Source of the DNA: an uncultured Acidobacteriota bacterium
Lineage (GTDB): Bacteria > Acidobacteriota > Vicinamibacteria > Fen-336
Length of the DNA stretch: 64,000 bases
Assembly: GCA_963720545.1 (NCBI GenBank)
Contig: OY970399.1
Coordinates: 3,347,022-3,411,021 of the forward strand
Direction: 5' to 3'
The notes beneath the pieces are model-generated. The model did no database searches and was not told the DNA's origin. It was given only the letters and a program-made list of their open reading frames with translations. A program made the position numbers and the translations under genes. Shown one piece after another: positions 1 to 64,000 of the stretch (positions are counted from its first letter, which is position 1; the number at the start of each line of letters is the position of its first letter).

Positions 1-1290
1 GCGCCGGCCGGCGAGTGCGTCGGGCAGGCAGTCCATCGCCGCGACGCCCTCCTCCTCGTCGTGGGCGTAGCGATACCCCTTGCCGTAGCCGACGTCCTTC
101 ATCAACTTCGTCGGTGCGTTGCGGATCCAGAGCGGCACCGGCTCCGCGCGGCTCTCCAGCGCATCGCGCACCGCGGCGCCGTACGCCGTGTAAACGGCAT
201 TGCTCTTCGGCGCCGCGGCGAGATAGACCGCCAGCTCCGCGAGCGCCAGGGCACCTTCCGGCAGGCCGATGAAGTGCACGGCCTGCTGCGCCGCCATCGC
301 CACCACCAGCGCCTGCGGATCGGCGAGGCCGACGTCCTCGGAGGCGAAGCGCACCAGCCGGCGCGCGATGTAGAGCGGATCCTCGCCGCCCTCGAGCATG
401 CGCGCGAGCCAGTAGAGCGCCGCGTCGGCGTCGGAATTGCGCAGCGACTTGTGCAGGGCGCTGATGATGTTGAAGTGCTCCTCGCCGCCCTTGTCGTAGA
501 GGAGCGCCTTGCGCGCGAACGCCTGGCGCATGGCTTCGAGGTCGACATGGCGCGTGCCGTCGGCGCGTGCCGCAGCCACCGTCGCCGCAACCTCGAGCAC
601 GTTGAGGGCGGTGCGGGCGTCGCCGTCGGCGGTGTCGGCGAGGAAGCCGAGCGCATCGTCGTCTACGGTCACGCCGCCCACGCCGCGCTCGGGATCGCGC
701 AGGGCGGCTGCGAGGATGCTGACGATCTCCGCACGGTCGAGCGCCTTCAGCACCACCAGCCGGCTGCGCGAGAGGAGCGCCGAGTTCACCTCGAAGGACG
801 GGTTCTCGGTGGTCGCGCCGATCAGCACGATGTCACCGCTCTCGACGTGCGCCAGCAGCGCGTCCTGCTGCGCCTTGTTGAAGCGGTGGATCTCGTCGAT
901 GAAAACGATGGTGCGCTGGCCGCGACGCTTGCGGCGCTCTTCCGCGGCCGCGAGCACCACGCGCAGTTCCTTCACGCCTGAGAGCACCGCACTCAGCCCC
1001 TCGAAATGCGCCTTGGTATGGTTGCGGATGACGTGCGCGAGGGTCGTCTTGCCGGAGCCGGGCGGCCCCCAAAGGATCAGCGAGCGCAGCGCGTCGCCTT
1101 CGATCAACCGCCGCAGCGGTGTGTTGGCGCCGAGCGCCTCCTGCTGGCCCACGATCTCGTCGAGCGAGCGCGGCCGCATGCGGTCGGCGAGCGGGGCGTC
1201 GGCCCGCACCGCCGCAGAGCCTGACCCGGCTCCAACTTCCGGTTGGTCGCCGTCGTCGCCGAACAGCGAGCGCGTCTTGCCCGTGGCCAT
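1..1290 (-). CDS. rarA: Replication-associated recombination protein A (RarA/MgsA), AAA+ ATPase; 3' end runs off the window
   Basis: Minus-strand frame is open from ATG at 1290 to position 1 with no stop in the window, which is why it is absent from the ORF track. My translation gives Walker [16 protein letters not shown] and Walker B-like [13 protein letters not shown] plus an MgsA-like C-terminal region. Confidence 0.85.
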
Positions 1291-1292
1291 CG

Positions 1293-2096
1293 CTACCGCC
1301 GCTGCCGCGCCGCCTCGAACAGCAGCACGCCCGCGGCCACCGCCACGTTCAGGCTTTCGACCACCGGCTTGATCGGCACGCGCACCGGCGCGTCGGCGCG
1401 CCGGACCACCGCCTCGTCGAGCCCGGCGCCTTCGTTGCCGACGATGAGCGCCGTCGGCCGGCGCAGGTCGGCTTCGTCGTAGGGAACCGGCGCGTCGACA
1501 GTTGCAGCGACGGTGCGGATGCCGTGCTGCTGCAGCCAGCCGAGCGCTTCGTCGAGGCTGAGCGAACCTCGGTGGGGAAGCCGGAAGGCACTCCCCATCG
1601 AGCCGCGCAGCGCCTTCCACGAGAACGGATCGGCGCAGCCGGTCGTGAGCAGCGCGCCGGTGGCGCCCGCTGCCTCGGCAGTGCGCAACAAGGCGCCGAG
1701 GTTGCCGGGGTTCTGCACCGCGACGCACACGAGCAGCAGCGCCGGCTGCGCCAGCAGCGCCGCGTCGTCGAAAGTCGGGCGGTTGGCGACCGCCAGCACG
1801 CCCGGACCGTGCTCCAGTTCGGAGAGCTGGCCGAGCAGGTCCTCGTGCATCAGGCGCACCTCGAGTCCGCTGTTCGAAGCCTCCTGGTGAAGGCGTGCGC
1901 CGCGCGCGCTCTCGAGGAAGCGCGGGGTCATCGCCAGGGACGCGACCGAGATCCCCGACGCGAGCGCCTCCTCCACGAGCTTCGGCCCCTCGAGCACCGC
2001 AAGGCTCTCGGCGTCGTCGGCACGATCGAGCAGGGCGCGGATCTTGCGGGCGAGCGGATGGGCGCGGCTGCGGATGATTTCGGAGCCGGGGAGCAT
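1293..2096 (-). CDS. TrmH/SpoU family RNA 2'-O-methyltransferase
   Basis: 267-aa ORF with SpoU-type C-terminal motifs ([26 protein letters not shown]). Its stop abuts the rarA start. Confidence 0.8.
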
Positions 2097-2153
2097 GGGC
2101 CTTCGATGCTACACTCGCGGTTGACTGTAACCCCCACGTGAAGGCTGCTTGCA

Positions 2154-2627
2154 ATGGTCCTGGAAATAAAAAAACGCCTGCAGGACGAGATCAACACGCT
2201 CGACCACGAGCTCAAGGTCGCGCTGCCGAAAGAGATCCAGCGGGCGCGTGAATACGGCGACCTGCGCGAGAACGCCGAGTACAAGGCGGCGAAGGAGCGG
2301 CAGAGCTTCCTCCAGGCCCGGCTTGCGCAGCTGCACGTGCGCCTCGCCGCCCTCGCGATGATGAACCTCGACAAGATCCCGAAGGACAAGGTCGGGCTCG
2401 GCTCCACCGTGTCGCTCAAGGACACGAGCACCGGCGAGACCATCGTCTACGAAATCGTCACCCCCGAGGAATCGGATCCGCCGCAGGGACGCATCTCGCC
2501 GTCGTCGCCCATCGGCCGCTGCCTGCTCAACAACGCCAAGGGCGACACCGTCGAGGTGGTGGTGCCGAACGGCAGCAAGGAATACGAAGTCGTCAAGCTG
2601 GTGACCATCCACGACCTGGCCAACTAG
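2154..2627 (+). CDS. greA: Transcription elongation factor GreA
   Basis: 157-aa ORF with an N-terminal coiled-coil and a C-terminal FKBP-like domain typical of GreA ([20 protein letters not shown]). Confidence 0.9.
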
Positions 2628-4106
2628 GTGAAGGAGTACTCCCCCAAGCGGCGCACGGCCGCGGTGTTCACGGGCACCGGCGTCTCGGGCGCCTACCACG
2701 CGGGGGTGCTGAAGGCGTTCGAGGAGAGCGGCTTCAAGATCGACATCATGGTCGGCTCGGGGGTCGGCACCATCGCCGCCGCATTCGGCGCCGTCGCGGG
2801 TGGTGCGCGCTTGTTCTCGGCCGGCGGCTTCTGGCCGACGCTGCGCGGCGCGTCGCTCTATCGCCTGCGCCCGGAGGCGCGCGCGCTGCAGCTGCTCATG
2901 GGCGTGGCGTTCGGCGTGTTCGTGCTGCCGCTGATCCTCGCGGTGATCGCGGCGCTCTTCTTCCCGCTGATCCTGCTCGCCGACTTCGTCTCGCCCGGGG
3001 TGCTCGCGCGCTTCGCGGCGCCGTGGCCGTCGCTCGAGGTGATGCGGCCCGCCTACGTCGCGGCGCTGGCGCTGCCGGCGTTCCTGCTGTTCGGCGTCGG
3101 CGGCGCGTGGCTCCTTTATGCCGCGGTGCGCGATCGCCGCCTGCTGCTCGAACGCTTCGAGCACCTGGTGGACGCGTCGCCGGCGCGGGCGCTGCTGCGC
3201 GGCAAGTTGTGGGAGGTGGTGCGCGGCGCCGATGTCGCGCAGCAGCCGCCGCGCGACGCGGTGCTCGGCGAGCGCTACGTGGCGCTCAACATCGAGAACC
3301 GCGGCCAGCTCGGATTCCACGAGCTGATCGTGCGCGCGGCCGACCTCGACTCCGGCCAGGTGCACACCGCCGTCCTGCTCGGCGACGCGGCGCGCGACGC
3401 GTTCCTCACTGCGCGCGGCTCGCGGCGCGGCGGCGACGCCGTCTCGGGGCTTCTCGACCTCACGGCCACAGGTGCCGCGGGCACCCTGTTCCCGACGGTG
3501 CTCACCGGCCTGCTGCCGCCGCTCGTCACCCCGCCCGAACGCCTCGCGTTCCCGAAGGGCGCCACCCACGCCGGCGAAACCCACCGCCTCGTCGAAGCGA
3601 CGCTGCTTGGCGGCTGCGGCATCGCCGAAGCCATCGACGCCGGCGCGGAGCAGATCGTGGTGGTGGCGGCGGTGGCCGAGAAGCCGTCGCCGCCGCTGCG
3701 CCGCCGCGGGCCGCGCGCGCTTGCCGACGCGCTCCTCGAAAGCCTCGAGCGCGACGCGTTCGAACGCGAGCTGGCCGAGTGCGAGCGCTTCAATCGTCTC
3801 GTCGAAACGCTCGGCCATCGCCACGAAGGGGCCGGCGCTGGCCGCGCCTGGCAGGATCCCGCCACCGGCCGCCTGTACCGCGACATCTCAATCTACGTCG
3901 TCCGCCCGCAGGCGCGCTCGCTGCGGCCGTTCGACCACGAAGGCACGCGCGACCCGGCGACCGAAGTGGAAGAGACGCTGGGCGACCTGCTGCAGCGCGG
4001 CCACGCCGACGCGTTCCGCTTGTTCATCGAACCGGTCGTCGGCGCGGCGCCCGTGCCGAGCCGCGCGCCCGACCTCGAAGAAGAAGGACAGCCGATAGAA
4101 CTCTAG
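2628..4106 (+). CDS. Patatin-like phospholipase family protein, apparently without the catalytic Ser/Asp dyad, with central transmembrane segments
   Basis: N-terminal oxyanion-hole-like GTGVSGAYHAGVL is present. Where GxSxG is expected the sequence is VGSGVG, and no clear DGG/A Asp motif is seen. Hydrophobic helices occur around residues 95-160. GTG start directly follows the greA stop. Confidence 0.55.
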   Translation: MKEYSPKRRTAAVFTGTGVSGAYHAGVLKAFEESGFKIDIMVGSGVGTIAAAFGAVAGGARLFSAGGFWPTLRGASLYRLRPEARALQLLMGVAFGVFVLPLILAVIAALFFPLILLADFVSPGVLARFAAPWPSLEVMRPAYVAALALPAFLLFGVGGAWLLYAAVRDRRLLLERFEHLVDASPARALLRGKLWEVVRGADVAQQPPRDAVLGERYVALNIENRGQLGFHELIVRAADLDSGQVHTAVLLGDAARDAFLTARGSRRGGDAVSGLLDLTATGAAGTLFPTVLTGLLPPLVTPPERLAFPKGATHAGETHRLVEATLLGGCGIAEAIDAGAEQIVVVAAVAEKPSPPLRRRGPRALADALLESLERDAFERELAECERFNRLVETLGHRHEGAGAGRAWQDPATGRLYRDISIYVVRPQARSLRPFDHEGTRDPATEVEETLGDLLQRGHADAFRLFIEPVVGAAPVPSRAPDLEEEGQPIEL

Positions 4107-4117
4107 GCAGGGAACCA

Positions 4118-5302
4118 ATGAAGAAGACCCTCGCGCCCCCGCGCGCCTTCGCAACCCGCGCTGTCCACGGCAGCAGGATGCCGGCCTCCGGCCCGCTGGC
4201 GACCCCCATCGTGCAGTCGTCCACCTTCGTATTCGAGTCGTCCGCGCAGATGCGCGACTACCTGCACGGCGATCCCGCGCTGCACCTCTACACGCGCTAT
4301 TCGAACCCCACGCTCGCGGCACTCGAGGAATCGCTCGCGCAGCTCGAGGGCGGGGAAGGGGCCATTGTCTTTTCGTCGGGGCTCGCCGCGATGACCACTG
4401 CGCTGTGGTCGACGCTCTCGGCGGGCGACGAAGTGCTCGCGAGCTCGTCGCTCTACGGCGGCACCACCAAGTTCATCCGCAAGATACTGCCGCGCTTCGG
4501 CGTCGCGCACCGGATCGTGCCGGTCGCCGAGATGAGCCGCCTCGAGAGCTATCTCTCACCGAACAGCAAGGTGGTGGTGCTGGAGTCGCCGACCAACCCC
4601 AACGTGGACATCGTGGACATCGCGGCGGTGGCGCGCGCCGCGCACGCCCGCGGCGCCCTGGTGATCGTAGACAACACCTTCGCGACGCCTTTCAACCAGC
4701 GGCCGCTCGAGCTCGGCGCCGACCTCGTCATGCACAGCCTGACCAAGGCGCTCTCGGGGCACAGCGACATCATCGCCGGCGCGCTCATCGGCTCGGCCGC
4801 GCACCTCGAGCCGGCGCGCGAGCACCTGAAGGTGCTGGGCGGTTGCATGGATCCGCACGCCGCGTATCTCGCGCTGCGCGGCCTCAAGACCGTGCACCTG
4901 CGCGCCGCGCGCCAGGCGGAGAACGCAATGGCCGTGGTGCAGGCGCTCGCCGGGCACCCGAAGCTGTCGCGGGTCCTCTATCCCGGCCTGCCGTCGCACC
5001 CGGGCCACGCGATCGCGAAGCGGCAGATGGCGACCTTCGGCTCGATGTTCGCGCTGTCGTTGCGCGGCGGCCTGGCGGCTGCCGAGAAGTGCTACGACGC
5101 GCTCGAGCTCGTGGGCCGGGCGGCGAGCCTCGGCGGCGTCGAGTCGATCGTCAGCCTGCCGGTGCACACGTCGCACCACGGATATTCGGACGAGGAGCTG
5201 GCACAGGCCGGCGTCGATGCCGGCATGATGCGCTTCTCGATGGGCGTCGAGGACGCGCGCGACATCGCCGCCGACATCGAACAGGCGCTGGACGCTTCGT
5301 AA
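4118..5302 (+). CDS. Cys/Met-metabolism PLP-dependent enzyme (cystathionine gamma-synthase / gamma-lyase family)
   Basis: 394 aa from ATG 4118. PLP-lysine motif SLTKALSGHSD and family-typical N-terminal region (TRAVHG...PIVQSSTF). The N-terminal 365 aa of track ORF 3023..5302 are Arg/Ala-rich low complexity and are rejected. Confidence 0.8.
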   Translation: MKKTLAPPRAFATRAVHGSRMPASGPLATPIVQSSTFVFESSAQMRDYLHGDPALHLYTRYSNPTLAALEESLAQLEGGEGAIVFSSGLAAMTTALWSTLSAGDEVLASSSLYGGTTKFIRKILPRFGVAHRIVPVAEMSRLESYLSPNSKVVVLESPTNPNVDIVDIAAVARAAHARGALVIVDNTFATPFNQRPLELGADLVMHSLTKALSGHSDIIAGALIGSAAHLEPAREHLKVLGGCMDPHAAYLALRGLKTVHLRAARQAENAMAVVQALAGHPKLSRVLYPGLPSHPGHAIAKRQMATFGSMFALSLRGGLAAAEKCYDALELVGRAASLGGVESIVSLPVHTSHHGYSDEELAQAGVDAGMMRFSMGVEDARDIAADIEQALDAS

Positions 5303-5357
5303 ACGCAGCAGGTAGCAACTCAACCTCAACCACGATCTTTCGAATCGAAGGAGGCGC

Positions 5358-6950
5358 ATGCTCGCCAGTCTGGTCCTGCCGTTGCTGCTCGTCGTCGCCC
5401 CGCCCCAGGAGAAGGATGCGAAGCCCGCCGCGGCCGCGTCCGACAAGGCGGACAAGTCGGCGAAGTCCGACAAGGCGGACAAGGCGGACAAGGCGGAAAA
5501 GAAGGATGCGGACGGCAAGTCCGACGAGACCGAGCCGGTGGTCACGAAGCACGAGATCAACGTCAACGGCAGGCCGCTGCGCTACACCGTCACCACCGGC
5601 ATGATGCCGCTGCGCAACGACCAGGGCGAGAAGGAAGCCGACATCTTTTTCATTGCGTACACCGCCGAGCGCCCCGGCGCGCCCGACAAGCGGCCGCTGA
5701 TGTTCTCGTTCAACGGCGGGCCCGGCTCGGCGTCGGTGTGGCTGCACCTTGGCGCCCTCGGCCCGAAGCGCGTGCAGATGCAGGACGACGGCGCGATGCC
5801 GGCGCCGCCCTACAAGCTCGTCGACAACCCGCAGACCTGGCTGGCCGACACCGACCTCGTGTTCATCGACCCGGTCGGCACCGGCTACAGCCGGCCTGCG
5901 AAGCCGGAGCTCGGCAAGAAGTTCTGGGGCCTGCAGGGCGACCTCGAGTCGGTGGGCGAGTTCATCCGCCTTTACCTGACGCGCTACGAGCGCTGGACCT
6001 CGCCGCTCTTCCTGGTCGGCGAGAGCTATGGCACCACGCGCGCCGCGGGCCTGTCGGGGTACCTCGTGGACCGCTCGGGCATTGCCTTCAACGGCATCGT
6101 GCTGGTGTCGTCGATCCTCAACTTCCAGACCGCGCGCTTCACCAAGGGCAATGACCTGCCGTTCCAGTTGTTCCTGCCCACGTACACCGCGTCGGCCTGG
6201 TACCACAAGAAGCTGCCGGCGGACCTGCAGGCAAAGCCGCTGCGCGAGGTGCTCGACGAAGCCGAGCAATTCGCCGGCAGCGAGTATCCGATCCTGCTCG
6301 CGAAGGGCTCGAGCCTCACCGCCGCGGAACGCGCCGCGATGGTGGACAAGGTGGCGCGTTTCACCGGCCTCAGCAAGAGCTACGTGGACGCGGCCGACAT
6401 GCGCATCGAGATCCAGCGCTTCTGCAAGGAGCTGCTGCGCGCGGAGCGGCGCACCGTGGGCCGGCTCGACAGCCGCTTCGAGGGCATCGACGCCACCGCG
6501 GCCGACGACTCGCCCGAGTTCGACCCAAGCATGGCGGCCATCCGCCCGCCGTACACCGCCGCGCTCAACGACTACGTGCGCCGCGAGCTCGGCTACAAGT
6601 CGGACGCGCACTACTGGATTCTCGGCGGCGGCATCAAGACGCCCTGGGATTTCGGCGAGATCGGCTTCGGCGCCGCCGACGTCAGCGACTCGCTGCGCCA
6701 GGCATTCGCGCGCAACCCGTCGATGAAGGTGTTCGTCGCGTCGGGCTACTACGACCTGGCGACGCCGTTCTTCGCCACCAAGTACACCTTCAACCACATG
6801 GGTCTCGACGCCACGCAGTCGAAGAACATCTCGACCGGCTACTACGAAGCCGGTCACATGATGTACATCGCCGTGAAGGAACTCGACAAGCTGAAGCAGG
6901 ACGTCTCCGCTTTCATCAGGACCTCCTTGCCCTCGTCCGCATCGAACTGA
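5358..6950 (+). CDS. Peptidase S10 (serine carboxypeptidase) family, secreted
   Basis: Signal peptide; motifs FNGGPGSAS and active-site GESYGT; Lys/Asp-rich DKADK linker after the signal peptide. Confidence 0.8.
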   Translation: MLASLVLPLLLVVAPPQEKDAKPAAAASDKADKSAKSDKADKADKAEKKDADGKSDETEPVVTKHEINVNGRPLRYTVTTGMMPLRNDQGEKEADIFFIAYTAERPGAPDKRPLMFSFNGGPGSASVWLHLGALGPKRVQMQDDGAMPAPPYKLVDNPQTWLADTDLVFIDPVGTGYSRPAKPELGKKFWGLQGDLESVGEFIRLYLTRYERWTSPLFLVGESYGTTRAAGLSGYLVDRSGIAFNGIVLVSSILNFQTARFTKGNDLPFQLFLPTYTASAWYHKKLPADLQAKPLREVLDEAEQFAGSEYPILLAKGSSLTAAERAAMVDKVARFTGLSKSYVDAADMRIEIQRFCKELLRAERRTVGRLDSRFEGIDATAADDSPEFDPSMAAIRPPYTAALNDYVRRELGYKSDAHYWILGGGIKTPWDFGEIGFGAADVSDSLRQAFARNPSMKVFVASGYYDLATPFFATKYTFNHMGLDATQSKNISTGYYEAGHMMYIAVKELDKLKQDVSAFIRTSLPSSASN

Positions 6951-6954
6951 GAGC

Positions 6955-6972
6955 ACTGCGTCCGGACGCAGT
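6955..6972 (+). terminator. Terminator-like palindrome ACTGCGTCCGGACGCAGT 5 nt after the S10 peptidase stop (no T-tract)
   Basis: Perfect 18-nt palindrome seen directly; the lack of a U-tract makes intrinsic-terminator assignment tentative. Confidence 0.4.
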
Positions 6973-7058
6973 CCGTTCGGCGAGCATCGATTCGGGCAGT
7001 TGCTTCAGAACTTCGGGAGGAAGTAGAACCTTACGGGCGTAAGCGCCGTCCTAGGGGC

Positions 7059-9473
7059 ATGGACACCATCTGGCGGGACATCGTGTATGCCGTGCGTGTG
7101 CTTGCCAAGGCGCCGTCCTACGCGGCCATCGCCATCCTCACGCTGGCGCTCGGCATCGGCGCCAACACCGCCGTGTTCAGCGTGGTGAACGCAGTCCTCC
7201 TTCGCCCGCTGTCTTATCCGCAGGCGGAAAGGCTCGTGCTCATCAGCGAATGGTCCGAGCAGGTTCCCGAGATGAGTTTCGCGATGTCGAACTTCAAGGA
7301 CCTGCGCGACCAGAGCACGTCGTTCGAGCACCTCGCCGCCGCCAACCAGGCGAATTTCGTGCTCGGCGGCCAGGCCGAACCGGAGCGGCTGCTCGCGCGG
7401 CAAGTCTCGAGCGACATGTTCGCGACGCTGGGGCGCACGCCGATCCTCGGCCGCGCGTTCACCGCCGCAGAGGACAAGCCCGGCGCCGCCGCCGTGACCC
7501 TCATCTCCGAGGGGCTGTGGGAACGCCGCTTCGGCCGCGACCCGCGCATCGTCGGCCAGAACCTGGTGCTGAGCGGCCAGCCGGTCACCGTCATCGGAGT
7601 CATGCCGAAGACCTTCCACGGCAGCTGGAAGCGCGCCGACCTGTTCATGCCGCTGCTGCGCCTCGAAGACACCATTGGCGGACCCGGCAACCGCGGCAAC
7701 CACCCCGGCATCTACGTCACCGGCCGCCTCAAGCCGGGCGTCACCATCGAACAGGCGCGCGCCGACGTGGTCGCAATAGCGAAGCGCCTGGCCGACCAGT
7801 ATCCCGACACCAACGCCAAGCAGAGCATGGTGGTCGACCGGTTCCTCGACGCCTACGTCGGCGAGCTGCGCCCTTCGCTCATGCTGTTGCTCGGCGCGGT
7901 GGCGTTCGTGCTGCTCATCGCCTGCGCCAACGTCGCGAACCTGCAGCTGTCGCGCGCGGCCGACCGGGCGAAGGAAGTCGCGGTGCGCATGGCGCTCGGC
8001 GCGAAGCGCGGCCGGCTGCTGCGCCAGCTGCTCACCGAGTCGGTGCTGTTGTCGCTCGCGGGCGCGCTGCTCGGCATCCTGCTGGCCTTCGGCGGCCTGA
8101 AGGCGCTGGTCGCGTCGCTGCCGCCGAACGTGCCGCGCGCCGACGAGATCGCGATCGACGGTCGGGTGCTGGTGTTCACGCTGATCGTCGCCCTGGTCAC
8201 CGGCGTCCTGTTCGGCGTGGCACCGGCGTGGCGCATCTCGAGCCTGCGCATCAACGATCCGCTGCGCGAGAACTCGCGCGGCACCGTCGGCCCGCAGCAG
8301 CACCGCCTGCGCAACACGCTGGTGGTCGCGGAGGTGTCGCTGGCGCTGACGCTGTTGGTGGGCGCCGGGCTGATGCTGCGCAGCTTCTACCGTGTGCTGA
8401 CCGCCGACTCCGGCTTCAATCCGCACGGCGTGATGTGCGCCAACGTGCCGCTGCCGCAGGCGCGCTACGCCGACGACAAGGCACGCGCGCAGGTGGCGCA
8501 GCGCGTCCTCGAGGGCGTGCGCGCCGTGCCCGGCCTCGAGCATGCGGCGGTGACGCTGCCGCTCCTCGGCGGCTGGCAAAGCGGGTTCACCCTGCAGGGC
8601 CGGCCGGAGCCGCCGCCGGGACAGAACCCATCGGCCGACGTCGCGCGCATCAGCCCCGACTATTTCGCCACCATGGGCATACGCCTGCTGCAGGGGCGCG
8701 GGTTCGACGAGCGCGACGTGCTCGACAAGCCAGCGGTCGCCATCGTCGACGAGACCTTCGTCCGCGAGCACTTCGCGACGGAAAACCCGCTGGGAAAGCA
8801 CTTCAGGTTCGGCGACGCGCAACACGAGGAACCGTGGCTCGAGATCGTCGGTGTCGTCAACCACGTGAAGAACTACGGTGTCGACCAGGAGTCGCGCGTG
8901 GAGGTGTACCTGCCGTATGCGCAAACCTCGGTCGGCTCGTTCACGCTGGTGGCGCGCACCAGCGGCGACCCGGCCGCGCTGACCACCGGCATGCGCGCGG
9001 CGCTGCGCGCCGCCGATCCGCAGCTGCCGATGTACGAGACGCGCACGCTCGACGCCTTGGTGGCCGAAGGCAACGCGCAGCGCAAGCTGTCGGTGCTGCT
9101 CATCGGCGTGTTCGGCGCGCTCGCCCTGGTGCTCGCCGCGGTCGGCATCTACGGCGTGATGTCGTATGCGGTCACCCAGCGCACCCAGGAGATCGGCGTG
9201 CGCATGGCCCTCGGCGCCGAGCAGGAGCAGATCATGAAGATGGTGCTGCGCCACGGCACTACGCTCGCCGCAATCGGCATTGGCCTGGGCCTCGTCACCT
9301 CGCTGGGGCTGGCGCAGCTGGTGAAAACCCTTCTCTTCAACACCAGCACCGCCGACCCGCCGACCTTCTCGGTGGTGCCACTGCTGCTGCTCAGCGTCGC
9401 CGCGGTCGCCTGCTACCTGCCGGCGCGGCGCGCCACGCGCGTCGATCCGATGGTGGCGTTGCGCAACGAGTGA
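7059..9473 (+). CDS. ADOP-type ABC transporter permease (MacB-like, duplicated FtsX permease domains)
   Basis: 804 aa; N-terminal MDTIWRDIVYAVRVLAKAPSYAAIAILTLALGIGANTAVFSV signature; two 4-TM FtsX-like blocks separated by periplasmic domains; no adjacent ATPase gene. Confidence 0.85.
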   Translation: MDTIWRDIVYAVRVLAKAPSYAAIAILTLALGIGANTAVFSVVNAVLLRPLSYPQAERLVLISEWSEQVPEMSFAMSNFKDLRDQSTSFEHLAAANQANFVLGGQAEPERLLARQVSSDMFATLGRTPILGRAFTAAEDKPGAAAVTLISEGLWERRFGRDPRIVGQNLVLSGQPVTVIGVMPKTFHGSWKRADLFMPLLRLEDTIGGPGNRGNHPGIYVTGRLKPGVTIEQARADVVAIAKRLADQYPDTNAKQSMVVDRFLDAYVGELRPSLMLLLGAVAFVLLIACANVANLQLSRAADRAKEVAVRMALGAKRGRLLRQLLTESVLLSLAGALLGILLAFGGLKALVASLPPNVPRADEIAIDGRVLVFTLIVALVTGVLFGVAPAWRISSLRINDPLRENSRGTVGPQQHRLRNTLVVAEVSLALTLLVGAGLMLRSFYRVLTADSGFNPHGVMCANVPLPQARYADDKARAQVAQRVLEGVRAVPGLEHAAVTLPLLGGWQSGFTLQGRPEPPPGQNPSADVARISPDYFATMGIRLLQGRGFDERDVLDKPAVAIVDETFVREHFATENPLGKHFRFGDAQHEEPWLEIVGVVNHVKNYGVDQESRVEVYLPYAQTSVGSFTLVARTSGDPAALTTGMRAALRAADPQLPMYETRTLDALVAEGNAQRKLSVLLIGVFGALALVLAAVGIYGVMSYAVTQRTQEIGVRMALGAEQEQIMKMVLRHGTTLAAIGIGLGLVTSLGLAQLVKTLLFNTSTADPPTFSVVPLLLLSVAAVACYLPARRATRVDPMVALRNE

Positions 9474-9494
9474 GCGTCCCGGCGCAGGCGCGCG

Positions 9495-11531
9495 TTACTC
9501 GCCGCGAGCGCCGAGCGCGCGCAACCGTTCCTTCGCCCGCGCATCGTCCGGGTTCGACCGCAGTTCCGCGCGATACGCATCGGCGGCGGCGACCCGCCGG
9601 CCGAGTCGCTCCAGCGCCTGGCCCAGCGTGTACTGGCCGGACGGCACGTCTGCGTCGAGGCGCAGCGCCGCGCGCACCCGCTGTTCGGCTTCGGCAAAGC
9701 GGTGCCCGCGCAACGACACGCTCGCGAGCTGCAGCTGCGCCGGCGCCATCGCCGGATCGAGCTCGAGGGCGCGGCGCAGCGCGCGCTCGGCGGTGTGCAC
9801 ATCGCCCAGCTCGAGGCTGAGCGTCCCGAGGACGTACCACGCAGCGGGCCGCCGCGGCTGCGCGGTCAAAGCCGCCTCGAAGGCGGCGAGCGCCTCGCGC
9901 GCGGCGCGCGGCCGGCCCGCCGCGCGGCACGCCTCGACCAGCGGCATCAGCGTCGCGTCGTCGTCGGGACGCAGCGCCAGCGCGTGCTGGTAGGCGTCGA
10001 TCGACTCGCCAAGCCGCCCCGCTTGCCGCAGCCAGTCGCCAAGCGCGATGTGCGCCTCCATTACCGCGGGGTCTGCGTCCACCACCTTGCGCGCCGCCGC
10101 GATGCCCGCCTCGAGCTGGCCCTCGACCGCCAGGCCCTTCGCCACCTCGAGCGCCGTGAACAGCGAGACCTTGTCCTTGGGATCCGGCAGCACCGCCGCG
10201 GGATCGGTGCGCAAAGCCGCGCTCGCATAGCCGAGAGCGGCGAGCCGCTCGCGCAATGCGGCATCGCCGCCGCCGCCCGGCACCGCGTCGGCGCGACCAT
10301 CACCAGCCCCCTTGCGCTGCAGCGCGCCGCGCAGCTCGTCCGCGCGCGCGCCCAGGCTCGCATACATGTTGGCGCTCTCCGATGGATCCTTCGCGAGGTC
10401 GTAGTACTCCGGCCGCGGCGCCTCGATGTACTTCGTGGCTGCGGCGCGCAGCGAGCGCAGCTGCTGCCAGCCGAAATGATTGCGCGGATACCAGGTCTCC
10501 GAGTAGGCGGCGTGGCCAAGCTCGACGCGTGGGTCGAGGAGCGCGCGCAGCAGCGAGCCGCCGTCGATATCCGGCTGCGGCGTCAGCGCCGCGAGGTCCA
10601 GCAGCGTCGGCAGGACGTCGACGCCCGACACCTGCGTGCGGCTGCGACCGCGCAGGCTCCAGGGCGTACGCACGATCAACGGCACGGCCATGGTCGAGTC
10701 GTAGATGAAAAAGCCGTGGCCCCACTCGGAGTGCTCGCCGAGCGACTCGCCGTGGTCGGCCGTCACCACAACCACCGTGCGCTGCATGAGCCCGCGCGCC
10801 TGCAGGTGCGCAACCAACCGCCCGATCTGCTCGTCGCTGTAGGCGATCTCGCCGAGGTACGGTTCGGCCCGGTACCGCGAGCCCCACGGCTCCGGCGCGG
10901 CGTAGGGCTGGTGCGGATCGAAGAGGTGCAGCCACGCGAAGAAGCGACCCGCGCCAGCGCCAGTGACGGTGTCGATCCATGCCATCGCGTCGTCCACCAC
11001 CGCTGCCGCGGGCCGTTCGTAGCGACCAGTCTCGAAACGGTCCGAATACCGGTCGAACCCCTGGCCCATGCCGAAGCGCGACTCGAGCACCCACGCGCCG
11101 AGGAAGCCGCCGGTGGCGAAGCCCGCCTCCTTGAAGCGCTCCGCAAGCGTCTCGCGGTCCTGGCCGAGTGCCGCGGTGCCGTTGTCGTGGATTCCGTGAT
11201 GCCCCGGCAGCAGCCCCGTGAGCAGCGAAGCGTGCGACGGCAGCGTCAGCGGCACGACCGCGGTCGATTGTTCGAACACGACACCGTCGCTGGCCAGAGC
11301 GTCGAGCGCCGGCGTGGGCACGCCCTTGAAACCATAGGGGCCGATGCGGTCGGCGCGCAGCGTGTCTATGGTAATGAGCACGACGTTGACGCTTGCAGGC
11401 GCCGGCGAAAGCCGCGCCAGCCTGCGGCGCGCTTGCTCCTGCGGATCGGCATGCGCCGACCGCCACAGCCAGGCGCCGGCCCAGGCCGCCAGCAGCAGCA
11501 GGCCGAGCTTCGCGGCGTTCGCCATCTTCAA
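9495..11531 (-). CDS. Sulfatase-like (alkaline phosphatase superfamily) hydrolase/transferase fused to C-terminal TPR repeats
   Basis: N-terminal signal/TM segment; sulfatase-fold motifs TIDTLRADR and VVTADHGESLGEH; the nucleophile position reads TLPSH (Thr, not Cys/Ser-x-P-x-R); the C-terminal ~250 aa are TPR-like. Confidence 0.75.
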   Translation of the reverse strand: MKMANAAKLGLLLLAAWAGAWLWRSAHADPQEQARRRLARLSPAPASVNVVLITIDTLRADRIGPYGFKGVPTPALDALASDGVVFEQSTAVVPLTLPSHASLLTGLLPGHHGIHDNGTAALGQDRETLAERFKEAGFATGGFLGAWVLESRFGMGQGFDRYSDRFETGRYERPAAAVVDDAMAWIDTVTGAGAGRFFAWLHLFDPHQPYAAPEPWGSRYRAEPYLGEIAYSDEQIGRLVAHLQARGLMQRTVVVVTADHGESLGEHSEWGHGFFIYDSTMAVPLIVRTPWSLRGRSRTQVSGVDVLPTLLDLAALTPQPDIDGGSLLRALLDPRVELGHAAYSETWYPRNHFGWQQLRSLRAAATKYIEAPRPEYYDLAKDPSESANMYASLGARADELRGALQRKGAGDGRADAVPGGGGDAALRERLAALGYASAALRTDPAAVLPDPKDKVSLFTALEVAKGLAVEGQLEAGIAAARKVVDADPAVMEAHIALGDWLRQAGRLGESIDAYQHALALRPDDDATLMPLVEACRAAGRPRAAREALAAFEAALTAQPRRPAAWYVLGTLSLELGDVHTAERALRRALELDPAMAPAQLQLASVSLRGHRFAEAEQRVRAALRLDADVPSGQYTLGQALERLGRRVAAADAYRAELRSNPDDARAKERLRALGARGE

Positions 11532-12820
11532 TCGGGCCGCACCAGCCGCACCACCTGCACCGAGGAAAGCGTTCCGGGTGCCGCTGTTTCGAGGACGGGC
11601 GTCGTGTAGGCGATGTAGACCGCGTCGCCGATGCGGGCAGCGCGCGGCACGCCGCTGGACCGTGCCGGCAGGGTTGCGGAGACCGAAAGCGCCGCGCCGC
11701 GCCGGCCATCGGGAAACACCACGCGTGCGCGGATCTCGGCGTGTTCGGCGGCGCGCTCGATCCAGGTGACGAGCGCCGAGCCGTCGTCGAGCAGGACCAC
11801 GTCCACCCTGCCGATGGCCCCGCCGTCATCGATCGGCACGGGCTTGCCGAAGGTCTCGCCGGCATCCTGCGAGAACGCGACGAAGGCGCGCGCCCTGTTG
11901 TCGGCCATCGTGAACCACGCTGCGGCCACGGTGTCGCCGCGCGCATCGAGTTGCGGGCCGTTCACCGGGCAGGCGTTGATTCGCCAGCCGTCCGCCGCCA
12001 GCGGCCGCGGCCGCGACCAGACGTTGTCGCGTTCGTAGACGAAACTGATGTCGCGCACGTCTTCCCCGGGCCCGCCGCCGGCGCCGTCGCCGTTGGTCCG
12101 ATCGCGGTACGCGGCCACCAGTCCCTTCGCGGTGCGTGCCAGCGCCGTCTGGCAGCAGTCGCACACCCGCGAGTCGAGCACGGTCTCGCCCGAGACACGG
12201 TTGCGCGCGTCGAGCGAGGCGAACATCAACATCATCGCGCCGCCGGACGCCGTCTTCCTTCCGTCCAGCCACGTGAGCGCCATGGTCCCGCCAGCGAGCG
12301 GTTGCAGCGAGACGAAGCCGTGTTCGGTGGGGGAGCGGTCGCTCGACACCAGCACAGGCTTGCTCCAGGTGCGGCCGTTGTCGCGCGAGCGAGCGGCGAG
12401 CACCTGATACGCATATTGCTCCTCCGACACCTTCTGCAACCATTGCGCAACCAGGGCGCCGTCCGCCGCTGCCACGATGGCAGGGAAGTCTGCCCAGTTC
12501 ACGAACAGCCGCTCCGACCGCACCACCGTGACGGTCTTCGACCACTTTTCCCCGGCCAGCATCGCCATCCTCAAAGCACCCGATTCAACCCATGACAGGA
12601 TCAACCGCCCATCGCCGGTCGCCGACAGGAACGGCTCGGCCGCCCCCGGTCCGGCAGGGGAAACCACCGGCACGGCTCGCGGCGCAGGTCCCGCGTCCGA
12701 AGGCAAAGGCGTAGGCGTAGCCGACGCGGCGGACGGAGCACCGCCGCGCGAGCAACCGGCAACGGCGCAGAGCAGGAACAAGGCGAACGCGGCGCGAACA
12801 GGCATCGGCCTTTCTACCAC
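11528..12820 (-). CDS. BNR/Asp-box repeat lipoprotein (sialidase-like beta-propeller)
   Basis: Lipobox LLCAVAGCS; Asp-box motifs SRDNGRTWS and SQDAGETFG. Its stop overlaps the start of the downstream sulfatase-TPR gene by 4 bp. Start may be the internal ATG at 12805. Confidence 0.6.
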   Translation of the reverse strand: MVERPMPVRAAFALFLLCAVAGCSRGGAPSAASATPTPLPSDAGPAPRAVPVVSPAGPGAAEPFLSATGDGRLILSWVESGALRMAMLAGEKWSKTVTVVRSERLFVNWADFPAIVAAADGALVAQWLQKVSEEQYAYQVLAARSRDNGRTWSKPVLVSSDRSPTEHGFVSLQPLAGGTMALTWLDGRKTASGGAMMLMFASLDARNRVSGETVLDSRVCDCCQTALARTAKGLVAAYRDRTNGDGAGGGPGEDVRDISFVYERDNVWSRPRPLAADGWRINACPVNGPQLDARGDTVAAAWFTMADNRARAFVAFSQDAGETFGKPVPIDDGGAIGRVDVVLLDDGSALVTWIERAAEHAEIRARVVFPDGRRGAALSVSATLPARSSGVPRAARIGDAVYIAYTTPVLETAAPGTLSSVQVVRLVRPD

Positions 12821-12891
12821 GCGCCCGCGCGCGCCTGTGACCCGCGCATTTCAGGCTGGAAAGCCGCCCGCGCTACACTGGCCGTTCTCCC

Positions 12892-14754
12892 ATGCCTGCC
12901 GCCAGGGCCGCAACCACCACGGCGCAGCCGTTCCTCGAGCGCATCCAGGAGGGCGTCGTCGTGTGCGACGGCGCCACCGGCACCATGCTGTACTCGCGCG
13001 GCGTGTTCGTGAACCGCTGCTTCGACGAGCTGAACCTCTCGAACCCCGACCTCATCGAGGCGCTGCACCGCGAGTACGTCGAGGCTGGCGCCGACATCCT
13101 CGAGACCAACACCTTCGGCGCGCACCGCTTCAAGCTCGGCCCGCACGGCTTCGACAAGCAGACCGAGAAGATCAACCGCGAAGGCGCGCGGCTGGCGCGC
13201 GCGGCGGCCGGCGGCAAGGCGCTGGTGGCCGGCTCGATGGGGCCGCTCGGCAAGCCGCTGGCGCCGCTCGGCGGCATCGCGGTGGCCGACGCCGTGGATG
13301 CGTACCGCGAGCAGGCGCGCGGCCTGGTGGCGGGCGGCGTTGACCTGTTCTTCATCGAGACGATGCCGTCTCTCGACCAGGCGAAGGCTGCGCTCGACGC
13401 GGTGCGCGCCGAATCGAACCTGCCGGTGTGCGTGTCGCTCACCTTCAACGAAGAGGGCACCACCCTCTACGGTGACCACCCCGAAGACGTGGTGACGGTG
13501 CTGGAGTCGTGGGGCGTCGCGGTGATCGGCGCCAACTGCAGCCAGGGACCGAACCCCATGCTCGAGACGCTCGAGCGCATGGCGACGGTCGCCACCACCG
13601 CGAAGCTCTCGGCGATGCCCAACGCCGGTGCGCCGGCGATGGTCGAGGGACGCTACGTCTATCTGTGCACGCCCGAATACATGGCCTCCTACGCGCGCCG
13701 CTTCATCGCCGCCGGCGCCTCGATCGTCGGCGGCTGCTGCGGCACGACACCGGCGCACATCCGCAACCTGGTGCGCTCGGTGAAGATGCTGCGCCCCGGC
13801 CGCGAGGTGCGAGCCACCGTCGTGACGCCGCCGCGCGTGCGCGAGACGCCGACACCGGTGGCGCGCGCCGACAAAAGCCCGCTGGGCCGCAAGCTGGCGC
13901 AGAAGTTCGTGGTGTCGGTGGAGCTCGACCCGCCGCGCGGCGCCGACCCCAGCGTCATCGTCGAGCGCGCGCAGTTCTGCAAGGAGAACGAGATCGACGC
14001 CATCAACGTCGCCGACGGTCCGCGCGCTTCGGCGCGCATGAGCGCGCAGTCGCTGTGCGTGCTGCTGCAGGAGAAGGTCGGCATCGACACGATCCTGCAT
14101 TACACCTGCCGCGACCGGAACCTGCTCGGCATCCAGTCGGACCTGCTCGGCGCCTACGCGCTCGGCCTGCGCAACGTCCTCGCGATCACCGGCGACCCGC
14201 CCAAGCTCGGCGACTATCCCGACGCGACTGCCGTCTACGACGTCGACTCGATCGGCCTCATCCGCATCCTCGACCACCTCAACCACGGCTGCGACCTGGC
14301 CGGCAACCTCATCGGCCCGGCGCTCGGCATCCACATCGGCTGCGGCGCCGACCCCAGCAAGCCCGACACCGCTCGCGAAGTGGCGCGGCTCGAGCAGAAG
14401 GTCCTGGCCGGCGCCGAGTACGTCATGACCCAGCCGATCTACGACCCGCGCACCGTGGAGTCGTTCCTGGCGAGGATCAAGCATCTCGACGTGCCGGTGC
14501 TCATCGGCATCCTGCCGCTCTATTCGCACCGCAACGCGGAGTTCCTGCACAACGAGGTGCCGGGCATGATCATTCCCGAAGACATCCGCGAGCGGATGCG
14601 CAAGGCCGGCTCCGGCGAGCTGGCGCAGGCCGAAGGCGTCGCCATCGCGCGCGAGGCGCTGGTGGCGGCAAAGCAACTCGGCGTCTCGGGCGCCTACATC
14701 ATGCCGCCCTTCAACAAGGTCGATCTCGCCGTACGCGTCGTCGAGGCACTGTGA
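12892..14754 (+). CDS. Bifunctional homocysteine S-methyltransferase / 5,10-methylenetetrahydrofolate reductase (YitJ-like fusion)
   Basis: N-terminal Hcy-binding domain (VCDGATGTML, GANCSQGP, GGCCGTTP) fused to a C-terminal MTHFR-like TIM-barrel domain. Confidence 0.8.
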   Translation: MPAARAATTTAQPFLERIQEGVVVCDGATGTMLYSRGVFVNRCFDELNLSNPDLIEALHREYVEAGADILETNTFGAHRFKLGPHGFDKQTEKINREGARLARAAAGGKALVAGSMGPLGKPLAPLGGIAVADAVDAYREQARGLVAGGVDLFFIETMPSLDQAKAALDAVRAESNLPVCVSLTFNEEGTTLYGDHPEDVVTVLESWGVAVIGANCSQGPNPMLETLERMATVATTAKLSAMPNAGAPAMVEGRYVYLCTPEYMASYARRFIAAGASIVGGCCGTTPAHIRNLVRSVKMLRPGREVRATVVTPPRVRETPTPVARADKSPLGRKLAQKFVVSVELDPPRGADPSVIVERAQFCKENEIDAINVADGPRASARMSAQSLCVLLQEKVGIDTILHYTCRDRNLLGIQSDLLGAYALGLRNVLAITGDPPKLGDYPDATAVYDVDSIGLIRILDHLNHGCDLAGNLIGPALGIHIGCGADPSKPDTAREVARLEQKVLAGAEYVMTQPIYDPRTVESFLARIKHLDVPVLIGILPLYSHRNAEFLHNEVPGMIIPEDIRERMRKAGSGELAQAEGVAIAREALVAAKQLGVSGAYIMPPFNKVDLAVRVVEAL

Positions 14755-15683
14755 ACGGCCGCGCGCCGCGCGCCTGCCTCGCGGTCCTTGGTGTGACCCT
14801 TGCAATGGCACCGCAGGCCCCGGCGCAGACGCCACCAACGCCGCTCTTCGCCAGCGAGACCGGCGTCATCAACCTGGTCGTCACGGTACAGGACAAGCAG
14901 GGCAACTGGATCTCGGACCTCGGCGCCGACGACTTCGCCGTGTTCGACGACGGCAAGCCGGCGCCGATCACGCTCTTCGCGCGTTCGGCGGAGGACAAGG
15001 ACAACGACGAGAACCTGATGGTCGATGCGGGCCTGCTGCTCGACACCAGCGAGAGCATGAAGCCGGCGCTGAAGCTGGCGCAGGAGGCGGCCATCCGCTT
15101 CCTCGACTCGGTGCCGCGCGCCCGCGACCTTTTGACCCTGTTCTTCGACCAGGACATCCGCGTGTCGCGCTACGACAGCGAGCACCAGCAGGGGTTGTTC
15201 GAGCGCATCCTCGAGTCGCAGGCCGCGGGCAACACCGCGCTCTACGACGCGATCACGGTGTACATCTCGCGCGTCTCGGAAAGCGGCGGGCGCAAGGTGC
15301 TGGTGCTGTTCACCGACGGCTCGGACACGCTCAGCAAGACGGACGTCGGCGAAGTCAAGGCGCTGGCGCGCTCGTCTTCGGTGACCATCTATCCGGTGTC
15401 GTTCGCCGACACGCTGCCCAGCTCGGAGATGACCCGCGCCAAGGTCTTCCTGCGCGACCTCGCCGACATCACCGGGGGCAAGGTCTACACCCCGCGGACC
15501 TCGAAGAACCTCGGCGAGGTCTTCGACAAGATCATCAGCGAGCTGAAAACCCAATACGTGATCGGCATCGCCCCAGGCCCGCACGCCGCCGACGGCAAGT
15601 ACCACAAGCTGCGCGTCGAGGTAAAGGGCAGGGCCCTCGACATTCGCCACCGCCTCGGCTACATCATCGAAACCCCCGAGTAA
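14751..15683 (+). CDS. von Willebrand factor type A (VWA) domain protein, secreted
   Basis: GTG start at 14751 overlaps the upstream stop (GTGA); signal peptide; VWA-like MIDAS context (LLLDTSESM, VLFTDGSDT). Confidence 0.7.
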   Translation: MNGRAPRACLAVLGVTLAMAPQAPAQTPPTPLFASETGVINLVVTVQDKQGNWISDLGADDFAVFDDGKPAPITLFARSAEDKDNDENLMVDAGLLLDTSESMKPALKLAQEAAIRFLDSVPRARDLLTLFFDQDIRVSRYDSEHQQGLFERILESQAAGNTALYDAITVYISRVSESGGRKVLVLFTDGSDTLSKTDVGEVKALARSSSVTIYPVSFADTLPSSEMTRAKVFLRDLADITGGKVYTPRTSKNLGEVFDKIISELKTQYVIGIAPGPHAADGKYHKLRVEVKGRALDIRHRLGYIIETPE

Positions 15684-15722
15684 CAGCGCCGCGAGCGGGG
15701 CCAGCGCAAGCGCCAGGACCCC

Positions 15723-16727
15723 TCAGGTCTTGGTTTTTTTCTCCAACTCGGCCAGGCGCCTTCGCAGTTCGGGGAGTTGTTTGAAGACGGCGCTGGACTT
15801 GAGCCAGTCGCGGTTGGGGATGGCGGGGGTGCCGGAGACGACGGCGCCCGACTCGATGTCGTTCGGGATGCCGGTCTGGGCGGTGGCGATGACGTCGTCG
15901 CCGATTGTCAGGTGGCCGGCGACGCCTACCTGGCCGGCGAGGGTGACGCGGCTGCCGATCTTCGCGCTGCCGGCTATGCCCACCTGCCCGGCCAGCACGG
16001 TGTCTTCTCCGACCTGGACGGAATGGCCCACCTGCACCAGGTTGTCGAGCTTGCTGCCGCGGCCGATGCGGGTTTCCTTGAGGGCGGCGCGGTCGATGGC
16101 GGTCAGGGCGCCGATCTCGACGTCGTCCTCGATCACCACCGTGCCGAGCTGCGCGATCTTGTGGTAGCGGCCGTCGCCGTCCTTCGCGAAGCCGAAGCCG
16201 TCGGCGCCGATGACCGCGCCGTTTTGCACGATCACGCGGTTGCCGAGCCGGCAGTTCTCGCGCACCTGCACGGCCGAGTGCAGCACGCAGTCTTCGCCAA
16301 CCTCGACCCCTTCGTAGAGCACAACGTGGGCGTGCAGGACGCTGCGCGCACCGATGCGCACTTTGGCTCCGACGACGGCTAGTGGTCCTATCGATATGTC
16401 AGTGGCTACGATTGCCGATGGATCCACTTGCGCTGACGGATGTACCCCCGCTTTTGGGCGGTTCGCTGGCTGTAGCAGTGTGGCTGCCTTGGCGTAGGCC
16501 AGATACGGGTTGTCGGTCACGAGGCTGGGCAGCGGACAGTCAACGTCCGCAGCGACAATGACCGCGCCGGCTTTGGAGCGCGCGAGGTGCTGTGCGTACC
16601 TTGGGTTGGCGAGGAACGTGACCTGGTCCGGACCGGCGTCCTCGATGCCGGCTACCCCACGGATCTCGATGTCGCCCCGGCCCCGCAGGGCGCAGCCGAG
16701 GCGCATCGCGATCTCGTCGAGCTTCAA
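15723..16727 (-). CDS. lpxD: UDP-3-O-acylglucosamine N-acyltransferase
   Basis: 334 aa; left-handed beta-helix hexapeptide repeats and LpxD-like N-terminal region. Confidence 0.85.
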
Positions 16728-17071
16728 CCCGTGACGGCCTGTGGCGCCGCTGCGCGCGACTTGCCGCTGGCGCTGATGGAGCCGTTCAACTGGGCGCCCT
16801 CGCGCACGGCGAGGCTCTGGGCGTCGAGCGAGCCCTCGACCCGCGCCTTCTCGAGCAGGACCAGGGAGCGGACTGCCAGGTCGCCCTTGTATACGCCGCC
16901 GATTTCGGCCAGGTCGGCCTGGACCTTGGCATCGACGCTCGCGCCGTCACCGATCTCCAGCCGGCCAGTGACTGCGATTTCCCCCTTGAACTTCCCGAGG
17001 ATGCGCACATCCTTGGCCTTGAGCTTGCCTTCGACCTCGGCTTCCTTGCCGATGACGGTCGTGTCTTCCAT
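16724..17071 (-). CDS. Bactofilin family cytoskeletal protein
   Basis: 115 aa, beta-helical repeats typical of bactofilin/CcmA ([25 protein letters not shown]); 4-bp overlap with the lpxD start. Confidence 0.8.
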
Positions 17072-17142
17072 GGATCCTCCGCTACGTGAATCTTCCGACG
17101 TAATCGCTAAGGGGGCATTGTAGGCGACCTTGGCCCTTCGCC

Positions 17143-17157
17143 GAACGTGATCCGGAC
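17143..17157 (-). promoter_or_regulatory. Candidate LexA (SOS) box GTCC-N7-GTTC, one mismatch from the GTTC-N7-GTTC type, ~40 bp upstream of uvrB
   Basis: Forward GAACGTGATCCGGAC reads GTCCGGATCACGTTC on the reverse strand. Location upstream of uvrB fits an SOS gene, but a single near-match could be chance. Confidence 0.3.
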
Positions 17158-17194
17158 CTCACTCGGCCGAAGCGGCTTGTATCATCAAAAACTC

Positions 17195-19288
17195 ATGCCT
17201 TCTCGCCGCCGGGCGCCGGTGCCCCCCGAAACCGCCGTCGAACCACGAGTTCCACCGGAACAGCCGCGCCTCGCGCCGGCCCTTGCCGACACGGTCTTCC
17301 AGATCACCAGCGACTACGAGCCCAAGGGCGACCAGCCGGCGGCCATCGAGGAGCTGGTGAAGGGCCTGGAGCGAAACGACAAGCACCAGTGCCTGCTGGG
17401 CGTCACCGGCAGCGGCAAGACCTTCACGGTCGCCTCGGTGCTGGCCCGCGTCAACCGGCCGGCGCTGGTGCTCGCGCACAACAAGACCCTGGCGGCGCAG
17501 CTCTACCAGGAGTTCAAGACCTTCTTCCCGAAGAACGCGGTCGAGTATTTCGTCTCCTACTACGACTACTACCAACCGGAGGCGTACGTGCCGCAGTCGG
17601 ACACGTACATCGACAAGGAATCCACGATCAACGAAGAAATCGACCGCATGCGACTGTCGGCCACGCGCAGCATCTTCGAGCGGCGCGACGTCGTCATCGT
17701 GGCGTCGGTGTCGTGCATCTACGGCCTCGGCTCGCCCGAGGCGTACTACGGCATGCTGTTGTTCCTGCGCCAGGGCGACTGGCTCGACCGGCGCGAGATC
17801 CTCGCCAAGCTGGTCGAGGCGCGCTACGACCGCAACGACTACGAGCTGAAGCGCGGCACCTTCCGCGTGCGCGGCGACGTGATCGAGATCGTGCCCGCCT
17901 ACGAAGAGGTCGGCATCCGCGTCGAGCTGTACGGCGACGAAATCGAGAAAATCAGCTCGTTCGACCCGCTCACCGGCAAGGCGCTCGACCGGCTGTCACA
18001 GGTGGCCATCTACCCGTCGAGCCACTACGTGACGCCCCGGCCGCGGCTGCAGGACGCCATCAAGCACATCGAGGAAGAGCTGATCGCCAACAAGGCGCGG
18101 CTCGAGCGCGACGGCCGGCTGCTGGAGGCCCAGCGCCTCTACCAGCGGACCATGTTCGACCTCGAGCTGCTGCGCGAGGTGGGGCACTGCCACGGCATCG
18201 AGAACTATTCGCGGCACCTTTCCGGGCGGAAGGAGGGCGAGCCGCCGCCGACGCTGCTCGACTACCTGCCGAAGGACGCGCTCATCATCGTGGACGAGAG
18301 CCACCAGAGCATCCCGCAGGTGCGCGGCATGTACCACGGCGACCGCGCGCGCAAGTCGACGCTCGTCGAATACGGCTTCCGGCTGCCGTCGGCGCTCGAC
18401 AACCGCCCGCTCAACTTCGAGGAGTTCGAGGCGCGGGTGGGGCAGTCGATCTACGTCTCGGCGACGCCGGGCGCCTACGAGCTGCAGAAGACGGCGGGCG
18501 TGGTGGTGGAGCAGGTCATCCGCCCCACCGGGCTCATGGACCCGCGCGTAGACGTGCGGCCGGTCACCGGGCAAGTGGACGACCTGCTCGCCGAGATCCG
18601 CCTGCGCGTGGCGCGCAACGAGCGCGTGCTGGTCACCACACTCACCAAGCGCATGGCCGAGGACCTCACCGAGTACTACCACGACCTCGGCGTGCGCGTG
18701 CGCTACCTGCACTCCGACATCGAAACGCTGGAGCGCGTGCAGATCCTGCGCGACCTGCGCAAGGGCGAGTTCGACGTGCTCGTGGGCATCAACCTGCTGC
18801 GCGAAGGGCTCGACCTGCCGGAGGTGTCGCTGGTCGCCATCCTCGACGCCGACAAGGAAGGCTTCCTGCGGTCGGGCGGCTCGCTCATCCAGACGATGGG
18901 CCGCGCCGCTCGCAACGTCGAGGGCATGGCCATCCTCTACGCCGACGTGATGACCGCTTCGATGAAGGCGGCCATGGAAGAAACCGCGCGCCGCCGCGTC
19001 ATCCAGGAGACGTACAACGCCGAGCACGGCATCACGCCGCAGTCGATCAAGAAGAGCATCAAGGACGTGCTGAACTCGGTGTTCGAGGCCGACTACGTCA
19101 CCGTGCCCGCGGACGACGACGGCAAGGACGACGACGACGCGTATCGCTCGATGGACGAGCTGGAGAAGGAAATCGCCCGAGTGGAGAAAGCAATGCGGGC
19201 TGCCGCCAAGGCCTTGGAGTACGAGAAAGCCGCCGAATTGCGCGACCGCATCCGCAGGCTGCGCACCACGGAAGTGGGCCTGCGCTAG
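17195..19288 (+). CDS. uvrB: Excinuclease ABC subunit B
   Basis: Helicase motifs ([13 protein letters not shown]), beta-hairpin region [14 protein letters not shown]-terminal UvrB/UvrC interaction domain. Start taken at ATG 17195 rather than track start 17147. Confidence 0.95.
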
Positions 19289-19373
19289 TCATCGACGGAT
19301 TGGCGGTCGTTCCCGTCCAATCCGTCGATTTCCGTTAGGCCGTTTCCCAGGCGCTTGCGTCAGCGTCCGTTCC
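19289..19373 (+). repeat. Repeat element copy 1: hairpin ATCGACGGATTGG-N13-CCAATCCGTCGAT (19291-19329) plus module CCCAGGCGCTTGCGTCAGCGTCCGTTCC (19346-19373)
   Basis: Perfect 13-bp inverted repeat starting 2 nt after the uvrB stop; the 28-nt module is identical to the reverse-strand copy at 36971-36998. Confidence 0.85.
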
Positions 19374-19634
19374 GATCTCCTGCTCCTGTGGCCGGCGAGT
19401 GGTCCTCCGCGCGGGACGTTCGGGCTCAGTGGAAAAATGTCCGCGCACTTCCCGCCAGTCGTCCGCTGCCACTGTGGCAATTGGTAACGCAACTGCGTCC
19501 GGACGCTGTTGGTTACCGAATGTAGCGCTCAAGGCGGAGCCCTGGGCAGCAGCACAAGCGTTCCGTCCTCGGGGAAACTTTTGCAGCAAACCGGGTTTGC
19601 CTGGGAGCAGTCTCTTCCTAGTAGGAGGTTCAAC

Positions 19635-19961
19635 ATGTTCGGCAAACATTCGACGCTGACCCGCGCGCTGCTCCTGGGCAGTCTGGGACTCGCGTCCGCG
19701 GGCTGTGCCACCCGCCATTCCGAGGTGGGGATCGGGCTGCGGTTCGGGGAGCCGCCGGCGATTCGCCGCGAGGTCGTCTACGCGAGTCCAGGACCCAACT
19801 ACGTCTGGCTGCCTGGCTATTGGGCCGGCAGCGGCCGCGGCTACTACTGGGTCGCCGGCCGCTGGACACGGCCGCCGCGCGCCCGCGCCGTGTGGGTGGA
19901 GCCGCGCTGGGAACGGCGCAACCAGGGCTGGTTCTTCATCAGGGGCCGCTGGCGCTACTAG
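19635..19961 (+). CDS. Small lipoprotein with YXWGXW-type aromatic repeats
   Basis: AGGAGG 8 nt upstream of ATG 19635; lipobox LASAGC; repeats YVWLPGYWAG and YYWVAGRW. The upstream part of track ORF 19509..19961 is rejected. Confidence 0.6.
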   Translation: MFGKHSTLTRALLLGSLGLASAGCATRHSEVGIGLRFGEPPAIRREVVYASPGPNYVWLPGYWAGSGRGYYWVAGRWTRPPRARAVWVEPRWERRNQGWFFIRGRWRY

Positions 19962-19976
19962 ATTAAGCTCGGCCCG

Positions 19977-22730
<2,754 letters not shown>

Positions 22731-22742
22731 CGAGGAGGACGG

Positions 22743-23243
22743 ATGCCCATCGAGGCATGGATGAAGGGGCCGATCGGCGGCGTCGCGCCGCTCCTGCAGC
22801 CCGCGGCGCACGCGTTCGCGCAGGCGGGCAACGACATCGAAGCGGCGCTCGCCGGCTTCCCGGCGGCTTGCCTGTGGACCCGGCCCGGAGGCGCGGCTTC
22901 GGTGGCATTCCACTTGCGCCATGTGGCGGGCGCCACCGACCGCCTGCTCGCTTATGCGCGCGGCGAACAGCTCTCGCCCGAAGGCATTGCGAAGGCGAAG
23001 GCCGAGGGCAACCAAGACCCCGACGCCACGGTCGACTCGCTGCTTGCCGAAGTGCGCGCGTCGTTCGCGCACGCGCTCGAGCAGGTGCGCGCGACTCCCG
23101 CGGCAACGCTGCTCGATCCCCGCGAAGTCGGCCGTGCCCGCTTCCCGAGCAACGTCTTGGGGTTGCTGTTCCACGCCGCCGAACACGCCACCCGGCACGC
23201 CGGCCAGCTCATCACCACGACCCGAATCCTCAGCGCGCCTTAG
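22743..23243 (+). CDS. DinB/YfiT-like four-helix-bundle protein
   Basis: 166 aa; assignment from overall pattern and conserved His spacing only; weak. Confidence 0.5.
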   Translation: MPIEAWMKGPIGGVAPLLQPAAHAFAQAGNDIEAALAGFPAACLWTRPGGAASVAFHLRHVAGATDRLLAYARGEQLSPEGIAKAKAEGNQDPDATVDSLLAEVRASFAHALEQVRATPAATLLDPREVGRARFPSNVLGLLFHAAEHATRHAGQLITTTRILSAP

Positions 23244-23249
23244 TACTCG

Positions 23250-24090
23250 TTACGGCGTGATGTCGAGCGCCACGTCGAGGGCGGGGACGCTGTGCGTCAG
23301 CCAACCCAGGGAGAGCAGGTCGACACCGGTTTCCGCGACGGCGCGCGCGGTTTGCGGGGTGATGCCGCCGGAGGCTTCGGTAATGGCACGGCCGCGGCAC
23401 AGCGCCACGGCTTCGCGCAGGGTGGCGAGGTCCATGTTGTCGAGCAGCACGGTGTCGATCCCGAGCGCGAGGGCGTCGCGCAGCTGGTCCAGCGTGTCCA
23501 CTTCCACTTCCACCTTCGTCAGGTGCCCCGCCGACGCCTGCACGCGGCGGATGGCTTCGGCGATGCCGCCGGCCGCGGCGATGTGGTTGTCCTTCACCAG
23601 CACCGCGTCGTCGAGGCCAAAGCGATGGTTGCTGCCGCCGCCGACGCGCACCGCGTACTTCTCGAGCACGCGCAGCAGCGGTGTCGTCTTGCGGGTGCAC
23701 GTGACCCGTGCGTTCGTGCCCGCGAGGCTCGCCACCACGTCGCGCGTGGTGGTGGCGATGCCGCACATCCGTCCCAGCACGTTCAGCGCCACGCGCTCGG
23801 CGGAGAGCACGGCGCGCGCGCTCCCGGAGAGGCTCGCGATCGATGTGCCGGCCGCAACGTCGGCGCCGTCCGCGTGGCGCACGGTGGACTCCATCCGGGG
23901 GTCGAGCAGCCGCAAGGCTGCGAGTGCTATGTCGACGCCGGCGACGCGTCCCGCGCCACGCAGGATCATCTCGGCCCGAGCCCGTGCGCCCGGCGCCACG
24001 ATGGCATCGGTCGTGACGTCGCCCGCACCGCCCAGGTCCTCGCGCAGCGCCGCTTTCAGGAAGTCCTCGTACAGGAGCGGGTTCAGCATC
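23250..24090 (-). CDS. nadC: Nicotinate-nucleotide pyrophosphorylase (quinolinate phosphoribosyltransferase)
   Basis: 280 aa from ATG 24090; NadC-like N-terminus (LREDLGGAGDVTT) and C-terminal TIM-barrel motifs. Confidence 0.85.
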
Positions 24091-25644
24091 CTGCGGACGT
24101 TAGCGCGTCGGCCACCGCGCGCGGCAGGGCCGACTCGCTGCGGTGCGCCCAGCGCGCGTCGGCAGCGGGGTAGTCCTCGCGGAAATGGCCGCCGCGGCTC
24201 TCGCGTCGCTCGAGCGCGGCCGCGGCGATGAGGGCGCCGCAAAGCGCCATGTTGGCGGCCTCGCTCGCGCCCGGCGGGATGCGCGCCGCGATGGCGGCGA
24301 TCGTGGCGATGGCGCGGCGCAGGCCTTCCTCGTTGCGATAGAGCCCGACGTTGCGCCACATGGTTTCGCGCAGCTCGGCGACCAGCGCCGGGTCCACCTG
24401 CGCCGCGGCGCCGTTCGCCTCCAGCTCGGCGCGCACGCCGTCCGGAACCGCCGGCGCGGACGCATGCAGTGCGCCTGCGATGTCGATCGCCACGCGCCCG
24501 CCGAACACGACGCCTTCGAGCAGCGAGTTGCTCGCGAGCCGGTTCGCGCCATGGACGCCGGTCGATGCCGCTTCGCCGCACGCCCACAATCCGGGCAGCG
24601 AGGTGCGGCCGGCGCCGTCCACCGCGATTCCGCCCATGTGATAGTGCGCCGCCGGCGCCACCGGCACCAGGTCGCGTCGCGGGTCGAGGCCGTGCTGCGC
24701 GCACAAGGCGAACACGGTTGGGAACATTTCCGGGAACGAGGCGCCCACCGCGGTGCGCGCGTCGAGGAACGCCTCGCCGCCGCTGTCGAGCTGCCGCGCG
24801 ATGGCGCGGGCCACGATGTCGCGCGCAGCAAGCTCGCCCGCCGGGTCCGAGTCGAACAGGAAGCGCCGGCCGTGGCCGTCGACGATGGCGGCGCCGTGGC
24901 CGCGCAGCGCCTCGGTGAGCAGCGGCATCGGGTCGTCGCCCACCGCCAGCGCCGTGGGGTGGAACTGGACGAACTCGAGGTCGGCGAGCCGCGCGCCGGC
25001 GCGCGCCGCCATCGCGAGCCCGTCGCCGGTGGCCTCGACCGGGTTGGTGGTGCGCGAATAGACGCGGCCGAGTCCGCCGGTGGCGATGATGACGGCCTTC
25101 GCAAGGTACAGCGTGAGCTCGCCCGAAGCGTCGCGCGCCACGACCCCCTGCACGCGGCCGTTCGCCACCGCGAGGTCGCAGGCGAAGGTCTTCTCGTGCA
25201 CGATGACCCACGGCGCCTGGCGCGCCGCTTCGCTCAGCGCGCGCACGATTTCGGCGCCGGTGGCGTCGCGCGCGTGCAGGATGCGCGGCCGGCTGTGCGC
25301 CGCTTCGCGCGCCAGCGCCAGGTGGTCGTCGGCATCGCGATCGAAGCGCACGCCGAGCGCCAGCAGCTTGCGCACGGTCGCCGGCCCTTCTTCCGTGAGG
25401 ATCGCGACCGCCTCGGCATCGGCGAGACCGCCGGCCACCGCCACCGTGTCGCGCGCGTGCAGTTGCGGCGAGTCGTCCGCCGCCACGGCGGCGGCCATGC
25501 CGCCCTGCGCGTACGAGCTGGAGCCGCCGGCGCCGAACGCCGCCTTGGTGATCACCACCACCCGCCGCGGCGCGAGGTCGAGTGCCGCCGTCAGGCCGGC
25601 AACGCCCGCGCCGACGATGACGACATCCGCTGCGTCGTCCTTCA
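24083..25644 (-). CDS. nadB: L-aspartate oxidase
   Basis: GTG start at 25644; FAD motif VVIVGAGVAGL; flavoprotein motifs (HYHMGG, RLASNSL); overlaps the nadC start by 8 bp. Confidence 0.85.
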
Positions 25645-26664
25645 CCGCGCGGGCTCCGGGCCGATCGCCAGCATGCGCTCGACCGCCTGGCGCGCGCGGC
25701 CGGCAACTTCCGGCGCCACCGTCACCTCGTAGCGCAGGTGCAGCAGCGAGTCGTAGATCTTCGGCAGCGTGATGCGCTTCATGTGCGGGCAGAAGTTGCA
25801 GGGCCGGATGAACTCGGTGCCCGGCGCCATCACCGCGACGTTGTCGCTCATCGAGCACTCGGTGATCATCACCACGCGCGCCGGCCTGCGTTGCGTGACG
25901 TGGCGGATCATCCCCGACGTGGAGCCGACGAAGTCGGCTTCGGCGAGCACGTCGGGCGGGCATTCGGGATGCGCGATCACCTCGACGCCGGGGTTGAGGC
26001 GTCGGTACTCGCGGATCTCGGCGCCGGTGAAGCGCTCGTGCACCTCGCAGTGGCCCGTCCACAGGACGATCTCGACCTTGGTCTTGCTCGCGACGTACTT
26101 GCCGAGGTATTCGTCGGGCAGGAAGATCACCCGCGGTACGTTCAGCGATTCCACCACGCGCACGGCGTTCGACGACGTGCAGCAGATGTCCGACTCGGCC
26201 TTCACCTCGGCCGAGGTGTTGACGTAGGTGACGACCGGCACGCCGGGGTAGCGCTGCTTCAGCAGGCGCACGTCTTCGGCGGTGATCGACTCGGCGAGCG
26301 AACAGCCGGCCCGCGTGTCGGGGATGAGCACGGTCTTGCCGGGGTTCAGCACCTTGGCGGTCTCGGCCATGAACTGCACGCCGGCCATCACGATGACGTC
26401 GGCCTTGGTGTTCGCCGCTTCGCGCGCGAGGCCCAGCGAGTCGCCCTGGAAGTCGGCGACGCCGTGGAAGATCTCAGGCGTCTGGTACGTATGGGCGAGC
26501 ACCACGGCGTTGCGTTCGCGCTTCAGGGTGTTGATGGCGTCGATGTACGGCGCGAACACCGGCCACTCGATTTCCGGGACCACGCCCTTGACGCGATCCC
26601 AGGCTGCCGCGGTGCGCGCGGCCACCTCGGGCGTGAATGCCAGGCTGCTCATGTCTTCGCTCAC
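25642..26664 (-). CDS. nadA: Quinolinate synthase
   Basis: 340 aa; NadA motifs (VLAHTYQ, conserved Cys residues, PECPP). Confidence 0.9.
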
Positions 26665-26669
26665 CTCAT

Positions 26670-26699
26670 ATGCTCAGAAAGAGCATTAACGATGTGCTC
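26670..26699 (-). promoter_or_regulatory. Candidate operator: overlapping AT-rich inverted repeats between the nadA -10 element and the nadA start
   Basis: ATGCTC-agaaa-GAGCAT (26670-26686) and GAGCA-N9-TGCTC (26681-26699) in an otherwise GC-rich region; candidate NrtR site because nrtR lies immediately upstream. Confidence 0.4.
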
Positions 26700-26728
26700 A
26701 GGTTACGACCGCGCGTACGGGCTGTCAA
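26700..26728 (-). promoter_or_regulatory. Candidate sigma70-type promoter for nadABC (TTGACA-17 nt-TAACCT on the minus strand)
   Basis: Reverse complement of 26723-26728 is TTGACA and of 26700-26705 is TAACCT, with a 17-nt spacer, ~35 nt upstream of the nadA start. Confidence 0.45.
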
Positions 26729-26735
26729 GCGGCGC

Positions 26736-27644
26736 TCAGGCGCGGTTGGGGCGGCCGACTCCGGGCGCCAGGCGCTCGCGCCAGACGTCGCGGCGGAAGC
26801 GGAACAGCTCGGCGGGCCGGCCGGCGGTGCGCGCCGCGAACTTGCCGGTGCCTTCCACGAGCCCGGCGGTGGCCATCAGCCTGCGGAAGTTCTGCTTGTG
26901 CAGCCGATATCCGGCGAGCGCTTCCACCAGCCGCTGCAGCTGCAGCAGCGTGAAGGCGCGCGGCAGCAGCTCGAACACCACCGGCCGGTACCGGATCTTG
27001 CCGCGCAGCCGTCCCAGCGCCGTGGCCAGGATGCGGCGGTGGTCGAGGTCGAGCGGCTCGCCGGCCAGCGAGCGCGTGGCTTCGGAAAGGAGCCGCGCTT
27101 CGTAGAGCAACTCGTAGCGCTCGAGAACGCGGTCGGCGTCCCACGAAGCGCCGCGCAGGCCGAAGGCGACGTCGATACGCTCGCGGCGCAGCGCGCGCGC
27201 CTTCTGTTCCTTCTCCTGACGGGTCCACGCATCGAGCGCCGCGGTCAGCGGCTTGAGCGCGGCGGTGCGGCGTTCGCGTCCGTCCTCCCAGGGAAGGAAG
27301 TCGTAGATGTTGCGCCAATGCGCTTCGCCGCCACCGCCGAGCGCGCCCTCGCGGACCAGCGCGAGGTAGGCGACCGAGATCAGGCGCTGGCCATCGGCCG
27401 ACGGCCCGAGACGGTCGCGGTCGCCGAACGTGTAAAGCTGCTCGACGTAGCCGAGCTCGAGCCCGGACTGCTGGCGCACCCAGGAGCGCAGGCCGAGGTC
27501 GAGCGTGCGGTCGCCGGCCGGATCGAGCGGACCGAAGGGCAAGGCGCCCGGATGGCCCCTGCGGCTCACGATGAGGACACGCGGCTCGTCATCGGTGACG
27601 GCGACGACCACGGCGCTCAGCCCGATGACGACGCTCTCAGCCAA
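26736..27644 (-). CDS. nrtR: Nudix-related transcriptional regulator of NAD metabolism (NrtR-like): degenerate Nudix domain plus C-terminal winged helix
   Basis: Nudix-like N-domain whose box reads RSWVRQQSG (no catalytic Glu pair); C-terminal region with LLPRAFTLLQLQRLVEALAG; located directly upstream of nadABC. Confidence 0.7.
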   Translation of the reverse strand: MAESVVIGLSAVVVAVTDDEPRVLIVSRRGHPGALPFGPLDPAGDRTLDLGLRSWVRQQSGLELGYVEQLYTFGDRDRLGPSADGQRLISVAYLALVREGALGGGGEAHWRNIYDFLPWEDGRERRTAALKPLTAALDAWTRQEKEQKARALRRERIDVAFGLRGASWDADRVLERYELLYEARLLSEATRSLAGEPLDLDHRRILATALGRLRGKIRYRPVVFELLPRAFTLLQLQRLVEALAGYRLHKQNFRRLMATAGLVEGTGKFAARTAGRPAELFRFRRDVWRERLAPGVGRPNRA

Positions 27645-27646
27645 GC

Positions 27647-28399
27647 TCAGTCCTTCTTCGCCCCTTGCTTCGCCACCGCCTGGGCGGCGCGCTTCACGGC
27701 TTCAGGATCGCCGAGGTAGAAGTGCCGCACCGGCTTCAGGCCGGCATCGAGCTCGTAGACGAGCGGCACGCCGGTTGGAATGTTGAGCTCGGTGATCTCC
27801 TGCTCGGAGATGCCGTCGAGATACATCACCAGCGCGCGGAGGCTGTTGCCGTGCGCGGCGACCAGCACCCGCTGGCCGGCCCGCAGCGCCGGCGCAATGG
27901 TCTCGTGCCAATAGGGAAGGAAGCGCGCGACGGTGTCCTTCAACGACTCTGTGAGCGGCGCGCTGATGCCGGCGCCGAGATTCTGGTAGCGCGCGTCGCG
28001 GCCTTCATAGCGCTCGTCGTCCCGAGCGAGCGGCGGCGGCGGGTCGCCGTAGCTGCGGCGCCAGACCTTCACCTGCGCCTCGCCGAACTTCGCCGCGGTC
28101 TCGGCCTTGTTCAGTCCCTGCAAAGCGCCGTAGTGGCGCTCGTTGAGGCGCCAGGTTGGAAACACCGGCAGCCACATGAGGTCCATCTCGTCCAGGGCGA
28201 TCCAGAGCGTGCGGATGGCGCGCTTGAGGAGCGACGTGTACGCGAGGTCGAAGGTGTAGCCGCCCGCGCGCAGCAGCCGGCCGGCTTCGCGCGCCTCCTC
28301 GCGCCCCTTCGGCGAGAGGTCCACGTCGGTCCAGCCCGTGAAGCGGTTCTCGAGGTTCCATTGGCTTTCGCCGTGACGCAGCAGCACGAGTGTGGGCAT
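27647..28399 (-). CDS. gpmA: 2,3-bisphosphoglycerate-dependent phosphoglycerate mutase
   Basis: 250 aa; [12 protein letters not shown] catalytic His motif and GpmA-like overall sequence. Confidence 0.9.
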
Positions 28400-28430
28400 G
28401 TGCAGCGCAGTTTAAACTTCGCGCACCCGA

Positions 28431-29687
28431 ATGCTTCGCAATCCGCTGGCGCTGCTGCGAAGCTTGCCGCCGACCGTGCGTGTGCTGGTCTACGGCACCT
28501 TCGTCAACAAGCTCGGCACCTTCATCATCCCGTTCCTGACGCTGGTGTTGCGCCGCGAATTCCGCCTGAGCGAAGCGCAAACCGGGCTCGCGATCTTTGC
28601 CTACGGCGCCGGCTCGATCGTCTCCATACTCACCGGCGGCTACCTCTCGGACCGGCTCGGGCGGCGGCGCACGCTGCTCATCAGCCTCTGCGGCAGCGGC
28701 ATCCTGGCGGTCGCGATGGGCTTCGCGCCGTCGCTCGGCGTCTTCAGCGTGCTGCTGCTCTTATTCGGCTTCGTCGCCGACCTCTACCGGCCCGCGTCGT
28801 CGGCGATCGTCGGGGACCTGCTGCCGTCGGCGCGGCGGCCGGTGGGCTTCGCGGCGCTGCGGGTCGCGATCAACCTCGGCTTTGCCGGCGGCATGGCGCT
28901 CGGCGGCTTCCTCGCCGACGCCAACTGGCGCATCCTGTTCTGGGCCGACGGCGCCACGACACTCGCGTTCGGCGCGGTCGTGTTCCTGACGATCCCCGAC
29001 ACGCGCCCCGCCGTGACGCTCGAGAACGCCGCCCGCGGCGCGCTCGGCGCGGGACCGTGGCGCGACCGCGTCTTTCACCTGGCACTCGTGTCGTCGTTCG
29101 TCTTCGCGATCGGCATGTTCGCCGACCTCACCATCCTGCCCCTGACGCTGAGCCAGTCCGCGGGCTATCCGTCGTACGTCTACGGCAGCCTGCTGGCCAT
29201 GAACGGCCTGGTGGTGGGACTGCTCGAGATTCCGGCGGCGGCGTGGCTGCGGCGTTACCGGCGCCTGCGCGTCGCCGCCCTCGGCATGGCGTGCGGCGGC
29301 CTCGGCATCGGCATGACCGGCCTCGATTTCCACTGGGCGTGGCTCGCGCTCTCGATCCTGGTCTGGACGGTGGGCGAGGTGCTGACCATGCCGCAGCACA
29401 TGGCGTTCGTCGCCGACTGGTCGCCGCCGGCGGCGCGCGGGCGCTATCTCGGGCTCTACAGCGCCACCTGGAGTCTGGGCCTGGCGCTCAACCCCATCGT
29501 GTTCCTGCCGCTGCACTCGCGCCTGTCGGAAGGTGCTTTCTGGCTGGTGATGGGCGTCGTCGCGTTCGCACCCGCGCTCTTGTGCCTGCACCTCGACCGC
29601 CATGCCGACCGGCCCGAGCTGTTGCGCGGCGCCGATCACGGGCCGCTGAGCGAAGCGGCGATCATTCCCGACAGGCCCGAGGGCTAG
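28431..29687 (+). CDS. MFS transporter
   Basis: 418 aa, ~12 predicted TM helices, MFS-like loop motif GYLSDRLGRRRT. Confidence 0.8.
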   Translation: MLRNPLALLRSLPPTVRVLVYGTFVNKLGTFIIPFLTLVLRREFRLSEAQTGLAIFAYGAGSIVSILTGGYLSDRLGRRRTLLISLCGSGILAVAMGFAPSLGVFSVLLLLFGFVADLYRPASSAIVGDLLPSARRPVGFAALRVAINLGFAGGMALGGFLADANWRILFWADGATTLAFGAVVFLTIPDTRPAVTLENAARGALGAGPWRDRVFHLALVSSFVFAIGMFADLTILPLTLSQSAGYPSYVYGSLLAMNGLVVGLLEIPAAAWLRRYRRLRVAALGMACGGLGIGMTGLDFHWAWLALSILVWTVGEVLTMPQHMAFVADWSPPAARGRYLGLYSATWSLGLALNPIVFLPLHSRLSEGAFWLVMGVVAFAPALLCLHLDRHADRPELLRGADHGPLSEAAIIPDRPEG

Positions 29688-29698
29688 AATCCGTCACC

Positions 29699-30538
29699 GT
29701 GAACCGAGTCGCGATCTACGGCGCCGGCGAAGTGGGCGCGACCACGGCGCGGCGGCTCGCGGAACTCGAGTTGTGCCGCAGCATCGTGCTCGTCGATTCC
29801 GACGAAGGGCGCGCCCGCGGCAAGGCGCTCGACCTGATGCAGTCGGGCCCGGTCGAGGGTTACGACACGGCTTTGTCGGGCGTGAGCGTGCTGGAGGCGG
29901 CGGGCGAGTGCGACGCGGTGATTCTCGCCGACGGGCCGCTTTTCTCCGGTACGACACCGGAGCTGCCGTCGGCGCTGCTCGAGCTGGCGCGCTCGGTGTC
30001 GCGCGTGACCGGCGGGCCGGTGCTCGCGGCACTCCCCGAATGCGCGGCGTTCCTCGAGACGGCGGTTCGTTCCGGGCAGCCGCGCGACCGCGTGATGGGC
30101 ACGGCCGGCATCGCTTTCGCCGGCGCCGTGCGGGCCGCGCTCGCTGCGGGGCTCGACGCGCGGCCGGTGGACATCGCGTTGTGCGTGCTCGGCAGGCCGC
30201 CGGCGGACGGCATGGTGCCGATCGAGTCGGCCACCTGCGCCGGCATCCGCGTCGACGCGCTCTCGCCTTCGGCGCTGCGCCGTGCGCTCGAGTCGGCGCG
30301 CAAGCATGTGGCCGGCCCGGTGGCGCTGGCCGCCGCCGCCGCGCGCGCGCTCGCCGGTTTGCAGGGCGGCGCGACGACCTTGTCGCTCACAGTGGTGCTG
30401 GACGGCGAGTACGGCCATCGCGGCATCGCGCTCACGGTACCGGCGCGCCTCGCCAACGGCCGCATCGAACGCGTGGTGGAGATTGCGCTGCAGCCGGTAG
30501 ACCGCGTCGCGTTCGACCGCGCCGCGTCGCGTCGCTGA
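29699..30538 (+). CDS. Lactate/malate dehydrogenase-fold protein, apparently lacking catalytic His and Arg
   Basis: GTG start; Rossmann N-terminus VAIYGAGEVGATTARRLA...VLVD...GKALDL matches the LDH/MDH family; where MDH has ILGGHGD this reads VLGRPPADG; the PRKPGMTR-type Arg loop reads PLFSGTTPE. Confidence 0.6.
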   Translation: MNRVAIYGAGEVGATTARRLAELELCRSIVLVDSDEGRARGKALDLMQSGPVEGYDTALSGVSVLEAAGECDAVILADGPLFSGTTPELPSALLELARSVSRVTGGPVLAALPECAAFLETAVRSGQPRDRVMGTAGIAFAGAVRAALAAGLDARPVDIALCVLGRPPADGMVPIESATCAGIRVDALSPSALRRALESARKHVAGPVALAAAAARALAGLQGGATTLSLTVVLDGEYGHRGIALTVPARLANGRIERVVEIALQPVDRVAFDRAASRR

Positions 30539-30555
30539 CGACGGCCTGCGGCGCG

Positions 30556-31110
30556 CTACAACAGCGCGGGCTTGAGGTCGGCGTGCGCGGACGAGATCAC
30601 GACGCGCGCGATCAGCATGCCTTCCTTGCGCACCGACGCGGCGCCGGCGGCGACGGCCGCCTCGACCGCGGCGACGTCGCCGGTGAGCACCACCAGGCCC
30701 TTGCCGCCCGGCTGGTTGCGTGCCTCGATGAGGGTGACGGCGGCCGCCTTCACCGCGGCGTCGCCGGCGAAGATGGCGGAGGCCACTTCCTTCGTTTCGA
30801 TGATGCCGACGGCGCCGATCTGCGGCACCGCGACGCGGCCCTTGATGGCCGCGGCGAGCTGCGGGTCGGCATTCTGGATGATGAAGTCGTCGAGCAGCGT
30901 TGCGGCTGCCGTCTCGCGGCCGGCGCTGAGCGAAGCCTCGACGTCGGCGACATTGCCGCCGATCATGATGAGGTACTTGCCGCGCGGCACGATGGTGGTG
31001 AGCAGCAGGTCCACCGATGCCCGCTTCAGCATCGCGTCCACGGCTTCGATGCCCTTGGCGATCGACGACGTCTCGATGAAGCCGATGGCCGGCCCGCTCT
31101 TCTCTTTCAT
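30556..31110 (-). CDS. Tandem BMC-domain shell protein (BMC-T, PduT-like)
   Basis: 184 aa from ATG 31110; two BMC domains (AIGFIETSSIAKGIEAVDAMLKRASVDLL and AVGIIETKEVASAIFAGDAAVKAAAVTLI); Val where PduT carries the Fe-S cysteine. Confidence 0.7.
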   Translation of the reverse strand: MKEKSGPAIGFIETSSIAKGIEAVDAMLKRASVDLLLTTIVPRGKYLIMIGGNVADVEASLSAGRETAAATLLDDFIIQNADPQLAAAIKGRVAVPQIGAVGIIETKEVASAIFAGDAAVKAAAVTLIEARNQPGGKGLVVLTGDVAAVEAAVAAGAASVRKEGMLIARVVISSAHADLKPALL

Positions 31111-31145
31111 GGCGGGAGTGTAGCGCTTGTTGGCCTCCCGGCCTT

Positions 31146-32030
31146 GTGGGACGATGCCCGGCGTTGACCAGCCCCGAAGAAGACCCTGCGCTGCGTGCCG
31201 CGTTCGCCCACTGCGAGCGGATCGCGCGCGCCCATTACGAGAACTTTCCCGTGGGGCTGTTCGTCCCCAGGGCGAGCCAGAAGTACGTGCACTCGCTCTA
31301 TGCCTTTGCCCGCACCGCCGACGATTTCGTGGACGAGCCCGAATACGCCGCGGTGCGCGCGGAAAAGCTCGCGGACTGGCAGCAGCGCCTCGACGCAACG
31401 TATGCGGGGCGGCCCGACGGCCCGATCTTCGTGGCGCTCGGCGAAACAGTGCGCAAGCTCGGCATCGACAAGCGCCTGCTCGACGACCTGCTCAGCGCCT
31501 TTCGCCAGGACACGGTGAAGAGCCGCTACGCCGACTGGGAAGAGCTGCGCGATTATTGCCGGCGCTCCGCCGACCCCGTAGGGCGCCTGGTGCTGCTGGT
31601 GTTCGGCTACCGCGACCCTTCTCTGGCGCGCAGCGCCGATGCGCTGTGCACGGCGTTGCAGCTTGCGAACCATTGGCAGGATCTCGGCATCGACCTCGCG
31701 CGCGACCGCATCTACGTGCCGCAACAGATCCTCGCGCGGCATGGCGTCGACGAAGCCGCGCTGCGTGCGCACCGTGCCGACGAACCGTTTCGCGCGCTGA
31801 TGCAGGAGCTCGTCGCCCGCACCCGCGAGCTGTTCACGATCGCGCGGCCGCTCTGCGACCGGGTCGGCCGCGACCTGCGCTTCGAGCTGCGGCTCACGTG
31901 GCTCGGCGGCTCGGGCATCCTCGACCGCATCGAAGTCGCCGGCTACGACGTGTTCAGGCGCCGGCCGCATCACAACCTGGCGGCGAAGCTGCGGCTCGCA
32001 TGGCACGCGTGGCGCTGGCGGGCGGCGTGA
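31146..32030 (+). CDS. hpnC: Hydroxysqualene synthase HpnC (squalene/phytoene synthase family)
   Basis: HYENFPVG motif and DxxxD-type isoprenoid synthase fold; start codon uncertain (GTG 31146 or TTG 31164). Confidence 0.75.
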   Translation: MGRCPALTSPEEDPALRAAFAHCERIARAHYENFPVGLFVPRASQKYVHSLYAFARTADDFVDEPEYAAVRAEKLADWQQRLDATYAGRPDGPIFVALGETVRKLGIDKRLLDDLLSAFRQDTVKSRYADWEELRDYCRRSADPVGRLVLLVFGYRDPSLARSADALCTALQLANHWQDLGIDLARDRIYVPQQILARHGVDEAALRAHRADEPFRALMQELVARTRELFTIARPLCDRVGRDLRFELRLTWLGGSGILDRIEVAGYDVFRRRPHHNLAAKLRLAWHAWRWRAA

Positions 32031-32034
32031 ACGC

Positions 32035-32883
32035 ATGAACGCCTCGCCGAGCGCCATGGTGACGCGCCGCAGCGGCACCAGCTTCTACGCCGCGTTCGTC
32101 ATGCTTCCGCCGGCCAAGCGGCGCGCGCTCGAGGCGCTCTATGCCTTCTGCCGCATCGTCGACGACTGTGTGGACGACGCCCGGGGCGCCGGGGCGCCCG
32201 GTCTCGACCGCTGGAGCGCCGAAGTGGACGCGGCTTTCGCCGGCCGCGACCCGCGCACCGAGATCGGCCGCGCGATCGCGGCGGCGCTGGAACGCTTTCC
32301 CATGCCGCGCGCCAGCTTCCGCGACGTCATCGAGGGCTGCCGAATGGACCTCGCGCCGCGCGCCTACCAGACGTTCGACGACCTGCGCGTCTACTGCGAA
32401 CGGGTCGCGTCGGCGGTGGGCCTCGCCGCCATCGAGATCTTCGGCTACCGCGATCCGCAGACGAAGGAGTATGCGCGCGAGCTGGGTGTGGCGCTGCAGC
32501 TCATCAACATCGTGCGCGACCTCGGCGGCGATGCGCTCGCGGGCCGCGTCTACGTCCCCGGCGACGACCTCGACGCGCAGTTGCTGACGCGCGAAACGTT
32601 TCGCGCGGCGGCATCGGGCAGCGCCCCGCGCACGCCCGCCGTAGACCGAGTGGTCGCGGCACAGGCCGAGCGCGCCCTGAGCCAATACCGGCACGCGCAG
32701 TCGCTGCTGCCGGCCGCCGACCGTCGCAGCATGCTGCCGGCACAGGTGATGGCAGCCACCTATCGCGAGATCCTCGCGCGGCTCGCCGCGCGCGGCTACC
32801 CGTTCGGCGAGCGCCTGCGCCTCAACCGCCTTGCCAAGGCGCGTGTCGCCCTGCGCACTGTCGCGAGCGAGATGTTCGCGTGA
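32035..32883 (+). CDS. hpnD: Presqualene diphosphate synthase HpnD (squalene/phytoene synthase family)
   Basis: SFYAAF motif and Asp-rich motifs (VDDCVDD); directly follows hpnC. Confidence 0.8.
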   Translation: MNASPSAMVTRRSGTSFYAAFVMLPPAKRRALEALYAFCRIVDDCVDDARGAGAPGLDRWSAEVDAAFAGRDPRTEIGRAIAAALERFPMPRASFRDVIEGCRMDLAPRAYQTFDDLRVYCERVASAVGLAAIEIFGYRDPQTKEYARELGVALQLINIVRDLGGDALAGRVYVPGDDLDAQLLTRETFRAAASGSAPRTPAVDRVVAAQAERALSQYRHAQSLLPAADRRSMLPAQVMAATYREILARLAARGYPFGERLRLNRLAKARVALRTVASEMFA

Positions 32884-34331
32884 AGGTGGCGGTGGTCGGC
32901 GCCGGGTTCGCGGGCATGGCCGCTGCCATCGCGCTGCAGGAGGCCGGCCACGAGGTGGTGCTGCTGGAGCGCCGCGGCGTGCTGGGCGGCCGCGCCACCT
33001 CCTATCGCGATGCGCTGTCGGGTGAAGAGGTGGATAACGGCACGCACCTGATGGTCGGCGCCTACACCGCCACGCGCGAGCTCGCGGCCCGCGCCGGGGC
33101 CGCGGACCTCCTCGAACTGCAGCCGAACCTGCGGATCGACTTCATCGACGACGCCGGCCTGCGGACGCTTCGGTGTCCGGCCCTGCCTGCGCCCTTCCAC
33201 CTGCTGGCCGGCCTTTTCTCGTTCGACATCAGCTGGCGCGCCCGCCGTGACGCCGCGCGCCTCGCGTGGGCCGCGCGCTTCGGCAAGCCGCCCGTGGGCC
33301 TGACCGCCGACCAATGGTTCGAGGCGACCGGGCAGGGCGAGGAGATCCGCACCGCGCTGTGGGATCCGCTGGTTCGCGCCATAGTCAATGAGGATACGCA
33401 GTGCGCCGCCGCCATCCTCTTCTACAACGTGTTCCGCGAGACCTTCCTCCGCGGCCGCGCCGCATCGTCGCTGCTGTTCCTCAAGGCAGGCTTCGCCGTG
33501 CTTCACGAGCGGCTCGCCGCGCATTTCGTGGCGCGCGGCGGGGTGCTGCGCCGGCGCGCCACCGCGCTCGCGGTGCAGGCGCGAGACGGGCGCGTTTGCT
33601 CTGTCCTCGTCAGGCAGGGCGCCGCGGGCCGCGCGTCGATCCTGGCCGGCGCCGGCGGCGGCCGGCTGCAGCTCGACGCCGATGCGGTGGTGCTTGCGGT
33701 ACCGCACTCCGCGGTGCGCCGCCTGGTGCCTGAAGAGTTCCGCATCGTCCGGCCGTTCGACCTGCTCGACAGCTTCGGCGGCGCGCCAATCGTCTCGGTG
33801 GACGTCTGGATCGATCGCCTCGCGGTGCCATACCCCATGGTCGGCTTGCGCGACGAAACCTTCGAATGGGTGTTCGACAAGGGTCGCGCGTTCGGCCGCA
33901 GCGGGCTGCCGCAGCACCTCTCGCTCCTCATCAGCGCGGCGCACGACGCCTGCGCGCGCCCCAATGCCGACCTGGTGGCCGGCGCCGAGCATGCGCTGCG
34001 CCGCTACTTCCCCGGGATGAGCGGGGTGCGCATCGAGCGCTCGCTGGTGCTGCGTGAGCCGCTTGCCACCTTCGCCTCACGTCCGCAGCTCGAAGCGCTG
34101 CGGCCGAAGGCGACGACACCCATCGGTGGGCTGTTCCTGGCCGGCGACTGGACGGCAACCGGGCTGCCGGCAACGATCGAGGGCGCCGTGCGCAGCGGCA
34201 TCGAAGCCGCGCGACAGGCGTGCGCCTGGGAGCAGCAACTCGCATCACCATCAAGCAAGGAGAACGCCGCATGGACATGGAGCCAGGAAGCCGAATCCGC
34301 ACCCGCAGCCGGAGCCGAGCGCTCGGCGTGA
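32880..34331 (+). CDS. hpnE: Hydroxysqualene dehydroxylase HpnE (FAD-dependent amine-oxidase fold)
   Basis: N-terminal FAD motif VAVVGAGFAGMAAA; 4-bp overlap with the hpnD stop. Confidence 0.8.
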   Translation: MKVAVVGAGFAGMAAAIALQEAGHEVVLLERRGVLGGRATSYRDALSGEEVDNGTHLMVGAYTATRELAARAGAADLLELQPNLRIDFIDDAGLRTLRCPALPAPFHLLAGLFSFDISWRARRDAARLAWAARFGKPPVGLTADQWFEATGQGEEIRTALWDPLVRAIVNEDTQCAAAILFYNVFRETFLRGRAASSLLFLKAGFAVLHERLAAHFVARGGVLRRRATALAVQARDGRVCSVLVRQGAAGRASILAGAGGGRLQLDADAVVLAVPHSAVRRLVPEEFRIVRPFDLLDSFGGAPIVSVDVWIDRLAVPYPMVGLRDETFEWVFDKGRAFGRSGLPQHLSLLISAAHDACARPNADLVAGAEHALRRYFPGMSGVRIERSLVLREPLATFASRPQLEALRPKATTPIGGLFLAGDWTATGLPATIEGAVRSGIEAARQACAWEQQLASPSSKENAAWTWSQEAESAPAAGAERSA

Positions 34332-35968
34332 TGTTCCTCGCCGCCGCGGCCGCCGGCACGGCGCAGGGCGGCGACCGCGAGCAGGGCCGCTCGCTGGTGA
34401 TGAGCAAGGGCGGCATCGTCGCGAGCGAGCACCCGCTCGCGTCGCAGGCAGGTGCCGCGATCCTGGCGAACGGCGGCAACGCCATCGACGCGGCGGTCGC
34501 GGCGAACGCTGTGATGGGCCTGGTGGCGCCAATGAGCAACGGCATCGGCGGCGACCTGTTCGCGATCGTCTACGACGCGAAGACGAAGAAGACCTACGGC
34601 CTGAACGCGAGCGGCTGGGCGCCGAAGGGGCAGTCGCGCGATCGCCTCGCGGCGGCGGGCCACAAGGAAATGCCCGCGGACGGGATCGAGACGGTGACGG
34701 TGCCGGGCGCGGTGGACGGCTGGAGCAAGCTGCTGGCGCGCTTCGGCACGCAGCCGCTCGCCGCGGTGCTGGCGCCGGCGATCCGCATTGCCGACGACGG
34801 GTTCCCGGTGAGCGAGTGGGTGGCCGCGAACTGGCAAGGCCACGACAAGATCCTCAAAGGCAACGCCCTTGCGTTGTACGTGCCGGGTGGCAAGGTGCCA
34901 GGCGTCGGCGACGTGTTTCGCAACCCCGACCTCGCGAACTCGCTGCGCGCCATCGCGAAGGGCGGCCGCGATGCCTACTACAAGGGCGCCATCGCGCAGG
35001 CGATCGTCGCCGAGTCGCAGGCGCACCACGGCACCATGGACGCGGCCGACCTCGCCGAGTACGAGAGCGAGTGGGTGGAGCCGATCAGCACCACGTACCG
35101 CGGCTGGACCGTTTACGAGATTCCGCCGAACACGCAGGGCATTGCAGCTCTCGTGATGCTCAACATGATGGAAGGCATGCCGCTTGCGCAGTGGGGGCAC
35201 AACTCCGCGCGCACGCTGCACAACCTCATCGAAGCGAAGAAGCTCGCGTACGCCGACATGATCCGCTACGTCGGCGATCCGCGAATGGCGGCAGTGCCAT
35301 CCGCCGGGCTGCTTTCCAAGGAGTACGCGGCGGGCCGCGCCAGACTCATCGACCCGGCGAAGGCGGCGGCAGCCGCGACCGCCGGCAGCGTGCGCGTCGG
35401 CAACGACACGATCTACCTCGCCACCGTGGACGGCGCCGGCAACATGGTGTCGCTGATCCAGAGCAACTACGAGAGCTACGGCTTTGGCTCAGGTCTGGTG
35501 GCGGCCGGCACCGGCTTCTGCCTGCACAACCGCGGCGCCTTGTTCACGCTCGACGCGCACAGCCCGAACGTGATCGCACCGCGCAAGCGGCCGCTGCACA
35601 CCATCATTCCCGCGATGATGGAACGCGGCGAGGAGCGCATCGGCTTCGGCATCATGGGCGGCTACAACCAGGCACAGGCGCACGCGCAGTTCGTCTCGAA
35701 CATCGTCGACCATGGCATGAACATCCAGGCGGCGATGGAAGCGGCGCGCTTCAACAAGTCCACGTTCGATGGGCTCGACGTGCAGATCGAGGACCGCGTC
35801 GCGCCTGAAGCGAAGGCCGAGCTCACACGCCTCGGCCACCAGATCACGTGGCGCCACGGCTTCTCCTCGAACATGGGCGGCGGCCAGGCGGTGATGCGCA
35901 ACTACAAGACCGGCGTCAACTCCGGCGCCTCCGACCCCCGCAAAGACGGCGCCGCCATCCCCCAGTAA
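34271..35968 (+). CDS. ggt: Gamma-glutamyltransferase, secreted
   Basis: GGT family motifs and autoprocessing-site region (TIYLATVDGAGNMVS); start chosen at ATG 34271 to include an Arg-rich signal peptide, which puts 61 bp inside the hpnE 3' end; alternative start ATG 34331. Confidence 0.8.
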   Translation: MDMEPGSRIRTRSRSRALGVMFLAAAAAGTAQGGDREQGRSLVMSKGGIVASEHPLASQAGAAILANGGNAIDAAVAANAVMGLVAPMSNGIGGDLFAIVYDAKTKKTYGLNASGWAPKGQSRDRLAAAGHKEMPADGIETVTVPGAVDGWSKLLARFGTQPLAAVLAPAIRIADDGFPVSEWVAANWQGHDKILKGNALALYVPGGKVPGVGDVFRNPDLANSLRAIAKGGRDAYYKGAIAQAIVAESQAHHGTMDAADLAEYESEWVEPISTTYRGWTVYEIPPNTQGIAALVMLNMMEGMPLAQWGHNSARTLHNLIEAKKLAYADMIRYVGDPRMAAVPSAGLLSKEYAAGRARLIDPAKAAAAATAGSVRVGNDTIYLATVDGAGNMVSLIQSNYESYGFGSGLVAAGTGFCLHNRGALFTLDAHSPNVIAPRKRPLHTIIPAMMERGEERIGFGIMGGYNQAQAHAQFVSNIVDHGMNIQAAMEAARFNKSTFDGLDVQIEDRVAPEAKAELTRLGHQITWRHGFSSNMGGGQAVMRNYKTGVNSGASDPRKDGAAIPQ

Positions 35969-36084
35969 TCGACGGATTGGCTTGTCCGTCCCCGTCCAAT
36001 CCGTCGATTTCCTGCTTGAGGTGTCGCACGGTGCAGCGAAAGTTCCCTCGGTCGCAGCGCAAGCGTTGAGCTCCTCGGGAAAAC
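35968..36084 (+). repeat. Repeat element copy 2: hairpin (35968-36008) plus module GCAGCGCAAGCGTT...CTCCTCGGGAAAAC (36054-36084)
   Basis: Same 13-bp arms as copy 1; the first base is shared with the ggt stop codon; the second module matches 19562-19591. Confidence 0.85.
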
Positions 36085-36086
36085 GG

Positions 36087-36953
36087 TTAGTCGATGCGGG
36101 CGACTCCGGGGGCGGTGGCGGGGAAGCGGTCGAAGATTGCGGGGTCGTGGCCGGGAACGATCCGGCGCCGGTCCTCGACGAGCTTCCCCATCCGGCTCTG
36201 CGCTTCCAGGTTGGCGGCGGCATCGAAGGTCTCGCCGATCGCGAGGTGGTTTTCCAGATTCTCGTAGAGATACGCGTTGTCGGAAGCGATCAGGACCGGG
36301 CCGACACGCGTGCCGACGGTCGCGTACTGGGAGGCGAAGGTGTGCCGCCCGCCGGTGTACACGCGGATCCCCGGGATGATCTCCTTGTCGTCGCCGTCCA
36401 CGAGCGTCACGCGCCCCGCGGCGCTGAGCTTCGCGAGCATCGCGGCGTCCACGGCCGACATGTCGTCGTGCAGCGCTTCGCCCTTTGCGCCGACGTAGTA
36501 CTCGTACTCGGCGCGCTGGATCCAGATGTGCGCGTTCGGGAACAGGTCGGCGCCGTCGAGATGGTCCCAATGCACGTGCGAGACGATGATGTCGGTGACG
36601 GCCTCCGGCGCAATTCCCGCGGCCGCAACGGCGTCGGACGGCTTGCGATAGTCGGCGGGTTTCCACGCCTTCATGAACTCGTCGCGGTAGAAGCCGGCGT
36701 CCACCAGCACGTTGCGCTTCTCCGGACCCTTCAGCAGCCACACCATCATCGCGCCGTCGCTCTTGCGGCTCGGGTCGGCGCCCGCCACGAGCTCGGAGGT
36801 CGGGAACCCGAGCAGCATGCCGTAGCGAACCGCGTACACCTCGTAGACAGGCGGAGCCGCCGCCACGGGCTGGGCGGCGGGCCGCTGCGCTTTGCAGGCT
36901 GGGAGCAGGGCGAATGCTAGCGGCAAGGCGAACACGAGGGTGGTCTTGGGCAT
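36087..36953 (-). CDS. MBL-fold metallo-hydrolase lipoprotein
   Basis: Lipobox LLPAC; metallo-beta-lactamase motif HVHWDH; start taken at ATG 36953. Confidence 0.75.
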   Translation of the reverse strand: MPKTTLVFALPLAFALLPACKAQRPAAQPVAAAPPVYEVYAVRYGMLLGFPTSELVAGADPSRKSDGAMMVWLLKGPEKRNVLVDAGFYRDEFMKAWKPADYRKPSDAVAAAGIAPEAVTDIIVSHVHWDHLDGADLFPNAHIWIQRAEYEYYVGAKGEALHDDMSAVDAAMLAKLSAAGRVTLVDGDDKEIIPGIRVYTGGRHTFASQYATVGTRVGPVLIASDNAYLYENLENHLAIGETFDAAANLEAQSRMGKLVEDRRRIVPGHDPAIFDRFPATAPGVARID

Positions 36954-36970
36954 GCGGGAGTTTAGACAAA

Positions 36971-37056
36971 GGAACGGACGCTGACGCAAGCGCCTGGGGG
37001 GACGACAAGAACGGCAATCGACGGATTGGACGGGGACGGAGAGCCAATCCGTCGAT
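36971..37056 (-). repeat. Repeat element copy 3 (reverse orientation): hairpin 37017-37056 plus 28-nt module 36971-36998
   Basis: Hairpin ends 6 nt after the def stop on the minus strand; the module is the exact reverse complement of 19346-19373. Confidence 0.85.
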
Positions 37057-37061
37057 GACAG

Positions 37062-37583
37062 TTACACGAACCGTTCGAATTCGTTGAGGAACGCGAGCGA
37101 GCGCATATCGCGCATGCGGTCGAGGTAGACGCTGCCGTCGAGGTGGTCGCACTCGTGCTGGATGACGCGGGCGAAGAAGGTGTCGGTTTCGACGACGTAC
37201 TTCCTGCCCTTGCGGTCGCGGGCTTCCATGCGCACCTTGCGGAAGCGGGGGACGACGCCGCGCAGGTCGGGGATCGACAAACAGCCTTCGAAACCGTCCA
37301 GCAGTTCGTCGCCGACCGCGGTCACCACCGGGTTGATGAGCACGGTCAGGGGCACCGCGTCCTCGGCACGCTCGTCACTCGCGTCGACCTCGATGACTGC
37401 GAGGCGCAAGCCCTCGTGAACCTGCGGCCCGGCGAGGCCGACGCCTTCGTATTCGTGCATGGTCTCGACCATGTCGTCGATGAGGCGCTGGATGCGCGGC
37501 GTGCGGATCTCGTCCACTTCCAGGTTGCGCGCCGCCTTGCGGATGACGGGATGGCCGATGCGAGCGACTTTCAGGATCGCCAA
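37062..37583 (-). CDS. def: Peptide deformylase
   Basis: TTG start preceded by AAGGAG gives MAILKVARIGHPVIRK; motifs GVGLAGPQV, EGCLSIP, HECDHLDG. Confidence 0.85.
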   Translation of the reverse strand: MAILKVARIGHPVIRKAARNLEVDEIRTPRIQRLIDDMVETMHEYEGVGLAGPQVHEGLRLAVIEVDASDERAEDAVPLTVLINPVVTAVGDELLDGFEGCLSIPDLRGVVPRFRKVRMEARDRKGRKYVVETDTFFARVIQHECDHLDGSVYLDRMRDMRSLAFLNEFERFV

Positions 37584-37596
37584 AGGCAGCTCCTTG

Positions 37597-38286
37597 CTAG
37601 TGGTCCCTGATGAAGCGGGCGAGGCCCGCGAGGTCGGTGACGCGCGCATACGGACGGCGTCGCGGCGCGCGGTGCGCGCCGCGGTCGAGCCATACGAAGC
37701 GCACGCCGGCGCCGTGCGCGGCGTCGCCGTCGGTCGTCGGGTTGTCGCCGATGAAGATCGCATCCGCGGCGCGCGCGCCGATGCGTCGCAGCGCCTCGAT
37801 GACGATGCGCGGGTCGGGCTTGGTGAAGCCGCAGCCTTCCGAGGTGACGACGGTGTGGAAGCGGTCGCGCAGCCCGGCGAGGCGCAGCCGCGAGCGCTGC
37901 ACGCGGTCGATGCCGTTGGTGACGATCGCGAGGCGATGCCGCTTCGCCGCCACGGCCAGCACCCGCAGGCAGCCCGGCAGCATGTCGGCGCGCGCCGCCA
38001 GCGAGGTGAGGTAGACGCGCGAAAAACGGCGGGCGAGCCGCGGCTCGCGGCCGAGCGCGACCGCAAGGCGGCGGAAGCGTTCGTGCGACAGCTCGGCCTG
38101 GCCGATGCGGCCCTTCTCGTACTCGCGCCAGATCACGGCGTTGATGGCGCGATAGGCCGCGAGCGCGCGCGGGCCGAAGGGGATGCCCATGGCGCGAAAC
38201 GCCTCTGCCAGCGCAAGCCGCTGGGAGCGCTCGAAGTCGAAGAGCGTCTCGTCGAGGTCGAAGAGGAGGGCGGAACGCGGCGCCAA
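37597..38286 (-). CDS. HAD-superfamily hydrolase
   Basis: Motif I LLFDLDETLFD; HAD-like C-terminal motifs (FIGDNPTTD). Confidence 0.7.
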   Translation of the reverse strand: MAPRSALLFDLDETLFDFERSQRLALAEAFRAMGIPFGPRALAAYRAINAVIWREYEKGRIGQAELSHERFRRLAVALGREPRLARRFSRVYLTSLAARADMLPGCLRVLAVAAKRHRLAIVTNGIDRVQRSRLRLAGLRDRFHTVVTSEGCGFTKPDPRIVIEALRRIGARAADAIFIGDNPTTDGDAAHGAGVRFVWLDRGAHRAPRRRPYARVTDLAGLARFIRDH

Positions 38287-38290
38287 GGGG

Positions 38291-38509
38291 CTACTTGGCG
38301 CGGTAGGTGATGAGGCCGCGCTTCAGGTCGTAAGGGGAGACGCTGACGGTCACCCGGTCGCCGGCGATGACGCGGATGCGGAACTGCCGCATCTTGCCGT
38401 TCAGCCGTGCGAGCACTTCATGGTTCTCGCCGCACTTGATCTTGTAGTTGCCGCCCGCGAGAACTTCCGACACGACGCCTTGCAGCTCGATGAGGTCGTC
38501 TTTGGCCAA
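38291..38509 (-). CDS. infA: Translation initiation factor IF-1
   Basis: 72 aa, S1-like fold, near-canonical IF-1 sequence. Confidence 0.9.
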   Translation of the reverse strand: MAKDDLIELQGVVSEVLAGGNYKIKCGENHEVLARLNGKMRQFRIRVIAGDRVTVSVSPYDLKRGLITYRAK

Positions 38510-38565
38510 TCGACTCCTTTGCCGTTAACTGCAGGGGATAGTAGCAGGAACGCCCCGGGCCTGCC

Positions 38566-39405
38566 TCACTTGCCGGTCTTGCGGAAGTCGACGAAGCCCT
38601 TGCGGGTCTCGGGCTGGCAGTTGGGGCAGAAGTACGCGTCCATGCCCGCAACCCCCGCCACGCGCAGCCGGGCTCCGCACGTGGGACAGACCTCCTTCAG
38701 GCGCACCTTGAGGAAGTCGCGAACCTTGACTTCGGTGGGTTCGCCGCGGCGCGCCACTTCCGCAACCGCTTCGCGCATCACCGAAACGATCGCCGTATGC
38801 AGCCGCTCGGCGTCGGCTGGTTGCAGCGAGCGGCACCAGGTCTTGGGATGGATGCCCGCCGCGAACAGGATCTCGTCCGCGTAGGCGTTGCCGATGCTGT
38901 CGAGGGCGCGCTTGTCGAGCAGGAACACGCGCACCTGGTCGCGGCGGTGTTGCAGCAGGCTCTGCAGCCGCTCGCGCGTGAACGCCGGCGAGAGGATGTC
39001 GACGCCGCCCGTCTTCATTCCGGGGATCGCGTTCCAGTCGTCCTGGGCGATGAGGTATGCCTTGCCCATCGACTTGTCGTCGAGATAACGCAGCTCGTCG
39101 CGTCCCGCGCCGAAGCCGAGCGCGAACCCAAGCGACTTCTCGTCCCTGGCATCGGGCGGCGACAGGCGGAAGCGGCCCGCGAGCATCGGGTTCACGGCGA
39201 GGTCGAGCCCCGCGAAGCGCAGCACAACGAAGTGCGAGCGCCGCGAGACCGACTCGAGCGTGCGGCCAAGGAGCAGCGACAGGTTGCCGCGCACGGTGAA
39301 GCGCATGATGACGGGGCTTCGCACCCGCTCGCTTTGCACCACCGCTCCGCGCAGCGCTCCGTCGAGCCGCGCGACGATGTGCAGCAGGTCGGGCAGTTCG
39401 GGCAC
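38566..39405 (-). CDS. Formamidopyrimidine-DNA glycosylase / endonuclease VIII family (Fpg/Nei)
   Basis: N-terminal MPELPD (catalytic Pro2/Glu3); C-terminal zinc finger CPTCG...CPNC. Confidence 0.8.
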   Translation of the reverse strand: MPELPDLLHIVARLDGALRGAVVQSERVRSPVIMRFTVRGNLSLLLGRTLESVSRRSHFVVLRFAGLDLAVNPMLAGRFRLSPPDARDEKSLGFALGFGAGRDELRYLDDKSMGKAYLIAQDDWNAIPGMKTGGVDILSPAFTRERLQSLLQHRRDQVRVFLLDKRALDSIGNAYADEILFAAGIHPKTWCRSLQPADAERLHTAIVSVMREAVAEVARRGEPTEVKVRDFLKVRLKEVCPTCGARLRVAGVAGMDAYFCPNCQPETRKGFVDFRKTGK

Positions 39406-39407
39406 GA

Positions 39408-40631
39408 CTAGACTTTATCGGCTCCGCTGGCCCGTGGCAGGTACGTTTCGAGCACCGCCTCGATGGCGCGCTGTTCGGGCGAATCCTTGTCGAAGGGGCG
39501 GAACGGTGTTGCGGCGATCGGGCAGGAGCCCGCGTCGAGATGCCGCGTCACCAGCGCCGCGAAGCGCGCCAGCGCCCCCGTCACCAGCGCCGCATCGGTG
39601 CGGCCGTGGGCGCAGTAGCCGTGGCCGCGCATGAACCCGGCGATCTCGTGGACGTTCGCGATTTCGCTGGCGCGCACGGTGCCCGCTTCCAGCCGCGCGA
39701 TGAGCGCCGCCATGTTGGTTGCGCCCACGCTGCAAGGCGGGCACTGGCCGCACGACTCGCGCGCGAAGAAGTCCGCGGCCGACGACACCACCGACAACGG
39801 GCACGCCTGTTCGCACACCACCAGGACCGACGCGGTGCCGAGCGACGAGCCGCGTTCGCGCAACGCCTCGGGCTCGAGCGGCGTGTCGAGGTCGTTGGCG
39901 TCGAGCGGCGCCGCCGACGGTCCGCCCGGGAACACGGCAACCACGACGCCGGTGGCGCCGCCGCCCCAGTCCTCGATCAGCTCGCGCAGCTTGGTGCCGA
40001 GCGGCACGTCATAGACCCCGGGGCGCTTGACGTGGCCCCACAGCGAAACCAGCGTCGACTCCTCGTTGATGAACGCTTCCGGATCGGCGAGGGCGCGCGG
40101 CACGTAGCTGAGCGTCTCGACGTTCTGCACCAACGTCGGCCGTCCGGAGACGCCGGCAGCCGAGGGCAGCGGCGGCTTGGCGCGCGGCCAGGCCTTGTTG
40201 CCCGAGAGCCACTCGCTGACGGCCGTTTCCTCACCGCCGACGTAGGAGTCGTCGCCGCGGCGCACCGTGATCGCGACGCCAGCCGTGTCGATGCGCTCGA
40301 GTTGCTTCACGAGGTTCGCCTCGAGCGCCACGAACGAGCCCTTCAGGTAGACGACCGCCTCACGCGCGCCAATCGCCTTGGCGGCGGCCAGGATGCCGTC
40401 GCACACGTCCTTGAAGCGGGTCAGAAGGATGAAGCGGTCCTTGATCGAGCCGGGCTCGCCTTCGGCGCCGTTTGCCACCACCAGCGCGTCGCCGTCCTCG
40501 GCGAGCACCGCCTGCCACTTGCGCCAGGCAGGAAACCAGCCGCCGCCGCGGCCGCGCAAGGCCGACGACGCGATCCTGTCGATCGCGGCGAAGGGGGTCT
40601 TCTTCGGCGCGCCGCCTGAGGGTTCTGGCAC
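39408..40631 (-). CDS. NuoF-like NADH-binding FMN/4Fe-4S flavoprotein (stand-alone complex I 51-kDa subunit homolog)
   Basis: Motifs [31 protein letters not shown]; no other nuo genes in the window. Confidence 0.7.
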
Positions 40632-40770
40632 GTTCGTTCCGGCGAGGATTATAGGGGAATCCCCTCATTCCACGGTGTTGGCGGGCATACGTCCGCATGC
40701 GGCGCTGCGCTATACTCGATGGGCGGCGCCGGACAGTCTCGTAAGGCTTCGCAGAGCGGGGTCAATCGAA

Positions 40771-41133
40771 ATGATTCAGATTACGGACAATGCCTTGTCG
40801 AAGGTCAAGGGGATCCTCGAGCAGGAAAAGGACTCCATGCCCGGCGGCGGCCTGCGCATCTACGTGCAGGGCGGCGGCTGCTCCGGCTTTCAGTACGGCA
40901 TGGTCCTGGACGAGGTCGCGGAAGGCGACCAGGTGTTCGACAAGGACGGCATCAAGGTCATCGTCGACGCCATGAGCGCGCGCTATCTCGAGGGCGCCGA
41001 GGTGGACTACAAGGACGATCTGATGGGCGGCGGGTTCGCCATCAAGAACCCGAACGCGGTTTCCACTTGCGGCTGCGGGCACTCGTTCCAGACCGCCGAC
41101 GGCGGCGGCACGCAGGGCGGCCACCAGCACTGA
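40771..41133 (+). CDS. Iron-sulfur cluster insertion protein (IscA/ErpA/HesB family)
   Basis: 120 aa from ATG 40771; motifs GGGCSGFQY and CGCGHSF. Confidence 0.8.
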
Positions 41134-41165
41134 GGTCTTTGGACAACCCGGAGACGAACGCCAAA

Positions 41166-41654
41166 ATGACCGCGAGCGAAGCGCTGGGGGAAGTAGATGC
41201 CGTGCCGCAGCAAGGGCTGAGGACGTTCCGGGTCATCAACGACACCGTGCGCCTCGTCACCGACAAGCGGCTCGAGCTCTACAACCTCACCGAGCGCGTC
41301 GGCGAGATCATCAAGAAGCACGACATCAAGGAAGGCCTGGTGTTGTTCTCGTCGCTGCACACGACGCTCGCTCTCTTCGTCAACGAGTGGCAGTCGGCGC
41401 TGCTGCACGACATGAAGTTCATGCTCAACAAGGTCGTGAGCCCGGGCGAGGAATACCGCCACAACGACCCCGAGCAATCCGACTGCGACCGCAAGAACGC
41501 GCATTCGCACCTGCAGGCAACCCTGCTCAACCACGCGGTGCAGTTTCCGGTGGCCGCCGGCAAGCTCGTCATCGGGCAGTTCCAGGCCATCATCGCCGCT
41601 GAGCTCGACGGGCCGCGCCACCGCGACCTCGCCGTCCAGATCATCGGCCGCTAG
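41166..41654 (+). CDS. YjbQ family protein (UPF0047)
   Basis: 162 aa from ATG 41166; family-typical length and core (FVNEWQSALLHDM...HSHLQATLL). Confidence 0.7.
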   Translation: MTASEALGEVDAVPQQGLRTFRVINDTVRLVTDKRLELYNLTERVGEIIKKHDIKEGLVLFSSLHTTLALFVNEWQSALLHDMKFMLNKVVSPGEEYRHNDPEQSDCDRKNAHSHLQATLLNHAVQFPVAAGKLVIGQFQAIIAAELDGPRHRDLAVQIIGR

Positions 41655-41676
41655 CCACCCGCAACCGCCTCGCGCG

Positions 41677-42336
41677 GTGCTACGCTCGGAGGAGGCTCCT
41701 GAAATGGCCGTCCTGCCGCCGATCATTCCCCTGTTCCCCCTGGGAGAGGTGGTCCTCTTCCCGAAGGTGGCGCTGCCACTGCACATCTTCGAGCCGCGTT
41801 ACCGGAAGATGACCGCCGACGCCCTCGCCGGCGAGCGCATCATCGGCATGACGCTGCTGCAGGCGGGCTTCGAGGCGAGCTACGTCGGCCGCCCGCCGGT
41901 TTTTCCGCTCGGCTGCGCCGGCCACATCGAAGAGACCGAGGCCCTGCCCGACGGCCGCTACAACATGCTGCTGCGCGGCGTGTCGCGCTTTCGCATCGTC
42001 GAGGAGCGCCACGGGCAGCCCTACCGGCTGGCGGCGATCGAAGAAGTGGAAGACGGCCGCTACGATGCCGCGCGCGTGGGTGCGATGCGCGACAAGATCC
42101 TGAACGCGGTGTCGGCGGCGTCGCCGCGGCCAACGCTGCTGGTGGTGCAGCCCGACGTGAGCGACGAGCTGTTCCTCAACACGCTGTGCCAGATGCTGCC
42201 GTTCGATGTGGTGGAAAAGCTCTCGCTCCTCGAATGCGACAGCCTCGGCCAGCGTTGCGACCGGCTCCTGGAACTCCTCGAGTACAAACGACTCACCGGC
42301 AACCTCGCCTCGGGCCGGGTCGAACGGCCTAACTAG
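41677..42336 (+). CDS. Lon N-terminal (substrate-binding) domain protein
   Basis: LON-N type N-terminus (IPLFPLGEVVLFPKVALPLHIFEPRY); no AAA+ or protease domain; start may be ATG 41704. Confidence 0.7.
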   Translation: MLRSEEAPEMAVLPPIIPLFPLGEVVLFPKVALPLHIFEPRYRKMTADALAGERIIGMTLLQAGFEASYVGRPPVFPLGCAGHIEETEALPDGRYNMLLRGVSRFRIVEERHGQPYRLAAIEEVEDGRYDAARVGAMRDKILNAVSAASPRPTLLVVQPDVSDELFLNTLCQMLPFDVVEKLSLLECDSLGQRCDRLLELLEYKRLTGNLASGRVERPN

Positions 42337-42378
42337 TCATCGGCGGATGGGCTTGCCGTTCACGACCCATCCGCCGAT
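42337..42378 (+). repeat. Repeat element copy 4, variant hairpin ATCGGCGGATGGG-N14-CCCATCCGCCGAT
   Basis: Starts 3 nt after the Lon-N gene stop; differs from the main type at paired positions on both arms. Confidence 0.8.
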
Positions 42379-42429
42379 TACGACTTTCGGCGCGGGTGCC
42401 TCGTCTAACGACAGGAGAGTGGAGGTCAA

Positions 42430-43503
42430 ATGAAGGGAGTCAACCGTTTCGGCCTGGTTCTGGGGGTTCTGGCGGCGAGCGCCCTGCTTGGCACCGCTGC
42501 AGCCCGCGTGCGGGCGGCAGACGAGCAGGAGAAGCCGAAGGCCAGCGTGAAGACATCGCGCGAAGAGACGATGAAGCGGTTCAAGGTCGGGCCGCAGGTG
42601 CGCCGCATCGAGCGCAGCTTCGAGTGGACGGACGGCGCCTTCCTCGGCGTCGGCGTCGCCGACGTCACCAAAGCCGACCTCGCAGCGCTGAAGCTGAGCG
42701 AAGAGCGCGGCGCTGTAGTGCGCAGCGTCAACGCCAATTCCGCCGCAGCCAAGGCGGGGCTGAAGGAGGGCGACGTCATCCTGCGCTATCAGGGCGAGAC
42801 GGTCTGGAGCGCTTCGCAGTTCCGCCGCCTCATCCGCGAGACGCCGGCTGGCCGCACCATCTCGCTCGACGTGACGAACGGCGGCGCGGCGCGCACCGTT
42901 GCGGCGACGCTCGGCGAGCGCTCGCCGGACACGGCCGGGTTCGGGCCGCTCGAAGACTTCGACATCGACCTGCCTGGAATGATCGCGGGCGAGATGCCCG
43001 AGCCGCCGGAACCGCCCGAAGCTCTCGAACCACCGGATGCACCGGATGCACCGGATGCACCTGATGCTCCGCGTGCCCCGCGTGCCCCGCGTGCCCCGCG
43101 GCCGCCACGGATCATGGCGGACCGGATGTTCCACTTCAAGATGCCGGACGGCGGCAACATGATGTGGCGCGGTGGAATGTTCGCAGGCGAACCGCGCAAG
43201 CTCGGCCTCGAGTACCAGTCGGTCAGCGGCCAGCTCGCGAAGTACTTCAAGTTGGCGGGCGATGGCATCCTGGTGACGAACGTCGCAGCCGACGGTCCGG
43301 CGGCGGCGGGAGGCGTGAAAGCCGGCGACGTCATCATGAAGGTGAACGGCAAGGCCGTCACGGACGGCGGCGACCTGCGCGAGGCCATGGAGTCGGTCGA
43401 GCCCGGCCAGGAAGTGAGCCTCACCCTGCAGCGCGACGGCAGCCCGGTCGAGGTGAAGCTGAAGGCCGGTGGCGCCGCGGGGCGCGGCGCAATCACCACC
43501 TAG
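42430..43503 (+). CDS. Secreted protein with two PDZ domains and a Pro-rich repeat linker
   Basis: Signal peptide; PDZ-like segments (GAVVRSVNANSAAAKAGLKEGDVIL and GILVTNVAADGPAAAGGVKAGDVIM); linker PEPPEPPEALEPPDAPDAPDAPDAPRAPRAPRAP. Confidence 0.7.
   Translation: MKGVNRFGLVLGVLAASALLGTAAARVRAADEQEKPKASVKTSREETMKRFKVGPQVRRIERSFEWTDGAFLGVGVADVTKADLAALKLSEERGAVVRSVNANSAAAKAGLKEGDVILRYQGETVWSASQFRRLIRETPAGRTISLDVTNGGAARTVAATLGERSPDTAGFGPLEDFDIDLPGMIAGEMPEPPEPPEALEPPDAPDAPDAPDAPRAPRAPRAPRPPRIMADRMFHFKMPDGGNMMWRGGMFAGEPRKLGLEYQSVSGQLAKYFKLAGDGILVTNVAADGPAAAGGVKAGDVIMKVNGKAVTDGGDLREAMESVEPGQEVSLTLQRDGSPVEVKLKAGGAAGRGAITT
43032..43100 (+). repeat. Tandem 9-bp repeats (ACCGGATGC x3-4, CCCGCGTGC x3) inside the PDZ protein gene
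   Basis: Direct tandem repeats seen in sequence, encoding (PDA)n and (PRA)n. Confidence 0.8.
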
Positions 43504-43512
43504 GCAGACCGC

Positions 43513-44247
43513 CTAGAGGACGTCAGTACCGTCTTCCATCTCCAGCACCAGCAGGGTGCCGGCCACCGAGAGGGCCGGCGCCAGCAGGAAGGCGCCAAGC
43601 GGCACCAGGAAGATGAGGATGCCCGCGAGGCCGAAGCCGAGCGTCTCGGGGCGCAGGCGTTTGTGCCAGGCGCGGCGCGCGGCGAAGTCGAGGCCGCGGC
43701 GCGTCAGCGGCGCGTCGGTCTGTTGCAGCGCCAGCGCCTGCGAGGCCCAGAGCGCTGCCAGGAACGGTCCCACAACCGGTATCAGCGGGATGGGCAGCGT
43801 GACAAGCGCGGCTGCCAGGAAGAACAAGGCTCCCTTCACGGCCTGCATCGCCTCCCAGCCCGCTCCGTGGCTGCGGTCGATGACGTGGCCGCGCACCAGC
43901 TGCTCCACCCGGCGCGACAAGCGCTCCAGGACCGGCGCCGCCAGCAGCAGGGCCGACGCCAGCCCCACCACCATGCCGGCCGCGACCAGGCCGATCCAGA
44001 GGAGAGCGGTGAGCGGCAGGTGCAGCAGGCCCGGCAGCGATCGTGAAATGAGCAGCGGCTCGAGCCGCGGGGCGATGAACAGGCCGAGGATGCCGCCAAG
44101 GCCCCAGAAGAGCACGGCCAGTACCGCGGGCAGCGCCGCCAGCGGCCACGTGCCCGGGTGACGCACGAGGAACGCGATCCCGGCGAGCACCTGCCACGCG
44201 CCGGCGGCGATGCGCCTGGGCCAGCCGGGCAGGGAGGGCATGGCCAT
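43513..44247 (-). CDS. Multi-pass membrane protein (EI24/CysZ-like, tentative)
   Basis: 244 aa from ATG 44247; ~6 hydrophobic helices; family assignment from overall topology only. Confidence 0.5.
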   Translation of the reverse strand: MAMPSLPGWPRRIAAGAWQVLAGIAFLVRHPGTWPLAALPAVLAVLFWGLGGILGLFIAPRLEPLLISRSLPGLLHLPLTALLWIGLVAAGMVVGLASALLLAAPVLERLSRRVEQLVRGHVIDRSHGAGWEAMQAVKGALFFLAAALVTLPIPLIPVVGPFLAALWASQALALQQTDAPLTRRGLDFAARRAWHKRLRPETLGFGLAGILIFLVPLGAFLLAPALSVAGTLLVLEMEDGTDVL

Positions 44248-44271
44248 GAGGCTAAGGCCCCGTCTTCCCGT

Positions 44272-45129
44272 GTCAAAATCCGGCGCGGAGGCGATCCCTT
44301 GAATATCGGTTGGCTGCACCCGGTCGTCGTGCATTTCGCAATCGTCCTGGTCCTCGTCGGCGTGCTGTTCCGCCTGCTGTCGCTCGCGAGCAGCAGCCGC
44401 CTGTCTTTCGCGAGCCCGGCCGCAACCACGCTGATCCTCGCGGGCGCCGTCGCCGTGTTCTTCGCGTCGCAGTCCGGCCGCGATGCCCATGGGCCGGTGG
44501 AACGCGTGCCCGACTCGCGCGAAGTGGTGGAGCTGCACGAGGCCGCGGCCAAGTGGAGCACCAACTTCACCTACGCCCTGGCGCTCATCGAGGTGGGGCT
44601 GCTGTTCCTGCGCAACTCGCGCTACCGCCGCCATGCGCTGATCGCGGCGTCGGTGGTCGGCCTGTTCGCCGGATCGACGATGATCCTGACCGCGTGGCGC
44701 GGCGGGAACCTCGTCTACGCGCACGCGGGCGGCGTCGGCATCCGTTCCGGGGAATCGGCGGACGTGGGCAACCTGCTGCTCGCCGGCCTCTACCATCAGG
44801 CGCTGCAGGACCGCGAAGCGGGCCGGCGGCAGGAGGCGGCGGCGCTCGCCGACCTCGCGCTGCGCCGCTTCCCGTCGAGCATCGCGGTGCGCATGTTCCA
44901 CGCCGAATCGATCCTGCTCGACCGCCAGGACCCGTCGGCAACGCTCGCGGCCCTGGGCACGATCACGGTGCCGCCGGGCGAGGGCCGCGAGGTCGCTTAC
45001 GGGCTGCTGAAGGTCGATGCGCTGCAGGCTGCGGGCCGGCCCGGGGAAGCGCAGGCCGAACTGGACAGGCTCGCGAAGGAGTTCCCGACGAGCGGTCGGA
45101 TCAAGGCCCGCCTCGGCAGGGGCCGTTAG
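44272..45129 (+). CDS. Membrane protein (DUF2231-like N-terminal 4-TM domain) with C-terminal TPR-like region
   Basis: HPVVVHFAIVL motif at the first TM; TPR-like helical C-terminus; start uncertain (GTG 44272 or TTG 44299). Confidence 0.45.
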   Translation, partial: VKIRRGGDPLNIGWLHPVVVHFAIVLVLVGVLFRLLSLASSSRLSFASPAATTLILAGAVAVFFASQSGRDAHGPVERVPDSREVVELHEAAAKWSTNFTYALALIEVGLLFLRNSRYRRHALIAASVVGLFAGSTMILTAWRGGNLVYAHAGGVGIRSGESADVGNLLLAGLYHQALQDREAGRRQEAAALADLALRRFPSSIAVRMFHAESILLDRQDPSATLAALGTITVPPGEGREVAYGLLKVDALQAAGRPGEAQAELDRLAKEFPTSGRIKARLGRGR

Positions 45130-45440
45130 CCGCGAATCTTCTCGATCCTGCTGTCGCGGTCGCTCGCGAAGCGTTCCTTGTCGCGGCGATACTCGTCGTT
45201 CAGCGTCTCCAGCTCCTCAGGCGTGCGCGCCCGCACCTGTGCGTCGCGGAACAGGATCTCGCGTTCGGCCATGCGCGCCTCGTAAATGCTGCGCGCTTCC
45301 GCGATGTCGTGGCGCTGCGCGTCGCTCAGCGCCTTGCTGACCACACCAGCGTCGGCATCCTGCTTCTTCAGGCGGGCCATCGCGAGCTCGAGTGCGCTCT
45401 TGGGCGCGTCGTCTTCCGGTTCGGCTTCGTCCTTGCTCAT
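45126..45440 (-). CDS. Hypothetical small acidic coiled-coil protein
   Basis: 104-aa ORF, charged/helical; no recognised family. Confidence 0.4.
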   Translation of the reverse strand: MSKDEAEPEDDAPKSALELAMARLKKQDADAGVVSKALSDAQRHDIAEARSIYEARMAEREILFRDAQVRARTPEELETLNDEYRRDKERFASDRDSRIEKIRG

Positions 45441-45457
45441 GCCGGCAGTGTAGCCCC

Positions 45458-46186
45458 CTACAGGCGGCTGGCGAAGAACCGGCGCAGCGGTTCGATGAGC
45501 GCCTCGGGGTCGTCGGCCAGGATGTTCTCGGCGTGCAGCCCGCCCGGGATCACGACCAGCTCCTTCGGTTCGGTGGCGAGCGCGTAGAGGTCGTGCGCGT
45601 GTTTCACCGGGATCAGCCAGTCGTCGCTGCCGTGGACGATCAGCAGTGGGGCGACGATCTGCGCGATCAGCCGGCGCGGCGAGGTGCCGCGCAGCGGCGG
45701 GCGCAGCGACACGCGCGCCGGGCGGCGCTCGCGGCGCAGCATGATGGGCACGCTGCGCGTCAGGCCGCGGATGAAGGGGTTGTGGTCGAGCAGGAACAGG
45801 CTCTTCGGCGCGGCCACCAGCGCCACCGCGTCGAAGTTGGCGCCCTGCGCCGCGGCCGCGACGGTGTGATAGCCGCCGTAGGAGAAGCCGAGCGCGCCGA
45901 CGCGCGCGTAGCGCTCGTGCGCCCAGGCGGCGACCCTTTGCAGGTCGTGCGGCTCCTTGCGGCCCCAGCTGAAACGGCCCGCCGACTCGCCGTGGCCGCG
46001 CACGTCCATGGTGATGACGTCGGCGAGGTCGGCAAGCGCGCGCGCGAGGCGCAGGTGCTCGGGGCTCTCGCGGTGCATGAAGATGCCCGGTACCACCACG
46101 ATGGCGGCTTCCCGGCCGCTGCCGCGGACCGTGAGACGCAGGCTGGTGCCGTCGTCGGCTGCGAGCGTTTCAGACCGCGAGTTCAC
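45458..46186 (-). CDS. Alpha/beta hydrolase fold protein
   Basis: Nucleophile elbow GFSYGG; His/Asp region (HGSDDWLIP); 242 aa. Confidence 0.75.
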   Translation of the reverse strand: MNSRSETLAADDGTSLRLTVRGSGREAAIVVVPGIFMHRESPEHLRLARALADLADVITMDVRGHGESAGRFSWGRKEPHDLQRVAAWAHERYARVGALGFSYGGYHTVAAAAQGANFDAVALVAAPKSLFLLDHNPFIRGLTRSVPIMLRRERRPARVSLRPPLRGTSPRRLIAQIVAPLLIVHGSDDWLIPVKHAHDLYALATEPKELVVIPGGLHAENILADDPEALIEPLRRFFASRL

Positions 46187-47603
46187 CGCTCACCTCCGCG
46201 GCGAGCGGCGGCCGCGCGAAATAGTGCGCGATGGAATTGGCGTAGTAGCGCAGCAGCGGATCCTGGCTGCGATCGATGCGGTAGCGAACGACGCCGCCCT
46301 GCGCCGGAACCGGCTCGGCGATGTGGCGCAGGGTCAGCATCACCAGCGCCCGGTCGAGGAGTTCCGCGGCGGTGCGTTCGTCCGCGACGATCGGCGCGCC
46401 GCGTGAGCGCAGTTCGCCGCGCACCGCGTCGATGCGCGTCTCCCATTCCGCACGCTCGATCTCGGCGGCGGTGCCCGCGCGCAACAGGGTCTCGGCCACC
46501 AGGCACACCGGCGTCACCGGCATCACCTCGCCGATCTGCGCCATCACGTGCGCGGCCAGCTCGCCGACCGGGCCCAGGCGCTCATGGCGCGGCAGTTCGA
46601 GGATGCCGGGACGATCGCGCAGCCAGGCATCCACGTCGATCGGCGCGCCGAAGTTGACGCAGGCGCGCCCATAGCGGCGCCCGCGACGCGTCATGAAGCG
46701 CAGCGACACGCGCACCACGTACGCCACCACTTCGGCGAACTGCTCGAGGCGCGACAGCCGCGTGCGCGTCACGTCCAGCTCGCGAAGCAGCGAGCGGTCC
46801 TCGAGCACGCGGTCATAGTTGATCGCGACCGGGATGATGACGAGCGGCCGGATGACGCGCGGGTCGCGCTTCACGCCGAGCAGGTAATCGAGCAGGCCGA
46901 GCTTTGGCTGGCGGAAACGGCCGTCGCGGGTGAGGCCGCCCTCGAGGAAGATTCCCTGGGTCACGCCGTGGCGGGTGATGAGCTGGACGTAGCGCTCGAG
47001 CACCTTGTGATAGAGCGGCTCGCGGTACTTGCGGCGTACGAAGTACGCGCCGAAGCTCTTGAACACCGCCTCCAAGGGCCAGACGCGCGCCCATTCGCCG
47101 ACTGCGTAGCTGATGGCGACGCGGCCGGAGAGCACGTAGGTCACGACCACGTAGTCGGCGTTGGAGCGGTGGTTCATCAGGTACAGCACGATGCTGTCCC
47201 GCGGGATCGCGTCGAGCGCCGCGCGCGCCTCGTAGCCGACGCTCACCTTGTAGAAGAGCGGCACCAGGAAGCGCGCGACACCGTAGGCGAGGCGATAGTA
47301 GGAAATGAGGTTGAACCTGGGGACGATCTCCTCGGCATAACCGCGCGCGCGGCGCTCGGCGTCCTCGACCGAGCCGCCGGCGCTGTGCGCGTGTTCCGCG
47401 ATGGCGGCGCGCACCTCGGGATCCTCGAGCAGCGCGTCGCGCACCTCCTGCGGGGTCTCGCGCTTGAACGGCGCGATCCGCGAACGGTAGCGGCGGCGCA
47501 GGCCGCGGGCCTCCGACAAGGCGTAGCGCCGCAGCCAGGCGCGGCCCGCGAACCCCGCGCCCACCAGCAACAATGCGGCCGCGACCGCGCTCCGTGGGTC
47601 CAC
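46170..47603 (-). CDS. Glycerol-3-phosphate acyltransferase-like (PlsB/GPAT family) acyltransferase, membrane anchored
   Basis: HX4D motif NHRSNADYVV, FLEGGLTRDG and PVAINYD blocks; N-terminal TM; GTG start at 47603 inferred; the upstream part of track ORF 46170..48074 is antisense to xdh and rejected. Confidence 0.65.
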   Translation of the reverse strand: MDPRSAVAAALLLVGAGFAGRAWLRRYALSEARGLRRRYRSRIAPFKRETPQEVRDALLEDPEVRAAIAEHAHSAGGSVEDAERRARGYAEEIVPRFNLISYYRLAYGVARFLVPLFYKVSVGYEARAALDAIPRDSIVLYLMNHRSNADYVVVTYVLSGRVAISYAVGEWARVWPLEAVFKSFGAYFVRRKYREPLYHKVLERYVQLITRHGVTQGIFLEGGLTRDGRFRQPKLGLLDYLLGVKRDPRVIRPLVIIPVAINYDRVLEDRSLLRELDVTRTRLSRLEQFAEVVAYVVRVSLRFMTRRGRRYGRACVNFGAPIDVDAWLRDRPGILELPRHERLGPVGELAAHVMAQIGEVMPVTPVCLVAETLLRAGTAAEIERAEWETRIDAVRGELRSRGAPIVADERTAAELLDRALVMLTLRHIAEPVPAQGGVVRYRIDRSQDPLLRYYANSIAHYFARPPLAAEVSGELAV

Positions 47604-47627
47604 CGCGGGAATATAATCCTTCGCGGG

Positions 47628-49868
47628 ATGCGGGCGATCGGCAAGAGCGTGTTGCGCACGGAGGGCCCGGACAAGCTGTGCGGCGCCACGCGCTACACCG
47701 ACGACATCGAACCCGAGGGTTGCCTGCACGGCGTCACGCTGCGCGCGACCATCCCCTACGGGCGGATCCTGGCGATCGAGAAGGACCCGGCCTTCCCCTG
47801 GCGCGAGTTCGTGGTGGCGACCGCGAAGGACCTGCCGGGGCCCAACCGCGTGCAGCTCATCGAGGACGACCAGCCGCTCCTCTGCGAGGAGTGGGTGCGC
47901 CATCCGTACGAACCGATCCTGCTGGTGGCGCACGCCAACCGCTCGCGGGCGTACGAAGCCCTCCGGCACATCCGTGTCACCTACGAGCCGCACGAGCCGG
48001 TGCTCTCGATCGACGACGCGCTGGCGGTGAAGCAGAAGCTGCGCGGCGAGGACAACGTCTTCAAGTCGTTCCACATCGTGCAGGGCGACATCGACGCGGG
48101 CTTCGCGGCGGCCGACCTCGTAGTTTCAGGCGAGTACACGGTGCCGCACCAGGAACAGGCCTACATCGAGAACAACGTGATGACCGCGTGGTTCGAGGCG
48201 GACGGCACGCTGGTGGCGCACGGCTCGATGCAGTGCCCGTACTACGTGCACAAGGCGCTGCGCGGGTTGTTCAAGCTGAAGGGCGAGAAGGTGCGGGTCA
48301 TCCAGGCGCCGACCGGCGGCGGCTTCGGCGGCAAGGAGGAGTACCCGAACATGATCGCTGGTCACGCGGCGCTGCTGGCGCGCAAGGCGAAGCGGCCGGT
48401 GAAGATCGCCTACGACCGCCACGAAGACATGGCGGCCACCACCAAGCGCCATCCGGCGCGCATCCGCCACCGCACCGGCGTGAAGCGCGACGGCACACTG
48501 GTGGCGCAGGACATCGAGGTGGTCATGGACGGCGGCGCCTACATCACGCTGTCGCCCGTGGTGTTGTCGCGCGGCACGCTGCACGCGACCGGGCCGTATG
48601 CCTGCCCCAACGTGCGCATCCGCTCGAGTGTGGTCGCGACCAACACCGTGCCGAACGGCGCCTTCCGTGGTTTCGGGGCGCCGCAGACGCTGTTCGCCGC
48701 CGAGCTGCACATGGCGCGCATCGCCGCCGAGCTGCGCCTCGACCCCGTGGCGCTGCGCGAGAAGAACGCGGTGCGCCGCGGCTCGGTGATGGCGACCGGC
48801 CAGGTGCTGCGCGAGAGCGTCGGCGCGCGCCAGGCGCTGCAGCGCGTGGTCGCCGACTCCGGCTATCGCCGCAAACGGGTCGAGCACGCCAGGTGGAACG
48901 CGCAGCCGGGCACTGCGCACTGGAAGGGCGTGGGCCTGGCGCTCGTCCACCACGGCTCGGGCTTCACCGGCAGCGGCGAGGAGCACCTCGCGAGCCGCGC
49001 CGCGGTGACGCTGACCCGCACCGGCCGCATTCGCGTGCTCGCCGGCTCCACAGAATTCGGCCAGGGGACCAACACGATGTTCAGCCAGATCGTCGCCGAG
49101 ACGCTCGGCGTCGCGACAGCTCTCGTCGACGTCGCGACTCCCGACACCCGCTTCGTCCCCGACAGCGGGCCGACGGTGGCGAGCCGCACCTGCATGGTCG
49201 TCGGCCGCCTGGTGCGCGACGCGTGCCGCGACCTGCACGCGGCGGTCAGCGGCCGCAAGCCGTTTCCGCGCTCGGCGCGCGACCTGCGCGCGGCCGCGAA
49301 GCGCGTCTGCGGCACGCGCGACGAGGTGCGCTTCGAGCGCCAATACGAGAAGCCGGCCGCCATCACCTGGGACGACACCACCTACCGCGGCGATGCCTAC
49401 GAAGCGTACGGCTACGCCGCGGCGGTGGTGGACCTCGAGGTGGACAAGCTGACGTTCGAGGTGACGCTGCGCCGCGTCACGCTCGCCGCCGACATCGGCC
49501 GGGTGGTGAACCCGGTGCTCGCCGCGGGCCAGGTGATCGGCGGCGCGGCGCAGGGCCTCGGCTATGCGCTCCTCGAGAACCCAGTGTACAAGGACGGGGC
49601 GATGCAGAACGCGCAGCTCACGAACTACATCATCCCGACCGCGAAGGACCTGCCGCAGATCGACGTCGCTTTCACGCCCGCGCTCTACTCGCTCGGGCCG
49701 TATGGCGCCAAGGGTGTGGGCGAGTTGCCGATGGACATTCCCGGGCCGGCGGTGGCCGACGCGGTGCACGACGCCACCGGCCTCTGGATCACCTCGCTGC
49801 CGGTGCTGCCGGAGAAGATCGCTGCGGCGCATGGCGCCCGCCGGCGCGGCACCGCGGTGCCGGCGTGA
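47628..49868 (+). CDS. Xanthine dehydrogenase family, molybdopterin-binding large subunit
   Basis: 746 aa from ATG 47628; XDH/aldehyde oxidase large-subunit blocks (GGGFGGKE, FRGFGAPQ, GQGTNTMFSQIVAE). Confidence 0.85.
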   Translation: MRAIGKSVLRTEGPDKLCGATRYTDDIEPEGCLHGVTLRATIPYGRILAIEKDPAFPWREFVVATAKDLPGPNRVQLIEDDQPLLCEEWVRHPYEPILLVAHANRSRAYEALRHIRVTYEPHEPVLSIDDALAVKQKLRGEDNVFKSFHIVQGDIDAGFAAADLVVSGEYTVPHQEQAYIENNVMTAWFEADGTLVAHGSMQCPYYVHKALRGLFKLKGEKVRVIQAPTGGGFGGKEEYPNMIAGHAALLARKAKRPVKIAYDRHEDMAATTKRHPARIRHRTGVKRDGTLVAQDIEVVMDGGAYITLSPVVLSRGTLHATGPYACPNVRIRSSVVATNTVPNGAFRGFGAPQTLFAAELHMARIAAELRLDPVALREKNAVRRGSVMATGQVLRESVGARQALQRVVADSGYRRKRVEHARWNAQPGTAHWKGVGLALVHHGSGFTGSGEEHLASRAAVTLTRTGRIRVLAGSTEFGQGTNTMFSQIVAETLGVATALVDVATPDTRFVPDSGPTVASRTCMVVGRLVRDACRDLHAAVSGRKPFPRSARDLRAAAKRVCGTRDEVRFERQYEKPAAITWDDTTYRGDAYEAYGYAAAVVDLEVDKLTFEVTLRRVTLAADIGRVVNPVLAAGQVIGGAAQGLGYALLENPVYKDGAMQNAQLTNYIIPTAKDLPQIDVAFTPALYSLGPYGAKGVGELPMDIPGPAVADAVHDATGLWITSLPVLPEKIAAAHGARRRGTAVPA

Positions 49869-50581
49869 TCAACCTCTCGGTCAATGGCCGCCGTCGCGCC
49901 TTCTCGGGGCCGCCGTGGAAGCGCCTCCTCGACGTGCTGCGCGAAGACTTCGCGCTGACGGGCACCAAGGAGGGCTGCGGCGAAGGCGAGTGCGGTGCCT
50001 GCACCGTGCTCATAGACGGCGCCCCGGTGAACAGCTGCCTGATCCCCGCCTGCCAGGTCGCCGGCCAGCGCGTCGAGACGATCGAAAGCCTTGGCCGCCC
50101 CGCGGCGCTGAGCGTCTTGCAAGAACGCTTCCTCGCGATGGGCGGCGCGCAGTGCGGCATCTGCACCCCGGGCATGCTGATGGCCGCCTGGGCCCACGTC
50201 AAAGCCGGCGGCTCCGCTTCCCCCGACGCTGTTCGCGAGCAACTGGCCGGCAACCTCTGCCGCTGCACCGGCTATCAGGCGATTGTGGATGCTGTTATTG
50301 AGACGATTCGTCTTGAGACGATTCGAAAATCGCTAAAGCGAATCGTCTCAATTCCGGGCCAGAGGTCCGTTGCCGCTCCCAGGAAGAAGTCCGTCCGTCC
50401 TCCCAGGAAGAAATCCGTTCGTTCTCCCAAGAAGAGAGCGGCGCCGCTTTCCAGGAAAAGGACCGTCGCGTCCGCCACAAAGAAATCAGCAGCGCCTGAC
50501 AAACGGAAATCTCGTCCTCGGAGGAAGTCCGTTGTCAGGTCAGCTATGTCTCCGAAGACGAGAAGCGTGAAGACGAGATAA
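49865..50581 (+). CDS. Xanthine dehydrogenase family [2Fe-2S] small subunit with Lys/Arg/Ser-rich C-terminal repeat tail
   Basis: GTG start overlapping the large-subunit stop; two 2Fe-2S motifs (CGEGECGACTV and CGICTPG...CRCTGY); ~75 extra C-terminal residues PRKKSVRPPRKKSVRSPKKRAAP.... Confidence 0.8.
   Translation: MINLSVNGRRRAFSGPPWKRLLDVLREDFALTGTKEGCGEGECGACTVLIDGAPVNSCLIPACQVAGQRVETIESLGRPAALSVLQERFLAMGGAQCGICTPGMLMAAWAHVKAGGSASPDAVREQLAGNLCRCTGYQAIVDAVIETIRLETIRKSLKRIVSIPGQRSVAAPRKKSVRPPRKKSVRSPKKRAAPLSRKRTVASATKKSAAPDKRKSRPRRKSVVRSAMSPKTRSVKTR
50298..50475 (+). repeat. Lower-GC repeat block inside the small-subunit 3' region: TTGAGACGATTCG direct and inverted copies (50298-50351) and ~24-bp tandem repeats (50377-50475)
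   Basis: Perfect 13-bp inverted repeat 50313-50325 / 50339-50351, an extra direct copy at 50298-50310, then degenerate CTCCCAGGAAGAAGTCCGTCCGTC-type tandem units. Confidence 0.8.
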
Positions 50582-50582
50582 C

Positions 50583-51449
50583 GTGCGCGGTAATCCTCTT
50601 CGCATCACCGTGTCGCGGCCAGCCACAGCGGAGCAGGCGATTGCCGCGTACGCCGCGCGGCCTGACTCGCTGCCGTTTGCCGGCGGCACCGACCTGATGG
50701 TCGCCTGGAACGCCGGCGACTGGCACGACCGCGAAGTCCTCGACCTGTCGGCGCTCGACGAGTGGCGCAGCATCGCTGCGGCGGCGGGGGAATTGCGCAT
50801 CGGCGCCCTGGCCACGCACACGAGCCTGCGCCGCCACGAAGCGGTCGCCCGCCACGCGCCGCTGCTGGCGTCGGCCTGCGCCACCATCGGCGGCATCCAG
50901 ATCCAGAACCGCGGCACGCTCGGCGGCAACATCGCCAATGCCTCGCCGGCGGGCGACACGTTTCCGCCGCTCGCTATCTACGACGCCGTGGTCCACATCG
51001 CCGCAGCGCGCGGCGCGCGGCAGGTACCGTTCGCCGCGGTGTTCAGCGGCGTGAAGAAGACCGTGCTCGAACCGGGCGAGCTGATCGACGCGATCACGAT
51101 CCCGATCCCGGCGGCGCCGCCCGACCGGGTGATGTTCCGCAAGGTCGGCACGCGCGCCGCGCAGGCGATCTCCAAGGTGGTCGCGGCCGGCGCCTTGTGG
51201 TTCACGGCCGACGGCACCGTGGCCGACGTCCGCTTTGCCCTCGGCAGCGTGGCGCCGACGGTGAAGCGCGCCGCCGCGGTCGAGAAATTCCTCAAGAACC
51301 GCTGGCTCACCAGGAACGTGGTGCGCGAGGCGTGCCTCAAGCTCGAAGCCGACATCAAGCCCATCGACGACATCAGGTCCACCGCGGAGTATCGAATAAA
51401 CGTTGCCAGGGCGCTGCTGTCGTCCTTCCTCGGCCAGGACCCCCGTTGA
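50583..51449 (+). CDS. Xanthine dehydrogenase family FAD-binding subunit (CoxM/XdhB-like)
   Basis: 288 aa; FAD-binding molybdopterin-dehydrogenase pattern (AGGTDL, GTLGGNIANASP). Confidence 0.8.
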   Translation: MRGNPLRITVSRPATAEQAIAAYAARPDSLPFAGGTDLMVAWNAGDWHDREVLDLSALDEWRSIAAAAGELRIGALATHTSLRRHEAVARHAPLLASACATIGGIQIQNRGTLGGNIANASPAGDTFPPLAIYDAVVHIAAARGARQVPFAAVFSGVKKTVLEPGELIDAITIPIPAAPPDRVMFRKVGTRAAQAISKVVAAGALWFTADGTVADVRFALGSVAPTVKRAAAVEKFLKNRWLTRNVVREACLKLEADIKPIDDIRSTAEYRINVARALLSSFLGQDPR

Positions 51450-52771
51450 AAACGAAACGGCCGGAGAAACAAGCGCGGGCGTCGTTCACCCCGGTGCTGG
51501 CCACGCTGCGCCGCGCCAACAGCGTGCTGGCGAAGCGCTATCCGGGCGATCCCGACGGCCGCCAGCCGGTGCACACCGTCTACGGCGGCGCGCACCTCTT
51601 CAAGGCCGATACCGCACCGCGCCTGGGCGCGCTCGCCCTGCGCGCGCTCGACCAGCACGCGCCCGACCCGATCTCGTTCGCCGGCGCGCTGCAGTTGCAG
51701 GTGCCCGACGGCCTCGACCCGTTCCGTCACGCCACCGAGATCTACGAGCGCGTCACGGCCAAGCTGCGACGTGAGCCGGTGGAAGACTTCCGCATCGACT
51801 TCGAGGACGGCTACGGCAACCGCCCCGACGCCGAGGAGGACGGGCACGCCGTGTCCGCGGCCCGCGCCGTGGCGGAGGGTGCCCGGGCGGGCACGCTGCC
51901 GCCGTTCATCGGCATCCGCATCAAGACGCTCTCGAACGAACTCGCCGCGCGCAGCCTGCGCACTCTCGAGGTCTTCGTCGCCACGCTGGTAGAGGCGACC
52001 GGCGGCCGGCTGCCGCCGGGCTTCGTCGTCACCCTGCCGAAGATCATGGTGCCCGGACAGGTGCGGGCGCTGGCGCGGGCGCTTGCCGCGCTCGAGAAGG
52101 CGCACGGCCTCGCCGACCACTCGCTGCGCTTCGAGCTGATGGTGGAGACCACGCCCTCGATCTTCGACCACGAGGGACGCCTGGCGCTGCCGGCCCTGAT
52201 CGCGCTCGGCGACTCGCGCATCACCGCGGCGCACTTCGGCACTTACGACTACACCGCGTCGTGCAATATCACCGCCGCACACCAGTCGATGACGCATCCG
52301 GCCTGCGACTTCGCCAAGCAGGTGATGCAGGTGGCGCTCGCCGGCACCGGCATCACGCTCTCGGACGGCGCCACCAACGTGATGCCGGTCGGCGAGCGCG
52401 AGACCGTGCACCACGCCTGGCACCTGCACTTCCAGCAGGCGCGCCATTCGCTGATGCAGGGCTTCTACCAGGGGTGGGACCTGCACCCGGCACAGCTCGC
52501 GAGCCGCTATGCCGCGGTCTACTCGTTCTTCCTCGAGGGCCTCGGGCCGGCCTCCGAACGGCTGCGCAACTTCGTGGACAAGGCGGCGCAGGCAACGCTC
52601 GTCGGCGACATCTTCGACGACGCCGCCACCGGCCAGGGCCTGCTCAACTACTTTCTGCGCGCCCTCAACTGCGGCGCCATCGACGAGGCCCAGGCGCTCG
52701 CCACCGGCCTCACCCGCGACGAGCTGCGCACCCGCTCGTTCGTGCGGATCATGAAGGCGCGGCGCGCGTAG
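51446..52771 (+). CDS. Malate synthase / CitE-like (HpcH-HpaI) superfamily protein, putative
   Basis: TTG start overlapping the upstream stop; DFEDGYG acidic motif and TIM-barrel-like pattern; family assignment tentative. Confidence 0.45.
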   Translation: MKTKRPEKQARASFTPVLATLRRANSVLAKRYPGDPDGRQPVHTVYGGAHLFKADTAPRLGALALRALDQHAPDPISFAGALQLQVPDGLDPFRHATEIYERVTAKLRREPVEDFRIDFEDGYGNRPDAEEDGHAVSAARAVAEGARAGTLPPFIGIRIKTLSNELAARSLRTLEVFVATLVEATGGRLPPGFVVTLPKIMVPGQVRALARALAALEKAHGLADHSLRFELMVETTPSIFDHEGRLALPALIALGDSRITAAHFGTYDYTASCNITAAHQSMTHPACDFAKQVMQVALAGTGITLSDGATNVMPVGERETVHHAWHLHFQQARHSLMQGFYQGWDLHPAQLASRYAAVYSFFLEGLGPASERLRNFVDKAAQATLVGDIFDDAATGQGLLNYFLRALNCGAIDEAQALATGLTRDELRTRSFVRIMKARRA

Positions 52772-53572
52772 TCAGCGCCTGCGGATCCACCAGGCCGCGC
52801 CCCAGCCGACCAGGACCATCGCACCGAGCACCGCGAGCGGGTGGCCGCTGCCGTAGGCGATTGTCGGGAAGTGGCTGCCGACCATGGTGAAGAGCACCGG
52901 CAGCACGATAAAGGTGTTGTGCCTGGAGCGGCTCCTGGCGGTGGCCGCGAGCAGCGGATCGGGAGCCTGGCCGGCGCGGATGGCGCGCACCATCTGCTTC
53001 TGGCCGGGGATGATGCGGTCGGTGACGTTCGTCGCCATGATGGTGCCGAGCAGCGCGCCCACGTGGATGTAGGCGGCGCGCGGGCTCATCACCTGCAGCA
53101 GCCACCACGCGGCCGCCAGCAACAGGAGGTACGAGAGGACGATCGCGGCTGTCTCGAAGCGGCCCATGGCGCGCGCCCAGAGCTGGTCGTACACCATCCG
53201 GCCGACGAACACGGTGAGGATCCCCTGGAACACGGCGCGCCCGACGCTCGCTTCGGGGTCGGCCACCATCAGCCCGCCGGTCCAGTACACCATCAGCAGC
53301 AGCGCGACGCCCGAGGACCAGGTAAAAATCGCCTCCCACTGGAACCAGTGCAGGGTCTTCGGCAGCGGCGCCAGTGTCGCACGCTTCTCGACCACGTAGA
53401 AGCCGCCGCTGTGCACCATGAACACCTGGTTGCCGGGGTTTTCCTCGGCGTCGGCGAACGCGCGCTCGAGGAACGTGAAGAGCCAGGTCTGGCCGATCCA
53501 GAGAATCGCCGCGAACACGTGCGACCAGCGCAGCGCGAGGTGCAGCCATTCGCTCCAGTCGCTCCACTGCAT
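52772..53572 (-). CDS. Integral membrane protein resembling the membrane domain of PuuD-type urate hydroxylase (tentative)
   Basis: 266 aa, ~6 TM helices with conserved His/Trp-rich segments, no CxxCH heme motif; assignment leans on its position in the purine catabolism cluster. Confidence 0.5.
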   Translation of the reverse strand: MQWSDWSEWLHLALRWSHVFAAILWIGQTWLFTFLERAFADAEENPGNQVFMVHSGGFYVVEKRATLAPLPKTLHWFQWEAIFTWSSGVALLLMVYWTGGLMVADPEASVGRAVFQGILTVFVGRMVYDQLWARAMGRFETAAIVLSYLLLLAAAWWLLQVMSPRAAYIHVGALLGTIMATNVTDRIIPGQKQMVRAIRAGQAPDPLLAATARSRSRHNTFIVLPVLFTMVGSHFPTIAYGSGHPLAVLGAMVLVGWGAAWWIRRR

Positions 53573-53576
53573 GGGC

Positions 53577-53921
53577 TTACGTCCCCTTGTAGGTGCTGTA
53601 GCCGAACGGGCTCAATAGCAGGGGCACGTGGCTGTGCGCTGTGGCGTCGTCCACGTCGAATACCACGATCGCGTACGGGAAGAACGAGCGGCTGCCTTTC
53701 TCCGACTGGTACACGCCCACCTCGAAGGTGAGCCGGTAGCGGCCGGTGGTGAAGTCGGAGCCGCCCCAAAGGCCGCGCGCCCGGCCGTCGGCATCGGTGT
53801 GGCCGCGGCCGACGACCACCCAGTCGCCGCCGACTTCCTTCTCGAGGAGCACCGGCACGCCGGCCGCCGGCCGGCCGCGCGCCGTGTCGAGCACATGGGT
53901 CGTGATGCCACCACCGTTCAT
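53577..53921 (-). CDS. 5-hydroxyisourate hydrolase (transthyretin-like)
   Basis: 114 aa; transthyretin-fold motifs (ITTHVLDTARGRPAAGV); C-terminal YKGT in place of the usual YRGS. Confidence 0.75.
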   Translation of the reverse strand: MNGGGITTHVLDTARGRPAAGVPVLLEKEVGGDWVVVGRGHTDADGRARGLWGGSDFTTGRYRLTFEVGVYQSEKGSRSFFPYAIVVFDVDDATAHSHVPLLLSPFGYSTYKGT

Positions 53922-54431
53922 CTAGGGAACCTCCGCGAGCCACTTGTCGAGCCGCAATGCAGTGATCTTCTCCTGTTCGCTCGCCGCTTTCCTGAGCTCG
54001 GCCGCGGGCGAGGCGCGCAGCCGCTCGCGCAGGTCCTCGAGCATGTCCGCGGCGCTCCGGCCGGTGGCACAGACGATGAAGATGTGGCCGAACTGCCGCT
54101 CGTACTCCAGGTTGCCGGCCATCAGCGCCACGAGCGTCTTTTCGTCAGCGCCAGCCGCGGCGTGCTGCTCGCCCTGCGACCAGGTGGCGGCGAAGCGCTC
54201 GCGCATCGCCTCGAGGTCGCCGATGCGCGGATGTTGCGCGAACGCCTCGAGCCAGTCCTCGCGGTCGAGCGCGCGCCATGCCGTGCGTGCCGCCTCGTGG
54301 AGCGCTGCCGCGCTTGCGAACGGCCGGCCCAGGAGCATGGCGTCAACCCAGCGGCTCGAGCCGCAGCAGCGGCTGAAGCCGGCCGCGGCATCGGCCTCAG
54401 GAAGGCCGTTAACGGCGGCGAGTCCGCCCAT
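53922..54431 (-). CDS. OHCU decarboxylase (2-oxo-4-hydroxy-4-carboxy-5-ureidoimidazoline decarboxylase)
   Basis: 169 aa; motifs HPRIG and FGHIFIVCATG. Confidence 0.8.
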   Translation of the reverse strand: MGGLAAVNGLPEADAAAGFSRCCGSSRWVDAMLLGRPFASAAALHEAARTAWRALDREDWLEAFAQHPRIGDLEAMRERFAATWSQGEQHAAAGADEKTLVALMAGNLEYERQFGHIFIVCATGRSAADMLEDLRERLRASPAAELRKAASEQEKITALRLDKWLAEVP

Positions 54432-55401
54432 GGATCCGCAACCTGCTGATGCCGCCGTCCGGGAAGATGCGCAGGCGCACGTGGGTGAATGGCCCCGCGG
54501 CGCGCAGCATCGCCGCGCCGAAATAGTGCCGCGTGTTCGCCTTCAGCGGGCTGCGCTGCAGCACGTCCTGCCACGGCCCGCCGTCCACATCGGCGGCCAC
54601 CGCGTCGGCTTCGCCCAGGTGCGCCGCCTGCAGCGACGCGCTCTCCGGGAAGTTGCCCTTGAAGTGGTTGGTGTCGATCTCGATGCGCTCCAGCACGCCG
54701 GCGTTGCCGAGTTTGACGATCACCCAGTCATAGCCCGGCCCGCGGCGCCGCCGCGTCTCCCACCCCTCGCCCATGTTGGGCGCGCGGCCCGGCAGGATCA
54801 GGTTCGACTTGAGGCCGAAGTGTTCGTCGCTCGCGAGCAGCACGCGGCCGCCGTGTTCCAGCGCCGCGAGGTCCACGAGCTTGCCCGCGAGCGCCGGCCA
54901 GTCGACGCTGACCTCGCCGTGGACCCGCAGGCGCGCGACGCCGCCGTCCGGAAAGATGTTGAGCCGCACGTGCGTCACCGGCGGGCGCAGCGGCACTTCC
55001 ACGGGGTTCGACGCGCCGGGCGACAGCAGCCACGGATCGACGACCTGCACCCAGGCGGCGTGCGCCAGCTTGTCCTTGGTGGCCGTGCCCTTCAGGTCGC
55101 AGACGTCGATCGAGGCGCGCTCCGGCTGGTTGCCGATGAAGTAGTTGGTGTCCACGTCGATGCCGCGCAGCACGCCGCGCAGCCCCAGCTCGACGATGCA
55201 CCAGTCGTGGCCCGGGGTGCGGCGCCGGCGCGTCTCCCAGCCGTCCATCCACTTGCCGCGCTGGGTGAACTTGTCGGCGATGAAGACGCCGCGGCCGGGG
55301 CGCAGGAGGTTGTGGCGCGAGGCGAAGAACTCGTCGTTCGCCAGCAGGGCGCGCCCGCCGACGCGTGCGGCGGCGAGGTCCGGATAGTCAGCGAAGTCCA
55401 T
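54409..55401 (-). CDS. Allantoicase
   Basis: 330 aa from ATG 55401; two repeated allantoicase domains (GWETRRRR..., IFPDGG...RLR twice). Confidence 0.85.
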   Translation of the reverse strand: MDFADYPDLAAARVGGRALLANDEFFASRHNLLRPGRGVFIADKFTQRGKWMDGWETRRRRTPGHDWCIVELGLRGVLRGIDVDTNYFIGNQPERASIDVCDLKGTATKDKLAHAAWVQVVDPWLLSPGASNPVEVPLRPPVTHVRLNIFPDGGVARLRVHGEVSVDWPALAGKLVDLAALEHGGRVLLASDEHFGLKSNLILPGRAPNMGEGWETRRRRGPGYDWVIVKLGNAGVLERIEIDTNHFKGNFPESASLQAAHLGEADAVAADVDGGPWQDVLQRSPLKANTRHYFGAAMLRAAGPFTHVRLRIFPDGGISRLRIHGRTRRR

Positions 55402-56749
55402 GTCGTCGTCGCTCCAGCAGCTCACCGCGGGGCGCGACATCTGCGAGGACGCCCTCGCCGAACACGCGCGTGCCCCGCACGAACGTCGCCACCACGCGGC
55501 CGCGCAAGGTGCGTCCAAGGTAGGGGGTCAGCGCGTGGCGGTGGCGAATCATATCCTGCGCCACGACCACGCTTCCATCGGGGTCGAAGGCCACCACGTC
55601 GGCGTCGAGGCCTGCCGCCAGCCGGCCCTTGCGGTGGTCGAGCCCGGCGAGCCGCGCCGGAGCCGCGGCCATCAGGCGGCTGAGGTCGGGAAATCCAAGG
55701 CCGCGGGCCTCGGCCCCGGTCCAGGTCGCGCTGAGCGCGAACTGCAGCGAGGCGATGCCGCCCCACGCCTGCATGAAGTCCCCGGCCTCGCGTGCCTTCA
55801 GCGCCGGCACGCACGGCGAATGGTCCGAGACGACCATGTCGATGGTGCCGTCGGCGAGCGCCGCCCACAGCCGTTCGCGGTTCGCGCGCTCGCGGATCGG
55901 TGGCGCGCACTTGAACTCGGTGGCGCCGTCTGCGATGCCTTCCGCGTCGAAGGTGAGGTAGTGCGGACAGGTCTCGACGCTGATCGGCACCGAGCGCGCA
56001 CGCGCCGCCCGGAGCGGAGCGAGCGCTTCGTCCGACGAGAGGTGCACCACGTGCACCGGCGCGCGCAATTCCTCGGCGAGACCGATGAGCCTGGCGATCG
56101 CCGCGTTTTCCCAGGCCTTGGGGCGGCTCGCGAGAAAGGTCGAGTAGGCCGCGGGGCCCGAGGTTGCGGCATGCGGCGCACCCAGGTCTTCCTCGGCGTG
56201 GGCGAGCAGGGGAATGCCGCGCGGGCCCAGCACAGCGAGCGCCTGCCGCAGGTCGGCTTCGGCGCTGCACGGGAAGTCGTCGATCCCCGAGTGCACGAGG
56301 AACGCCTTGAAGCCGCACGCGCCGGCATCGATCATCGCCGCGAGTTCAGAGGCGTTGCCGGGAACGATGCCGCCCCAGAAGGCCGTGTCCACATGGCAGC
56401 GGCCGGCCGCCGCGGCGCGCTTCTCGGCGAGCGCGGCGAGGGTGGTGGTCACCGGGATGCTGTTGAGCGGCATGTCCACGATGGTGGTGATGCCGCCGGC
56501 GGCAGCCGCCGCGGTCGCGGTGGCGAAGCCTTCCCATTCGCTGCGGCCCGGCTCGTTGACGTGCACGTGCGAGTCCACGATCCCCGGCATCAGCACCAGC
56601 GGATCGAAGTCCTCGACCGCGTAGCCCGCGGGGACCTCGTGAGGCGCCGTCACGGCGTCGATACGGCCGTCGCGGATCAGGATGGCGCCGGGGTTGCAGC
56701 CGGCGCCCGTCAGGACGCGGCCGCTGCGCAGGGCCGTGCCCGCCACCAT
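55388..56749 (-). CDS. Allantoinase (cyclic amidohydrolase family)
   Basis: 454 aa from ATG 56749; metal-binding HVHVNEPGR, carboxylated-Lys region FKAF, SDHSP motif. Confidence 0.8.
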   Translation of the reverse strand: MVAGTALRSGRVLTGAGCNPGAILIRDGRIDAVTAPHEVPAGYAVEDFDPLVLMPGIVDSHVHVNEPGRSEWEGFATATAAAAAGGITTIVDMPLNSIPVTTTLAALAEKRAAAAGRCHVDTAFWGGIVPGNASELAAMIDAGACGFKAFLVHSGIDDFPCSAEADLRQALAVLGPRGIPLLAHAEEDLGAPHAATSGPAAYSTFLASRPKAWENAAIARLIGLAEELRAPVHVVHLSSDEALAPLRAARARSVPISVETCPHYLTFDAEGIADGATEFKCAPPIRERANRERLWAALADGTIDMVVSDHSPCVPALKAREAGDFMQAWGGIASLQFALSATWTGAEARGLGFPDLSRLMAAAPARLAGLDHRKGRLAAGLDADVVAFDPDGSVVVAQDMIRHRHALTPYLGRTLRGRVVATFVRGTRVFGEGVLADVAPRGELLERRRHGLR

Positions 56750-57204
56750 CAGTACGTCTGCTTGCCGGGCAGCGCCTGCCAGTCGCTGAGCAGCTTGCGG
56801 CAGGCGCCGCGGGCGACGCCCTTCACGATCTTCACCTTGCTGCGTCCGAGCCGCTTCAGCGTGGTGTTGGAAATCGTCAGCTCGTTGAAGCCGAGGCGCT
56901 TGACGTCGGGCACCGAGGTGCCGAAGTAGATCCTGTCCACCTGGGCCCAATGGATCGCGGCGAAGCACATCGGGCAGGGCTCGGTGGTCGAGTACAGCTC
57001 GCAGCCGGCGAGCAGGTGCGTGCCCAACGCCTTCGTGGCAATGCCGATGGCTTCGATCTCGGCGTGCCTCGTGGGGTTGCCGGTGCGCAGCACGCGGTTG
57101 TGCGCCACCGCGACGATGCGGTTGCCCTTGACGATGACAGCGCCGAACGGGCCGCCGTCGCCGCGCTTGATGCCGGCCAGGGCGTTGTCGACGGCGAGCT
57201 GCAT
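56749..57204 (-). CDS. CMP/dCMP-type zinc deaminase (guanine deaminase-like)
   Basis: 151 aa from ATG 57204; zinc motifs HAEIEAI and PCPMC; the N-terminal 53 aa of the track ORF are rejected. Confidence 0.7.
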   Translation of the reverse strand: MQLAVDNALAGIKRGDGGPFGAVIVKGNRIVAVAHNRVLRTGNPTRHAEIEAIGIATKALGTHLLAGCELYSTTEPCPMCFAAIHWAQVDRIYFGTSVPDVKRLGFNELTISNTTLKRLGRSKVKIVKGVARGACRKLLSDWQALPGKQTY

Positions 57205-57257
57205 CAACCGGTTCCTGGTGAGGGTGTCGGGCACGAGCCATTGTACGCTTCGTCGCG

Positions 57258-57728
57258 ATGGCCCCTCCCGCGATTCGCGACGCGACCGCCGCCGACCAGG
57301 AGTTCGTGATCGCGACCGCGGCGCGCCTCGCCGAATTCGGCCCGCCCGAATCGCGCCCGGCAACCGAACTGGTGGCGGGCGAAGTGCGGACGCTGCGCCA
57401 GTGGTTCAAGGCGCCACCTGCGGGCACGCGCGTCATCGTCGCGGAGTCGGCCCAGGGCGAGCGCCTCGGCTTCGCCTATCTCGAGCCCGTGGTCGAATAC
57501 TTCCTCCGCGAGGAACACGGCCACCTTGGCATGATCGCGACCGCCGCCGGCGCCGAAGGCCGGGGCGTCGGCTCGGCGCTGCTCCGGGCCGCCGAAGACT
57601 GGTGCCGCGCGCAGGGCTATCGCCGGCTCACCCTCAACGTGTTCGCGAACAACAGCGCCGCGCGCGCCGTCTACGACCGCAAGGGCTACGTGCCGGAGAC
57701 GATCCACTACGTCAAGCTGCTCCGCTAG
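57258..57728 (+). CDS. GNAT family N-acetyltransferase
   Basis: 156 aa; acetyl-CoA binding motif region (RGVGSALLRAAEDWCRAQG). Confidence 0.7.
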   Translation: MAPPAIRDATAADQEFVIATAARLAEFGPPESRPATELVAGEVRTLRQWFKAPPAGTRVIVAESAQGERLGFAYLEPVVEYFLREEHGHLGMIATAAGAEGRGVGSALLRAAEDWCRAQGYRRLTLNVFANNSAARAVYDRKGYVPETIHYVKLLR

Positions 57729-57732
57729 TCGT

Positions 57733-57821
57733 CATCGGCGGATGGGCCGCCTCGCCGACCATCCGCCGATTTCCGTTCGTCCATTCTTTCGTTCCCAGGC
57801 GCTTGCGTCCGGGTCCGTTCC
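57733..57821 (+). repeat. Repeat element copy 5: variant hairpin (57734-57770) plus module CCCAGGCGCTTGCGTCCGGGTCCGTTCC (57794-57821)
   Basis: Starts 6 nt after the GNAT gene stop; same stem variant as copy 4. Confidence 0.85.
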
Positions 57822-57928
57822 GGTGGCCGTTTCCTGACGGTCACTTGCGGCGCGCAGGACCACTCGCCGGCCGCTATCGAGCTACGGCGCTCAGACACAG
57901 TAGCAGAGATCCGGACGGTACGGCCGAT

Positions 57929-57999
57929 GACGCAAGCGCCTGGGGAACGGACTAACGGAAATCGACGGATTGGACGCGAACGATCGCCAATCCGTCGAT
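57929..57999 (-). repeat. Repeat element copy 6 (reverse orientation): hairpin 57961-57999 plus module core GACGCAAGCGCCTGGGG (57929-57945)
   Basis: Main-type 13-bp arms; inverted relative to copy 5 about 190 bp away. Confidence 0.85.
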
Positions 58000-58016
58000 G
58001 ACTGGCGGTGTAGAAC

Positions 58017-58388
58017 ATGGACATGAACCTCGCGCAACACGTCCTGCTGAAGAGCTTCGAGAGCCCCGACGAGGTACGCCGCTTCGAAAGAGGCCGGTTC
58101 GAGACGGTGCGGATCGGCGCGCTCACGATCGGCCGCGCCACCTACGAGCCCGGCTGGAAATGGTCCACGCACGTCGGCGCCCTCACCGGCCAGACTGCCT
58201 GCACCGTCGAGCACGTCGGCCTGGTGGTGAGCGGCGCCGCGGTCGCGGCGTTCGCCGATGGCTCGGTCGCGGAGCTGCGGCCCGGCGTGGTCTTCCACAT
58301 CCCCGCGCATCCCCACGACAGCTGGGTGATCGGCGACGCACCCTACGTGTCCCTGCACTTCGTGGGCGCCGACCACTACGCCAAGTAG
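58017..58388 (+). CDS. Cupin domain protein
   Basis: 123 aa, small beta-barrel pattern with conserved His (HIPAHPHDSWVIG). Confidence 0.6.
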   Translation: MDMNLAQHVLLKSFESPDEVRRFERGRFETVRIGALTIGRATYEPGWKWSTHVGALTGQTACTVEHVGLVVSGAAVAAFADGSVAELRPGVVFHIPAHPHDSWVIGDAPYVSLHFVGADHYAK

Positions 58389-58436
58389 ACTTCGCCGCGA
58401 ATCGCGAATGAGGCGACGACGCGAAAGCGAGGCAGC

Positions 58437-59957
58437 GTGATGCGAAGTGTGGCGTGGTGCGCAGGATTCCTGCTGGTGGCGGGGGCCGCTTCGGCAGCCG
58501 ACGGCGACATCCGCAGGAAGGTGGACGGCTACGTCGCCGCGCACCAGGGCGAGGTCGTCGCCGAGCTGGTGCAGGCGCTTTCGATTCCCGACGTCGCTTC
58601 AGACACCGCCAACATCCGCAGGAAGGCGGAGCTTTTGGCCGGGATGTTCCGCAAGCGCGGCTTCGCGGCCTCGCTCCTCGAGACGAGCGGCAACCCGCTG
58701 GTCTACGCCGAACTGAAGAATCCGCGCGCCGAGCGCACGCTGCTCCTCTACGCGCATTACGACGGCCAGCCGTTCGACCAGAAGTTGTGGAAGCAGGAGA
58801 GTCCCTTCAAGCCGATCCTGCGCGACGGCCGCATGGAAGACGGTGCCAAGACCCTCGCCGACTTTCGCGACTACCGCACGTTCGCGCCCGACTGGCGCGT
58901 CTACGCCCGCTCGGCGTCCGACGACACCTCGCCGATCGTCGCGGTGCTGGCAGCGGTGGACGCGCTGCAGGCGACCGGACTGGCGCCGGCGTCGAACCTG
59001 AAGGTGATCCTCGACGGCGAGGAGGAGGCCGGCTCGGCGAGCCTGCCGGCGGCGATCGCGAAGCACCAGGACCTGCTGAAGGCAGACCTGCTGCTGATCC
59101 TCGACGGCCCGGTGCACCCGTCGGAAAAGCCGACGCTCGTCTATGGCGCGCGCGGCATCCTCACCGTCGAGCTCACCGTCTACGGCCCGAAGTTCGCGCT
59201 GCACAGCGGCCACTACGGCAACTGGGTGCCGAACCCGGCGCTGCGCCTCGCGCAGCTGCTCGCGTCGATGAAGGATGCGGACGGCCGCACCACGGTCGCC
59301 GGCTACTACGACGGCATTTCGTTCACCGCCGAAGATCGCGCCGCGATGGCCGCGGTGCCGGACGACGCCGCGGCGCTGCGCGCGAAGTTCGGAATCGGCT
59401 CGGTGGACAAGGTGGGCGAGAGCCTGCAGGAGGCGCTGCAGTATCCGTCGCTCAACGTGCGCGGCCTGCGCAGCGCCTATGTCGGAGAAGAGGCGCGCAC
59501 GGTGGTTCCCGACCAGGCGATTGCCGCGATCGACATGCGGCTGGTGAAGGAAACCACAGCCGACGCCATCTTCGCGAAGTTCACCGCGCACGTCCGGGCG
59601 CAGGGATGGCATGTCGTCAGCGCCGACCCCGACGACGCGGAACGCGCGCGCCATCCGCGCATCGTCAGGATCGTGCGTGTCGAAGGCGGCAGCGAGGCGT
59701 ATCGCACCAGCCTCGACGACCCGCAGGCGCAGCGGCTGTTCCAGGCCTTGAGCCGCGAGATGGGCGAGCCGCCGGTGCGCCTGCGCACCTCGGGCGGCAC
59801 CGTGCCGATCGAACCGTTCGTGCGCATCCTCGGCGTGCCTGCGGTCTCGGTGCCGATCGTGAACTACGACAACAACCAGCACAGCGAGAACGAGAACCTG
59901 CGCCTCGGCCACTTCTTCCGCGGCATCGCGATCGTCGCGATCGCGCTGGCGATCTGA
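58437..59957 (+). CDS. M20 family metallopeptidase (dipeptidase-like), secreted
   Basis: Signal peptide; M20 metal-binding blocks (LLYAHYDGQP, ASDDTSP, LDGEEEAGS). Confidence 0.75.
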   Translation: MMRSVAWCAGFLLVAGAASAADGDIRRKVDGYVAAHQGEVVAELVQALSIPDVASDTANIRRKAELLAGMFRKRGFAASLLETSGNPLVYAELKNPRAERTLLLYAHYDGQPFDQKLWKQESPFKPILRDGRMEDGAKTLADFRDYRTFAPDWRVYARSASDDTSPIVAVLAAVDALQATGLAPASNLKVILDGEEEAGSASLPAAIAKHQDLLKADLLLILDGPVHPSEKPTLVYGARGILTVELTVYGPKFALHSGHYGNWVPNPALRLAQLLASMKDADGRTTVAGYYDGISFTAEDRAAMAAVPDDAAALRAKFGIGSVDKVGESLQEALQYPSLNVRGLRSAYVGEEARTVVPDQAIAAIDMRLVKETTADAIFAKFTAHVRAQGWHVVSADPDDAERARHPRIVRIVRVEGGSEAYRTSLDDPQAQRLFQALSREMGEPPVRLRTSGGTVPIEPFVRILGVPAVSVPIVNYDNNQHSENENLRLGHFFRGIAIVAIALAI

Positions 59958-61859
59958 TCAGCCAGCCGGCTCGCCGTCGGGCACCAGCCACAGCACCTCA
60001 TAAGCGGCGAGCCGCAGCGCCAGCTGGCCGCCGCGCGCCGCGAACACCCGGCCCGAGACGAGGTCGCGCCATTCGGAGCGCAGCGCTCCCAGCTGCGCGC
60101 GCGACAACGCCGCCGGCTGTTCCTCGGCCGTGACGTTGACGAGCGCCACCACCAGGCTCGCGCCGTCGGCGCTGCCGCGGCGCAGCGCGAAGATCGCGTC
60201 GCTGAGCGTGAGGATCTCCTGCGCGGCGTTCGGGTGGAACGCCGGCACCGCGATGCGGCGGCGCACCAGGCGGCGGAAGCGCGTCGCCACTTCGTGCACC
60301 CAGCTGCTGCTGTCGCCGAGCGCCGTGAACAGCGCCTGCTCGTCGATGGTCTTGCGGTTGATGCTGCGCGCCTCGCGGCCCTCGAGCACCGCGCCGGTGT
60401 CGTTCTTCGCGCCGAAGGCGCTCGGGAAATACACGCCGGGCACGCCGCGCAGCGCCAGCGCAATGGCGCGCGAGGCGATGAAGCGGTCCACCTGCGTGTC
60501 CTGCGATTCTTCGGCGCCCTCGCGGTTGAGCGCGCTGTACCAGGTGACGTTCAGCTCGTAGGGGCTCTGCGAGCCGTCGCCCATCGTGCGATACGAGACC
60601 AGGCCGCCGTGCGCCTGCACGCGCTCGACCAGCGCCGCGATTTCCGCGGGCGTCAGGATGCCCTGCGCGCCGAGCAGCCCGATGCCGTCGTGCGAGTCGA
60701 GGAAGTTGAAGTAGGTGGCGGTGTCCGACACCTTCTGCAGGTTCGCGGCCCACTGCCGCAGCCGCGCGCAGTCGCCGGCGTGGAACGTGTGCAGCACCAG
60801 GGGCGGCAGCGCGAAGTTGTAGACCATCTGCGCCTCGCCGCTGCCGTCGCCGAAATAACTGACGTTGTCGGCGTGCGGCACGTTGGTCTCGGTGACCAGC
60901 GCCACCTGCGGCGCCACCACGTCGAGCACCGTGCGGAACAGCTGCACCAGGGCGTGGGTCTCCTTGAGGTGCGCGCAGCGCGTGCCGAGCTCGCGCCAGA
61001 TGTAGGTGACGGCGTCGAGGCGCACGATGTCGGCGCCGCGGCGCACGTAGTAGAGGAGGATCTCCATCACGCGCAGCAGCACGCGCTCGTTGCGGAAGTT
61101 GAGGTCCACCTGGTCGGGGCTGAAGGTGGTCCAGACGAACTTCGCGCCGTTGATGGAGCGGAACGGCGACAGCAGGTCGGTGGTGCGCGGCCGCATGATG
61201 AGCCGCAGGTGGTCGCGGTCGATGGCGTCGCGGGTGTTGAAGGCGACGAAGAAGTCCTCGTAGCCGGGCGCGCCGTTGAGGAACGCCTGGAACCACTGGC
61301 TCTTGGCCGAGGCGTGGTTGAAGACGCCGTCGAACATCAGCCGGTAGCGCAGGCCGAGGTCCTCGATCTGCGCCCAGCTGCCGAGGCGCGGGTCCACTTC
61401 CTCATAGTCGGTGATGGAGAAGCCGCGGTCGGACGAGTAGGGGAAGAACGGCAGGATGTGCACGATGTTGATGGCGCCGCGCATGAAGGTGTCGAGGAAC
61501 GCCGCGAGCGCCTGCAGGGGCAGGCGTCCCGGCGAGGTGAGCAGGTCGCCGTAGGTGATGAGGATGACGTCCTTCTCGGTGAAGCGCTCGCGCGGGTCGA
61601 AGGTGGCGGCCTCGGCCACCATCTCTTCCGTGCGGTGCGCGTGATAGACGCGCATCAGCCGTTCCAGCTCCGGATAGCATGCGTTGGCGCGCGCCGCGCC
61701 GTAGATCGCGGTGAGACGGCTGCAGATGCGCTCCTTGTGCTCGGCGGAGACGGTGAGGAGCGGCCGCGAATAGTCGGGTTCGGGCAGGTGCACGCGCTGG
61801 TAGCGCTGCGAAAGGAGCTGGTCGCCCGGCGTCGTCGTCATTCGGCGAGATGCCGCCAC
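59958..61859 (-). CDS. GH13 sugar phosphorylase (sucrose/glucosylglycerate phosphorylase-like)
   Basis: Alpha-amylase-family catalytic blocks (DGVFNHAS, RLDAVTYIW, FLDSHD); start ATG 61859 or 61841. Confidence 0.75.
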   Translation of the reverse strand: MAASRRMTTTPGDQLLSQRYQRVHLPEPDYSRPLLTVSAEHKERICSRLTAIYGAARANACYPELERLMRVYHAHRTEEMVAEAATFDPRERFTEKDVILITYGDLLTSPGRLPLQALAAFLDTFMRGAINIVHILPFFPYSSDRGFSITDYEEVDPRLGSWAQIEDLGLRYRLMFDGVFNHASAKSQWFQAFLNGAPGYEDFFVAFNTRDAIDRDHLRLIMRPRTTDLLSPFRSINGAKFVWTTFSPDQVDLNFRNERVLLRVMEILLYYVRRGADIVRLDAVTYIWRELGTRCAHLKETHALVQLFRTVLDVVAPQVALVTETNVPHADNVSYFGDGSGEAQMVYNFALPPLVLHTFHAGDCARLRQWAANLQKVSDTATYFNFLDSHDGIGLLGAQGILTPAEIAALVERVQAHGGLVSYRTMGDGSQSPYELNVTWYSALNREGAEESQDTQVDRFIASRAIALALRGVPGVYFPSAFGAKNDTGAVLEGREARSINRKTIDEQALFTALGDSSSWVHEVATRFRRLVRRRIAVPAFHPNAAQEILTLSDAIFALRRGSADGASLVVALVNVTAEEQPAALSRAQLGALRSEWRDLVSGRVFAARGGQLALRLAAYEVLWLVPDGEPAG

Positions 61860-61893
61860 GGAATCAGCGTATCAAACGCGCGCCCGCAGGCGC

Positions 61894-63936
61894 TCAGTAG
61901 GCGAGCAGCCGCTCGAGGGCCTCGTCGACGCGGCCCCTGGGCGAGAACACTTCCTCGAGTGCCTTGCTGAACGGCACCGGCGTGTCGAGCGCGCCGAGCC
62001 GCATCACCGGCGCGTCGAGCCAGGTGAAGGCCTCGCGGCCGATGGTGGCCGCGATCTCGCCGCCGAAGCCGCCGGTGACCGGCGCCTCGTGCAGCACCAG
62101 GCAGCGGCCGGTGCGCTTCACCGACGCGACCACCATCTCGACGTCCCACGGCAGCAGCGAGCGCAGGTCGATGAGCTCGATCTTGCGGTCCTGGGCGGCG
62201 AAGCGGTCGACCGCGGCGTCGGCCCACAGGACGCCGGCGCCGTAGGTGACGATGGTCGCATCGCTGCCCACCCGCACCATGCGTCCGCGACCGATCGGCA
62301 CGGTGTAGTAGCCGGCCGGCACCGGGCCCTTCACCTGGCGGTACAGGAACTTGTGTTCGAGATACAGCACCGGGTTGCCGTCGGCGAACGCGGCGAGCAG
62401 CAGCCCCTTGGCGTCGTAGGGTGTCGACGGCTCCACCACCTTGAGCCCGGCGACGCTCGTGAACCACGACTCGACGTTTTGCGAATGGAACGGGCCGGCG
62501 CCCACGCCGCCGCCGATCGGGGCGCGGATCACCACCGGCACGTCGGCGGCCCAGCGATAGCGCGTCTTCGCGAGGTTGTTGACGATCTGGTTGAACCCGC
62601 AGGAGATGAAGTCGCCGAACTGCATTTCGACCATCGGCTTGAAGCCGTCGAGCGCCAGCCCCAGCGCGCAGCCGAGCGCGCCCGACTCGATGATCGGCGT
62701 GTTGCGCACCCGCGCCTTGCCGTACTTTTCGAGGAAGCCCTCGGTGACCTTGAAGACGCCGCCGTAGTCGGCGATGTCCTGGCCGATGAGCACGGTCTTC
62801 TGGTCGCGCTCCATCGCTTCGGCGAGTCCGTCCTGCACCGCGTCCACGAAGCGCATGTCCCTGCCCGCCACGGTCGCCTCGGGGGTCGGATCCACGGGCG
62901 GCGGCGCTGCGGCGTACACGTCGGCCAGCTCGGCGGCAGCGGTCGACTGCGGCTGCGGCGCCGCGAGCGCCTCGTCCACCAGCGCGTCCACCTTCGCCTT
63001 GATCTCGGCGCGCACCGCGAGGTGCTCGTTCGGCGGCATCACGCCCTGCTCGAGCAGCAGCCGCTCGAGGCGCACCACCGGGTCCTTCTGGCCCCACTCC
63101 GCGATCAGCTGGTCCGGGACGTAGTCGGTGCCCGATGCCTCCTCGTGGCCGCGCATGCGGAAGGTCTTGAACTCGAGGAGTGTCGGCCCCTCGCCGCGGC
63201 GCGCGCGCTCGGCGGCATCGGCCACCGCGTGGTACACCGCGATCACGTTGTTGCCGTCCACCACCGCGCCCTGCATGCCGTAGCCGGCCGCCTTGTCGGC
63301 GAGGTTGCGGCAGGCGAACTGCTCCGACGTCGGCGTCGACAGCGCGTACTGGTTGTTCTCGACCACGAACAGCACCGGCAGCTTCCACACCGCCGCCAGG
63401 TTGACCGCCTCGTGGAAGTCGCCTTCGCTCGTGGCACCTTCGCCGCAGAAGGCCGCGGCCACCTGCTTCGTGCCCTTGAGGCGCGCGGCCAGCGCCAGGC
63501 CGTCGGCCACCGGCAGCATCGCGGCGAGGTGGCTGATCATGCCGACGATGCGCTTTTCCGGCACGGCGAAATGGAAGGTGCGGTCGCGGCCCTTGGTGAA
63601 GCCGCCGTCGCGGCCGAACAGCTGGCGAAAGAGCTGCGCGAGGTCGACCCCGCGGGTGGTGAAGACCCCGAGGTTCCGGTGCATCGGCAGGATCCAGTCG
63701 GAGGGCTCGAGCGCCGACGCCACGCCCACCGCGATCGCCTCCTGGCCCATGCCCGAGAACCACTTCGAGAGGCGGCCCTGGCGCAGCAGCAGCAGCGCCT
63801 TTTCTTCGATGATCCGCGGCAGCAGCAGCGCGCGGTAGATCTGGCGCAGTTTCACCGGGCCGATGCGCGCGGCGAGCGCCAGGTCTTCCGGGATCGCGCC
63901 CTTCATGAGGAACGTGGAAGGCGACGCTGCGATCAT
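61894..63936 (-). CDS. 2-oxoacid dehydrogenase E1 component with fused alpha and beta subunits (TPP-dependent)
   Basis: N-terminal half has the TPP-binding alpha-subunit pattern (GEGATSEGDFHEAVNLAAVWKLP, NNQYALSTP); C-terminal half is transketolase-like beta (IGQDIADYGGVFKVT, PIIESGALGCALGLAL). Confidence 0.8.
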   Translation of the reverse strand: MIAASPSTFLMKGAIPEDLALAARIGPVKLRQIYRALLLPRIIEEKALLLLRQGRLSKWFSGMGQEAIAVGVASALEPSDWILPMHRNLGVFTTRGVDLAQLFRQLFGRDGGFTKGRDRTFHFAVPEKRIVGMISHLAAMLPVADGLALAARLKGTKQVAAAFCGEGATSEGDFHEAVNLAAVWKLPVLFVVENNQYALSTPTSEQFACRNLADKAAGYGMQGAVVDGNNVIAVYHAVADAAERARRGEGPTLLEFKTFRMRGHEEASGTDYVPDQLIAEWGQKDPVVRLERLLLEQGVMPPNEHLAVRAEIKAKVDALVDEALAAPQPQSTAAAELADVYAAAPPPVDPTPEATVAGRDMRFVDAVQDGLAEAMERDQKTVLIGQDIADYGGVFKVTEGFLEKYGKARVRNTPIIESGALGCALGLALDGFKPMVEMQFGDFISCGFNQIVNNLAKTRYRWAADVPVVIRAPIGGGVGAGPFHSQNVESWFTSVAGLKVVEPSTPYDAKGLLLAAFADGNPVLYLEHKFLYRQVKGPVPAGYYTVPIGRGRMVRVGSDATIVTYGAGVLWADAAVDRFAAQDRKIELIDLRSLLPWDVEMVVASVKRTGRCLVLHEAPVTGGFGGEIAATIGREAFTWLDAPVMRLGALDTPVPFSKALEEVFSPRGRVDEALERLLAY

Positions 63937-64000
63937 GGTGTCCGCGGACCGCTGGATGATGGTTGCCGGCGCCTCGCCCGGGTCCGTGTCGCGCTTCCAC

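Follow-up and report, generated by a model that had tools for sequence, protein, structure and literature searches.

A probable REP-like family of stop-proximal hairpin repeats in Vicinamibacteria of the phylum Acidobacteriota

The DNA analysed here (the window) is a 64-kb stretch of a Vicinamibacteria (Acidobacteriota) genome, with a G+C content of 70% and, among its genes, one for an ADOP permease, a protein typical of Acidobacteria; the named proteins closest to its UvrB belong to Vicinamibacteria. Genes were mapped from codon usage, and those flanking the features of interest were checked with NCBIfam and Pfam, which confirmed UvrB, gamma-glutamyltransferase (ggt), peptide deformylase (def), a GNAT acetyltransferase and a protein with a Lon substrate-binding domain (Lon-N). 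The intergenic DNA behind these genes holds a set of hairpins that the original prediction had described as near-identical inverted repeats, four with canonical and two with variant arms. A search of the window returned the same arm positions. Exact pairs of the arm ATCGACGGATTGG and its reverse complement lie at 19291/19317, 35968/35996, 37017/37044 and 57961/57987, and the variant arm ATCGGCGGATGGG at 42339/42366 and 57734; the copy that starts at 57734 does carry the variant arms, but its right arm has a 1-nt deletion. All six copies are real, each an oriented hairpin with a 13-bp stem (Table 1).

Matches to the arm with up to two mismatches number 12 in the window against 1.56 expected, and none of 100 shuffled sequences attained 12. 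A covariance model built from tag, hairpin and tail recovered just these six copies, without any degenerate copy elsewhere in the window. Every copy scored about 30-46 bits higher on one strand than on the other, and the units are therefore oriented. Read as a test of repeat number for a REP-type family, with this locus as its scope, the count is six copies in 64 kb, to which other strains and a single second genome add extra or tandem units; positions 1-9140 of assembly L026, another 9 kb of this species, contained no copy by the covariance model.

Table 1 Positions of the hairpin units and their parts in the 64-kb window.
Feature	Position	Strand	Details
c1	19289..19389	+	After uvrB TAG 19286-19288; tag TC; 75.5 bits (+) vs 29.3 (-)
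c1 hairpin	19291-19329	+	Stem 13 bp, loop 13 nt
c1 tail + linker	between hairpin and M	+	TTTCCGTTAGGCCGTTT
c1 M 28-mer	19346-19373	+	Exact
c1 N module	19374-19389	+	GATCTCCTGCTCCTGT
c1 O module	19390..19413	+	GGCCGGCGAGTGGTCCTCCGCGCG; from alignment; recurs at the centre of the c5/c6 doublet
c2	35968..36008	+	Hairpin alone; ggt TAA 35966-35968 overlaps the first base (A) of the stem; 67 bits
c3	36971..37061	-	After def TAA 37062-37064 (minus strand); tag CTGTC; 78.1 bits
c3 parts	hairpin 37017-37056; M 28-mer 36971-36998	-	Hairpin, then linker, then M
c4	42337..42378	+	After TAG 42334-42336 of the Lon-N domain gene; tag TC; 71.1 bits
c4 hairpin	42339-42378	+	Variant arms ATCGGCGGATGGG/CCCATCCGCCGAT
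c5	57729..57821	+	After TAG 57726-57728 of the GNAT gene; tag TCGTC; 57.7 bits
c5 parts	hairpin 57734-57770; M 57794-57821	+	Hairpin (1-nt deletion in right arm), linker, M (2 mismatches)
c6	57917..58007	-	Inverted partner of c5; tag CAGTC; 75.7 bits
c6 parts	hairpin 57961-57999; M 57917-57944	-	Hairpin, linker, M (3 mismatches)
c5/c6 inverted doublet	57729..58007	.	Tags outward; O-like segment 57849-57872 at centre

The stems are strictly Watson-Crick. Among 12 distinct units of the family, 155 of 156 stem cells are paired; in 3 of the 12 rows two stem positions carry paired substitutions, one from A-T to G-C and one from T-A to G-C, and one-sided stem changes are found in none of the 12 units. 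No G-T pairs turned up when 13 units were tallied by hand, with the coding palindrome at 50313 counted in, and this lack of G-T pairs gives no support to selection at the RNA level. Folding, which had been proposed as a check, showed that the copies form stable hairpins: folded as DNA they reach -16 to -18 kcal/mol (z of -4 to -6), and folded as RNA -22 to -27 kcal/mol.

The original prediction had the hairpins followed in several cases by a 28-nt module, identical between two places on opposite strands. That identity is exact in c1 and c3 and occurred 0 times in shuffled sequences, and two more 28-mers that the prediction had missed, in c5 and c6, bring the module to four of the six window copies. 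A unit made up of hairpin and 28-mer proved too short, since 19283-19374 and 57916-58007 (c1 and c6) are 91% complementary over 92 nt. Read 5' to 3', the unit has an unpaired tag (NGTC), then the hairpin with its TTCCGT tail, and a linker that leads to the 28-mer (M); two further common modules are often present. The stem is a perfect 13-bp palindrome that encloses a C/T-rich loop of 12-15 nt. M is present in one or more copies with a period of about 39 nt; module N (GATCTSCTGCTMCTG) lies 3' of M in c1, c6 and L003b, and module O (GGCCGGCGAGTGGTCCT) follows N in c1 and c6. The idea that M is a stand-alone repeat was rejected, because a profile HMM of M found significant units only beside hairpins. 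In the 13 units tallied, the tag is AGTC four times, CGTC three times, TGTC and GGTC once each and something else in the remaining 4, one of the CGTC tags being that of the palindrome at 50313, which is not a member of the family. This loose conservation of the tag counts against the REP-like reading: GTC is common among the tags and strict CGTC a minority, and GTAG was seen in L003a only.

Units are arranged as singletons, as tandem arrays and as an inverted doublet. The doublet, formed by c5 and c6, folds as one long imperfect hairpin of 285 nt with a folding energy of -153.8 kcal/mol (z = -7.3; 0 of 200 shuffles as good). The O module of c1 is also found at the centre of this doublet, which suggests that c1 is half of a former doublet.

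The hairpins had been placed 0-6 nt after stop codons in five of six cases, and the tabulated gaps from stop to stem confirm this, with a range of -1 to 5 nt: 2 nt for uvrB, -1 nt for ggt, 5 nt for def, 2 nt for the Lon-N gene and 5 nt for the GNAT gene. The five stop-adjacent copies all have the sense orientation relative to the upstream gene, and the chance that at least five of six copies would be so placed and oriented is P ~8e-7, given a hand-set assumption of about 5.5 kb of intergenic DNA. The sixth copy, c6, lies on the minus strand with no preceding stop codon and is the inverted partner of the copy at 57734. None of 9 divergent gaps is occupied, whereas copies stand in 4 of the roughly 14 gaps between unidirectional genes and in one of the 2 convergent ones; the units lie where REPs are found, in unidirectional or convergent gaps near the 3' ends of ORFs. 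At six independent stop-adjacent sites the stop codon is TAG or TAA, never TGA, which makes up 43% of the stop codons in the window; its absence from six sites has P ~0.03. The c3 unit ends 17 nt before the ATG of a gene for an MBL-fold lactonase-like protein, and the c6 hairpin ends 17 nt before an ATG at 58017 on the other strand.

Four assemblies of the same species (L022, L023, L024 and L026), about 94-97% identical to the window in nucleotide sequence over well-assembled stretches, show that the family is unstable between strains. Differences in copy number and insertions fall exactly at the element sites, and nowhere do the strains vary more than there. The c1 element is also present in L023 and L024, and the uvrB site of L024 has an extra 79-nt unit composed of linker, truncated M, CGTC tag and hairpin; this extra unit has a c3-type loop and therefore did not arise by simple local duplication. 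The gap between def and the lactonase gene holds 4 tandem M units (period about 39 nt) in L022 against 1 in the window, and the 5 nt between stop and stem differ there as well. At the ggt site L022 has the hairpin and two M units, whereas the window has the hairpin and an unrelated tail; at the Lon-N site L022 keeps the canonical TTCCGT tail and some 40 nt that are missing from the window.

The sampled loci of neighbouring species lack the elements. Loci from three other Vicinamibacteria (L020, L029 and L030; UvrB 82-88% identical), about 66 kb together, contained no copy, and neither did L021. The uvrB site of L020 is empty: UvrB has the same C-terminus and the same stop position there, without the hairpin. 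The original prediction had taken identical sequence at unrelated loci as a sign of a dispersed family and not of independently evolved terminators, and the strain-variable sites, the empty L020 site and the lack of copies in the three Vicinamibacteria loci bear this out.

A scan for the arms across 185,579 species genomes yielded one true locus, in the metagenome-assembled genome L003. There a tandem pair, 97% identical to c6, stands 2 nt past the TAG stop of an ExbD-like gene, with M and N behind it. That exact arms occur in only one other genome counts against a REP reading. JGI metagenome contigs gave no copy, probably because short-read contigs seem to break at the repeat. Rfam returned 0 matches in the window at gathering thresholds; with the limit relaxed to an E of 10, the regions of c1 and c5/c6 gave only sub-threshold matches at chance level.

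Several known kinds of intergenic repeat invite comparison. MIRU-VNTRs are intercistronic tandem repeats of strain-variable number, whose small ORFs run across the stop and start codons on either side. M resembles them as a tandem repeat of about 39 nt in an intercistronic gap, oriented as the flanking genes are and likewise variable in copy number between strains (1 versus 4 at the def-lactonase gap), but it is joined to a palindromic unit, occurs only next to hairpins and lacks small ORFs overlapping stop and start codons. The REP/BIME elements of Escherichia coli are mosaics of palindromic units and linker motifs at gene 3' ends, arranged in arrays of variable copy number; their stems are imperfect with G-T pairs, their tag is GTAG and they are linked to a RAYT gene. 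The present family shares the 3'-end mosaics and the variable arrays, but has no sequence relationship to them, does not have GTAG as its family tag and has perfect stems.

In the REPINs of Pseudomonas fluorescens, two inverted units and a spacer make up one long hairpin (Bertels & Rainey 2011; PMC3116915; PMC3337134). The c5/c6 doublet is built in this way, and the singletons resemble doublet remnants, as the O module of c1 illustrates. By contrast, REPINs are typically about 100 nt long, against about 280 nt for the doublet with its M modules included; only one doublet was seen here, its halves carry different arm variants, and no RAYT was identified in the loci examined. More broadly, no Y1 or other transposase domain was found among the genes of the window or the annotated sister loci, which counts against the REP-like reading.

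The closest described kind is the CGTC-tagged REP. REPs carry an unpaired GTAG or CGTC tag, or variants such as TGTC, on stems that open with A-T and T-A pairs. They are located between ORFs that run in one direction or converge, at under 20 bp from the 3' end of an ORF, and in some cases provide its TAG stop; dimers and clusters occur, REPs vary from strain to strain, and for the CGTC type no dedicated transposase is known (PMC3733652). The present units agree with CGTC REPs (Di Nocera, De Gregorio & Rocco 2013) in being palindromic with an unpaired tetranucleotide at one end (here with CGTC and TGTC variants, and NGTC generally), in the A-T/T-A opening of the stem and the short unpaired tail at the other end, and in their 3'-end location, their dimers and clusters, and their variation between strains and species. 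CGTC REP families 1-4 have stems of 8-9 bp, loops of 4-5 nt and frequent G-T pairs (PMC3733652), compared with a perfect 13 bp and 12-15 nt here; their tail is CCA and ours TTCCGT, the commonest tag here is AGTC, and the present units are regularly fused to a 39-nt M repeat. Because stem and loop size, tail and M fusion differ, the family is not one of the four described CGTC families, and Acidobacteriota are not among the phyla listed for tagged REPs in PMC3733652. The original prediction did not recognise the hairpins as a described element. As a sequence this stands, since Rfam gave no match and neither plasmids nor phages nor viral contigs yielded one, but the kind of element has already been described (PMC3733652).

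Taken with their position and strain distribution, these likenesses make it likely that the hairpins are a lineage-restricted, REP/BIME/REPIN-like family of intergenic repeats in Vicinamibacteria. The REP half of the REP/MITE-like label given at the outset is supported, as near-identical oriented copies stand behind unrelated housekeeping genes; the MITE half does not, and REP/BIME/REPIN is the better label because there is no consistent target-site duplication. The family is probably young; it is new as a sequence family and probably new for its phylum, but its kind is well known. Most catalogued REP-type repeats come from Proteobacteria, with a few other phyla represented, and Vicinamibacteria are abundant but poorly studied soil Acidobacteriota; a clean, young family in this class would widen the range of phyla with REP-type repeats.

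We propose that the units would spread and rearrange at the DNA level: hairpins would form on single-stranded DNA and a RAYT-type HUH/Y1 transposase would act on them in trans, or copies would recombine with one another. Insertions would be retained only where they are harmless, immediately downstream of a stop codon and in gaps that are unidirectional or convergent. [quoted passage not shown] In E. coli, according to the summary given in PMC5082802, REPs have roles in mRNA stabilisation and transcription attenuation, and a REP no more than 15 nt from a stop codon stalls ribosomes and brings on trans-translation (cited there from Liang, Rudd & Deutscher 2015). The five stop-adjacent copies all fall inside that 15-nt distance. 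Since the stem starts inside the footprint of a terminating ribosome, the hairpins may be coupled to translation termination. With every stop-adjacent copy within 5 nt of its stop, the family could serve as a natural test system for stop-proximal REP hairpins outside E. coli, and such a system could address their effect on translation termination or mRNA 3' ends.

Alternatively, the hairpins could be mainly transcription terminators or 3'-end stem-loops that are maintained by selection and were spread by duplication, their repeat nature being secondary. We consider this unlikely. The units stand directly after stops in the sense orientation, their RNA hairpins are strong (-22 to -27 kcal/mol) and their tail, UUUCCGU, is somewhat U-rich; canonical-like terminator sites in a scanned 20 kb number 6 against 9.5 in shuffled sequences, and non-canonical 3' hairpins may be needed. 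Like Rho-independent terminators, they are G+C-containing sense stem-loops immediately downstream of a coding region, but they do not combine the G+C-rich stem with a short loop and a U run: there is no U-tract, the loop has 12-15 nt, stop and stem are -1 to 5 nt apart, and the copies are identical in sequence at unrelated genes. A simple terminator scan of 35000-54999 left c2, c3 and c4 unflagged because of the 12-15-nt loop and the absence of a run of T. Context also speaks against termination as the main role, with c3 inside a 111-nt gap and 65 nt before the next co-directional gene, c4 51 nt before the next start codon and c6 behind no gene at all. The hairpin is missing at the orthologous sites of related species, copy number and attached modules vary between strains, and convergent selection would not yield identical 13-nt arms at unrelated loci.

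The tightness of the spacing (-1 to 5 nt from the stop) could mean function rather than tolerance of insertion, and we counted it against the REP-like reading. It is distinctly unlikely, in our view, that this spacing reflects a specific mechanism, either insertion homing to TAG/TAA or a translation-coupled 3'-end device, instead of being a by-product of tolerance. Conceivably the element targets TAG/TAA stop contexts, a stop-codon-directed insertion specificity; it is also conceivable that the state of translation termination decides whether the hairpin forms and whether the transcript ends or is stabilised. The latter, if true, would amount to a general 3'-end signal in a lineage without canonical terminators. 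No new kind of system is revealed by the locus, and the tight, TAG/TAA-only stop spacing is the one feature possibly worth experiments.

A preference for TA or TAG also figures in the reading of the units as MITEs, with the 13-nt arms as terminal inverted repeats recognised by a DDE transposase. Such a target preference would place copies at TAG/TAA stops in a genome of 70% G+C. TA or TAG is found 0-5 nt upstream of every stop-adjacent copy, and the six independent stop-adjacent sites all have TAG or TAA (P ~0.03). Against this, TAG is not rare, with 415 occurrences on both strands of the window, of which only 22 are gene stops. Direct-repeat-like motifs, TAGTC...TAG(T/G)C in c1, c6 and L003a and TCGTC...TCGTC in c5, flank hairpin and tail, but they are missing from c2, c4, L003b and L024b, as well as from c2, c3 and c4 in the form that L022 has, and the right-hand motif belongs to a recurring linker motif, GTCCGT. 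We therefore rejected a target-site duplication, as the flanking repeats accompany some copies only and the right one is internal to the linker. The arms could act as terminal inverted repeats, but the fixed-length target-site duplication of a MITE is not found, the conserved unit is asymmetric and reaches well past the arms, and neither the window nor the other loci examined yielded a transposase. A MITE origin is quite improbable.

Very improbable, finally, is a structured 3'-UTR RNA or 3'-UTR-derived small RNA family made up of hairpin, M and N, recognised by a protein or ribonuclease and regulatory in function: the oriented unit of about 100 nt does have conserved modules beyond the hairpin and a conserved C/T-rich loop, and its position suggests co-transcription with the upstream gene, but Rfam gives no match even with E as high as 10, folds outside the hairpin barely beat shuffles (z ~-2) with no fold common to the copies, covariation is confined to the stem, M varies in number between strains and is absent from some copies, and c6 is antisense to any plausible 3'-end transcript of a neighbouring gene.

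Smaller candidates fell away on direct inspection. An integron attC site was rejected, as the units are without core-site motifs and the flanking genes are housekeeping genes. Stop-codon recoding of the PYLIS or SECIS kind was set aside on the grounds that an ortholog ends at the same residue and that third-position G+C in the frame beyond the TAG is only about 60%, against about 90% in genes (our own count). A promoter scan found none within M for the lactonase gene. A seventh member had seemed possible at 50313-50351, where a palindrome has the 13/13/13 geometry, a CGTC tag and a TTCCGG tail. It lies within the K/R-rich coding tail of a CoxS-like protein whose Fer2_2 domain ends at residue 144 and whose relatives have similar basic C-terminal tails; the palindrome is conserved in L026 and goes undetected by the covariance model of the family.

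For practical use, the number of M units and the hairpin arrays differ between strains that are about 96-97% identical, and the repeat is for this reason a possible strain-typing marker. It would also account for the breaking of short-read assemblies of these organisms at gene ends: one such contig, L005, starts 7 nt before the c6 hairpin.

Besides the hairpin family, a second palindromic repeat, ACTGCGTCCGGACGCAGT, was found at two sites in the window, against 0.08 copies expected by chance. One is an exact copy 4 nt past the TGA stop codon of an S10 peptidase-like gene; the other lies in the gap downstream of uvrB with one mismatch, and this uvrB-downstream copy is perfect in two other assemblies of the same species (L023 and L024). 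Module T, CCCTCGGTCGCAGCGCAAGCGTTGAGCTCCTCGGG, recurs with 97.6% identity at an unrelated locus of another metagenome-assembled genome (L003), and at both loci it lies near the stop codon of a convergent gene on the opposite strand, at a distance of 1 nt in the window and about 10 nt in L003. Its predicted fold is weak, and it may represent another stop-proximal repeat module. Repeats at gene ends have probably fragmented the assemblies of these genomes: the short-read contig L005 begins 7 nt ahead of hairpin c6, and the contig behind L021, a locus lacking a hairpin copy, terminates 3 nt past a uvrB stop codon.

A further perfect palindrome, the left arm of which is tandemly duplicated, was rejected as a hairpin-family member because it sits in the coding tail of a CoxS-like (2Fe-2S) protein. 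This K/R-rich C-terminal tail consists of coding repeats of about 24–27 nt each (PRKKSVR), and relatives also carry basic tails, of variable length.

Canonical terminator-like sites, defined as a stem followed by a T run, were fewer in window positions 35000–54999 than in shuffled sequence (6 versus 9.5 ± 2.9); the window's lineage may make little use of classical intrinsic terminators. Downstream of def, 17 nt separate the end of the M unit (the 28-mer module beside the hairpin) from the ATG of the lactonase-like gene (36953, minus strand). This spacer, TTTGTCTAAACTCCCGC, contains no Shine-Dalgarno sequence, and is unchanged in strain L022 despite the presence of four M units there. Because TAAACT, a sequence similar to −10 promoter elements, lies 5 nt ahead of the ATG, the lactonase-like gene may have a leaderless transcript.

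The gap downstream of uvrB differs in other ways. L023 and L024 carry an extra segment there that is separate from the hairpin unit. Between uvrB and the lipoprotein gene, the window's species has the hairpin element, whereas the related species L020 has a ParE-type toxin gene (weak Pfam match) and a small upstream gene that may encode its antitoxin. Elsewhere, past about 54781, L026 is no longer collinear with the window; the different 9-kb segment in this strain, which includes a FitA/PIN toxin–antitoxin pair, marks either an island specific to the strain or the breakpoint of a rearrangement.

Coordinates of the repeats, spacer and variable segments
Feature	Location	Strand	Sequence or detail
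Second palindromic repeat	window 6955-6972		ACTGCGTCCGGACGCAGT
Second palindromic repeat	window 19492-19509		ACTGCGTCCGGACGCAGT, 1 mismatch
Module T	window 36044-36085		CCCTCGGTCGCAGCGCAAGCGTTGAGCTCCTCGGG
Module T	L003 4213-4247		
Spacer, M unit to lactonase-like ATG	window 36950-36970	-	TTTGTCTAAACTCCCGC
Palindrome in CoxS-like ORF (49865-50581)	window 50296-50351		13-bp stem, 13-nt loop; arms TTGAGACGATTCG ... CGAATCGTCTCAA
Extra segment downstream of uvrB	L023 9697-9806; L024 2476-2584		~110-130 nt, absent from window at 19436-19439
ParE-type toxin gene and small upstream gene	L020 12177-12630		
Non-collinear segment	L026 1-9140		
Contig start near hairpin c6	L005 1-46

Follow-up and report, generated by a model that had tools for sequence, protein, structure and literature searches.

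The window, i.e., the whole 64-kb (64,000-nt) stretch of DNA that was analyzed, carries on its minus strand and in this order gpmA, a gene encoding a 302-aa regulator, a short gap, and nadA-nadB-nadC. The genes are as follows (coordinates refer to the window):

27647 to 28399, minus strand: gpmA, encoding 2,3-bisphosphoglycerate-dependent phosphoglycerate mutase, 250 aa (NCBIfam NF010713, 407 bits against a cutoff of 305)
26736 to 27644, minus strand: nadQ, encoding a regulator of the NadQ/COG4111 family, 302 aa, TTG start, with an N-terminal Nudix-like domain and a C-terminal winged helix at residues 223-283
26738 to 26736, minus strand: TGA stop codon of nadQ
25642 to 26652, minus strand: nadA, encoding quinolinate synthase, 336 aa from ATG 26652 (Pfam NadA, E = 7.7e-115; NCBIfam, 374 bits against a cutoff of 294)
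24083 to 25645, minus strand: nadB, encoding L-aspartate oxidase, 520 aa, GTG start (Pfam FAD_binding_2, E = 3.4e-84, and Succ_DH_flav_C)
23250 to 24089, minus strand: nadC, encoding quinolinate phosphoribosyltransferase, 279 aa, ATG start (TIGR00078, 311 bits against 198; Pfam QRPTase_N and QRPTase_C)

All four enzymes (gpmA, nadA, nadB, and nadC) scored above the curated cutoffs in the family scans. The preliminary description of this DNA had placed the regulator upstream of nadA-nadB-nadC on the same strand, with gpmA immediately upstream of the regulator, and this arrangement is confirmed. No tRNA or rRNA was found within the 64-kb window. Elsewhere in the window, a 917-aa ORF on the plus strand (19977-22730) has a zinc-ribbon-like CxxC motif at its N-terminus and a region resembling Ser/Thr protein kinases, after which numerous membrane segments are predicted.

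The GTG start of nadB overlaps the stop codon of nadA as GTGA, with the same 4-nt overlap found in relatives, and nadC begins with an ATG inside the end of nadB, an overlap of 7 nt. Thus, the three genes form one operon, and nadA-nadB-nadC are translationally coupled. The end of gpmA and the TTG start of nadQ are separated by 2 nt (27642-27649); these two genes are probably co-transcribed, which would put an NAD regulator gene together with a glycolytic gene in this clade. For nadA, ATG 26652 is a more likely start than the alternative GTG 26664. The sequence GAGGTGA lies 8 nt upstream of this ATG, the exact 336-aa product is already recorded, and homologues align from query residue 6-8. With this start, the untranslated gap between nadQ and nadA measures 83 nt rather than the 71 bp given previously. 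The regulatory elements that had been assigned to the gap are all there.

The regulator had been labeled as NrtR. However, a search of solved structures matched its residues 9-299 to residues 46-332 of PDB chain 7q91_A, "NADQ transcription factor" (E = 3.3e-82, 279 bits), and its identity to the NadQ of Agrobacterium is ~55%. By this homology, the 302-aa protein is a member of the NadQ (COG4111) family and a cousin of NrtR. This family was named by Rodionov et al. (2008; PMC2330246), who noted a C-terminal domain as in NrtR, a highly divergent N-terminal domain, and clustering with NAD genes. NadQ, with its divergent N-terminal domain, has been treated as a family separate from NrtR (Rodionov et al., 2008, PMC2330246; Leyn et al., 2016, PMC5343134), and it is counted, along with NadR, NiaR, and NrtR, among the proteins that repress the genes of NAD synthesis (PMC12421817). 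The family is large, with all 8000 of the 8000 candidates scored having E <= 1e-5, and homologues occur on 270 plasmid or chromid records, mostly from Rhizobium. The exact 302-aa protein is already on record. One homologue is named "NAD regulator" by NCBI; otherwise, the close homologues are named "hypothetical protein" in those sources that name them.

The domain-level results agree with two other claims of the preliminary description. First, a C-terminal winged helix is indeed present, as the Pfam model NrtR_WHD (PF21906) matches residues 223-283 over its full length (1-61) with E = 6e-21. Second, the Nudix box is degenerate, as expected of a sensor and not of a hydrolase. No Pfam NUDIX domain was found in the regulator even at E <= 10, and the Nudix-box region (GPLDPAGDRTLDLGLRSWVRQQSGL) retains 0 of the catalytic glutamates of GX5EX7REUXEEXGU in family alignment A1. 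The box is more degenerate than the consensus of the NadQ family itself, which keeps one glutamate (RSWVRQQSG in the window versus RxWVREQTG).

If the protein were NrtR proper, it would be an ADP-ribose-sensing, Nudix-related repressor acting on an NrtR-type operator. Apart from the winged helix, this identity has in its favor weak N-terminal matches to Nudix domains from NrtR and AraR structures (3gz8, E = 0.004; 5bs6 domain 1, E = 0.009) and the existence of nrtR-nadABC arrangements in Actinobacteria (PMC6800001). However, the full-length match to NadQ is better than that to any NrtR by ~70 orders of magnitude. The NrtR structures 3gz5 and 2fml match only about residues 188-288 (or 196-288) of the regulator, and these structures and AraR (5bs6) match essentially the winged helix only. 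The NrtR equivalog of NCBIfam (NF050029) scored 69 bits against a cutoff of 400, with an alignment confined to residues 197-287. The DNA site in front of nadA, which bears on the same question, lies among the following elements of the gap:

26723 to 26728, minus strand: -35 box TTGACA, read from the sequence
26700 to 26705, minus strand: candidate -10 box TAACCT, 17 nt past the -35 box
26694 to 26699, minus strand: orphan half-site-like GAGCAC, directly after the -10 box, without a left arm and without a matrix match
26668 to 26688, minus-strand reading: NadQ operator TAATGCTCTTTCTGAGCATAT, predicted from its matrix score, perfect 6-nt arms, and consensus match
26661 to 26667, minus strand: Shine-Dalgarno sequence GAGGTGA of nadA, read from the sequence

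On the minus strand, the gap thus reads gcgccgc-TTGACA-gcccgtacgcgcggtcg-TAACCT-GAGCAC-atcgt-TAATGCTCTTTCTGAGCATAT-GAGGTGA-gcgaagac-ATG.

The inverted-repeat search identified the core of the palindrome as ATGCTC-N5-GAGCAT at 26670-26686, in which two perfect arms of 6 nt enclose a 5-nt spacer; the whole 21-bp operator has the halves TAATGCTC-TTTCT-GAGCATAT. In the literature, the NadQ consensus is given as ttATRCTCannntGAGYATaa (Leyn et al., 2016; PMC5343134), and the site in the window (taATGCTCtttctGAGCATat) matches 12 of its 12 core bases. The G+C content of the operator 21-mer is 33%, compared with 69.9% for the window, in which only 23 of the 63,980 21-mers are so AT-rich. The motif ATRCTC-N5-GAGYAT is unique in the 64-kb window even when one mismatch is allowed, and dinucleotide shuffles contain 0.16 matches on average. 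For scoring, a NadQ position matrix (TTATRCTCANNNTGAGYATAA; 23.6 bits of information) was built from 109 sites upstream of nadA in 57 loci of other genomes, with the window left out. In the scan of the 64 kb with this matrix, the operator scored 26.7 bits and the next best position -7.9 bits, and the best score among 20 shuffled windows was 6.3 bits. The palindrome at 26668-26688 is therefore a predicted NadQ binding site.

The same palindrome had been proposed as an NrtR motif, and this part of the earlier interpretation does not hold. NrtR operators are 21-bp palindromes with the conserved core GT-N7-AC (PMC2330246). This core is absent here; the operator in the window has CT-N7-AG at the equivalent positions and CTC-N5-GAG as its conserved core. 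With both the protein and its site differing in this way, we consider it very improbable that the regulator is NrtR proper. No second site scoring with the NadQ matrix was found elsewhere in the 64 kb, so nadQ does not appear to be autoregulated here. This agrees with the published regulons of NadQ, which include the regulator gene only in some groups (PMC5343134).

Upstream of the operator, the gap contains what had been called a near-consensus promoter. This was overstated; the -35 box is perfect and a 17-nt spacer is present, but TAACCT matches TATAAT at only three of six positions (A2 and T6 are kept), and TTGACA-17-TAACCT was not called by our consensus promoter scan. Two other observations concern this putative promoter. 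TTGACA has only two copies in the 64 kb when both strands are counted, and the copy in the gap coincides in position and spacing with the TTGACA of the distal promoter of relatives. That promoter was called by the scan, and its -10 box at this spacing is TATTCT, TAATAT, or TAGCAT. If TAACCT is the -10 box, transcription would start near 26693. The terminator scan found no terminator-like site between nadQ and nadA on the minus strand. The other TTGACA of the window is part of TTGACA-16-TAGCCT at 44249-44276 on the minus strand; an ATG ~10 nt past the -10 box heads a minus-strand ORF ending at 43523, which suggests a near-leaderless transcript.

The preliminary description had also pointed to overlapping inverted repeats in the gap. 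Both repeats are present, but only ATGCTC-N5-GAGCAT corresponds to the operator. We rejected GAGCA-N9-TGCTC as an operator; it has 5-nt arms, the wrong spacing, and no conserved counterpart, and it arises from the lone GAGCAC. This orphan may be a remnant of a lost distal operator (see below). The proposed placement of a repressor site was correct, with a palindromic operator located between the promoter-like element and nadA.

With a start near 26693, the palindrome would be transcribed, and the predicted fold of the 5'-UTR contains a 6-bp hairpin, AUGCUC-UUUCU-GAGCAU. It could then be asked whether the palindrome acts as RNA by controlling the stability or translation of nadA mRNA. However, this fold is no better than those of shuffled sequences (z = -0.63; an equal or better fold was obtained for 50 of 200 shuffles), and the hairpin leaves out the Shine-Dalgarno sequence. 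Moreover, the half-sites vary independently at one degenerate position in related loci. Here, 13 of the 57 proximal sites have A/C or T/C at positions 5/17, which are combinations that cannot pair, and such independent variation is as expected for protein-DNA recognition. Among the distal copies of the palindrome in relatives, those of 39 of 52 loci show C/T at positions 8/14; the distal copies also lie upstream of the -10 box and so are not transcribed from that promoter. Among RNA families, neither the nadA motif/class I NAD+ riboswitch nor any other Rfam family matched the nadQ-nadA gap at E <= 10, and no Rfam match reached the gathering score in the whole 64-kb window. Between 26300 and 27100, Rfam returned only three chance-level microRNA models (E = 3.3 to 10), all located inside the nadQ coding region. 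A role of the palindrome as an RNA element is thus highly unlikely, and recognition as DNA by NadQ is the preferred reading.

For comparison, we took 80 loci from other species that encode a NadQ homologue. These loci derive from Acidobacteriota, Gemmatimonadota, Acidimicrobiia, and other groups. In 60 of them, nadA is adjacent to the nadQ homologue, including 58 with nadA downstream on the same strand and two in divergent orientation. The preliminary description had set in advance that similar palindromes should occur at other NAD genes, and they do: the palindrome is found upstream of nadA in 57 of the 58 loci from other genomes with nadA downstream on the same strand, nearly always in the form TAT[G/A]CTC-N5-GAG[C/T]ATAA. 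The nearest relatives of this NadQ that carry a taxon label come from Acidobacteriota genomes assembled from metagenomes. The four closest relatives are as follows:

L089: NadQ identity 75%; the contig ends inside the gene before nadQ
L083: NadQ identity 69%; MFS<>gpmA-nadQ-nadABC synteny
L090: NadQ identity 67%; MFS<>gpmA-nadQ-nadABC synteny
L086: NadQ identity 66%; MFS<>gpmA-nadQ-nadABC synteny

In L089 (1384-1391), the promoter that follows nadQ has a TTGACA -35 box that contains the TGA stop codon of this gene.

The control region in the window differs from that of most relatives. Two NadQ sites are present in 52 of 57 loci, whereas the window has one. In the two-site form, the distal site sits inside a promoter called by the scan (TTGACA or TTGACC, a spacer of 16-18 nt, and TAGCAT), such that its right arm is the -10 box; in 40 of 52 loci, position 14 of the site, within this arm, is T rather than G. 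The four closest relatives (L089, L083, L090, and L086) also have the two-site form, and their distal site is already decaying. The window keeps TTGACA and a -10 box at the spacing seen in relatives, but it has lost the distal operator along with ~60 nt of leader, and the promoter thus abuts the proximal operator. On this comparison of sequences, the control region in the window is a derived, compact, single-operator variant, from which a hairpin found in relatives has also been lost.

This hairpin is GC-rich and is followed by a T-run on the sense strand; the two occur between the operators in 42 of the 52 two-site loci, which belong to Acidobacteriota, Alphaproteobacteria, and Gammaproteobacteria. 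Examples of two-operator regions are L042 (4024-4117), L086 (3957-4071), L018 (3954-4064), and L088 (4915-5045), and in L042 and L086, the hairpin and T-run were called terminator-like. Although the hairpins vary in sequence, their register is constant. Counted back from the proximal site, T is the predominant base from -16 through -10: 29 to 44 of 46 loci have it at the positions from -15 through -10, and 22 at -16. These positions are followed by G at -9 and CC at -6/-5, and the T-run always ends about 10 nt before the proximal operator. The claim of a hairpin rests on single-sequence folds and pattern counts. RNAalifold found no consensus structure for 30 inter-operator leaders, as their hairpins vary in both length and sequence and fail to align, and there was no Rfam match in 20 related loci. 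The form with two operators and a hairpin is also found in a cultured organism, Microvirga ossetica. On a plasmid of this species (NZ_CP016619.1; L088, 4915-5045), three NadQ-type sites precede nadA, and the NadQ homologue is annotated as "hypothetical protein."

The function of the hairpin and T-run can be read in different ways. The architecture persists in loci where other genes separate nadQ from nadA, which indicates that the hairpin is not the terminator of nadQ. The hairpin may form a roadblock-assisted attenuator or leaky terminator, in which NadQ bound to the proximal site stalls the polymerase on the U-tract. It may also generate a NadQ-controlled short RNA or serve as a terminator, with a weak second promoter behind it. 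The TTG at -11 to -9 before the proximal site has the same register as TTGACA before the distal site, and a weak second promoter is thus one reading of the element in relatives. It is conceivable, but rather doubtful, that the window holds a naturally minimal form of a NadQ control region that is more elaborate elsewhere and undescribed. If this is true, comparison between the window and its relatives would reveal what the layer of hairpin and distal site adds.

Taken together, we consider it highly probable that the locus is a NadQ-type NAD regulatory unit, in which a NadQ dimer on a single operator represses nadABC. We infer that the dimer would bind the single 21-bp palindrome between TTGACA-17-TAACCT and the ribosome-binding site of nadA. 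With the transcription start proposed above, the operator would extend from about +6 to +26 and be centered near +16, such that the bound dimer could block open-complex formation or promoter escape. Given that no terminator was found between nadQ and nadA, read-through from gpmA-nadQ is possible and may contribute to the transcription of nadABC; the bound dimer would also act as a roadblock to it. The expected outcome is repression of the de novo NAD operon nadA-nadB-nadC. The gene nadQ, which lacks its own operator, is probably expressed with gpmA. A nucleotide effector acting on the Nudix-like domain would release NadQ from DNA, and by analogy with the NadQ of Agrobacterium, this effector may be ATP. 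Reportedly, ATP weakens the DNA binding of NadQ in vitro. With a single operator instead of the two found in 52 of 57 relatives, repression in this organism may be weaker or may work differently.

The same regulator and operator could also act by another mechanism, in which most nadABC transcripts come from gpmA-nadQ read-through or start at a promoter within nadQ and NadQ is a pure elongation roadblock. In that case, TTGACA-17-TAACCT would not be the promoter in use. The weak -10 box and the uncalled promoter point in this direction, as do the distances between genes (2 nt for gpmA/nadQ and 83 nt for nadQ/nadA, with no terminator-like site on the minus strand) and the gpmA-nadQ-nadABC order kept in the closest relatives. 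However, TTGACA is very rare in a window with 70% G+C, and the copy in front of nadA lies where a promoter was called in relatives. In addition, a terminator-like hairpin follows nadQ in most relatives, and this speaks against read-through as the usual way of transcription. We regard this alternative as unlikely, and repression at the promoter in front of nadA remains the favored mechanism.

Compared with known systems, the closest counterpart is the NadQ of Agrobacterium tumefaciens (COG4111; PDB 7q91-7q94), which shares homology over the full length, including the Nudix-like N-terminal domain and the winged helix. The NadQ regulons of Proteobacteria (Rodionov et al., 2008; Leyn et al., 2016; Minazzato et al., 2022) show the same clustering with nadABC, and the operator in the window matches every core base of theirs. 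Unlike these, the system described here belongs to an uncultivated host with 70% G+C outside Proteobacteria. It further differs from NadQ systems in having a single operator past the promoter, rather than the usual pair with one overlapping the promoter, in a more degenerate Nudix box with no glutamate left, and in the probable location of nadQ within a gpmA transcription unit.

NrtR proteins, such as those of Shewanella (3gz5), Synechocystis (Slr1690), and Mycobacterium (MsNrtR), have a homologous winged helix (Pfam PF21906) and share a common design with NadQ: a Nudix-fold sensor is joined to a winged helix, the operator is a 21-bp palindrome, and the genes repressed are NAD genes. In some cases, nrtR is also located upstream of nadABC. 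They differ in that the N-terminal domain encoded in the window is not recognizably NrtR-like and in the operator core (GT-N7-AC versus CTC-N5-GAG). The effectors differ as well: NrtR responds to ADP-ribose (PMC2330246), whereas the NadQ of Agrobacterium is reported as ATP-responsive in the title of Minazzato et al. (2022). AraR of Bacteroides, which belongs to the NrtR family (PDB 5bs6), has the same two-domain fold, and both of its domains align weakly with the NadQ of the window, but it senses arabinose and regulates sugar catabolism, with no link to NAD genes. NadR of Enterobacteria and NiaR of Firmicutes and Thermotogae are functional analogues that repress nadA/nadB through palindromic operators in the promoter region (PMC2330246), but they have unrelated protein folds and operator sequences.

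In summary, this locus is a well-supported but ordinary regulatory unit, with a NadQ regulator and a textbook NadQ operator before nadABC. The hairpin and T-run of the relatives are not part of the window. The assignment corrects an annotation: the close homologues of the regulator are called "hypothetical protein" in sources that name them, and Pfam recognizes only the NrtR-type winged helix. By analogy with the characterized NadQ, ATP rather than ADP-ribose would be the first candidate for the effector. For the family as a whole, these results place NadQ and its operator, a 21-bp motif that stays essentially the same, at de novo NAD genes well beyond the Proteobacteria of the original description.

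Follow-up and report, generated by a model that had tools for sequence, protein, structure and literature searches.

A gene for a tandem-BMC microcompartment shell protein (henceforth BMC-T) lies in the window, i.e. the whole 64-kb stretch of DNA analysed here, between a convergent gene for a protein of the LDH/MDH fold (henceforth MDH-like) and the hpnCDE genes of squalene synthesis (Table 1). The BMC-T frame runs on the minus strand from ATG 31110 to TAG 30556, and the MDH-like frame from GTG 29699, 11 bp past the stop codon of the MFS transporter gene, to TGA 30538; the MFS gene itself is divergent from gpmA, NrtR and nadABC. The start codon of hpnC is GTG 31146 or, according to the gene calls in near-identical contigs (L006), TTG 31164, which places it 35-53 bp off the BMC-T start. 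Matches to Pfam MFS_1 and to TIGR03464, TIGR03465 and TIGR03467 bear out the neighbours named in the earlier note on this DNA, namely an MFS gene and hpnCDE. The window has hpnCDE without shc, which fits subdivision 6 of the Acidobacteria, where hpnCDE is present and shc absent (PMC5462960). The same arrangement, including the inverted BMC-T gene, was found again in four independent assemblies (L005-L008), and therefore it is no assembly artefact. Neither a T-run terminator nor a sigma-70-like promoter was found around BMC-T; the imperfect hairpin between the convergent genes may, as a weak candidate, act as a bidirectional terminator. As for traces of an inversion, the flanking inverted repeats are only chance-like GC-rich matches.

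Table 1. Features at the BMC-T locus, in the coordinates of the 64-kb window.
Feature	Position	Strand	Description
MFS transporter gene, 418 aa	28431..29687	+	Pfam MFS_1 E = 9e-57; first gene of the MFS-MDH-like unit
MDH-like, 279 aa	29699..30538	+	LDH/MDH fold; NAD motifs kept, catalytic and substrate-binding residues lost
Imperfect hairpin I2	30511..30562		Inverted repeat with 24-nt arms, 71% complementary, across both convergent stop codons
BMC-T(s), 184 aa	30556..31110	-	Two BMC domains; inverted relative to the co-directional orthologues L009, L011, L053 and L060
hpnC	31146..32030	+	TIGR03464, 308 bits (cut-off 250)
hpnD (presqualene diphosphate synthase)	32035..32883	+	TIGR03465 as best match, 265 bits, slightly below the cut-off (279)
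hpnE (FAD-dependent hydroxysqualene dehydroxylase)	32880..34331	+	TIGR03467, 353 bits (cut-off 283)

A tblastn search with the BMC domains of the window and with E. coli EutM, EutN, EutS, EutK and EutL detected no second shell gene anywhere in the window. Pfam annotation of roughly 50 genes, most of the recognisable ones (7 further ORFs were left out), turned up neither a class II aldolase nor an aldehyde dehydrogenase, a 2-hydroxyacid dehydrogenase or a phosphotransacylase. This agrees with the statement in the earlier note that BMC-H, BMC-P and signature enzymes are missing from this DNA. A NuoF-like gene located 9 kb away was considered as a PduS partner of the shell protein and rejected: it encodes a NuoF-family flavoprotein that stands by itself and whose synteny with fpg is conserved.

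Two stretches of the 184-aa shell protein match PF00936 (Pfam BMC; E = 7e-41), and the solved structures that come closest to it are 3NWG (E = 4e-42) and those of PduT, 3N79 and 3PAC (E = 1e-32). Residues 6-182 are colinear and gap-poor with respect to both 3NWG and PduT, which indicates a non-permuted domain topology and confirms the PduT-like length and layout recognised previously; the order of secondary structures repeats in each domain of the monomer model, whose two domains are poorly oriented relative to each other (TM-score 0.5 to PduT) and which served for secondary structure and loop positions only. With 98 bits against a cut-off of 250, the protein fails the PduT equivalog TIGR02526; it is a single-layer tandem-BMC protein, BMC-T(s), of the PduT structural type, and not PduT proper. 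Its pore loops read VPRGKY in domain 1, with the invariant Arg43 at the tip, and EARNQPGGKG in domain 2, with a shortened, invariant RNQPG loop. Both pore loops and the edge lysines K29 and K121 are invariant among the 16 and 20 family members aligned, and mean column identity in these alignments is 79-80% across two classes. There is no cysteine in the window protein, where Pro42 aligns with a Cys of 3NWG and with the Fe-S ligand Cys38 of PduT, and it is therefore unable to hold the Fe-S cluster of PduT. Cysteine is likewise absent from 42 of 74 homologous segments aligned by tblastn at 64% identity or more, the other 32 having a single one outside the pore loop. GC3 of the gene (0.94) is similar to that of the adjoining genes. 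Judging from its sequence, BMC-T is most likely a pseudohexameric shell trimer that tiles with BMC-H; the invariant K29 and K121, as well as an Elusimicrobia homologue in a full locus (below), are in line with this.

The 279-aa product of the convergent gene passes the cut-off of Ldh_1_N (32.3 versus 27 bits), stays under that of Ldh_1_C (15.7 versus 22.6 bits) and falls far under that of TIGR01763 (107 versus 352 bits). Its AlphaFold2 model (pLDDT 92.3, pTM 0.90) has a confident MDH fold, with Foldseek TM-scores of 0.86-0.91 to the bacterial MDHs 1GUZ, 7AOB and 4CL3, and the LDH/MDH Rossmann N-terminus noticed earlier is thereby substantiated. Individual residues were compared in a HMMER alignment to Chlorobium MDH 1GUZ and in a 22-row alignment (A2). 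The NAD-binding motifs are kept, namely GAGEVGAT (GxGxxG) and Asp33 ending β-strand 2, with G8 and D33 invariant in the family. The mobile loop GLPRKPGMTRED has become DGPLFSGTT-PE, and therefore Arg102 and Arg109 are lost; the change of SNPLD to LPECA likewise means the loss of Asn140, that of GVLDAARFR to GIAFAGAVR the loss of Asp168 and Arg171, and that of GG-HGDAMVP to GRPPADGMVP the loss of His195. Each of these residues has been substituted or removed, both in the window protein and in 21 of 21 aligned family members. The earlier note had reported, from a manual alignment, that the catalytic His and the substrate-binding Arg loop are missing, and had named beforehand an intact His/Arg in a profile alignment as the result that would speak against it; both are lost in the profile alignment as well. 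As far as these alignments tell, the family has kept the adenine-dinucleotide binding half and has lost every residue of 2-hydroxyacid oxidation, and its annotation as "malate dehydrogenase" is almost certainly wrong. The family, 50-70% identical among soil Acidobacteria, has specific invariant residues of its own (R194, R195, the GPVALAAAA segment, GEYGHRG and R269), the His of GEYGHRG being Gln or Tyr in some members. An encapsulation peptide was sought at both ends of the protein, but neither terminus has an extension and both match canonical MDH. These data fit a non-catalytic role and a rebuilt active site with a new chemistry equally well.

A comparison of about 150 related loci demonstrated that the MDH-like gene is linked to hpnCDE, not to BMC-T. 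Normally hpnC-hpnD-hpnE come immediately after MDH-like, and in many cases an MFS gene precedes it (20 related loci have one upstream of MDH-like). Downstream DNA was readable in 51 of the 80 metagenome MDH-like loci examined; in 44 of these no BMC-T follows and hpnCDE mostly begins within about 100 bp, while BMC-T stands between MDH-like and hpnC in 7. Counted over 96 MDH-like loci, hpnC is found within 6 kb in 63 and BMC-T in 19, and the loci that bear BMC-T group in one part of the neighbour-joining tree of MDH-like, a tree without support values. At least 12 loci of one clade display a co-directional, overlapping order MDH-like, BMC-T, hpnC (examples: L009, L011, L053, L060, L075, L079, L080, L083, L101, L123 and L139). 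In this clade BMC-T is tightly fitted into the operon, overlapping both of its neighbours by 4 bp in L009, and from such tight packing it is predicted to be co-transcribed with MDH-like and hpnCDE, which would be needless for a pure hitch-hiker. In other lineages a small DUF2231 gene occupies the place between MDH-like and hpnC, so this junction simply tolerates inserts. In a sister lineage, whose BMC-T is 85% identical to that of the window, BMC-T lies beside hpnCDE and MDH-like is elsewhere, with MFS, DUF4440 and lycopene-cyclase-like genes. No mention of an MDH-fold gene (often with MFS) directly upstream of hpnCDE was found in the literature searched, and the searches gave nothing specific, and no precedent, on an MDH-like partner of hpnCDE; a conserved dead-MDH family tied to squalene synthesis is a previously unreported item.

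The BMC-T gene was followed in 54 loci of acidobacterial GTDB species, at 65-75% identity. None of them has BMC-T inside a main locus; in 51 the flanks retrieved contain neither BMC-H or BMC-P nor MDH-like or any hpn gene, and the remaining 3 have the order MDH-like, BMC-T, hpnCDE. The recurrent neighbours of the lone BMC-T genes, i.e. an AstE/AspA-like gene, GvpL/F and radical SAM genes, are unrelated. One orthologue (L010) is split, and hpnD and hpnE are split on the same contig; the breaks may be errors of assembly instead of signs of decay. The closest named homologues come from MAGs of Vicinamibacteria and Blastocatellia. Outside the phylum, a 60% identical protein of Elusimicrobia (L052), which keeps the PRGK and EARNQPGGKG motifs, is encoded together with BMC-H and BMC-P in a complete main locus, and a 62% identical one (L065) in a similar main locus, with the variant motifs ARGK and ARHQGG. 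The one candidate that came up when an acidobacterial BMC-H or BMC-P was sought, a Holophagae locus (L070), was rejected as ACI, as it is of SPU type with an RpiB-DeoC fusion.

The ACI microcompartment has been described in subdivisions 4 and 6 of the Acidobacteria (Sutter et al. 2021, Nat Commun 12:3809), and these are the taxa that hold the BMC-T family of the window. Its main locus comprises BMC-H, three BMC-P, a class II aldolase with an encapsulation peptide and a 2-hydroxyacid dehydrogenase (Sutter et al. 2021); tblastn and Pfam annotation detected no such locus within the 64-kb window. The same catalogue lists the proteins DMF83_13245 (182 aa) and DMF78_13520 (189 aa) as 'ACI (sat), pduT-like' (Sutter et al. 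2021). In our set the 182-aa BMC-T of assembly QHVJ01 (L040), 72% identical to the window protein, was equated with DMF83_13245 by assembly, length and family, not by locus tag. In the same MAG an MDH-like gene (DMF83_22310), followed by hpnCDE, is found on QHVJ01000272.1, a contig other than that of BMC-T. Elusimicrobia SPU1 is the nearest outgroup of the window BMC-T, in agreement with the tree in the catalogue of Sutter et al. (2021). From these sequence relationships we infer that the BMC-T family of the window is the already catalogued satellite shell gene of ACI. The co-occurrence of BMC-T with an ACI main locus rests on the catalogue label of one orthologue's MAG (DMF83/QHVJ01), and the canonical BMC locus elsewhere in the genome, with this gene as its satellite, that the earlier note had envisaged as the refutation of its reading thus stands for the orthologue's genome only, by the label of Sutter et al. 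(2021). Searches of the literature gave nothing specific on microcompartments in Vicinamibacteria or Blastocatellia.

We therefore do not uphold the view of BMC-T and MDH-like as a meaningful pair outside the known locus types, since MDH-like tracks hpnCDE and BMC-T is mostly alone among unrelated neighbours; the genes are also apart in the closest sister lineage and on separate contigs in one MAG, and the BMC-T family is most probably a catalogued ACI satellite. Instead, we propose, with a probability of about 0.65, that two independent modules stand side by side here, a satellite BMC-T of ACI and an MDH-like gene of the squalene cluster, brought together by an insertion followed by an inversion. 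The shell role of BMC-T is deduced from homology, taxonomy and the catalogue: it would most likely tile into the facets of an ACI microcompartment, whose main locus would be elsewhere in the genome. Its pore is predicted to be positively charged, plausibly for a phosphorylated sugar substrate, a selectivity read from the sequence. The cluster (MFS)-MDH-like-hpnC-hpnD-hpnE would make squalene in subdivision-6 acidobacteria, and MDH-like would most likely be an NAD(P)H-binding accessory of this pathway, e.g. one that supplies or gates reductant for the flavoenzyme HpnE, which uses FADH2 (PMC7306690). The BMC-T gene would have been inserted at the junction between MDH-like and hpnC in one Vicinamibacteria-type clade and later inverted in place in the lineage of the window; insertion and in-place inversion would thus account for the convergent pair seen here.

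One alternative is that BMC-T, MDH-like and HpnCDE form one functional unit, in which a trimer or sheet of shell protein would act as scaffold or gate for squalene synthesis, without a closed microcompartment and with the NAD-binding pseudo-dehydrogenase as partner. It could be argued from the clade in which at least 12 loci have these genes co-directional and overlapping, from the persistence of BMC-T beside hpnC both after its inversion and after the loss of its MDH-like neighbour, and from an Arg-lined pore that could bind diphosphates. Yet the majority of MDH-like-hpnCDE clusters do without BMC-T and the majority of BMC-T genes do without either neighbour, many of them in Blastocatellia, which were reported to lack hpnCDE except for Chloracidobacterium (PMC5462960); moreover, a DUF2231 gene takes the same junction in other lineages, the MDH-like termini offer no extension for an encapsulation peptide, and the same BMC-T subtype serves ordinary shells in Elusimicrobia. 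We regard such a unit as quite improbable. Its most specific form, in which a shell protein was recruited into the squalene operon of one Vicinamibacteria-type clade as a trimeric Arg-lined gate or sheet scaffold that organises HpnD, HpnC, HpnE and the pseudo-MDH outside a closed microcompartment, is slightly more doubtful still; a modest variant would make the dead MDH the missing physiological partner of HpnE in reductant delivery or regulation. Somewhat better placed, albeit unlikely, is an acidobacterial BMC-T with a function of its own apart from any closed microcompartment, e.g. as a standalone trimeric channel or sheet, the 'satellite' label being bookkeeping from co-occurrence. It would explain why the gene is in a main locus in 0 of 54 acidobacterial loci and always single among varying neighbours, and why conservation is so high (79-80% mean column identity, two classes). 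Against it, however, stand a taxonomic range that matches ACI (subdivisions 4 and 6), the invariant lysines of the tiling edge, the main-locus shell proteins that are its nearest non-acidobacterial relatives, and the fact that obligately distal shell genes, such as those for CcmK3/K4, are a known pattern.

As for MDH-like, we give real, if minor, weight to the possibility that, instead of binding NAD(H) non-catalytically, it catalyses a new reaction on an isoprenoid in a rebuilt pocket. The family-specific invariant residues listed above and the confidently predicted fold would suit an enzyme, as would the tie to hpnCDE and the company that the gene keeps in one lineage, i.e. a lycopene-cyclase-like flavoprotein and a SnoaL/DUF4440 protein; but Asn140 and His195 on the nicotinamide side have gone, as has the mobile loop, there are two deletions, the His of GEYGHRG varies (Gln/Tyr) in some members, and the literature searched holds no precedent. 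Finally, the loss of all catalytic residues from MDH-like, the isolated and inverted BMC-T gene and the split orthologue of L010 might evoke decaying remnants. This reading is effectively refuted by the conservation of both families, with invariant motifs, over hundreds of soil contigs; both frames are also intact, with GC3 of 0.90-0.94, and the L010 contig, where hpnD and hpnE are broken too, may simply contain assembly errors.

On the microcompartment side, the analysis mostly removes a false lead: the lone acidobacterial BMC-T is most likely an expected distal shell gene of ACI, not a new locus type. It also delineates a BMC-T subtype, presumably shared by ACI and Elusimicrobia SPU1, in which the Fe-S cysteine of PduT is swapped for an invariant Pro-Arg pore tip, and thereby a concrete candidate for the pore that would admit the substrates, by prediction sugar phosphates, of these two uncharacterised organelles. 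On the squalene side, it places the gene of a conserved, catalytically dead NAD-binding protein of the MDH fold immediately before hpnCDE in much of subdivision 6, whose members are abundant in soil and produce squalene and no hopanoids, and thereby points to an unannotated candidate component of the bacterial squalene pathway. Should BMC-T indeed have been recruited into the squalene operon, a shell protein would have taken on a second function in lipid synthesis.

Among known systems, PduT (3N79, 3PAC) and the Desulfitobacterium hafniense protein 3NWG share with BMC-T two fused non-permuted BMC domains, a length of about 184 aa, colinearity over the whole length and the conserved edge lysines, with 50% identity to 3NWG and about 40% to PduT. 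Unlike PduT, BMC-T has Pro42 followed by an invariant Arg at the position of the [4Fe-4S] ligand Cys38, its domain-2 pore loop is two residues shorter, and it has neither a pdu operon nor an adjoining PduS, there being no pdu genes in the 64 kb; the occasional pairing of PduT homologues with a PduS homologue described in the catalogue (Sutter et al. 2021) is thus absent at the window. The satellite BMC-T(s) of ACI ('Ts_asparagus', 'pduT-like') resemble it in host taxa, in length (182-189 aa), in being lone distal genes and in having the BMC-T proteins of Elusimicrobia SPU1 as nearest relatives, whereas the position in a squalene cluster, the missing cysteine and the Arg pore find no mention in the catalogue of Sutter et al. 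(2021). With the LDH-like MDHs (TIGR01763; Chlorobium 1GUZ, Chloroflexus 4CL3), MDH-like has in common the fold, about 30% identity, GxGxxG, Asp33 and the GKALD..SGPV segment, but they are about 310 aa long and it has 279 aa, with deletions of 5 and 10 residues. Finally, the window keeps the usual order hpnC-hpnD-hpnE of the HpnCDE squalene pathway (Pan et al. 2015, summarised in PMC7306690 and PMC5462960), and it is hpnCDE, not the genes of the TCA cycle, that is the genomic partner of MDH-like.

The earlier note had described the convergent neighbour of the shell protein gene as an LDH/MDH-fold protein without the catalytic His and the substrate-binding Arg loop, and both alignment to the Chlorobium MDH (1GUZ) and an AlphaFold2 model bear this out. 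Ldh_1_N is barely passed in Pfam and Ldh_1_C fails, while the bacterial MDH profile gives 107 bits against a cut-off of 352. This MDH-like protein retains GAGEVGAT, Asp33 and the GKALD..SGPV segment, but Arg102, Arg109, Asn140, Asp168, Arg171 and His195 are absent, 5 residues are deleted from the Arg102/Arg109 loop and 10 more besides, and GG-HGDAMVP has become GRPPADGMVP. The model is confident (pLDDT 92.3, pTM 0.90), and bacterial MDHs match it with TM-scores of 0.86-0.91. Soil metagenomes and Acidobacteria MAGs supply hundreds of relatives of ~280 aa (48-72% identity) in a large protein collection, most of them named 'malate dehydrogenase' by JGI. Since the catalytic-residue losses are common to 21/21 aligned members, which also share invariant motifs of their own (LGxPP, GPVALAAAA, GEYGHRG and an arginine pair), the alignment shows a conserved protein under selection and not a decaying gene.

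The partner of this family is hpnCDE. A scan of metagenome contigs yielded 80 MDH-like loci, 51 of them with readable downstream DNA; in 44 of the 51 no BMC-T gene (the tandem-BMC shell protein gene of the window) follows and hpnC-hpnD-hpnE usually begins within 0-100 bp, and in the other 7 BMC-T lies between MDH-like and hpnC. Among 96 loci bearing MDH-like, hpnC is found within 6 kb in 63, an MFS gene in 20 and BMC-T in 19. The BMC-T-bearing loci and the window share one part of a neighbour-joining tree of 81 MDH-like sequences, calculated without support values. In some lineages the MDH-like/hpnC junction is filled, as by BMC-T elsewhere, by a small DUF2231 membrane-protein gene (146 aa, L157:5968-6408; likewise L096, L097, L106 and L158).

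Subdivision-6 acidobacteria possess hpnCDE and lack squalene-hopene cyclase and hopanoids (PMC5462960), which is why the window cluster would make squalene for a non-hopanoid purpose. Hydroxysqualene is reduced by HpnE with FADH2, according to a statement in PMC7306690 that cites Pan et al. 2015. MDH-like is best explained as a putative NAD(P)H-binding accessory of the squalene pathway, because the dinucleotide-binding half is kept, the 2-hydroxyacid site is lost and the gene lies directly upstream of hpnC; such an accessory could deliver reductant or serve as a regulator. The main alternative is that the active site has been rebuilt for new chemistry. The new element of this analysis is a family of dead MDHs tied to squalene synthesis.

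In a sister lineage (L159:2732-4814, L160:1621-3703) MFS and MDH-like are separated by a DUF4440/SnoaL-like gene, an ORF of 182 aa without annotation and a gene for a flavoprotein of the lycopene-cyclase family, a further hint of a role in isoprenoid metabolism. In the window, the MFS-MDH-like unit is divergent from genes of NAD synthesis; the MFS gene could be a member of the NAD regulon, a candidate NiaP-like niacin transporter, in which case an NAD-binding pseudo-enzyme would adjoin NAD synthesis genes.

Features of the window, with coordinates
Feature	Coordinates	Strand	Remarks
ORF, 492 aa	2628-4106	+	strong coding bias; no Pfam match at E = 1e-5
Fused ORF, 620 aa	12892-14754	+	homocysteine S-methyltransferase and methylenetetrahydrofolate reductase domains
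nadC, nadB, nadA, NrtR-type regulator, then gpmA	23253-27644, 27647-28399	-	
MDH-like	29699..30538	+	279-aa ORF, 11 bp past MFS transporter gene stop codon
BMC-T	30556..31110	-	intact 184-aa ORF, GC3 0.94; two Pfam BMC domains, E = 7e-41
Overlap of longest gamma-glutamyltranspeptidase ORF with hpnE end	34220-34331		~110 nt
NuoF-family flavoprotein	39408-40631	-	Complex1_51K, SLBB, NADH_4Fe-4S; TIGR01959 256 vs cut-off 559
Complete purine-catabolism cluster	46548-57405		
xanthine dehydrogenase large subunit	46548-49868		purine catabolism
xanthine dehydrogenase FAD subunit	50571-51449		purine catabolism
DUF6986 protein	51452-52768		purine catabolism; very strong match, 620 bits
membrane PuuD-type urate oxidase	52772-53572		purine catabolism
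HIUase	53577-53921		purine catabolism
OHCU decarboxylase	53922-54431		purine catabolism
allantoicase	54409-55518		purine catabolism
amidohydrolase	55391-56746		purine catabolism
cytidine/deoxycytidylate-type deaminase	56749-57405		purine catabolism; possibly guanine deaminase

The stop codons of the convergent MDH-like and BMC-T genes are 17 bp apart, and the starts of BMC-T and hpnC lie at a distance of 35-53 bp, with hpnD and hpnE following hpnC; the same arrangement recurs in four independent assemblies. BMC-T aligns end to end with the Desulfitobacterium hafniense PduT homologue 3NWG (E = 4e-42, 50% identity) and with PduT 3N79/3PAC (E = 1e-32). That it is a lone PduT-like protein, as had been claimed, agrees with its two BMC domains and with tblastn across the 64-kb window, where no further BMC-H, BMC-T or BMC-P gene was found by queries that succeed in control loci. 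The claimed lack of signature enzymes likewise holds among the ~50 Pfam-annotated genes, most of the recognisable ones, with 7 further ORFs outside this set. The annotation of the window (G+C ~70%) comprises housekeeping genes, nadABC with NrtR and the purine-catabolism cluster. The standalone NuoF-like gene, without NuoE/NuoG partners, is directly upstream of fpg-infA-HAD-def, a synteny repeated in L006 and L011, and might count as a 'PduS homologue' near BMC-T under a 12-ORF neighbourhood rule. The gamma-glutamyltranspeptidase start is probably further downstream than in the longest ORF, matching the L006 gene call.

BMC-T has at least 819 relatives in the protein collection; the best 120 of these are 71-99% identical, several of them labelled Vicinamibacteria. 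One genome from each GTDB species was scanned, which gave 61 loci, mainly in Blastocatellia and Vicinamibacteria MAGs. Acidobacterial loci at 65-75% identity number 54; in 51 of them, flanks of up to 10 kb are free of BMC-H, BMC-P, MDH-like and hpn genes, and the remaining 3 show a co-directional MDH-like, BMC-T, hpnCDE order, which is also found in L009 (with 4-bp overlaps at both sides), L010 and L011. The recurrent neighbours of lone copies are lineage-bound and have no relation to microcompartments. In 16 loci (L021:8756-9832 and 15 others) the gene immediately upstream encodes a secreted AstE/AspA-like deacylase; in 7 Blastocatellia loci (L014:11648-12466 and six others) GvpL/GvpF gas-vesicle genes lie ~1.4 kb downstream; other loci have radical SAM genes. 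The deacylase and gas-vesicle neighbours probably both reflect lineage synteny, curious as gas-vesicle genes beside a shell-protein gene are. BMC-T is again divergent from hpnCDE in the nearest sister lineage, where it is 85% identical and has a kinase/LytTR gene at its other side, and MDH-like of the same samples is located elsewhere.

The earlier note had treated the shell protein and the dehydrogenase-fold protein as a pair, against which stand the 44 of 51 MDH-like loci without BMC-T and the 51 of 54 lone BMC-T loci. Because family loci show each gene mostly without the other, we read their adjacency as a product of history: in one clade, BMC-T would have entered the MDH-like/hpnC junction by insertion and later have been inverted there. 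Repeat scars, promoters or terminators that would document this inversion were looked for and not found. Judged from the compared loci, the pairing is an outcome of gene order in one lineage.

BMC-T itself belongs to a satellite family already catalogued. According to Sutter et al. 2021, the ACI microcompartment is confined to Acidobacteria, mainly those of subdivisions 4 and 6, and has several satellites and a main locus that combines BMC-H and a BMC-P triplet with a class II aldolase and a 2-hydroxyacid dehydrogenase. In their tree of single-layer tandem proteins, BMC-T(s), the acidobacterial DMF83_13245 (182 aa) and DMF78_13520 (189 aa) are labelled 'ACI (sat), pduT-like' and share a clade with Elusimicrobia SPU1 proteins only; as they define it, a genome with a typed satellite also has a main locus. 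In the QHVJ01 assembly, a lone family member of 182 aa (L040, 72% identical) is on a 92-kb contig, and a different contig has the MDH-like gene DMF83_22310, with DUF2231 and hpnCDE after it. On account of these labels, that lone member and the definition, BMC-T of the window is most likely an ACI satellite BMC-T(s), with a putative main locus in the same organism. The sole candidate source of acidobacterial BMC-H/BMC-P, the Holophagae locus L070, proved to be of the sugar phosphate utilisation (SPU) type.

The noteworthy feature of BMC-T is a Cys-to-Pro/Arg change in the pore. The family is highly conserved (mean column identity 79-80%), and K29 and K121, counterparts of the BMC-H edge lysine, are invariant. 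Its pore motifs are shared by a 60% identical protein from an Elusimicrobia main locus that is complete, BMC-H and BMC-P included (L052), and a 62% identical one from a similar locus (L065) has the variants ARGK and ARHQGG; a PduT-like Cys is present in more distant relatives. Phosphorylated sugars are the predicted substrates of ACI (aldolase) as well as of SPU, so one may reasonably infer that the Arg-lined pore would serve a substrate of this kind. Compared with PduT, the domain-2 loop, an invariant RNQPG, is two residues shorter, and where PduT and 3NWG have the Fe-S ligand Cys, BMC-T has Pro42, followed by the invariant Arg43 at the tip of the pore-forming beta-hairpin; as the protein contains no cysteine at all, its trimer would put three arginines at the axis in place of the Fe-S cluster.

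Follow-up and report, generated by a model that had tools for sequence, protein, structure and literature searches.

The sequence under study lies between two convergent genes, one for a gamma-glutamyltranspeptidase (GGT) and one for an MBL-fold protein, within a 64,000-nt stretch of DNA, the whole of which is called the window below. As given in a preliminary description of this DNA, a conserved module, GCAGCGCAAGCGTTGAGCTCCTCGGGAAAAC, occupies positions 36054-36084 and stops 2 nt short of the stop codon of the MBL-fold gene (36087-36953, minus strand), position 36084 being followed by GG and then by TTA at 36087-36089. Its partner, GCAGCACAAGCGTTCCGTCCTCGGGGAAAC, follows the uvrB gene; it had been placed at 19562-19591 and is found at 19549-19578, 13 nt further left, where it begins 258 nt past the start and 220 nt past the end of the first hairpin of the window's repeat family (Table 1). 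The close match reported between the two copies was recovered, with 26 of 31 columns identical and a single gap, and local alignment adds 9 nt on its upstream side (CCCTSGG..), giving 32 identities in 40 columns (36045-36084 against 19540-19578). A small hairpin within the module (CAGCG-CAAG-CGTTG) was considered and rejected, as it is not preserved in copy 1.

Local alignment of the two 350-nt right flanks of hairpins 1 and 2 gives a score of 18.5. None of 1000 dinucleotide-preserving shuffles of these flanks reaches that value (mean 9.6, s.d. 1.1, maximum 16), and the top alignment score among 66 pairs of other intergenic regions in the window is 15. Taken alone, the 14-mer core of the module has no window-wide significance, with five matches at two or fewer mismatches against 2.7 expected.

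The module is accompanied in the window by a family of short palindromic hairpins, six at five loci in 64 kb, whereas chance would yield 2.3 matches to one arm. Four of these have the form ATCGACGGATTGG-N13-15-CCAATCCGTCGAT and begin at 19291, 35967, 37016 and 57961, the latter two in the orientation opposite to the former two, and a variant, ATCGGCGGATGGG...CCCATCCGCCGAT, is found at 57734 and 42339. The two hairpin subfamilies are two double changes apart, and the palindrome is perfect in both. Three window copies run on into TTTCCGTTAG.CCGTT and then into a 28-nt module, CCCAGGCGCTTGCGTCAGCGTCCGTTCC, referred to below as the 28-nt unit; a sigma-54 promoter reading of this unit was rejected by eye on the unfit spacing of GG and GC. 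The solo palindrome ACTGCGTCCGGACGCAGT at 6955-6972 could be the genome's second REP-like unit.

Hairpins of this family adjoin gene ends. At six of six independent loci (including a third module locus, at exbD, which lies outside the window) the hairpin overlaps the stop codon of a co-oriented gene or begins 0-5 nt past it, the genes being uvrB, GGT, def, a LON-domain gene, a GNAT gene and exbD. The genes that flank element copies are all ordinary housekeeping genes in mixed orientation. Hairpin-adjacent stops comprise four TAG, two TAA and no TGA codons; with TAG and TAA together making up 59% of the stops in the window, this is marginal (P ~0.04), and TA target duplication or stop-codon targeting was rejected on these grounds. 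Stop usage across the 58 predicted genes is itself odd for a genome of 70% GC (TAG 24, TGA 24, TAA 10). The window also contains a 135-nt direct repeat (54634-54768 and 55111-55245, 74% identical) inside one gene, where it represents two Allantoicase repeats; this allantoicase gene sits in a purine/urate catabolism cluster with genes for urate oxidase, HIUase, OHCU decarboxylase and xanthine dehydrogenase subunits.

Three ENA assemblies, found by exact-protein look-up, served as sister genomes: A (ERZ25039530), B (ERZ25039588) and C (ERZ25039511), with contigs 96-98% identical to the window over tens of kb. One JGI contig also came from these look-ups, as did several Logan contigs, of which one is 100% identical to the window. 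Contig_3660 of genome A (L006) belongs to the GTDB species representative of the window's own lineage and was rejected as an independent species, since its ENA assembly also carries both window orthologues. L006 is labelled 'uncultured Actinomycetota bacterium' but encodes TonB/ExbB/ExbD, and the label looks wrong. On another contig of genome A (L001/L013 12541-14702, orthologous to window ~33900-35968), the genes for gamma-glutamyltranspeptidase and amine oxidase are called as several short fragments, and the alignment to the window has 59-64 gap openings and ends at window 33757, which suggests either indel errors of long-read assembly or real rearrangement.

Table 1 Coordinates of the repeat-family features in the window (L014 is the GGT-locus contig of sister genome B)
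Feature	Position	Strand	Remarks
Solo second palindrome ACTGCGTCCGGACGCAGT	6955..6972	.	Perfect 18-nt palindrome, 4 nt past TGA stop of peptidase S10 gene
Hairpin, copy 1	19291..19329	+	13-bp perfect arms, 13-nt loop; begins 2 nt past uvrB stop TAG (19286-19288)
CCGTTTCCC and 28-nt unit CCCAGGCGCTTGCGTCAGCGTCCGTTCC, copy 1	19340..19373	+	Putative left inverted-repeat partner of the module; paired with the module in the minimum-free-energy fold of the full-length orthologue
Left part of 155-nt palindromic core, copy 1	19390..19436	+	106 nt of core missing past 19436 relative to sister genomes
Second palindrome, copy 1	19483..19517	+	GGTAAC..ACTGCGTCCGGACGC..GTTACC
Module, copy 1	19540..19578	+	CCCTGGGCAGCAGCACAAGCGTTCCGTCCTCGGGGAAAC; putative right terminal inverted repeat of the uvrB-locus element; ATG at 19635, 57 nt downstream
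Hairpin, copy 2	35967..36009	+	AATCGACGGATTGG - 15 nt - CCAATCCGTCGATT; overlaps TAA stop (35966-35968) of GGT gene
Right-arm remnant just inside the module, copy 2	36015..36044	+	CTTGAGGTGTCGCACGGTGCAGCGAAAGTT; nhmmer match 36015-36084
Module, copy 2	36045..36084	+	CCCTCGGTCGCAGCGCAAGCGTTGAGCTCCTCGGGAAAAC; putative right terminal inverted repeat of the foldback element; orthologous to the end of the full-length L014 element
Copy 3: hairpin 37016-37056 and one 28-nt unit 36972-36999	36972..37056	-	Between def stop and MBL-fold gene start; without right arm
Variant hairpin ATCGGCGGATGGG ... CCCATCCGCCGAT	42339..42378	+	Directly past TAG stop (42334-42336)
Symmetric copy	57734..57999	.	Plus strand: variant hairpin 57734-57770, 28-nt unit 57794-57822; minus strand: 28-nt unit 57916-57944, hairpin 57961-57999

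At both window loci the sister genomes contain a full-length composite of ~400-510 nt. The intergenic region between the GGT and MBL-fold genes measures 118 nt in the window and in genome A, 508 nt in genome B (L014) and 147 nt in genome C (L015). In L014 it consists of the hairpin, two tandem 28-nt units, a long interior and the same last 70 nt as in the window, module included, so copy 2 of the window is an internal deletion of ~390 nt that joined the hairpin to the right end; the junction falls between 36013 and 36015 (BLAST break 36008/36015 against L014, together with the alignment). L015 has kept the hairpin and two 28-nt units and lacks the module, its flanking genes are intact, and its MBL-fold gene ends in TGA, not TAA.

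Similarly, at the uvrB locus the contigs L018 and L019 have 105-106 nt extra exactly at the gap past window position 19436 (L018 1-153 corresponds to window 19284-19436, and L018 262-406 to window 19439-19584). L019 also has a duplicated hairpin and a partial 28-nt unit there. Duplicated hairpins occur in two genomes (L006 4008-4125; L019 2248-2370), the first copy being cut inside the 28-nt unit, between CCCAGGCGCTTGC and TCATCATCGACGG; their origin could be either nested insertion or tandem duplication. At the def-MBL locus the 28-nt unit is found once in the window and in L014, and four times in tandem, with a period of ~38 nt, in L015, where the unit and its linker (11453-11671, orthologous to window 36954-37061) form a VNTR-like tract directly upstream of the MBL-fold gene start. 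Past the variant hairpin at 42339-42378, the window and genome A are without a segment of 39-40 nt (TCCGTGACGGAGGCTTGTTGCCGTTTCGTTGCCGTGGTC) that is found in genomes B and C (L014 6093-6131; L015 6077-6116).

The preliminary description hinged on further copies of the module existing elsewhere, and they do: an inverted copy occurs in L014, and the third locus, between exbD and yciI in the sister genomes, carries the module in L006/L022, L024, L025 and L023. At least four structural alleles are present at this third locus. In genome A (L006), two hairpins and one 28-nt unit are accompanied by a module that matches the one at the GGT locus in 41 of 42 positions; genomes B and C (L024 and L025) have the full-length element, its right end being a diverged variant, GTCAGCGCGAGCGCTGGAGCGCTCAGGGCTTCGGGGCTAAT; and in the Logan contig L023 the second palindrome is joined straight to a module with three differences. 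L023 comes from the same sequencing run as L020, which has the window's variant (GCAGCACAAGCG) at the uvrB-locus module. The exbD-locus module of genome A is unlike its own orthologues in B and C and near its paralogue at the GGT locus, a pattern suggestive of gene conversion or replacement between copies. Throughout the sequence examined, the module is found at three loci only, and its copy number therefore looks low; the strict 21-base module pattern used in the scans misses diverged variants, so that pattern counts are lower bounds.

Aligned over their whole length, the elements at uvrB (L018), GGT (L014) and exbD (L024/L025) have one module order: a hairpin with a 13-bp stem, one or more 28-nt units (each within a ~38-nt unit), a 155-nt core, a second palindrome around ACTGCGTCCGGACGCAGT, and the module. 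The core, GGCCGGCGAGTGG...CCACTCGCCGTCC, is itself an inverted repeat and ~93% identical between the three paralogous loci; its conservation exceeds that of the arms, an unusual pattern in a MITE, and outside it much of the difference consists of indels rather than substitutions. The symmetric window copy retains 23 nt of it in its interior. L014 holds four nested inverted-repeat pairs, among them terminal pairs of 17 nt (88%) and 18 nt (89%), with CCGTTTTCCCGAGGAGC / GCCCTTCGGGAAAACGG as a terminal pair, and an nhmmer search with a module profile places the inverted module copy in its left part (12748-12798, E = 0.005). The 378-nt inner stretch of L014 folds into a rod closed by two arms (-116 kcal/mol, z = -7.6, with none of 100 shuffles as stable). 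In the RNA minimum-free-energy folds of L006 and L018, the 28-nt unit pairs with the module.

The relation between the two ends becomes visible when eight left units and five reverse-complemented modules are aligned: CGC and T..G are invariant, CGCTTGCG is present in at least 90% and the left arm of L014 is intermediate between 28-nt units and modules. The two arms have in common a CGCTTGCG / CGCAAGCG core, reported as invariant or at least 90% conserved, and their ends are complementary (CCGTTTTCCCGA / TCGGGAAAACGG). The arms are imperfect (~76% Watson-Crick overall), and a clear left arm is seen in the L014 copy only, the other copies having the shorter 28-nt unit, which is degenerate in L024/L025. 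Because of the arm alignment, the inverted copy in L014 and the folds, the module is interpreted as the right terminal inverted repeat, and the 28-nt unit as a shorter relative of the left arm.

The reading we favour, with a probability of roughly 0.7, takes the module for the right terminal inverted repeat of a MITE-like, non-coding foldback repeat and the window copies for deletion remnants. Alignments with the sister genomes show that two paralogous full-length elements underlie the window copies, which are their remnants: copy 1 has lost 106 nt of the core, and copy 2 has lost ~390 nt, so that its hairpin and last ~70 nt are left. The preliminary description had seen a mosaic family in which at least three modules, namely the hairpin, the 28-nt unit and the present module, are combined differently at different loci. 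The modules are real, belong to one family and recur at other loci; what does not hold is their free combination as independent units, since the orthologues at 96-98% identity show one ordered element. The varied combinations are accounted for mainly by deletion, tandem duplication of the 28-nt unit, duplication of hairpins and probable gene conversion.

In size and structure the element is MITE-like. The inner stretch of 378 nt and the composite of 400-510 nt are both below ~600 bp, no ORF is conserved between paralogues, and terminal inverted repeats are represented by the terminal pairs of L014 and by the arm-closed fold. A called 61-aa ORF of the element shows mostly non-synonymous substitutions and has no homologue but itself among 5.8 billion proteins; having recovered only itself, it was discarded as a spurious handle to more copies. 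No direct target-site duplication was seen by eye at the junctions of L014, L018, L006 and window copy 2, and the TA at both ends of copy 2 is part of two different stop codons and absent at the other copies. The genes of the window and of ~45 kb of other fetched loci encode no transposase, integrase or Y1/RAYT domain. An integron attC site, defined by a GTTRRRY core site, a cassette array and an integrase, was considered and rejected: GTTAGGC occurs in the copy 1 linker, elsewhere it is GTTAGTC or absent, and no integrase is present.

No empty orthologous site or insertion polymorphism was found, every examined locus being occupied in every sister genome with only internal deletions and duplications differing, and current mobility is thus not shown. 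Furthermore, paralogous cores differ by 7-10% and orthologues by 2-3%. Because of this difference and of the occupied sites, the element copies are older than the split of the sister genomes, and the changes now visible are decay and rearrangement, not transposition.

A structured non-coding RNA, either a 3'-UTR element or a small-RNA gene family, could instead extend from the 28-nt unit to the module; it would be transcribed with or just after the upstream gene, with the module as the 3' strand of the closing helix and the conserved 155-nt core as the functional part. We regard this as unlikely. The position of the hairpin at the stop of a co-oriented gene at all six loci speaks for such an RNA, the folds are stabler than those of shuffles (z = -3.1 to -4.7 as RNA), and the core has kept its identity across three paralogous loci amid rearranged surroundings. 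Rfam, however, yields no family: the window has no match at the gathering threshold, and a relaxed search with four element copies returned sub-threshold matches on palindromes only, the best being Ms_IGR-8 at 24 bits against a cut-off of 44, on both strands of a palindrome. Five sequences of the core, a sample without power, contain no compensatory pairs and have several broken ones, while mismatches in the arms (15 G.T against 23 A.C) give no G.U bias on the plus strand. Large losses, including half of the core, separate genomes that are 97-98% identical, and the family is unseen outside the species-level lineage of the window. Nor does the hairpin resemble an intrinsic terminator, as it is followed by TTTCC without a U-tract, and the scanner did not call it (its loop of 13-15 nt exceeds the scanner limit of 8). 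DNA-level palindromy fits better than selected RNA, if on a small sample, because of the missing Rfam match, compensatory pairs, G.U bias, conserved ORF and U-tract. A related proposal, which we consider improbable, treats the composite as a portable 3'-end device whose stop-codon hairpin modulates termination or stability of the upstream mRNA and whose foldback core is a functional RNA that needs the module to close its structure; that this RNA would be a small RNA or the guide-like RNA of an unseen mobile-element enzyme is similarly speculative.

It is also improbable that the hairpins are REPs of a REPIN/RAYT system, in which case the module would be an accessory motif in a BIME-like cluster that a single-copy RAYT elsewhere in the genome maintains and copies. 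The hairpins do constitute short, repeated extragenic palindromes, their two subfamilies remain perfect palindromes through the double changes, one inverted doublet is present (57734-57999), and the second palindrome type occurs solo after a stop codon. However, no RAYT (Y1 transposase) domain is encoded in the window or the fetched loci, the hairpins are single rather than paired at the other four loci, and the module is not palindromic and forms part of a 380-nt foldback, far longer than a REPIN.

Even less probable is a free-standing regulatory or protein-binding site, such as an operator or promoter element, that lies near two hairpins by happenstance. Copy 1 has a gene start 57 nt downstream and the CGCAAGCG core is invariant in all copies, yet copy 2 and the exbD-locus copies sit between convergent genes with nothing to regulate, the module is always the last segment of one and the same long element, the module-free GGT-MBL region of L015 has intact flanking genes, and no sigma-70-like promoter is found in 19000-38000. 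Chance similarity of two GC-rich intergenic stretches, with which the unenriched 14-mer core would agree, is refuted by the shuffles, by the 41/42 identical copy at the third locus and by flank homology that spans hundreds of nucleotides in the sister genomes.

The MITE-like foldback repeat favoured here appears restricted to one lineage. Among 185,579 species representatives, the strict module pattern has six matches, one of them in a related genome (L006) and the other five in unrelated taxa, a number that chance predicts. A hairpin scan of JGI metagenomes gave five matches, all unrelated palindromes with different flanks and GC content, in a collection that evidently is without the newer JGI sample holding L019; two scans of viral contigs gave no matches. 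The loci of the nearest MBL homologues (at most 71% identity) are not syntenic and have no element, and look-ups past the ends of the window returned one 2-kb contig only. For two window proteins the next-best homologues reach only ~70% identity, which leaves the lineage isolated in current databases. A Vicinamibacteria (Acidobacteriota) protein belongs to the same 90% cluster as the IF-1 of the window, which likewise speaks against the Actinomycetota label of L006.

In the past the family may have multiplied as a non-autonomous element, selfish or neutral and probably mobilised in trans; at present it would evolve chiefly through deletions, tandem duplications and gene conversion among its copies. 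For the host, the likely effect would be that of a stable stem-loop barrier where genes end, on the 3' side; no specific function is implied for the module itself.

These observations document a repeat family of a soil lineage that is uncultured and isolated and probably belongs to the Acidobacteriota class Vicinamibacteria. They also illustrate that decayed copies alone make 'modules' misleading, and that sister genomes at 96-98% identity reveal the full element. Intergenic regions bearing the element are indel hotspots, in which near-identical genomes show three to four structural alleles at each locus. This makes them potential strain markers, and also likely places for assemblies to break or become confused. 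The family has no bearing on a long-standing open question unless its conserved core proves to be a functional RNA.

Several known systems share parts of this architecture. The pneumococcal BOX element has the structure boxA-(boxB)n-boxC. By general description, not sequence, it is likewise a modular intergenic repeat of fixed module order with a tandem-variable middle unit (here the ~38-nt unit, in one to four copies), partly complementary end modules that close a stable stem-loop, common truncated versions and no encoded transposase. A sequence relationship is neither expected nor shown, and the present family differs in having a separate hairpin at the stop codon before the element, an interior 155-nt palindromic core and a host from a high-GC soil lineage instead of Streptococcus.

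Whole-length palindromic MITEs, such as the Correia elements of Neisseria and the enterobacterial ERIC/IRU sequences, are generally known as small, non-coding elements with terminal inverted repeats and a rod-like foldback, situated near genes in several copies with frequent internal deletion variants, all of which applies here. Unlike in those families, no TA or other target duplication, presence/absence polymorphism or parent IS was found for the present element, which is also longer (~380 nt inner, 400-510 nt composite) and has imperfect arms. The BIMEs of Escherichia coli, in which REP/PU palindromes are combined with short motifs, are by general knowledge extragenic mosaics after genes and between convergent genes, as are the copies described here. 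In this BIME sense of palindromic units with other conserved motifs, the word 'mosaic' can be considered right by analogy, although the variety here comes from rearranging one long element and not from alternating PU types with defined linkers, and the present element is not known to bind IHF, gyrase or Pol I.

As in REPIN/RAYT biology (PMC3116915, PMC3337134), the extragenic palindromes are lineage-restricted and vertically inherited at the same orthologous sites, with one inverted doublet; in contrast, no RAYT is seen here, the hairpins are mostly singletons and the module is not a REP. Taken together, the element is best filed as a previously undescribed, lineage-restricted intergenic foldback/mosaic repeat of the MITE / BIME / BOX kind.

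Follow-up and report, generated by a model that had tools for sequence, protein, structure and literature searches.

The short palindromes described here are probably subtypes of one REP-like family, in which a selectively maintained, putatively transcribed 3'-end hairpin may have spread as folded single-stranded DNA. They represent a new family of the known REP/BIME-like class in a Vicinamibacteria (Acidobacteriota) species complex, REP-like and not a proven REP/RAYT system. The stretch of DNA analyzed (64 kb, hereafter the window; G+C = 69.9%) carries chromosomal genes of an ordinary kind (uvrB, a Ser/Thr kinase, ggt, def, infA, fpg and a purine-catabolism cluster). The nearest relatives of its UvrB outside its own species were 88% and then ~83% identical, and those named were Vicinamibacteria.

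Paralogs were compared in an alignment of 8 hairpin copies (6 from the window and 2 from contig L014), all from a single species complex, and a covariance model was built from the same eight copies. For orthologs, a four-strain alignment of the window with L152, L153 and L154 was used. These are syntenic 20-kb sister-strain loci (95-98% nucleotide identity) retrieved via the IF-1 protein of the window; the alignment contained three orthologous hairpins (ggt, def, lonN), with a pairwise divergence of 1.4-4.7%.

Table 1. Hairpins and associated modules in the window, with gene context and covariance model score.
Feature	Position	Strand	Context	Score (bits)
Main hairpin, 13-nt loop	19291..19329	+	2 nt after uvrB TAG (19286-19288)	80.8
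Main hairpin, 15-nt loop	35968..36008	+	First base is the last base of the gamma-glutamyltranspeptidase (ggt) TAA	65.6
Main hairpin	37017..37056	-	5 nt after def TAA (37062-37064, minus strand)	71.9
Variant hairpin	42339..42378	+	2 nt after TAG (42334-42336) of the Lon N-terminal-domain gene (lonN)	68.9
Variant hairpin, one G.A mismatch	57734..57770	+	5 nt after GNAT acetyltransferase TAG (57726-57728)	60.4
Main hairpin, inverted relative to 57734	57961..57999	-	17 nt upstream of ATG at 58017	78.3
Accessory module TTCCGTT..CCGTT.CCCAGGCGCTTGCGTCAGCGTCCGTTCC	19330..19375	+	Directly 3' of hairpin	
Accessory module, further copies	36971-37016, 57771-57822, 57916-57960	-, +, -		
47-nt module GGCCGGCGAGTGGTCCTCCGCGCGGGACGTTCGGGCTCAGTGGAAAA	19390..19436	+	Found again behind hairpins of other loci and other strains	
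BIME-like composite	57734..57999	.	Variant (+) and main (-) hairpins, accessory module behind each, converging on a central segment	

Six hairpin copies were found in the window, all between genes, four of a main type and two of a variant type (Table 1). The unit is a palindrome of 37-41 nt with a 13-bp stem and an 11-15-nt loop. The main-type arms, ATCGACGGATTGG and CCAATCCGTCGAT, form perfect inverted pairs in all four main-type copies. The variant-type arms are ATCGGCGGATGGG and CCCATCCGCCGAT at 42339-42378, and in the second variant copy the right arm reads ACCATCCGCCGAT (ACCATCC...), which puts a G.A mismatch next to the loop and leaves 12 of the 13 pairs. With up to 2 mismatches allowed, the arm motif had 12 matches in the window against 1.56 expected, a number reached in 0 of 100 shuffles. 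The arm 13-mer and its two-position variant occurred in the window as inverted pairs only and never singly; the single unpaired match was an unrelated 2-mismatch hit, and exact or near-exact matches were all paired. By covariance model the six copies scored 60-81 bits in the sense direction and 28-38 bits in the antisense direction. Nothing else exceeded 12.6 bits (the next best hit), so the window is without decayed copies. Predicted RNA folds of the copies were stable (z = -2.2 to -4.8; the 19291..19329 copy -29.3 kcal/mol, z = -4.8). In Rfam the window had no match at gathering thresholds, and the sole match at E-value level was BjrC68, at 16.5 bits (its gathering score is 39).

An earlier note on this DNA had claimed that main and variant hairpins differ at the same two stem positions on both arms, and this was borne out: only stem positions 5 and 11 differ, A-T and T-A in the main type each becoming G-C in the variant. 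In the alignment of eight copies, two pairs were changed on both sides and none on one side only. Its statement that pairing is preserved stands for 103 of 104 stem cells, which are Watson-Crick, with no G.U pair (0/104), and fails at the G.A mismatch of the 57734-57770 copy. By our own arithmetic, two changes per arm would land on partner positions with complementary bases by chance in ~1/702 of cases. Both covarying pairs are found in one and the same pair of copies, and these have in common, besides, an A at the loop end (T in the main type). The changes therefore mark one subfamily split, not independent events. Loops, said in the earlier note to differ freely, do not: although they differ between paralogs they have a common pyrimidine-rich consensus, C..(C)CGT(T/C)C.CGT (pyrimidines at 76 of 108 loop bases in sense orientation), and between strains orthologous loops are almost invariant. 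Among main-type copies, variable columns numbered 0/26 in the stem vs. 8/15 in the loop (Fisher 7e-5).

The last of these claims, that the stem itself is what is maintained, fared better than the argument given for it. The covariation is thin, amounting to two pairs, and the maintenance of the hairpin is supported mostly by evidence beyond the two-type comparison, namely the lack of any stem variation in orthologs, the invariant stems and variable loops of main-type copies, and the lack of decayed copies. The stem sequence, not just its pairing, is conserved among paralogs and orthologs, which points to sequence-specific recognition in addition to structure. Conserved arm sequence and symmetric variants would also be expected if the arms were half-sites of a palindromic operator, bound on double-stranded DNA by a dimeric protein without a hairpin forming. 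We regard this as extremely improbable, given that a rigid dimer would not tolerate an arm spacing of 11-15 nt (12-15 if the mismatched pair of the 57734 copy is counted as loop), that the sites lie behind stop codons and not at promoters, that arms are never single, and that the loop and flanks, which are asymmetric, are oriented in a fixed way with respect to the gene before them.

No wobble route exists for the T-A to G-C change, which takes two transversions with no paired intermediate. Through template switching during replication, a change in one arm can be transferred to the other as a single event, with no selection on pairing involved, and the process is known to generate and preserve perfect stems and substitutions that look compensatory (PMC8794818). 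Were the double changes a mutational by-product of this kind, copied from arm to arm in single intrastrand events, the covariation would be uninformative on structure; strictly Watson-Crick pairing, the two transversions and the confinement of both changes to one subfamily (compatible with one or two events) agree with such an origin. Paired arm changes recur in this genome, as two other palindrome families show the same kind of difference. One is a second stop-proximal hairpin, 4 nt after the TAA of a TPR lipoprotein gene (L014 4836-4860, minus strand; L144 11031-11055, plus strand), which has the flanks of the repeat family (CGTC / TTCCGTT), a different stem and a GAA triloop, and is terminator-like. 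It reads ATGGCACGGGC-GAA-GCCCGTGCCAT in L014 vs. ATGACAC...GTGTCAT in L144, a compensated G-C to A-T change in situ; the two transitions are compatible with a G.U intermediate.

Template switching, however, does not lower the substitution rate, and the strain comparison showed hairpins ~10x less variable than synonymous sites. Over the three orthologous hairpins in four strains, 1 of 121 columns was variable in the whole hairpin (a 1-nt loop deletion) and 0 of 78 in the stem, against 275 of 2603 third codon positions (10.6%; P = 2e-5 for hairpins, 1.7e-4 for stems). The hairpins were likewise far less variable than their own flanks (46 of 180 columns, or 26%, within 30 nt on each side; Fisher 1.6e-10). 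The ggt, def and lonN hairpins were present in all of L152, L153 and L154; those of def and lonN were identical throughout, and that of ggt had identical stems with the loop deletion in L153/L154. Together with the window's lack of decayed copies, and with position, orientation and copy number left unexplained, this makes template switching very unlikely as the whole explanation; it could give the variant's origin, not the persistence of the hairpin. Since loops differ between paralogs but orthologs retain them, conversion among copies is unlikely to have homogenised them, and the aligned strains are most simply read as showing purifying selection on each resident hairpin. Conservation of resident copies in situ is not expected of a purely selfish element, and this weighs against the REP-like reading.

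Changes in the flanks were largely structural and started at the stem foot. Indels began exactly at the hairpin 3' foot and ranged from 39 to ~390 nt: after the ggt hairpin an insertion of ~390 nt was found in L153 and one of ~85 nt in L154, and after the lonN hairpin a 39-nt indel in L153 and L154. The def copy also differed between strains in its 5' flank (TAACTGTC vs. TAGCCGCC). In L014, a tandem doublet of main-type copies lies 2 nt after the exbD TAG, where L144 (95-97% identical) has a single copy. The hairpins are thus constant by purifying selection, and the DNA at their feet is a hotspot of insertion, deletion and accessory tandem amplification.

The 3' flank of the hairpin is usually TT(T/G/A)CCGTT, followed by an accessory module of the form ..CCGTT.CCCAGGCGCTTGCGTCAGCGTCCGTTCC. 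The accessory unit (~40 nt, ..CCCCAGGCGCTTGCGTCAGCGTCCGTTCCTTTGT) was present in one to four tandem units depending on strain (L154 11505-11660; L153 12800-12880; window 36971-37004), with four behind the def hairpin in L154. A separate 47-nt module was 47/47 identical between the window and L144 11870-11916 and was also found within the ~390-nt insertion after the L153 ggt hairpin. The hairpins of the 57734-57999 composite are unlike subtypes in inverted orientation, ~190 nt apart, and form the only inverted pair seen; the RNA fold of 57724-58010 reached -159.4 kcal/mol (z = -7.7). A 92-nt inverted repeat (I1, 91% complementary) joins 19283-19374 with 57916-58007. Variable accessory modules and one inverted unlike pair resemble the mosaic BIME organisation of E. 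coli REPs.

These foot-precise changes allow a further reading, in which the hairpin is a site-specific docking point at gene 3' ends where attC-like or REP-targeting recombination shuffles non-coding 3'-UTR modules. It is prompted by modules of 39-~390 nt that are gained or lost, between strains only 2-4% apart, precisely where the 3' foot of an invariant hairpin lies, and by the position of that hairpin no more than 5 nt from the stop codon. We consider it quite unlikely, and we know of no such arrangement described for Acidobacteriota.

A composite module of ~300-400 nt, present or absent between strains, was observed to recur downstream of hairpins (L153 ~12500-12890, window 19376-19600, L144 11630-12020). 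Its parts include the 47-nt block (GGCCGGCGAGTGGTCC..CAGTGGAAAA), which is also repeated internally in inverted form, and TCCGGA palindromes. It may represent a non-coding RNA or a small mobile element in its own right.

In five of the six window copies (uvrB, ggt, def, lonN, GNAT) the hairpin starts -1 to 5 nt from the stop codon, in sense orientation, and the joint chance of such placement for five copies positioned at random within their own spacers is ~1.5e-6. The exbD copy of L014 is placed in the same manner. The sole window copy not behind a stop codon is 57961..57999. The C-terminus of UvrB aligns to its end with homologues and is native, so the hairpin follows an intact gene and does not truncate it. 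Downstream, the 37017..37056 copy lies 27 nt upstream of the start of a metallo-beta-lactamase-fold gene, and a PDZ gene begins 51 nt beyond the 42339..42378 copy. Every copy that follows a gene is preceded by TAG or TAA, and non-TGA stops make up 55% of window genes (P ~0.03). The element does not appear to supply the stop codon, as P is only ~0.03 and TAG is already the stop at lonN and def in the sister species.

Sense orientation and abutment on stop codons are what would be seen if the hairpins were purely host-encoded RNA elements, that is, intrinsic terminators or 3'-end stabilisers, maybe bound by a sequence-specific RNA-binding protein, that arose by duplication or convergence with no transposition machinery. 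The strong in-situ conservation between strains, the pyrimidine-rich sense-strand loops and the stable predicted folds agree with this, as does the second stop-proximal hairpin of L014/L144, which has the same flanks and a G-C to A-T change that a G.U intermediate would allow. A function of structure only would not, however, need identical 13-bp stems in eight paralogs; no G.U pair is seen among the 104 stem cells, the minus-strand copy at 57961 is behind no gene, orthologous sites in the sister species are without copies, and indels starting exactly at the hairpin foot point to processing at the DNA level. As to intrinsic termination itself, the terminator scan picked out none of the hairpin copies, whose loops (11-15 nt) are longer than the 3-8 nt that it allows, and the hairpin tail (TTTCCGTT) is only moderately T-rich; the scan flagged a small hairpin inside the accessory module (36994-36977). 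We therefore hold a purely host-encoded RNA element to be possible but unlikely. A Rho-utilisation reading of the downstream C-rich modules was unsupported (C/G 0.67-2.06, with clear skew at one locus only).

The family is restricted in its distribution. No hairpin copy was found in 44 kb of largely syntenic sequence of the sister species GCA_973789185.1 (vs. the window, UvrB 88% and a xanthine dehydrogenase-family Mo-binding subunit 81% identical), including the uvrB, def and lonN ends, and none in the examined sequences of the more distant relatives L140, L149 and L150. The family has therefore arisen or expanded within this species complex. A scan of genome contigs with N at the two variable positions returned 17 loci, comprising 16 unrelated palindromes and L014, the only family member. 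A metagenome scan with a pattern that proved too loose (ATCGNCGGN{20,36}CCGNCGATTNCCGTT) gave unrelated coding sequences among the at least 120 matches listed and no added copies. A viral-contig scan gave 2 matches, both unrelated, and plasmid BLAST gave none. L014 was at one point taken for a distant lineage with 97-100% identical modules, which would have implied horizontal transfer; this was rejected, as its TPR protein is 100% identical to a protein of the source contig, so that L014 is of the same species as the window. L014 (CAVXLQ010000012.1) is recorded as 'uncultured Actinomycetota bacterium' and encodes TonB/ExbB/ExbD/SecDF, and the label looks wrong. The genome scan gave one hairpin locus only in the L014 MAG, vs. 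at least 3 copies per 20 kb in the sister strains. The Logan short-read contig L141, with 99.86% identity to the window, breaks off within the 57961 hairpin (L141 1-54), consistent with the repeat breaking short-read assemblies.

REPs are extragenic palindromes of 20-50 nt, with several types per genome and unlike types paired in BIME mosaic arrays (PMC8266576). The present hairpins are short palindromes able to form a stem-loop (37-41 nt, 13-bp stem) in many, exclusively extragenic copies (six in 64 kb, plus two in L014). On the 5' side of the palindrome, CTAG/GTAG followed by TC was found in 4 of 8 copies and CCAG followed by TC/TA in 2 of 8, the TAG being also the stop codon of the gene. 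A domain search of the ~40 window ORFs gave no Y1/HUH or any other transposase. There is one inverted pair of unlike types (57734 on the plus strand and 57961 on the minus strand); other copies are single or in the tandem doublet of L014.

In E. coli REP/BIME elements (y, z1, z2; TnpAREP/RAYT) the palindromes are likewise extragenic, 20-50 nt long and divided into subtypes differing at stem positions, unlike subtypes being inverted and arranged with linker motifs in mosaic arrays (PMC8266576), and many lie within 15 nt of a stop codon, affecting translation and mRNA decay (PMC12306157). In contrast to the E. coli REPs, the stems here are perfect, with no conserved bulge, and the loops are long; a GTAG-type 5' tetranucleotide is not conserved in any clear way, the window showed no RAYT gene, the spacing of the single inverted pair is far wider than in BIMEs, and abutment on stop codons is much tighter. 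Perfect palindromic stems are found in Group 3 REPs (Stenotrophomonas maltophilia, Marinomonas). In Marinomonas the tetranucleotide lies 2 bases from the palindrome (PMC8266576), and here the order (C/G)TAG, TC, stem was seen in half of the eight copies. Group 3 REPs differ in having stems of 5-16 nt and loops of 3-4 nt and in being adjoined by known cognate TnpAREP genes, nothing comparable to which was seen in this window. REPINs of Pseudomonas fluorescens SBW25 have, as here, two highly conserved inverted arms with a spacer that is less conserved, and their hairpins commonly carry compensatory changes (PMC3116915). They differ in being ~70-100-nt doublets, random in extragenic space, whose resident copies decay, whereas the ~40-nt unit here is tied to stop codons and stays conserved in place from strain to strain.

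Inverted pairs of DNA uptake sequences act as terminators in Neisseria and Haemophilus, where a short word peculiar to the species is found in inverted pairs shortly after genes; such words are also abundant as single copies inside genes, and the arm 13-mer here was never single in 64 kb. A MITE was rejected: the composite 57734-57999 has inverted ends, but its flanks (CTAGTC.. / ..TGGCGG) show no target-site duplication, the hairpins at its two ends belong to different subtypes, and most copies stand alone. A literature search on Vicinamibacter and repetitive extragenic palindromic sequences found no paper in the collection searched, and to our knowledge REP-type repeats have been studied almost entirely in Proteobacteria.

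For the preferred reading, a maintained 3'-end hairpin of REP type, the following mechanism is proposed. The hairpin would be transcribed as the 3' end of the upstream mRNA, where a stable stem-loop could block 3' exonucleases and help termination. Ribosome stalling is known for REPs that lie no more than 15 nt from a stop codon (PMC12306157), and a hairpin inside the ribosome footprint at the stop codon would have to be melted by the terminating ribosome. As DNA, the family would have spread in folded single-stranded form through a hairpin-specific enzyme, possibly of the REP-associated tyrosine transposase type, and the feet may still be processed by a hairpin-specific activity, giving the strain-to-strain mosaicism. 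Either level needs pairing of the arms, which explains why both changes of the variant are present on both arms. An RNA role is favoured by the sense orientation and the abutment on stop codons, and recognition at the DNA level by the strict Watson-Crick symmetry, the identical stem sequences and the foot-precise indels; both roles may apply. The hairpins offer a clean REP-like case in an uncultured soil acidobacterium, with resident copies under purifying selection and pinned to stop codons while their flanks turn over, and they bear on the long debate on whether REPs are selfish DNA or host-beneficial RNA elements. Main and variant stems provide a simple handle for separating pairing from sequence; no new principle is revealed.

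Several further repeats were recorded. A palindrome at 50313-50351 was not counted as a family member, since it lies inside a coding tail and scored only 12.6 bits. It has a perfect 13-bp stem and a 13-nt loop (TTGAGACGATTCG..CGAATCGTCTCAA), GTC..TTCCG flanks and an extra direct copy of the left arm, in a context of lower GC (0.56; 50290-50581) that reads as the Lys/Arg-rich C-terminal tail of a 2Fe-2S small-subunit ORF (49865-50581). Three TCCGT..CTCCCAGGAAGAA repeats are present in this tail, and the subunit has 238 aa here vs. 217-228 aa in relatives. An intergenic block, CCCTCGGTCGCAGCGCAAGCGTTGAGCTCCTCGGG(A/G)AAACG, was shared by the window (36044-36088) and L014 (4212-4256) with 95.6% identity, and abuts the stop codon of a converging gene at both loci. 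The types of a small palindrome family, ACTG(C/T)GTCCGGAC(G/A)CAGT (ACTGCGTCCGGACGCAGT; variant ACTGTGTCCGGACACAGT), differ by a paired C-G to T-A change; its sites are 6953-6974 and 19490-19511 in the window and 11929-11952 in L144, and one copy lies directly behind the TGA of an S10 peptidase gene.
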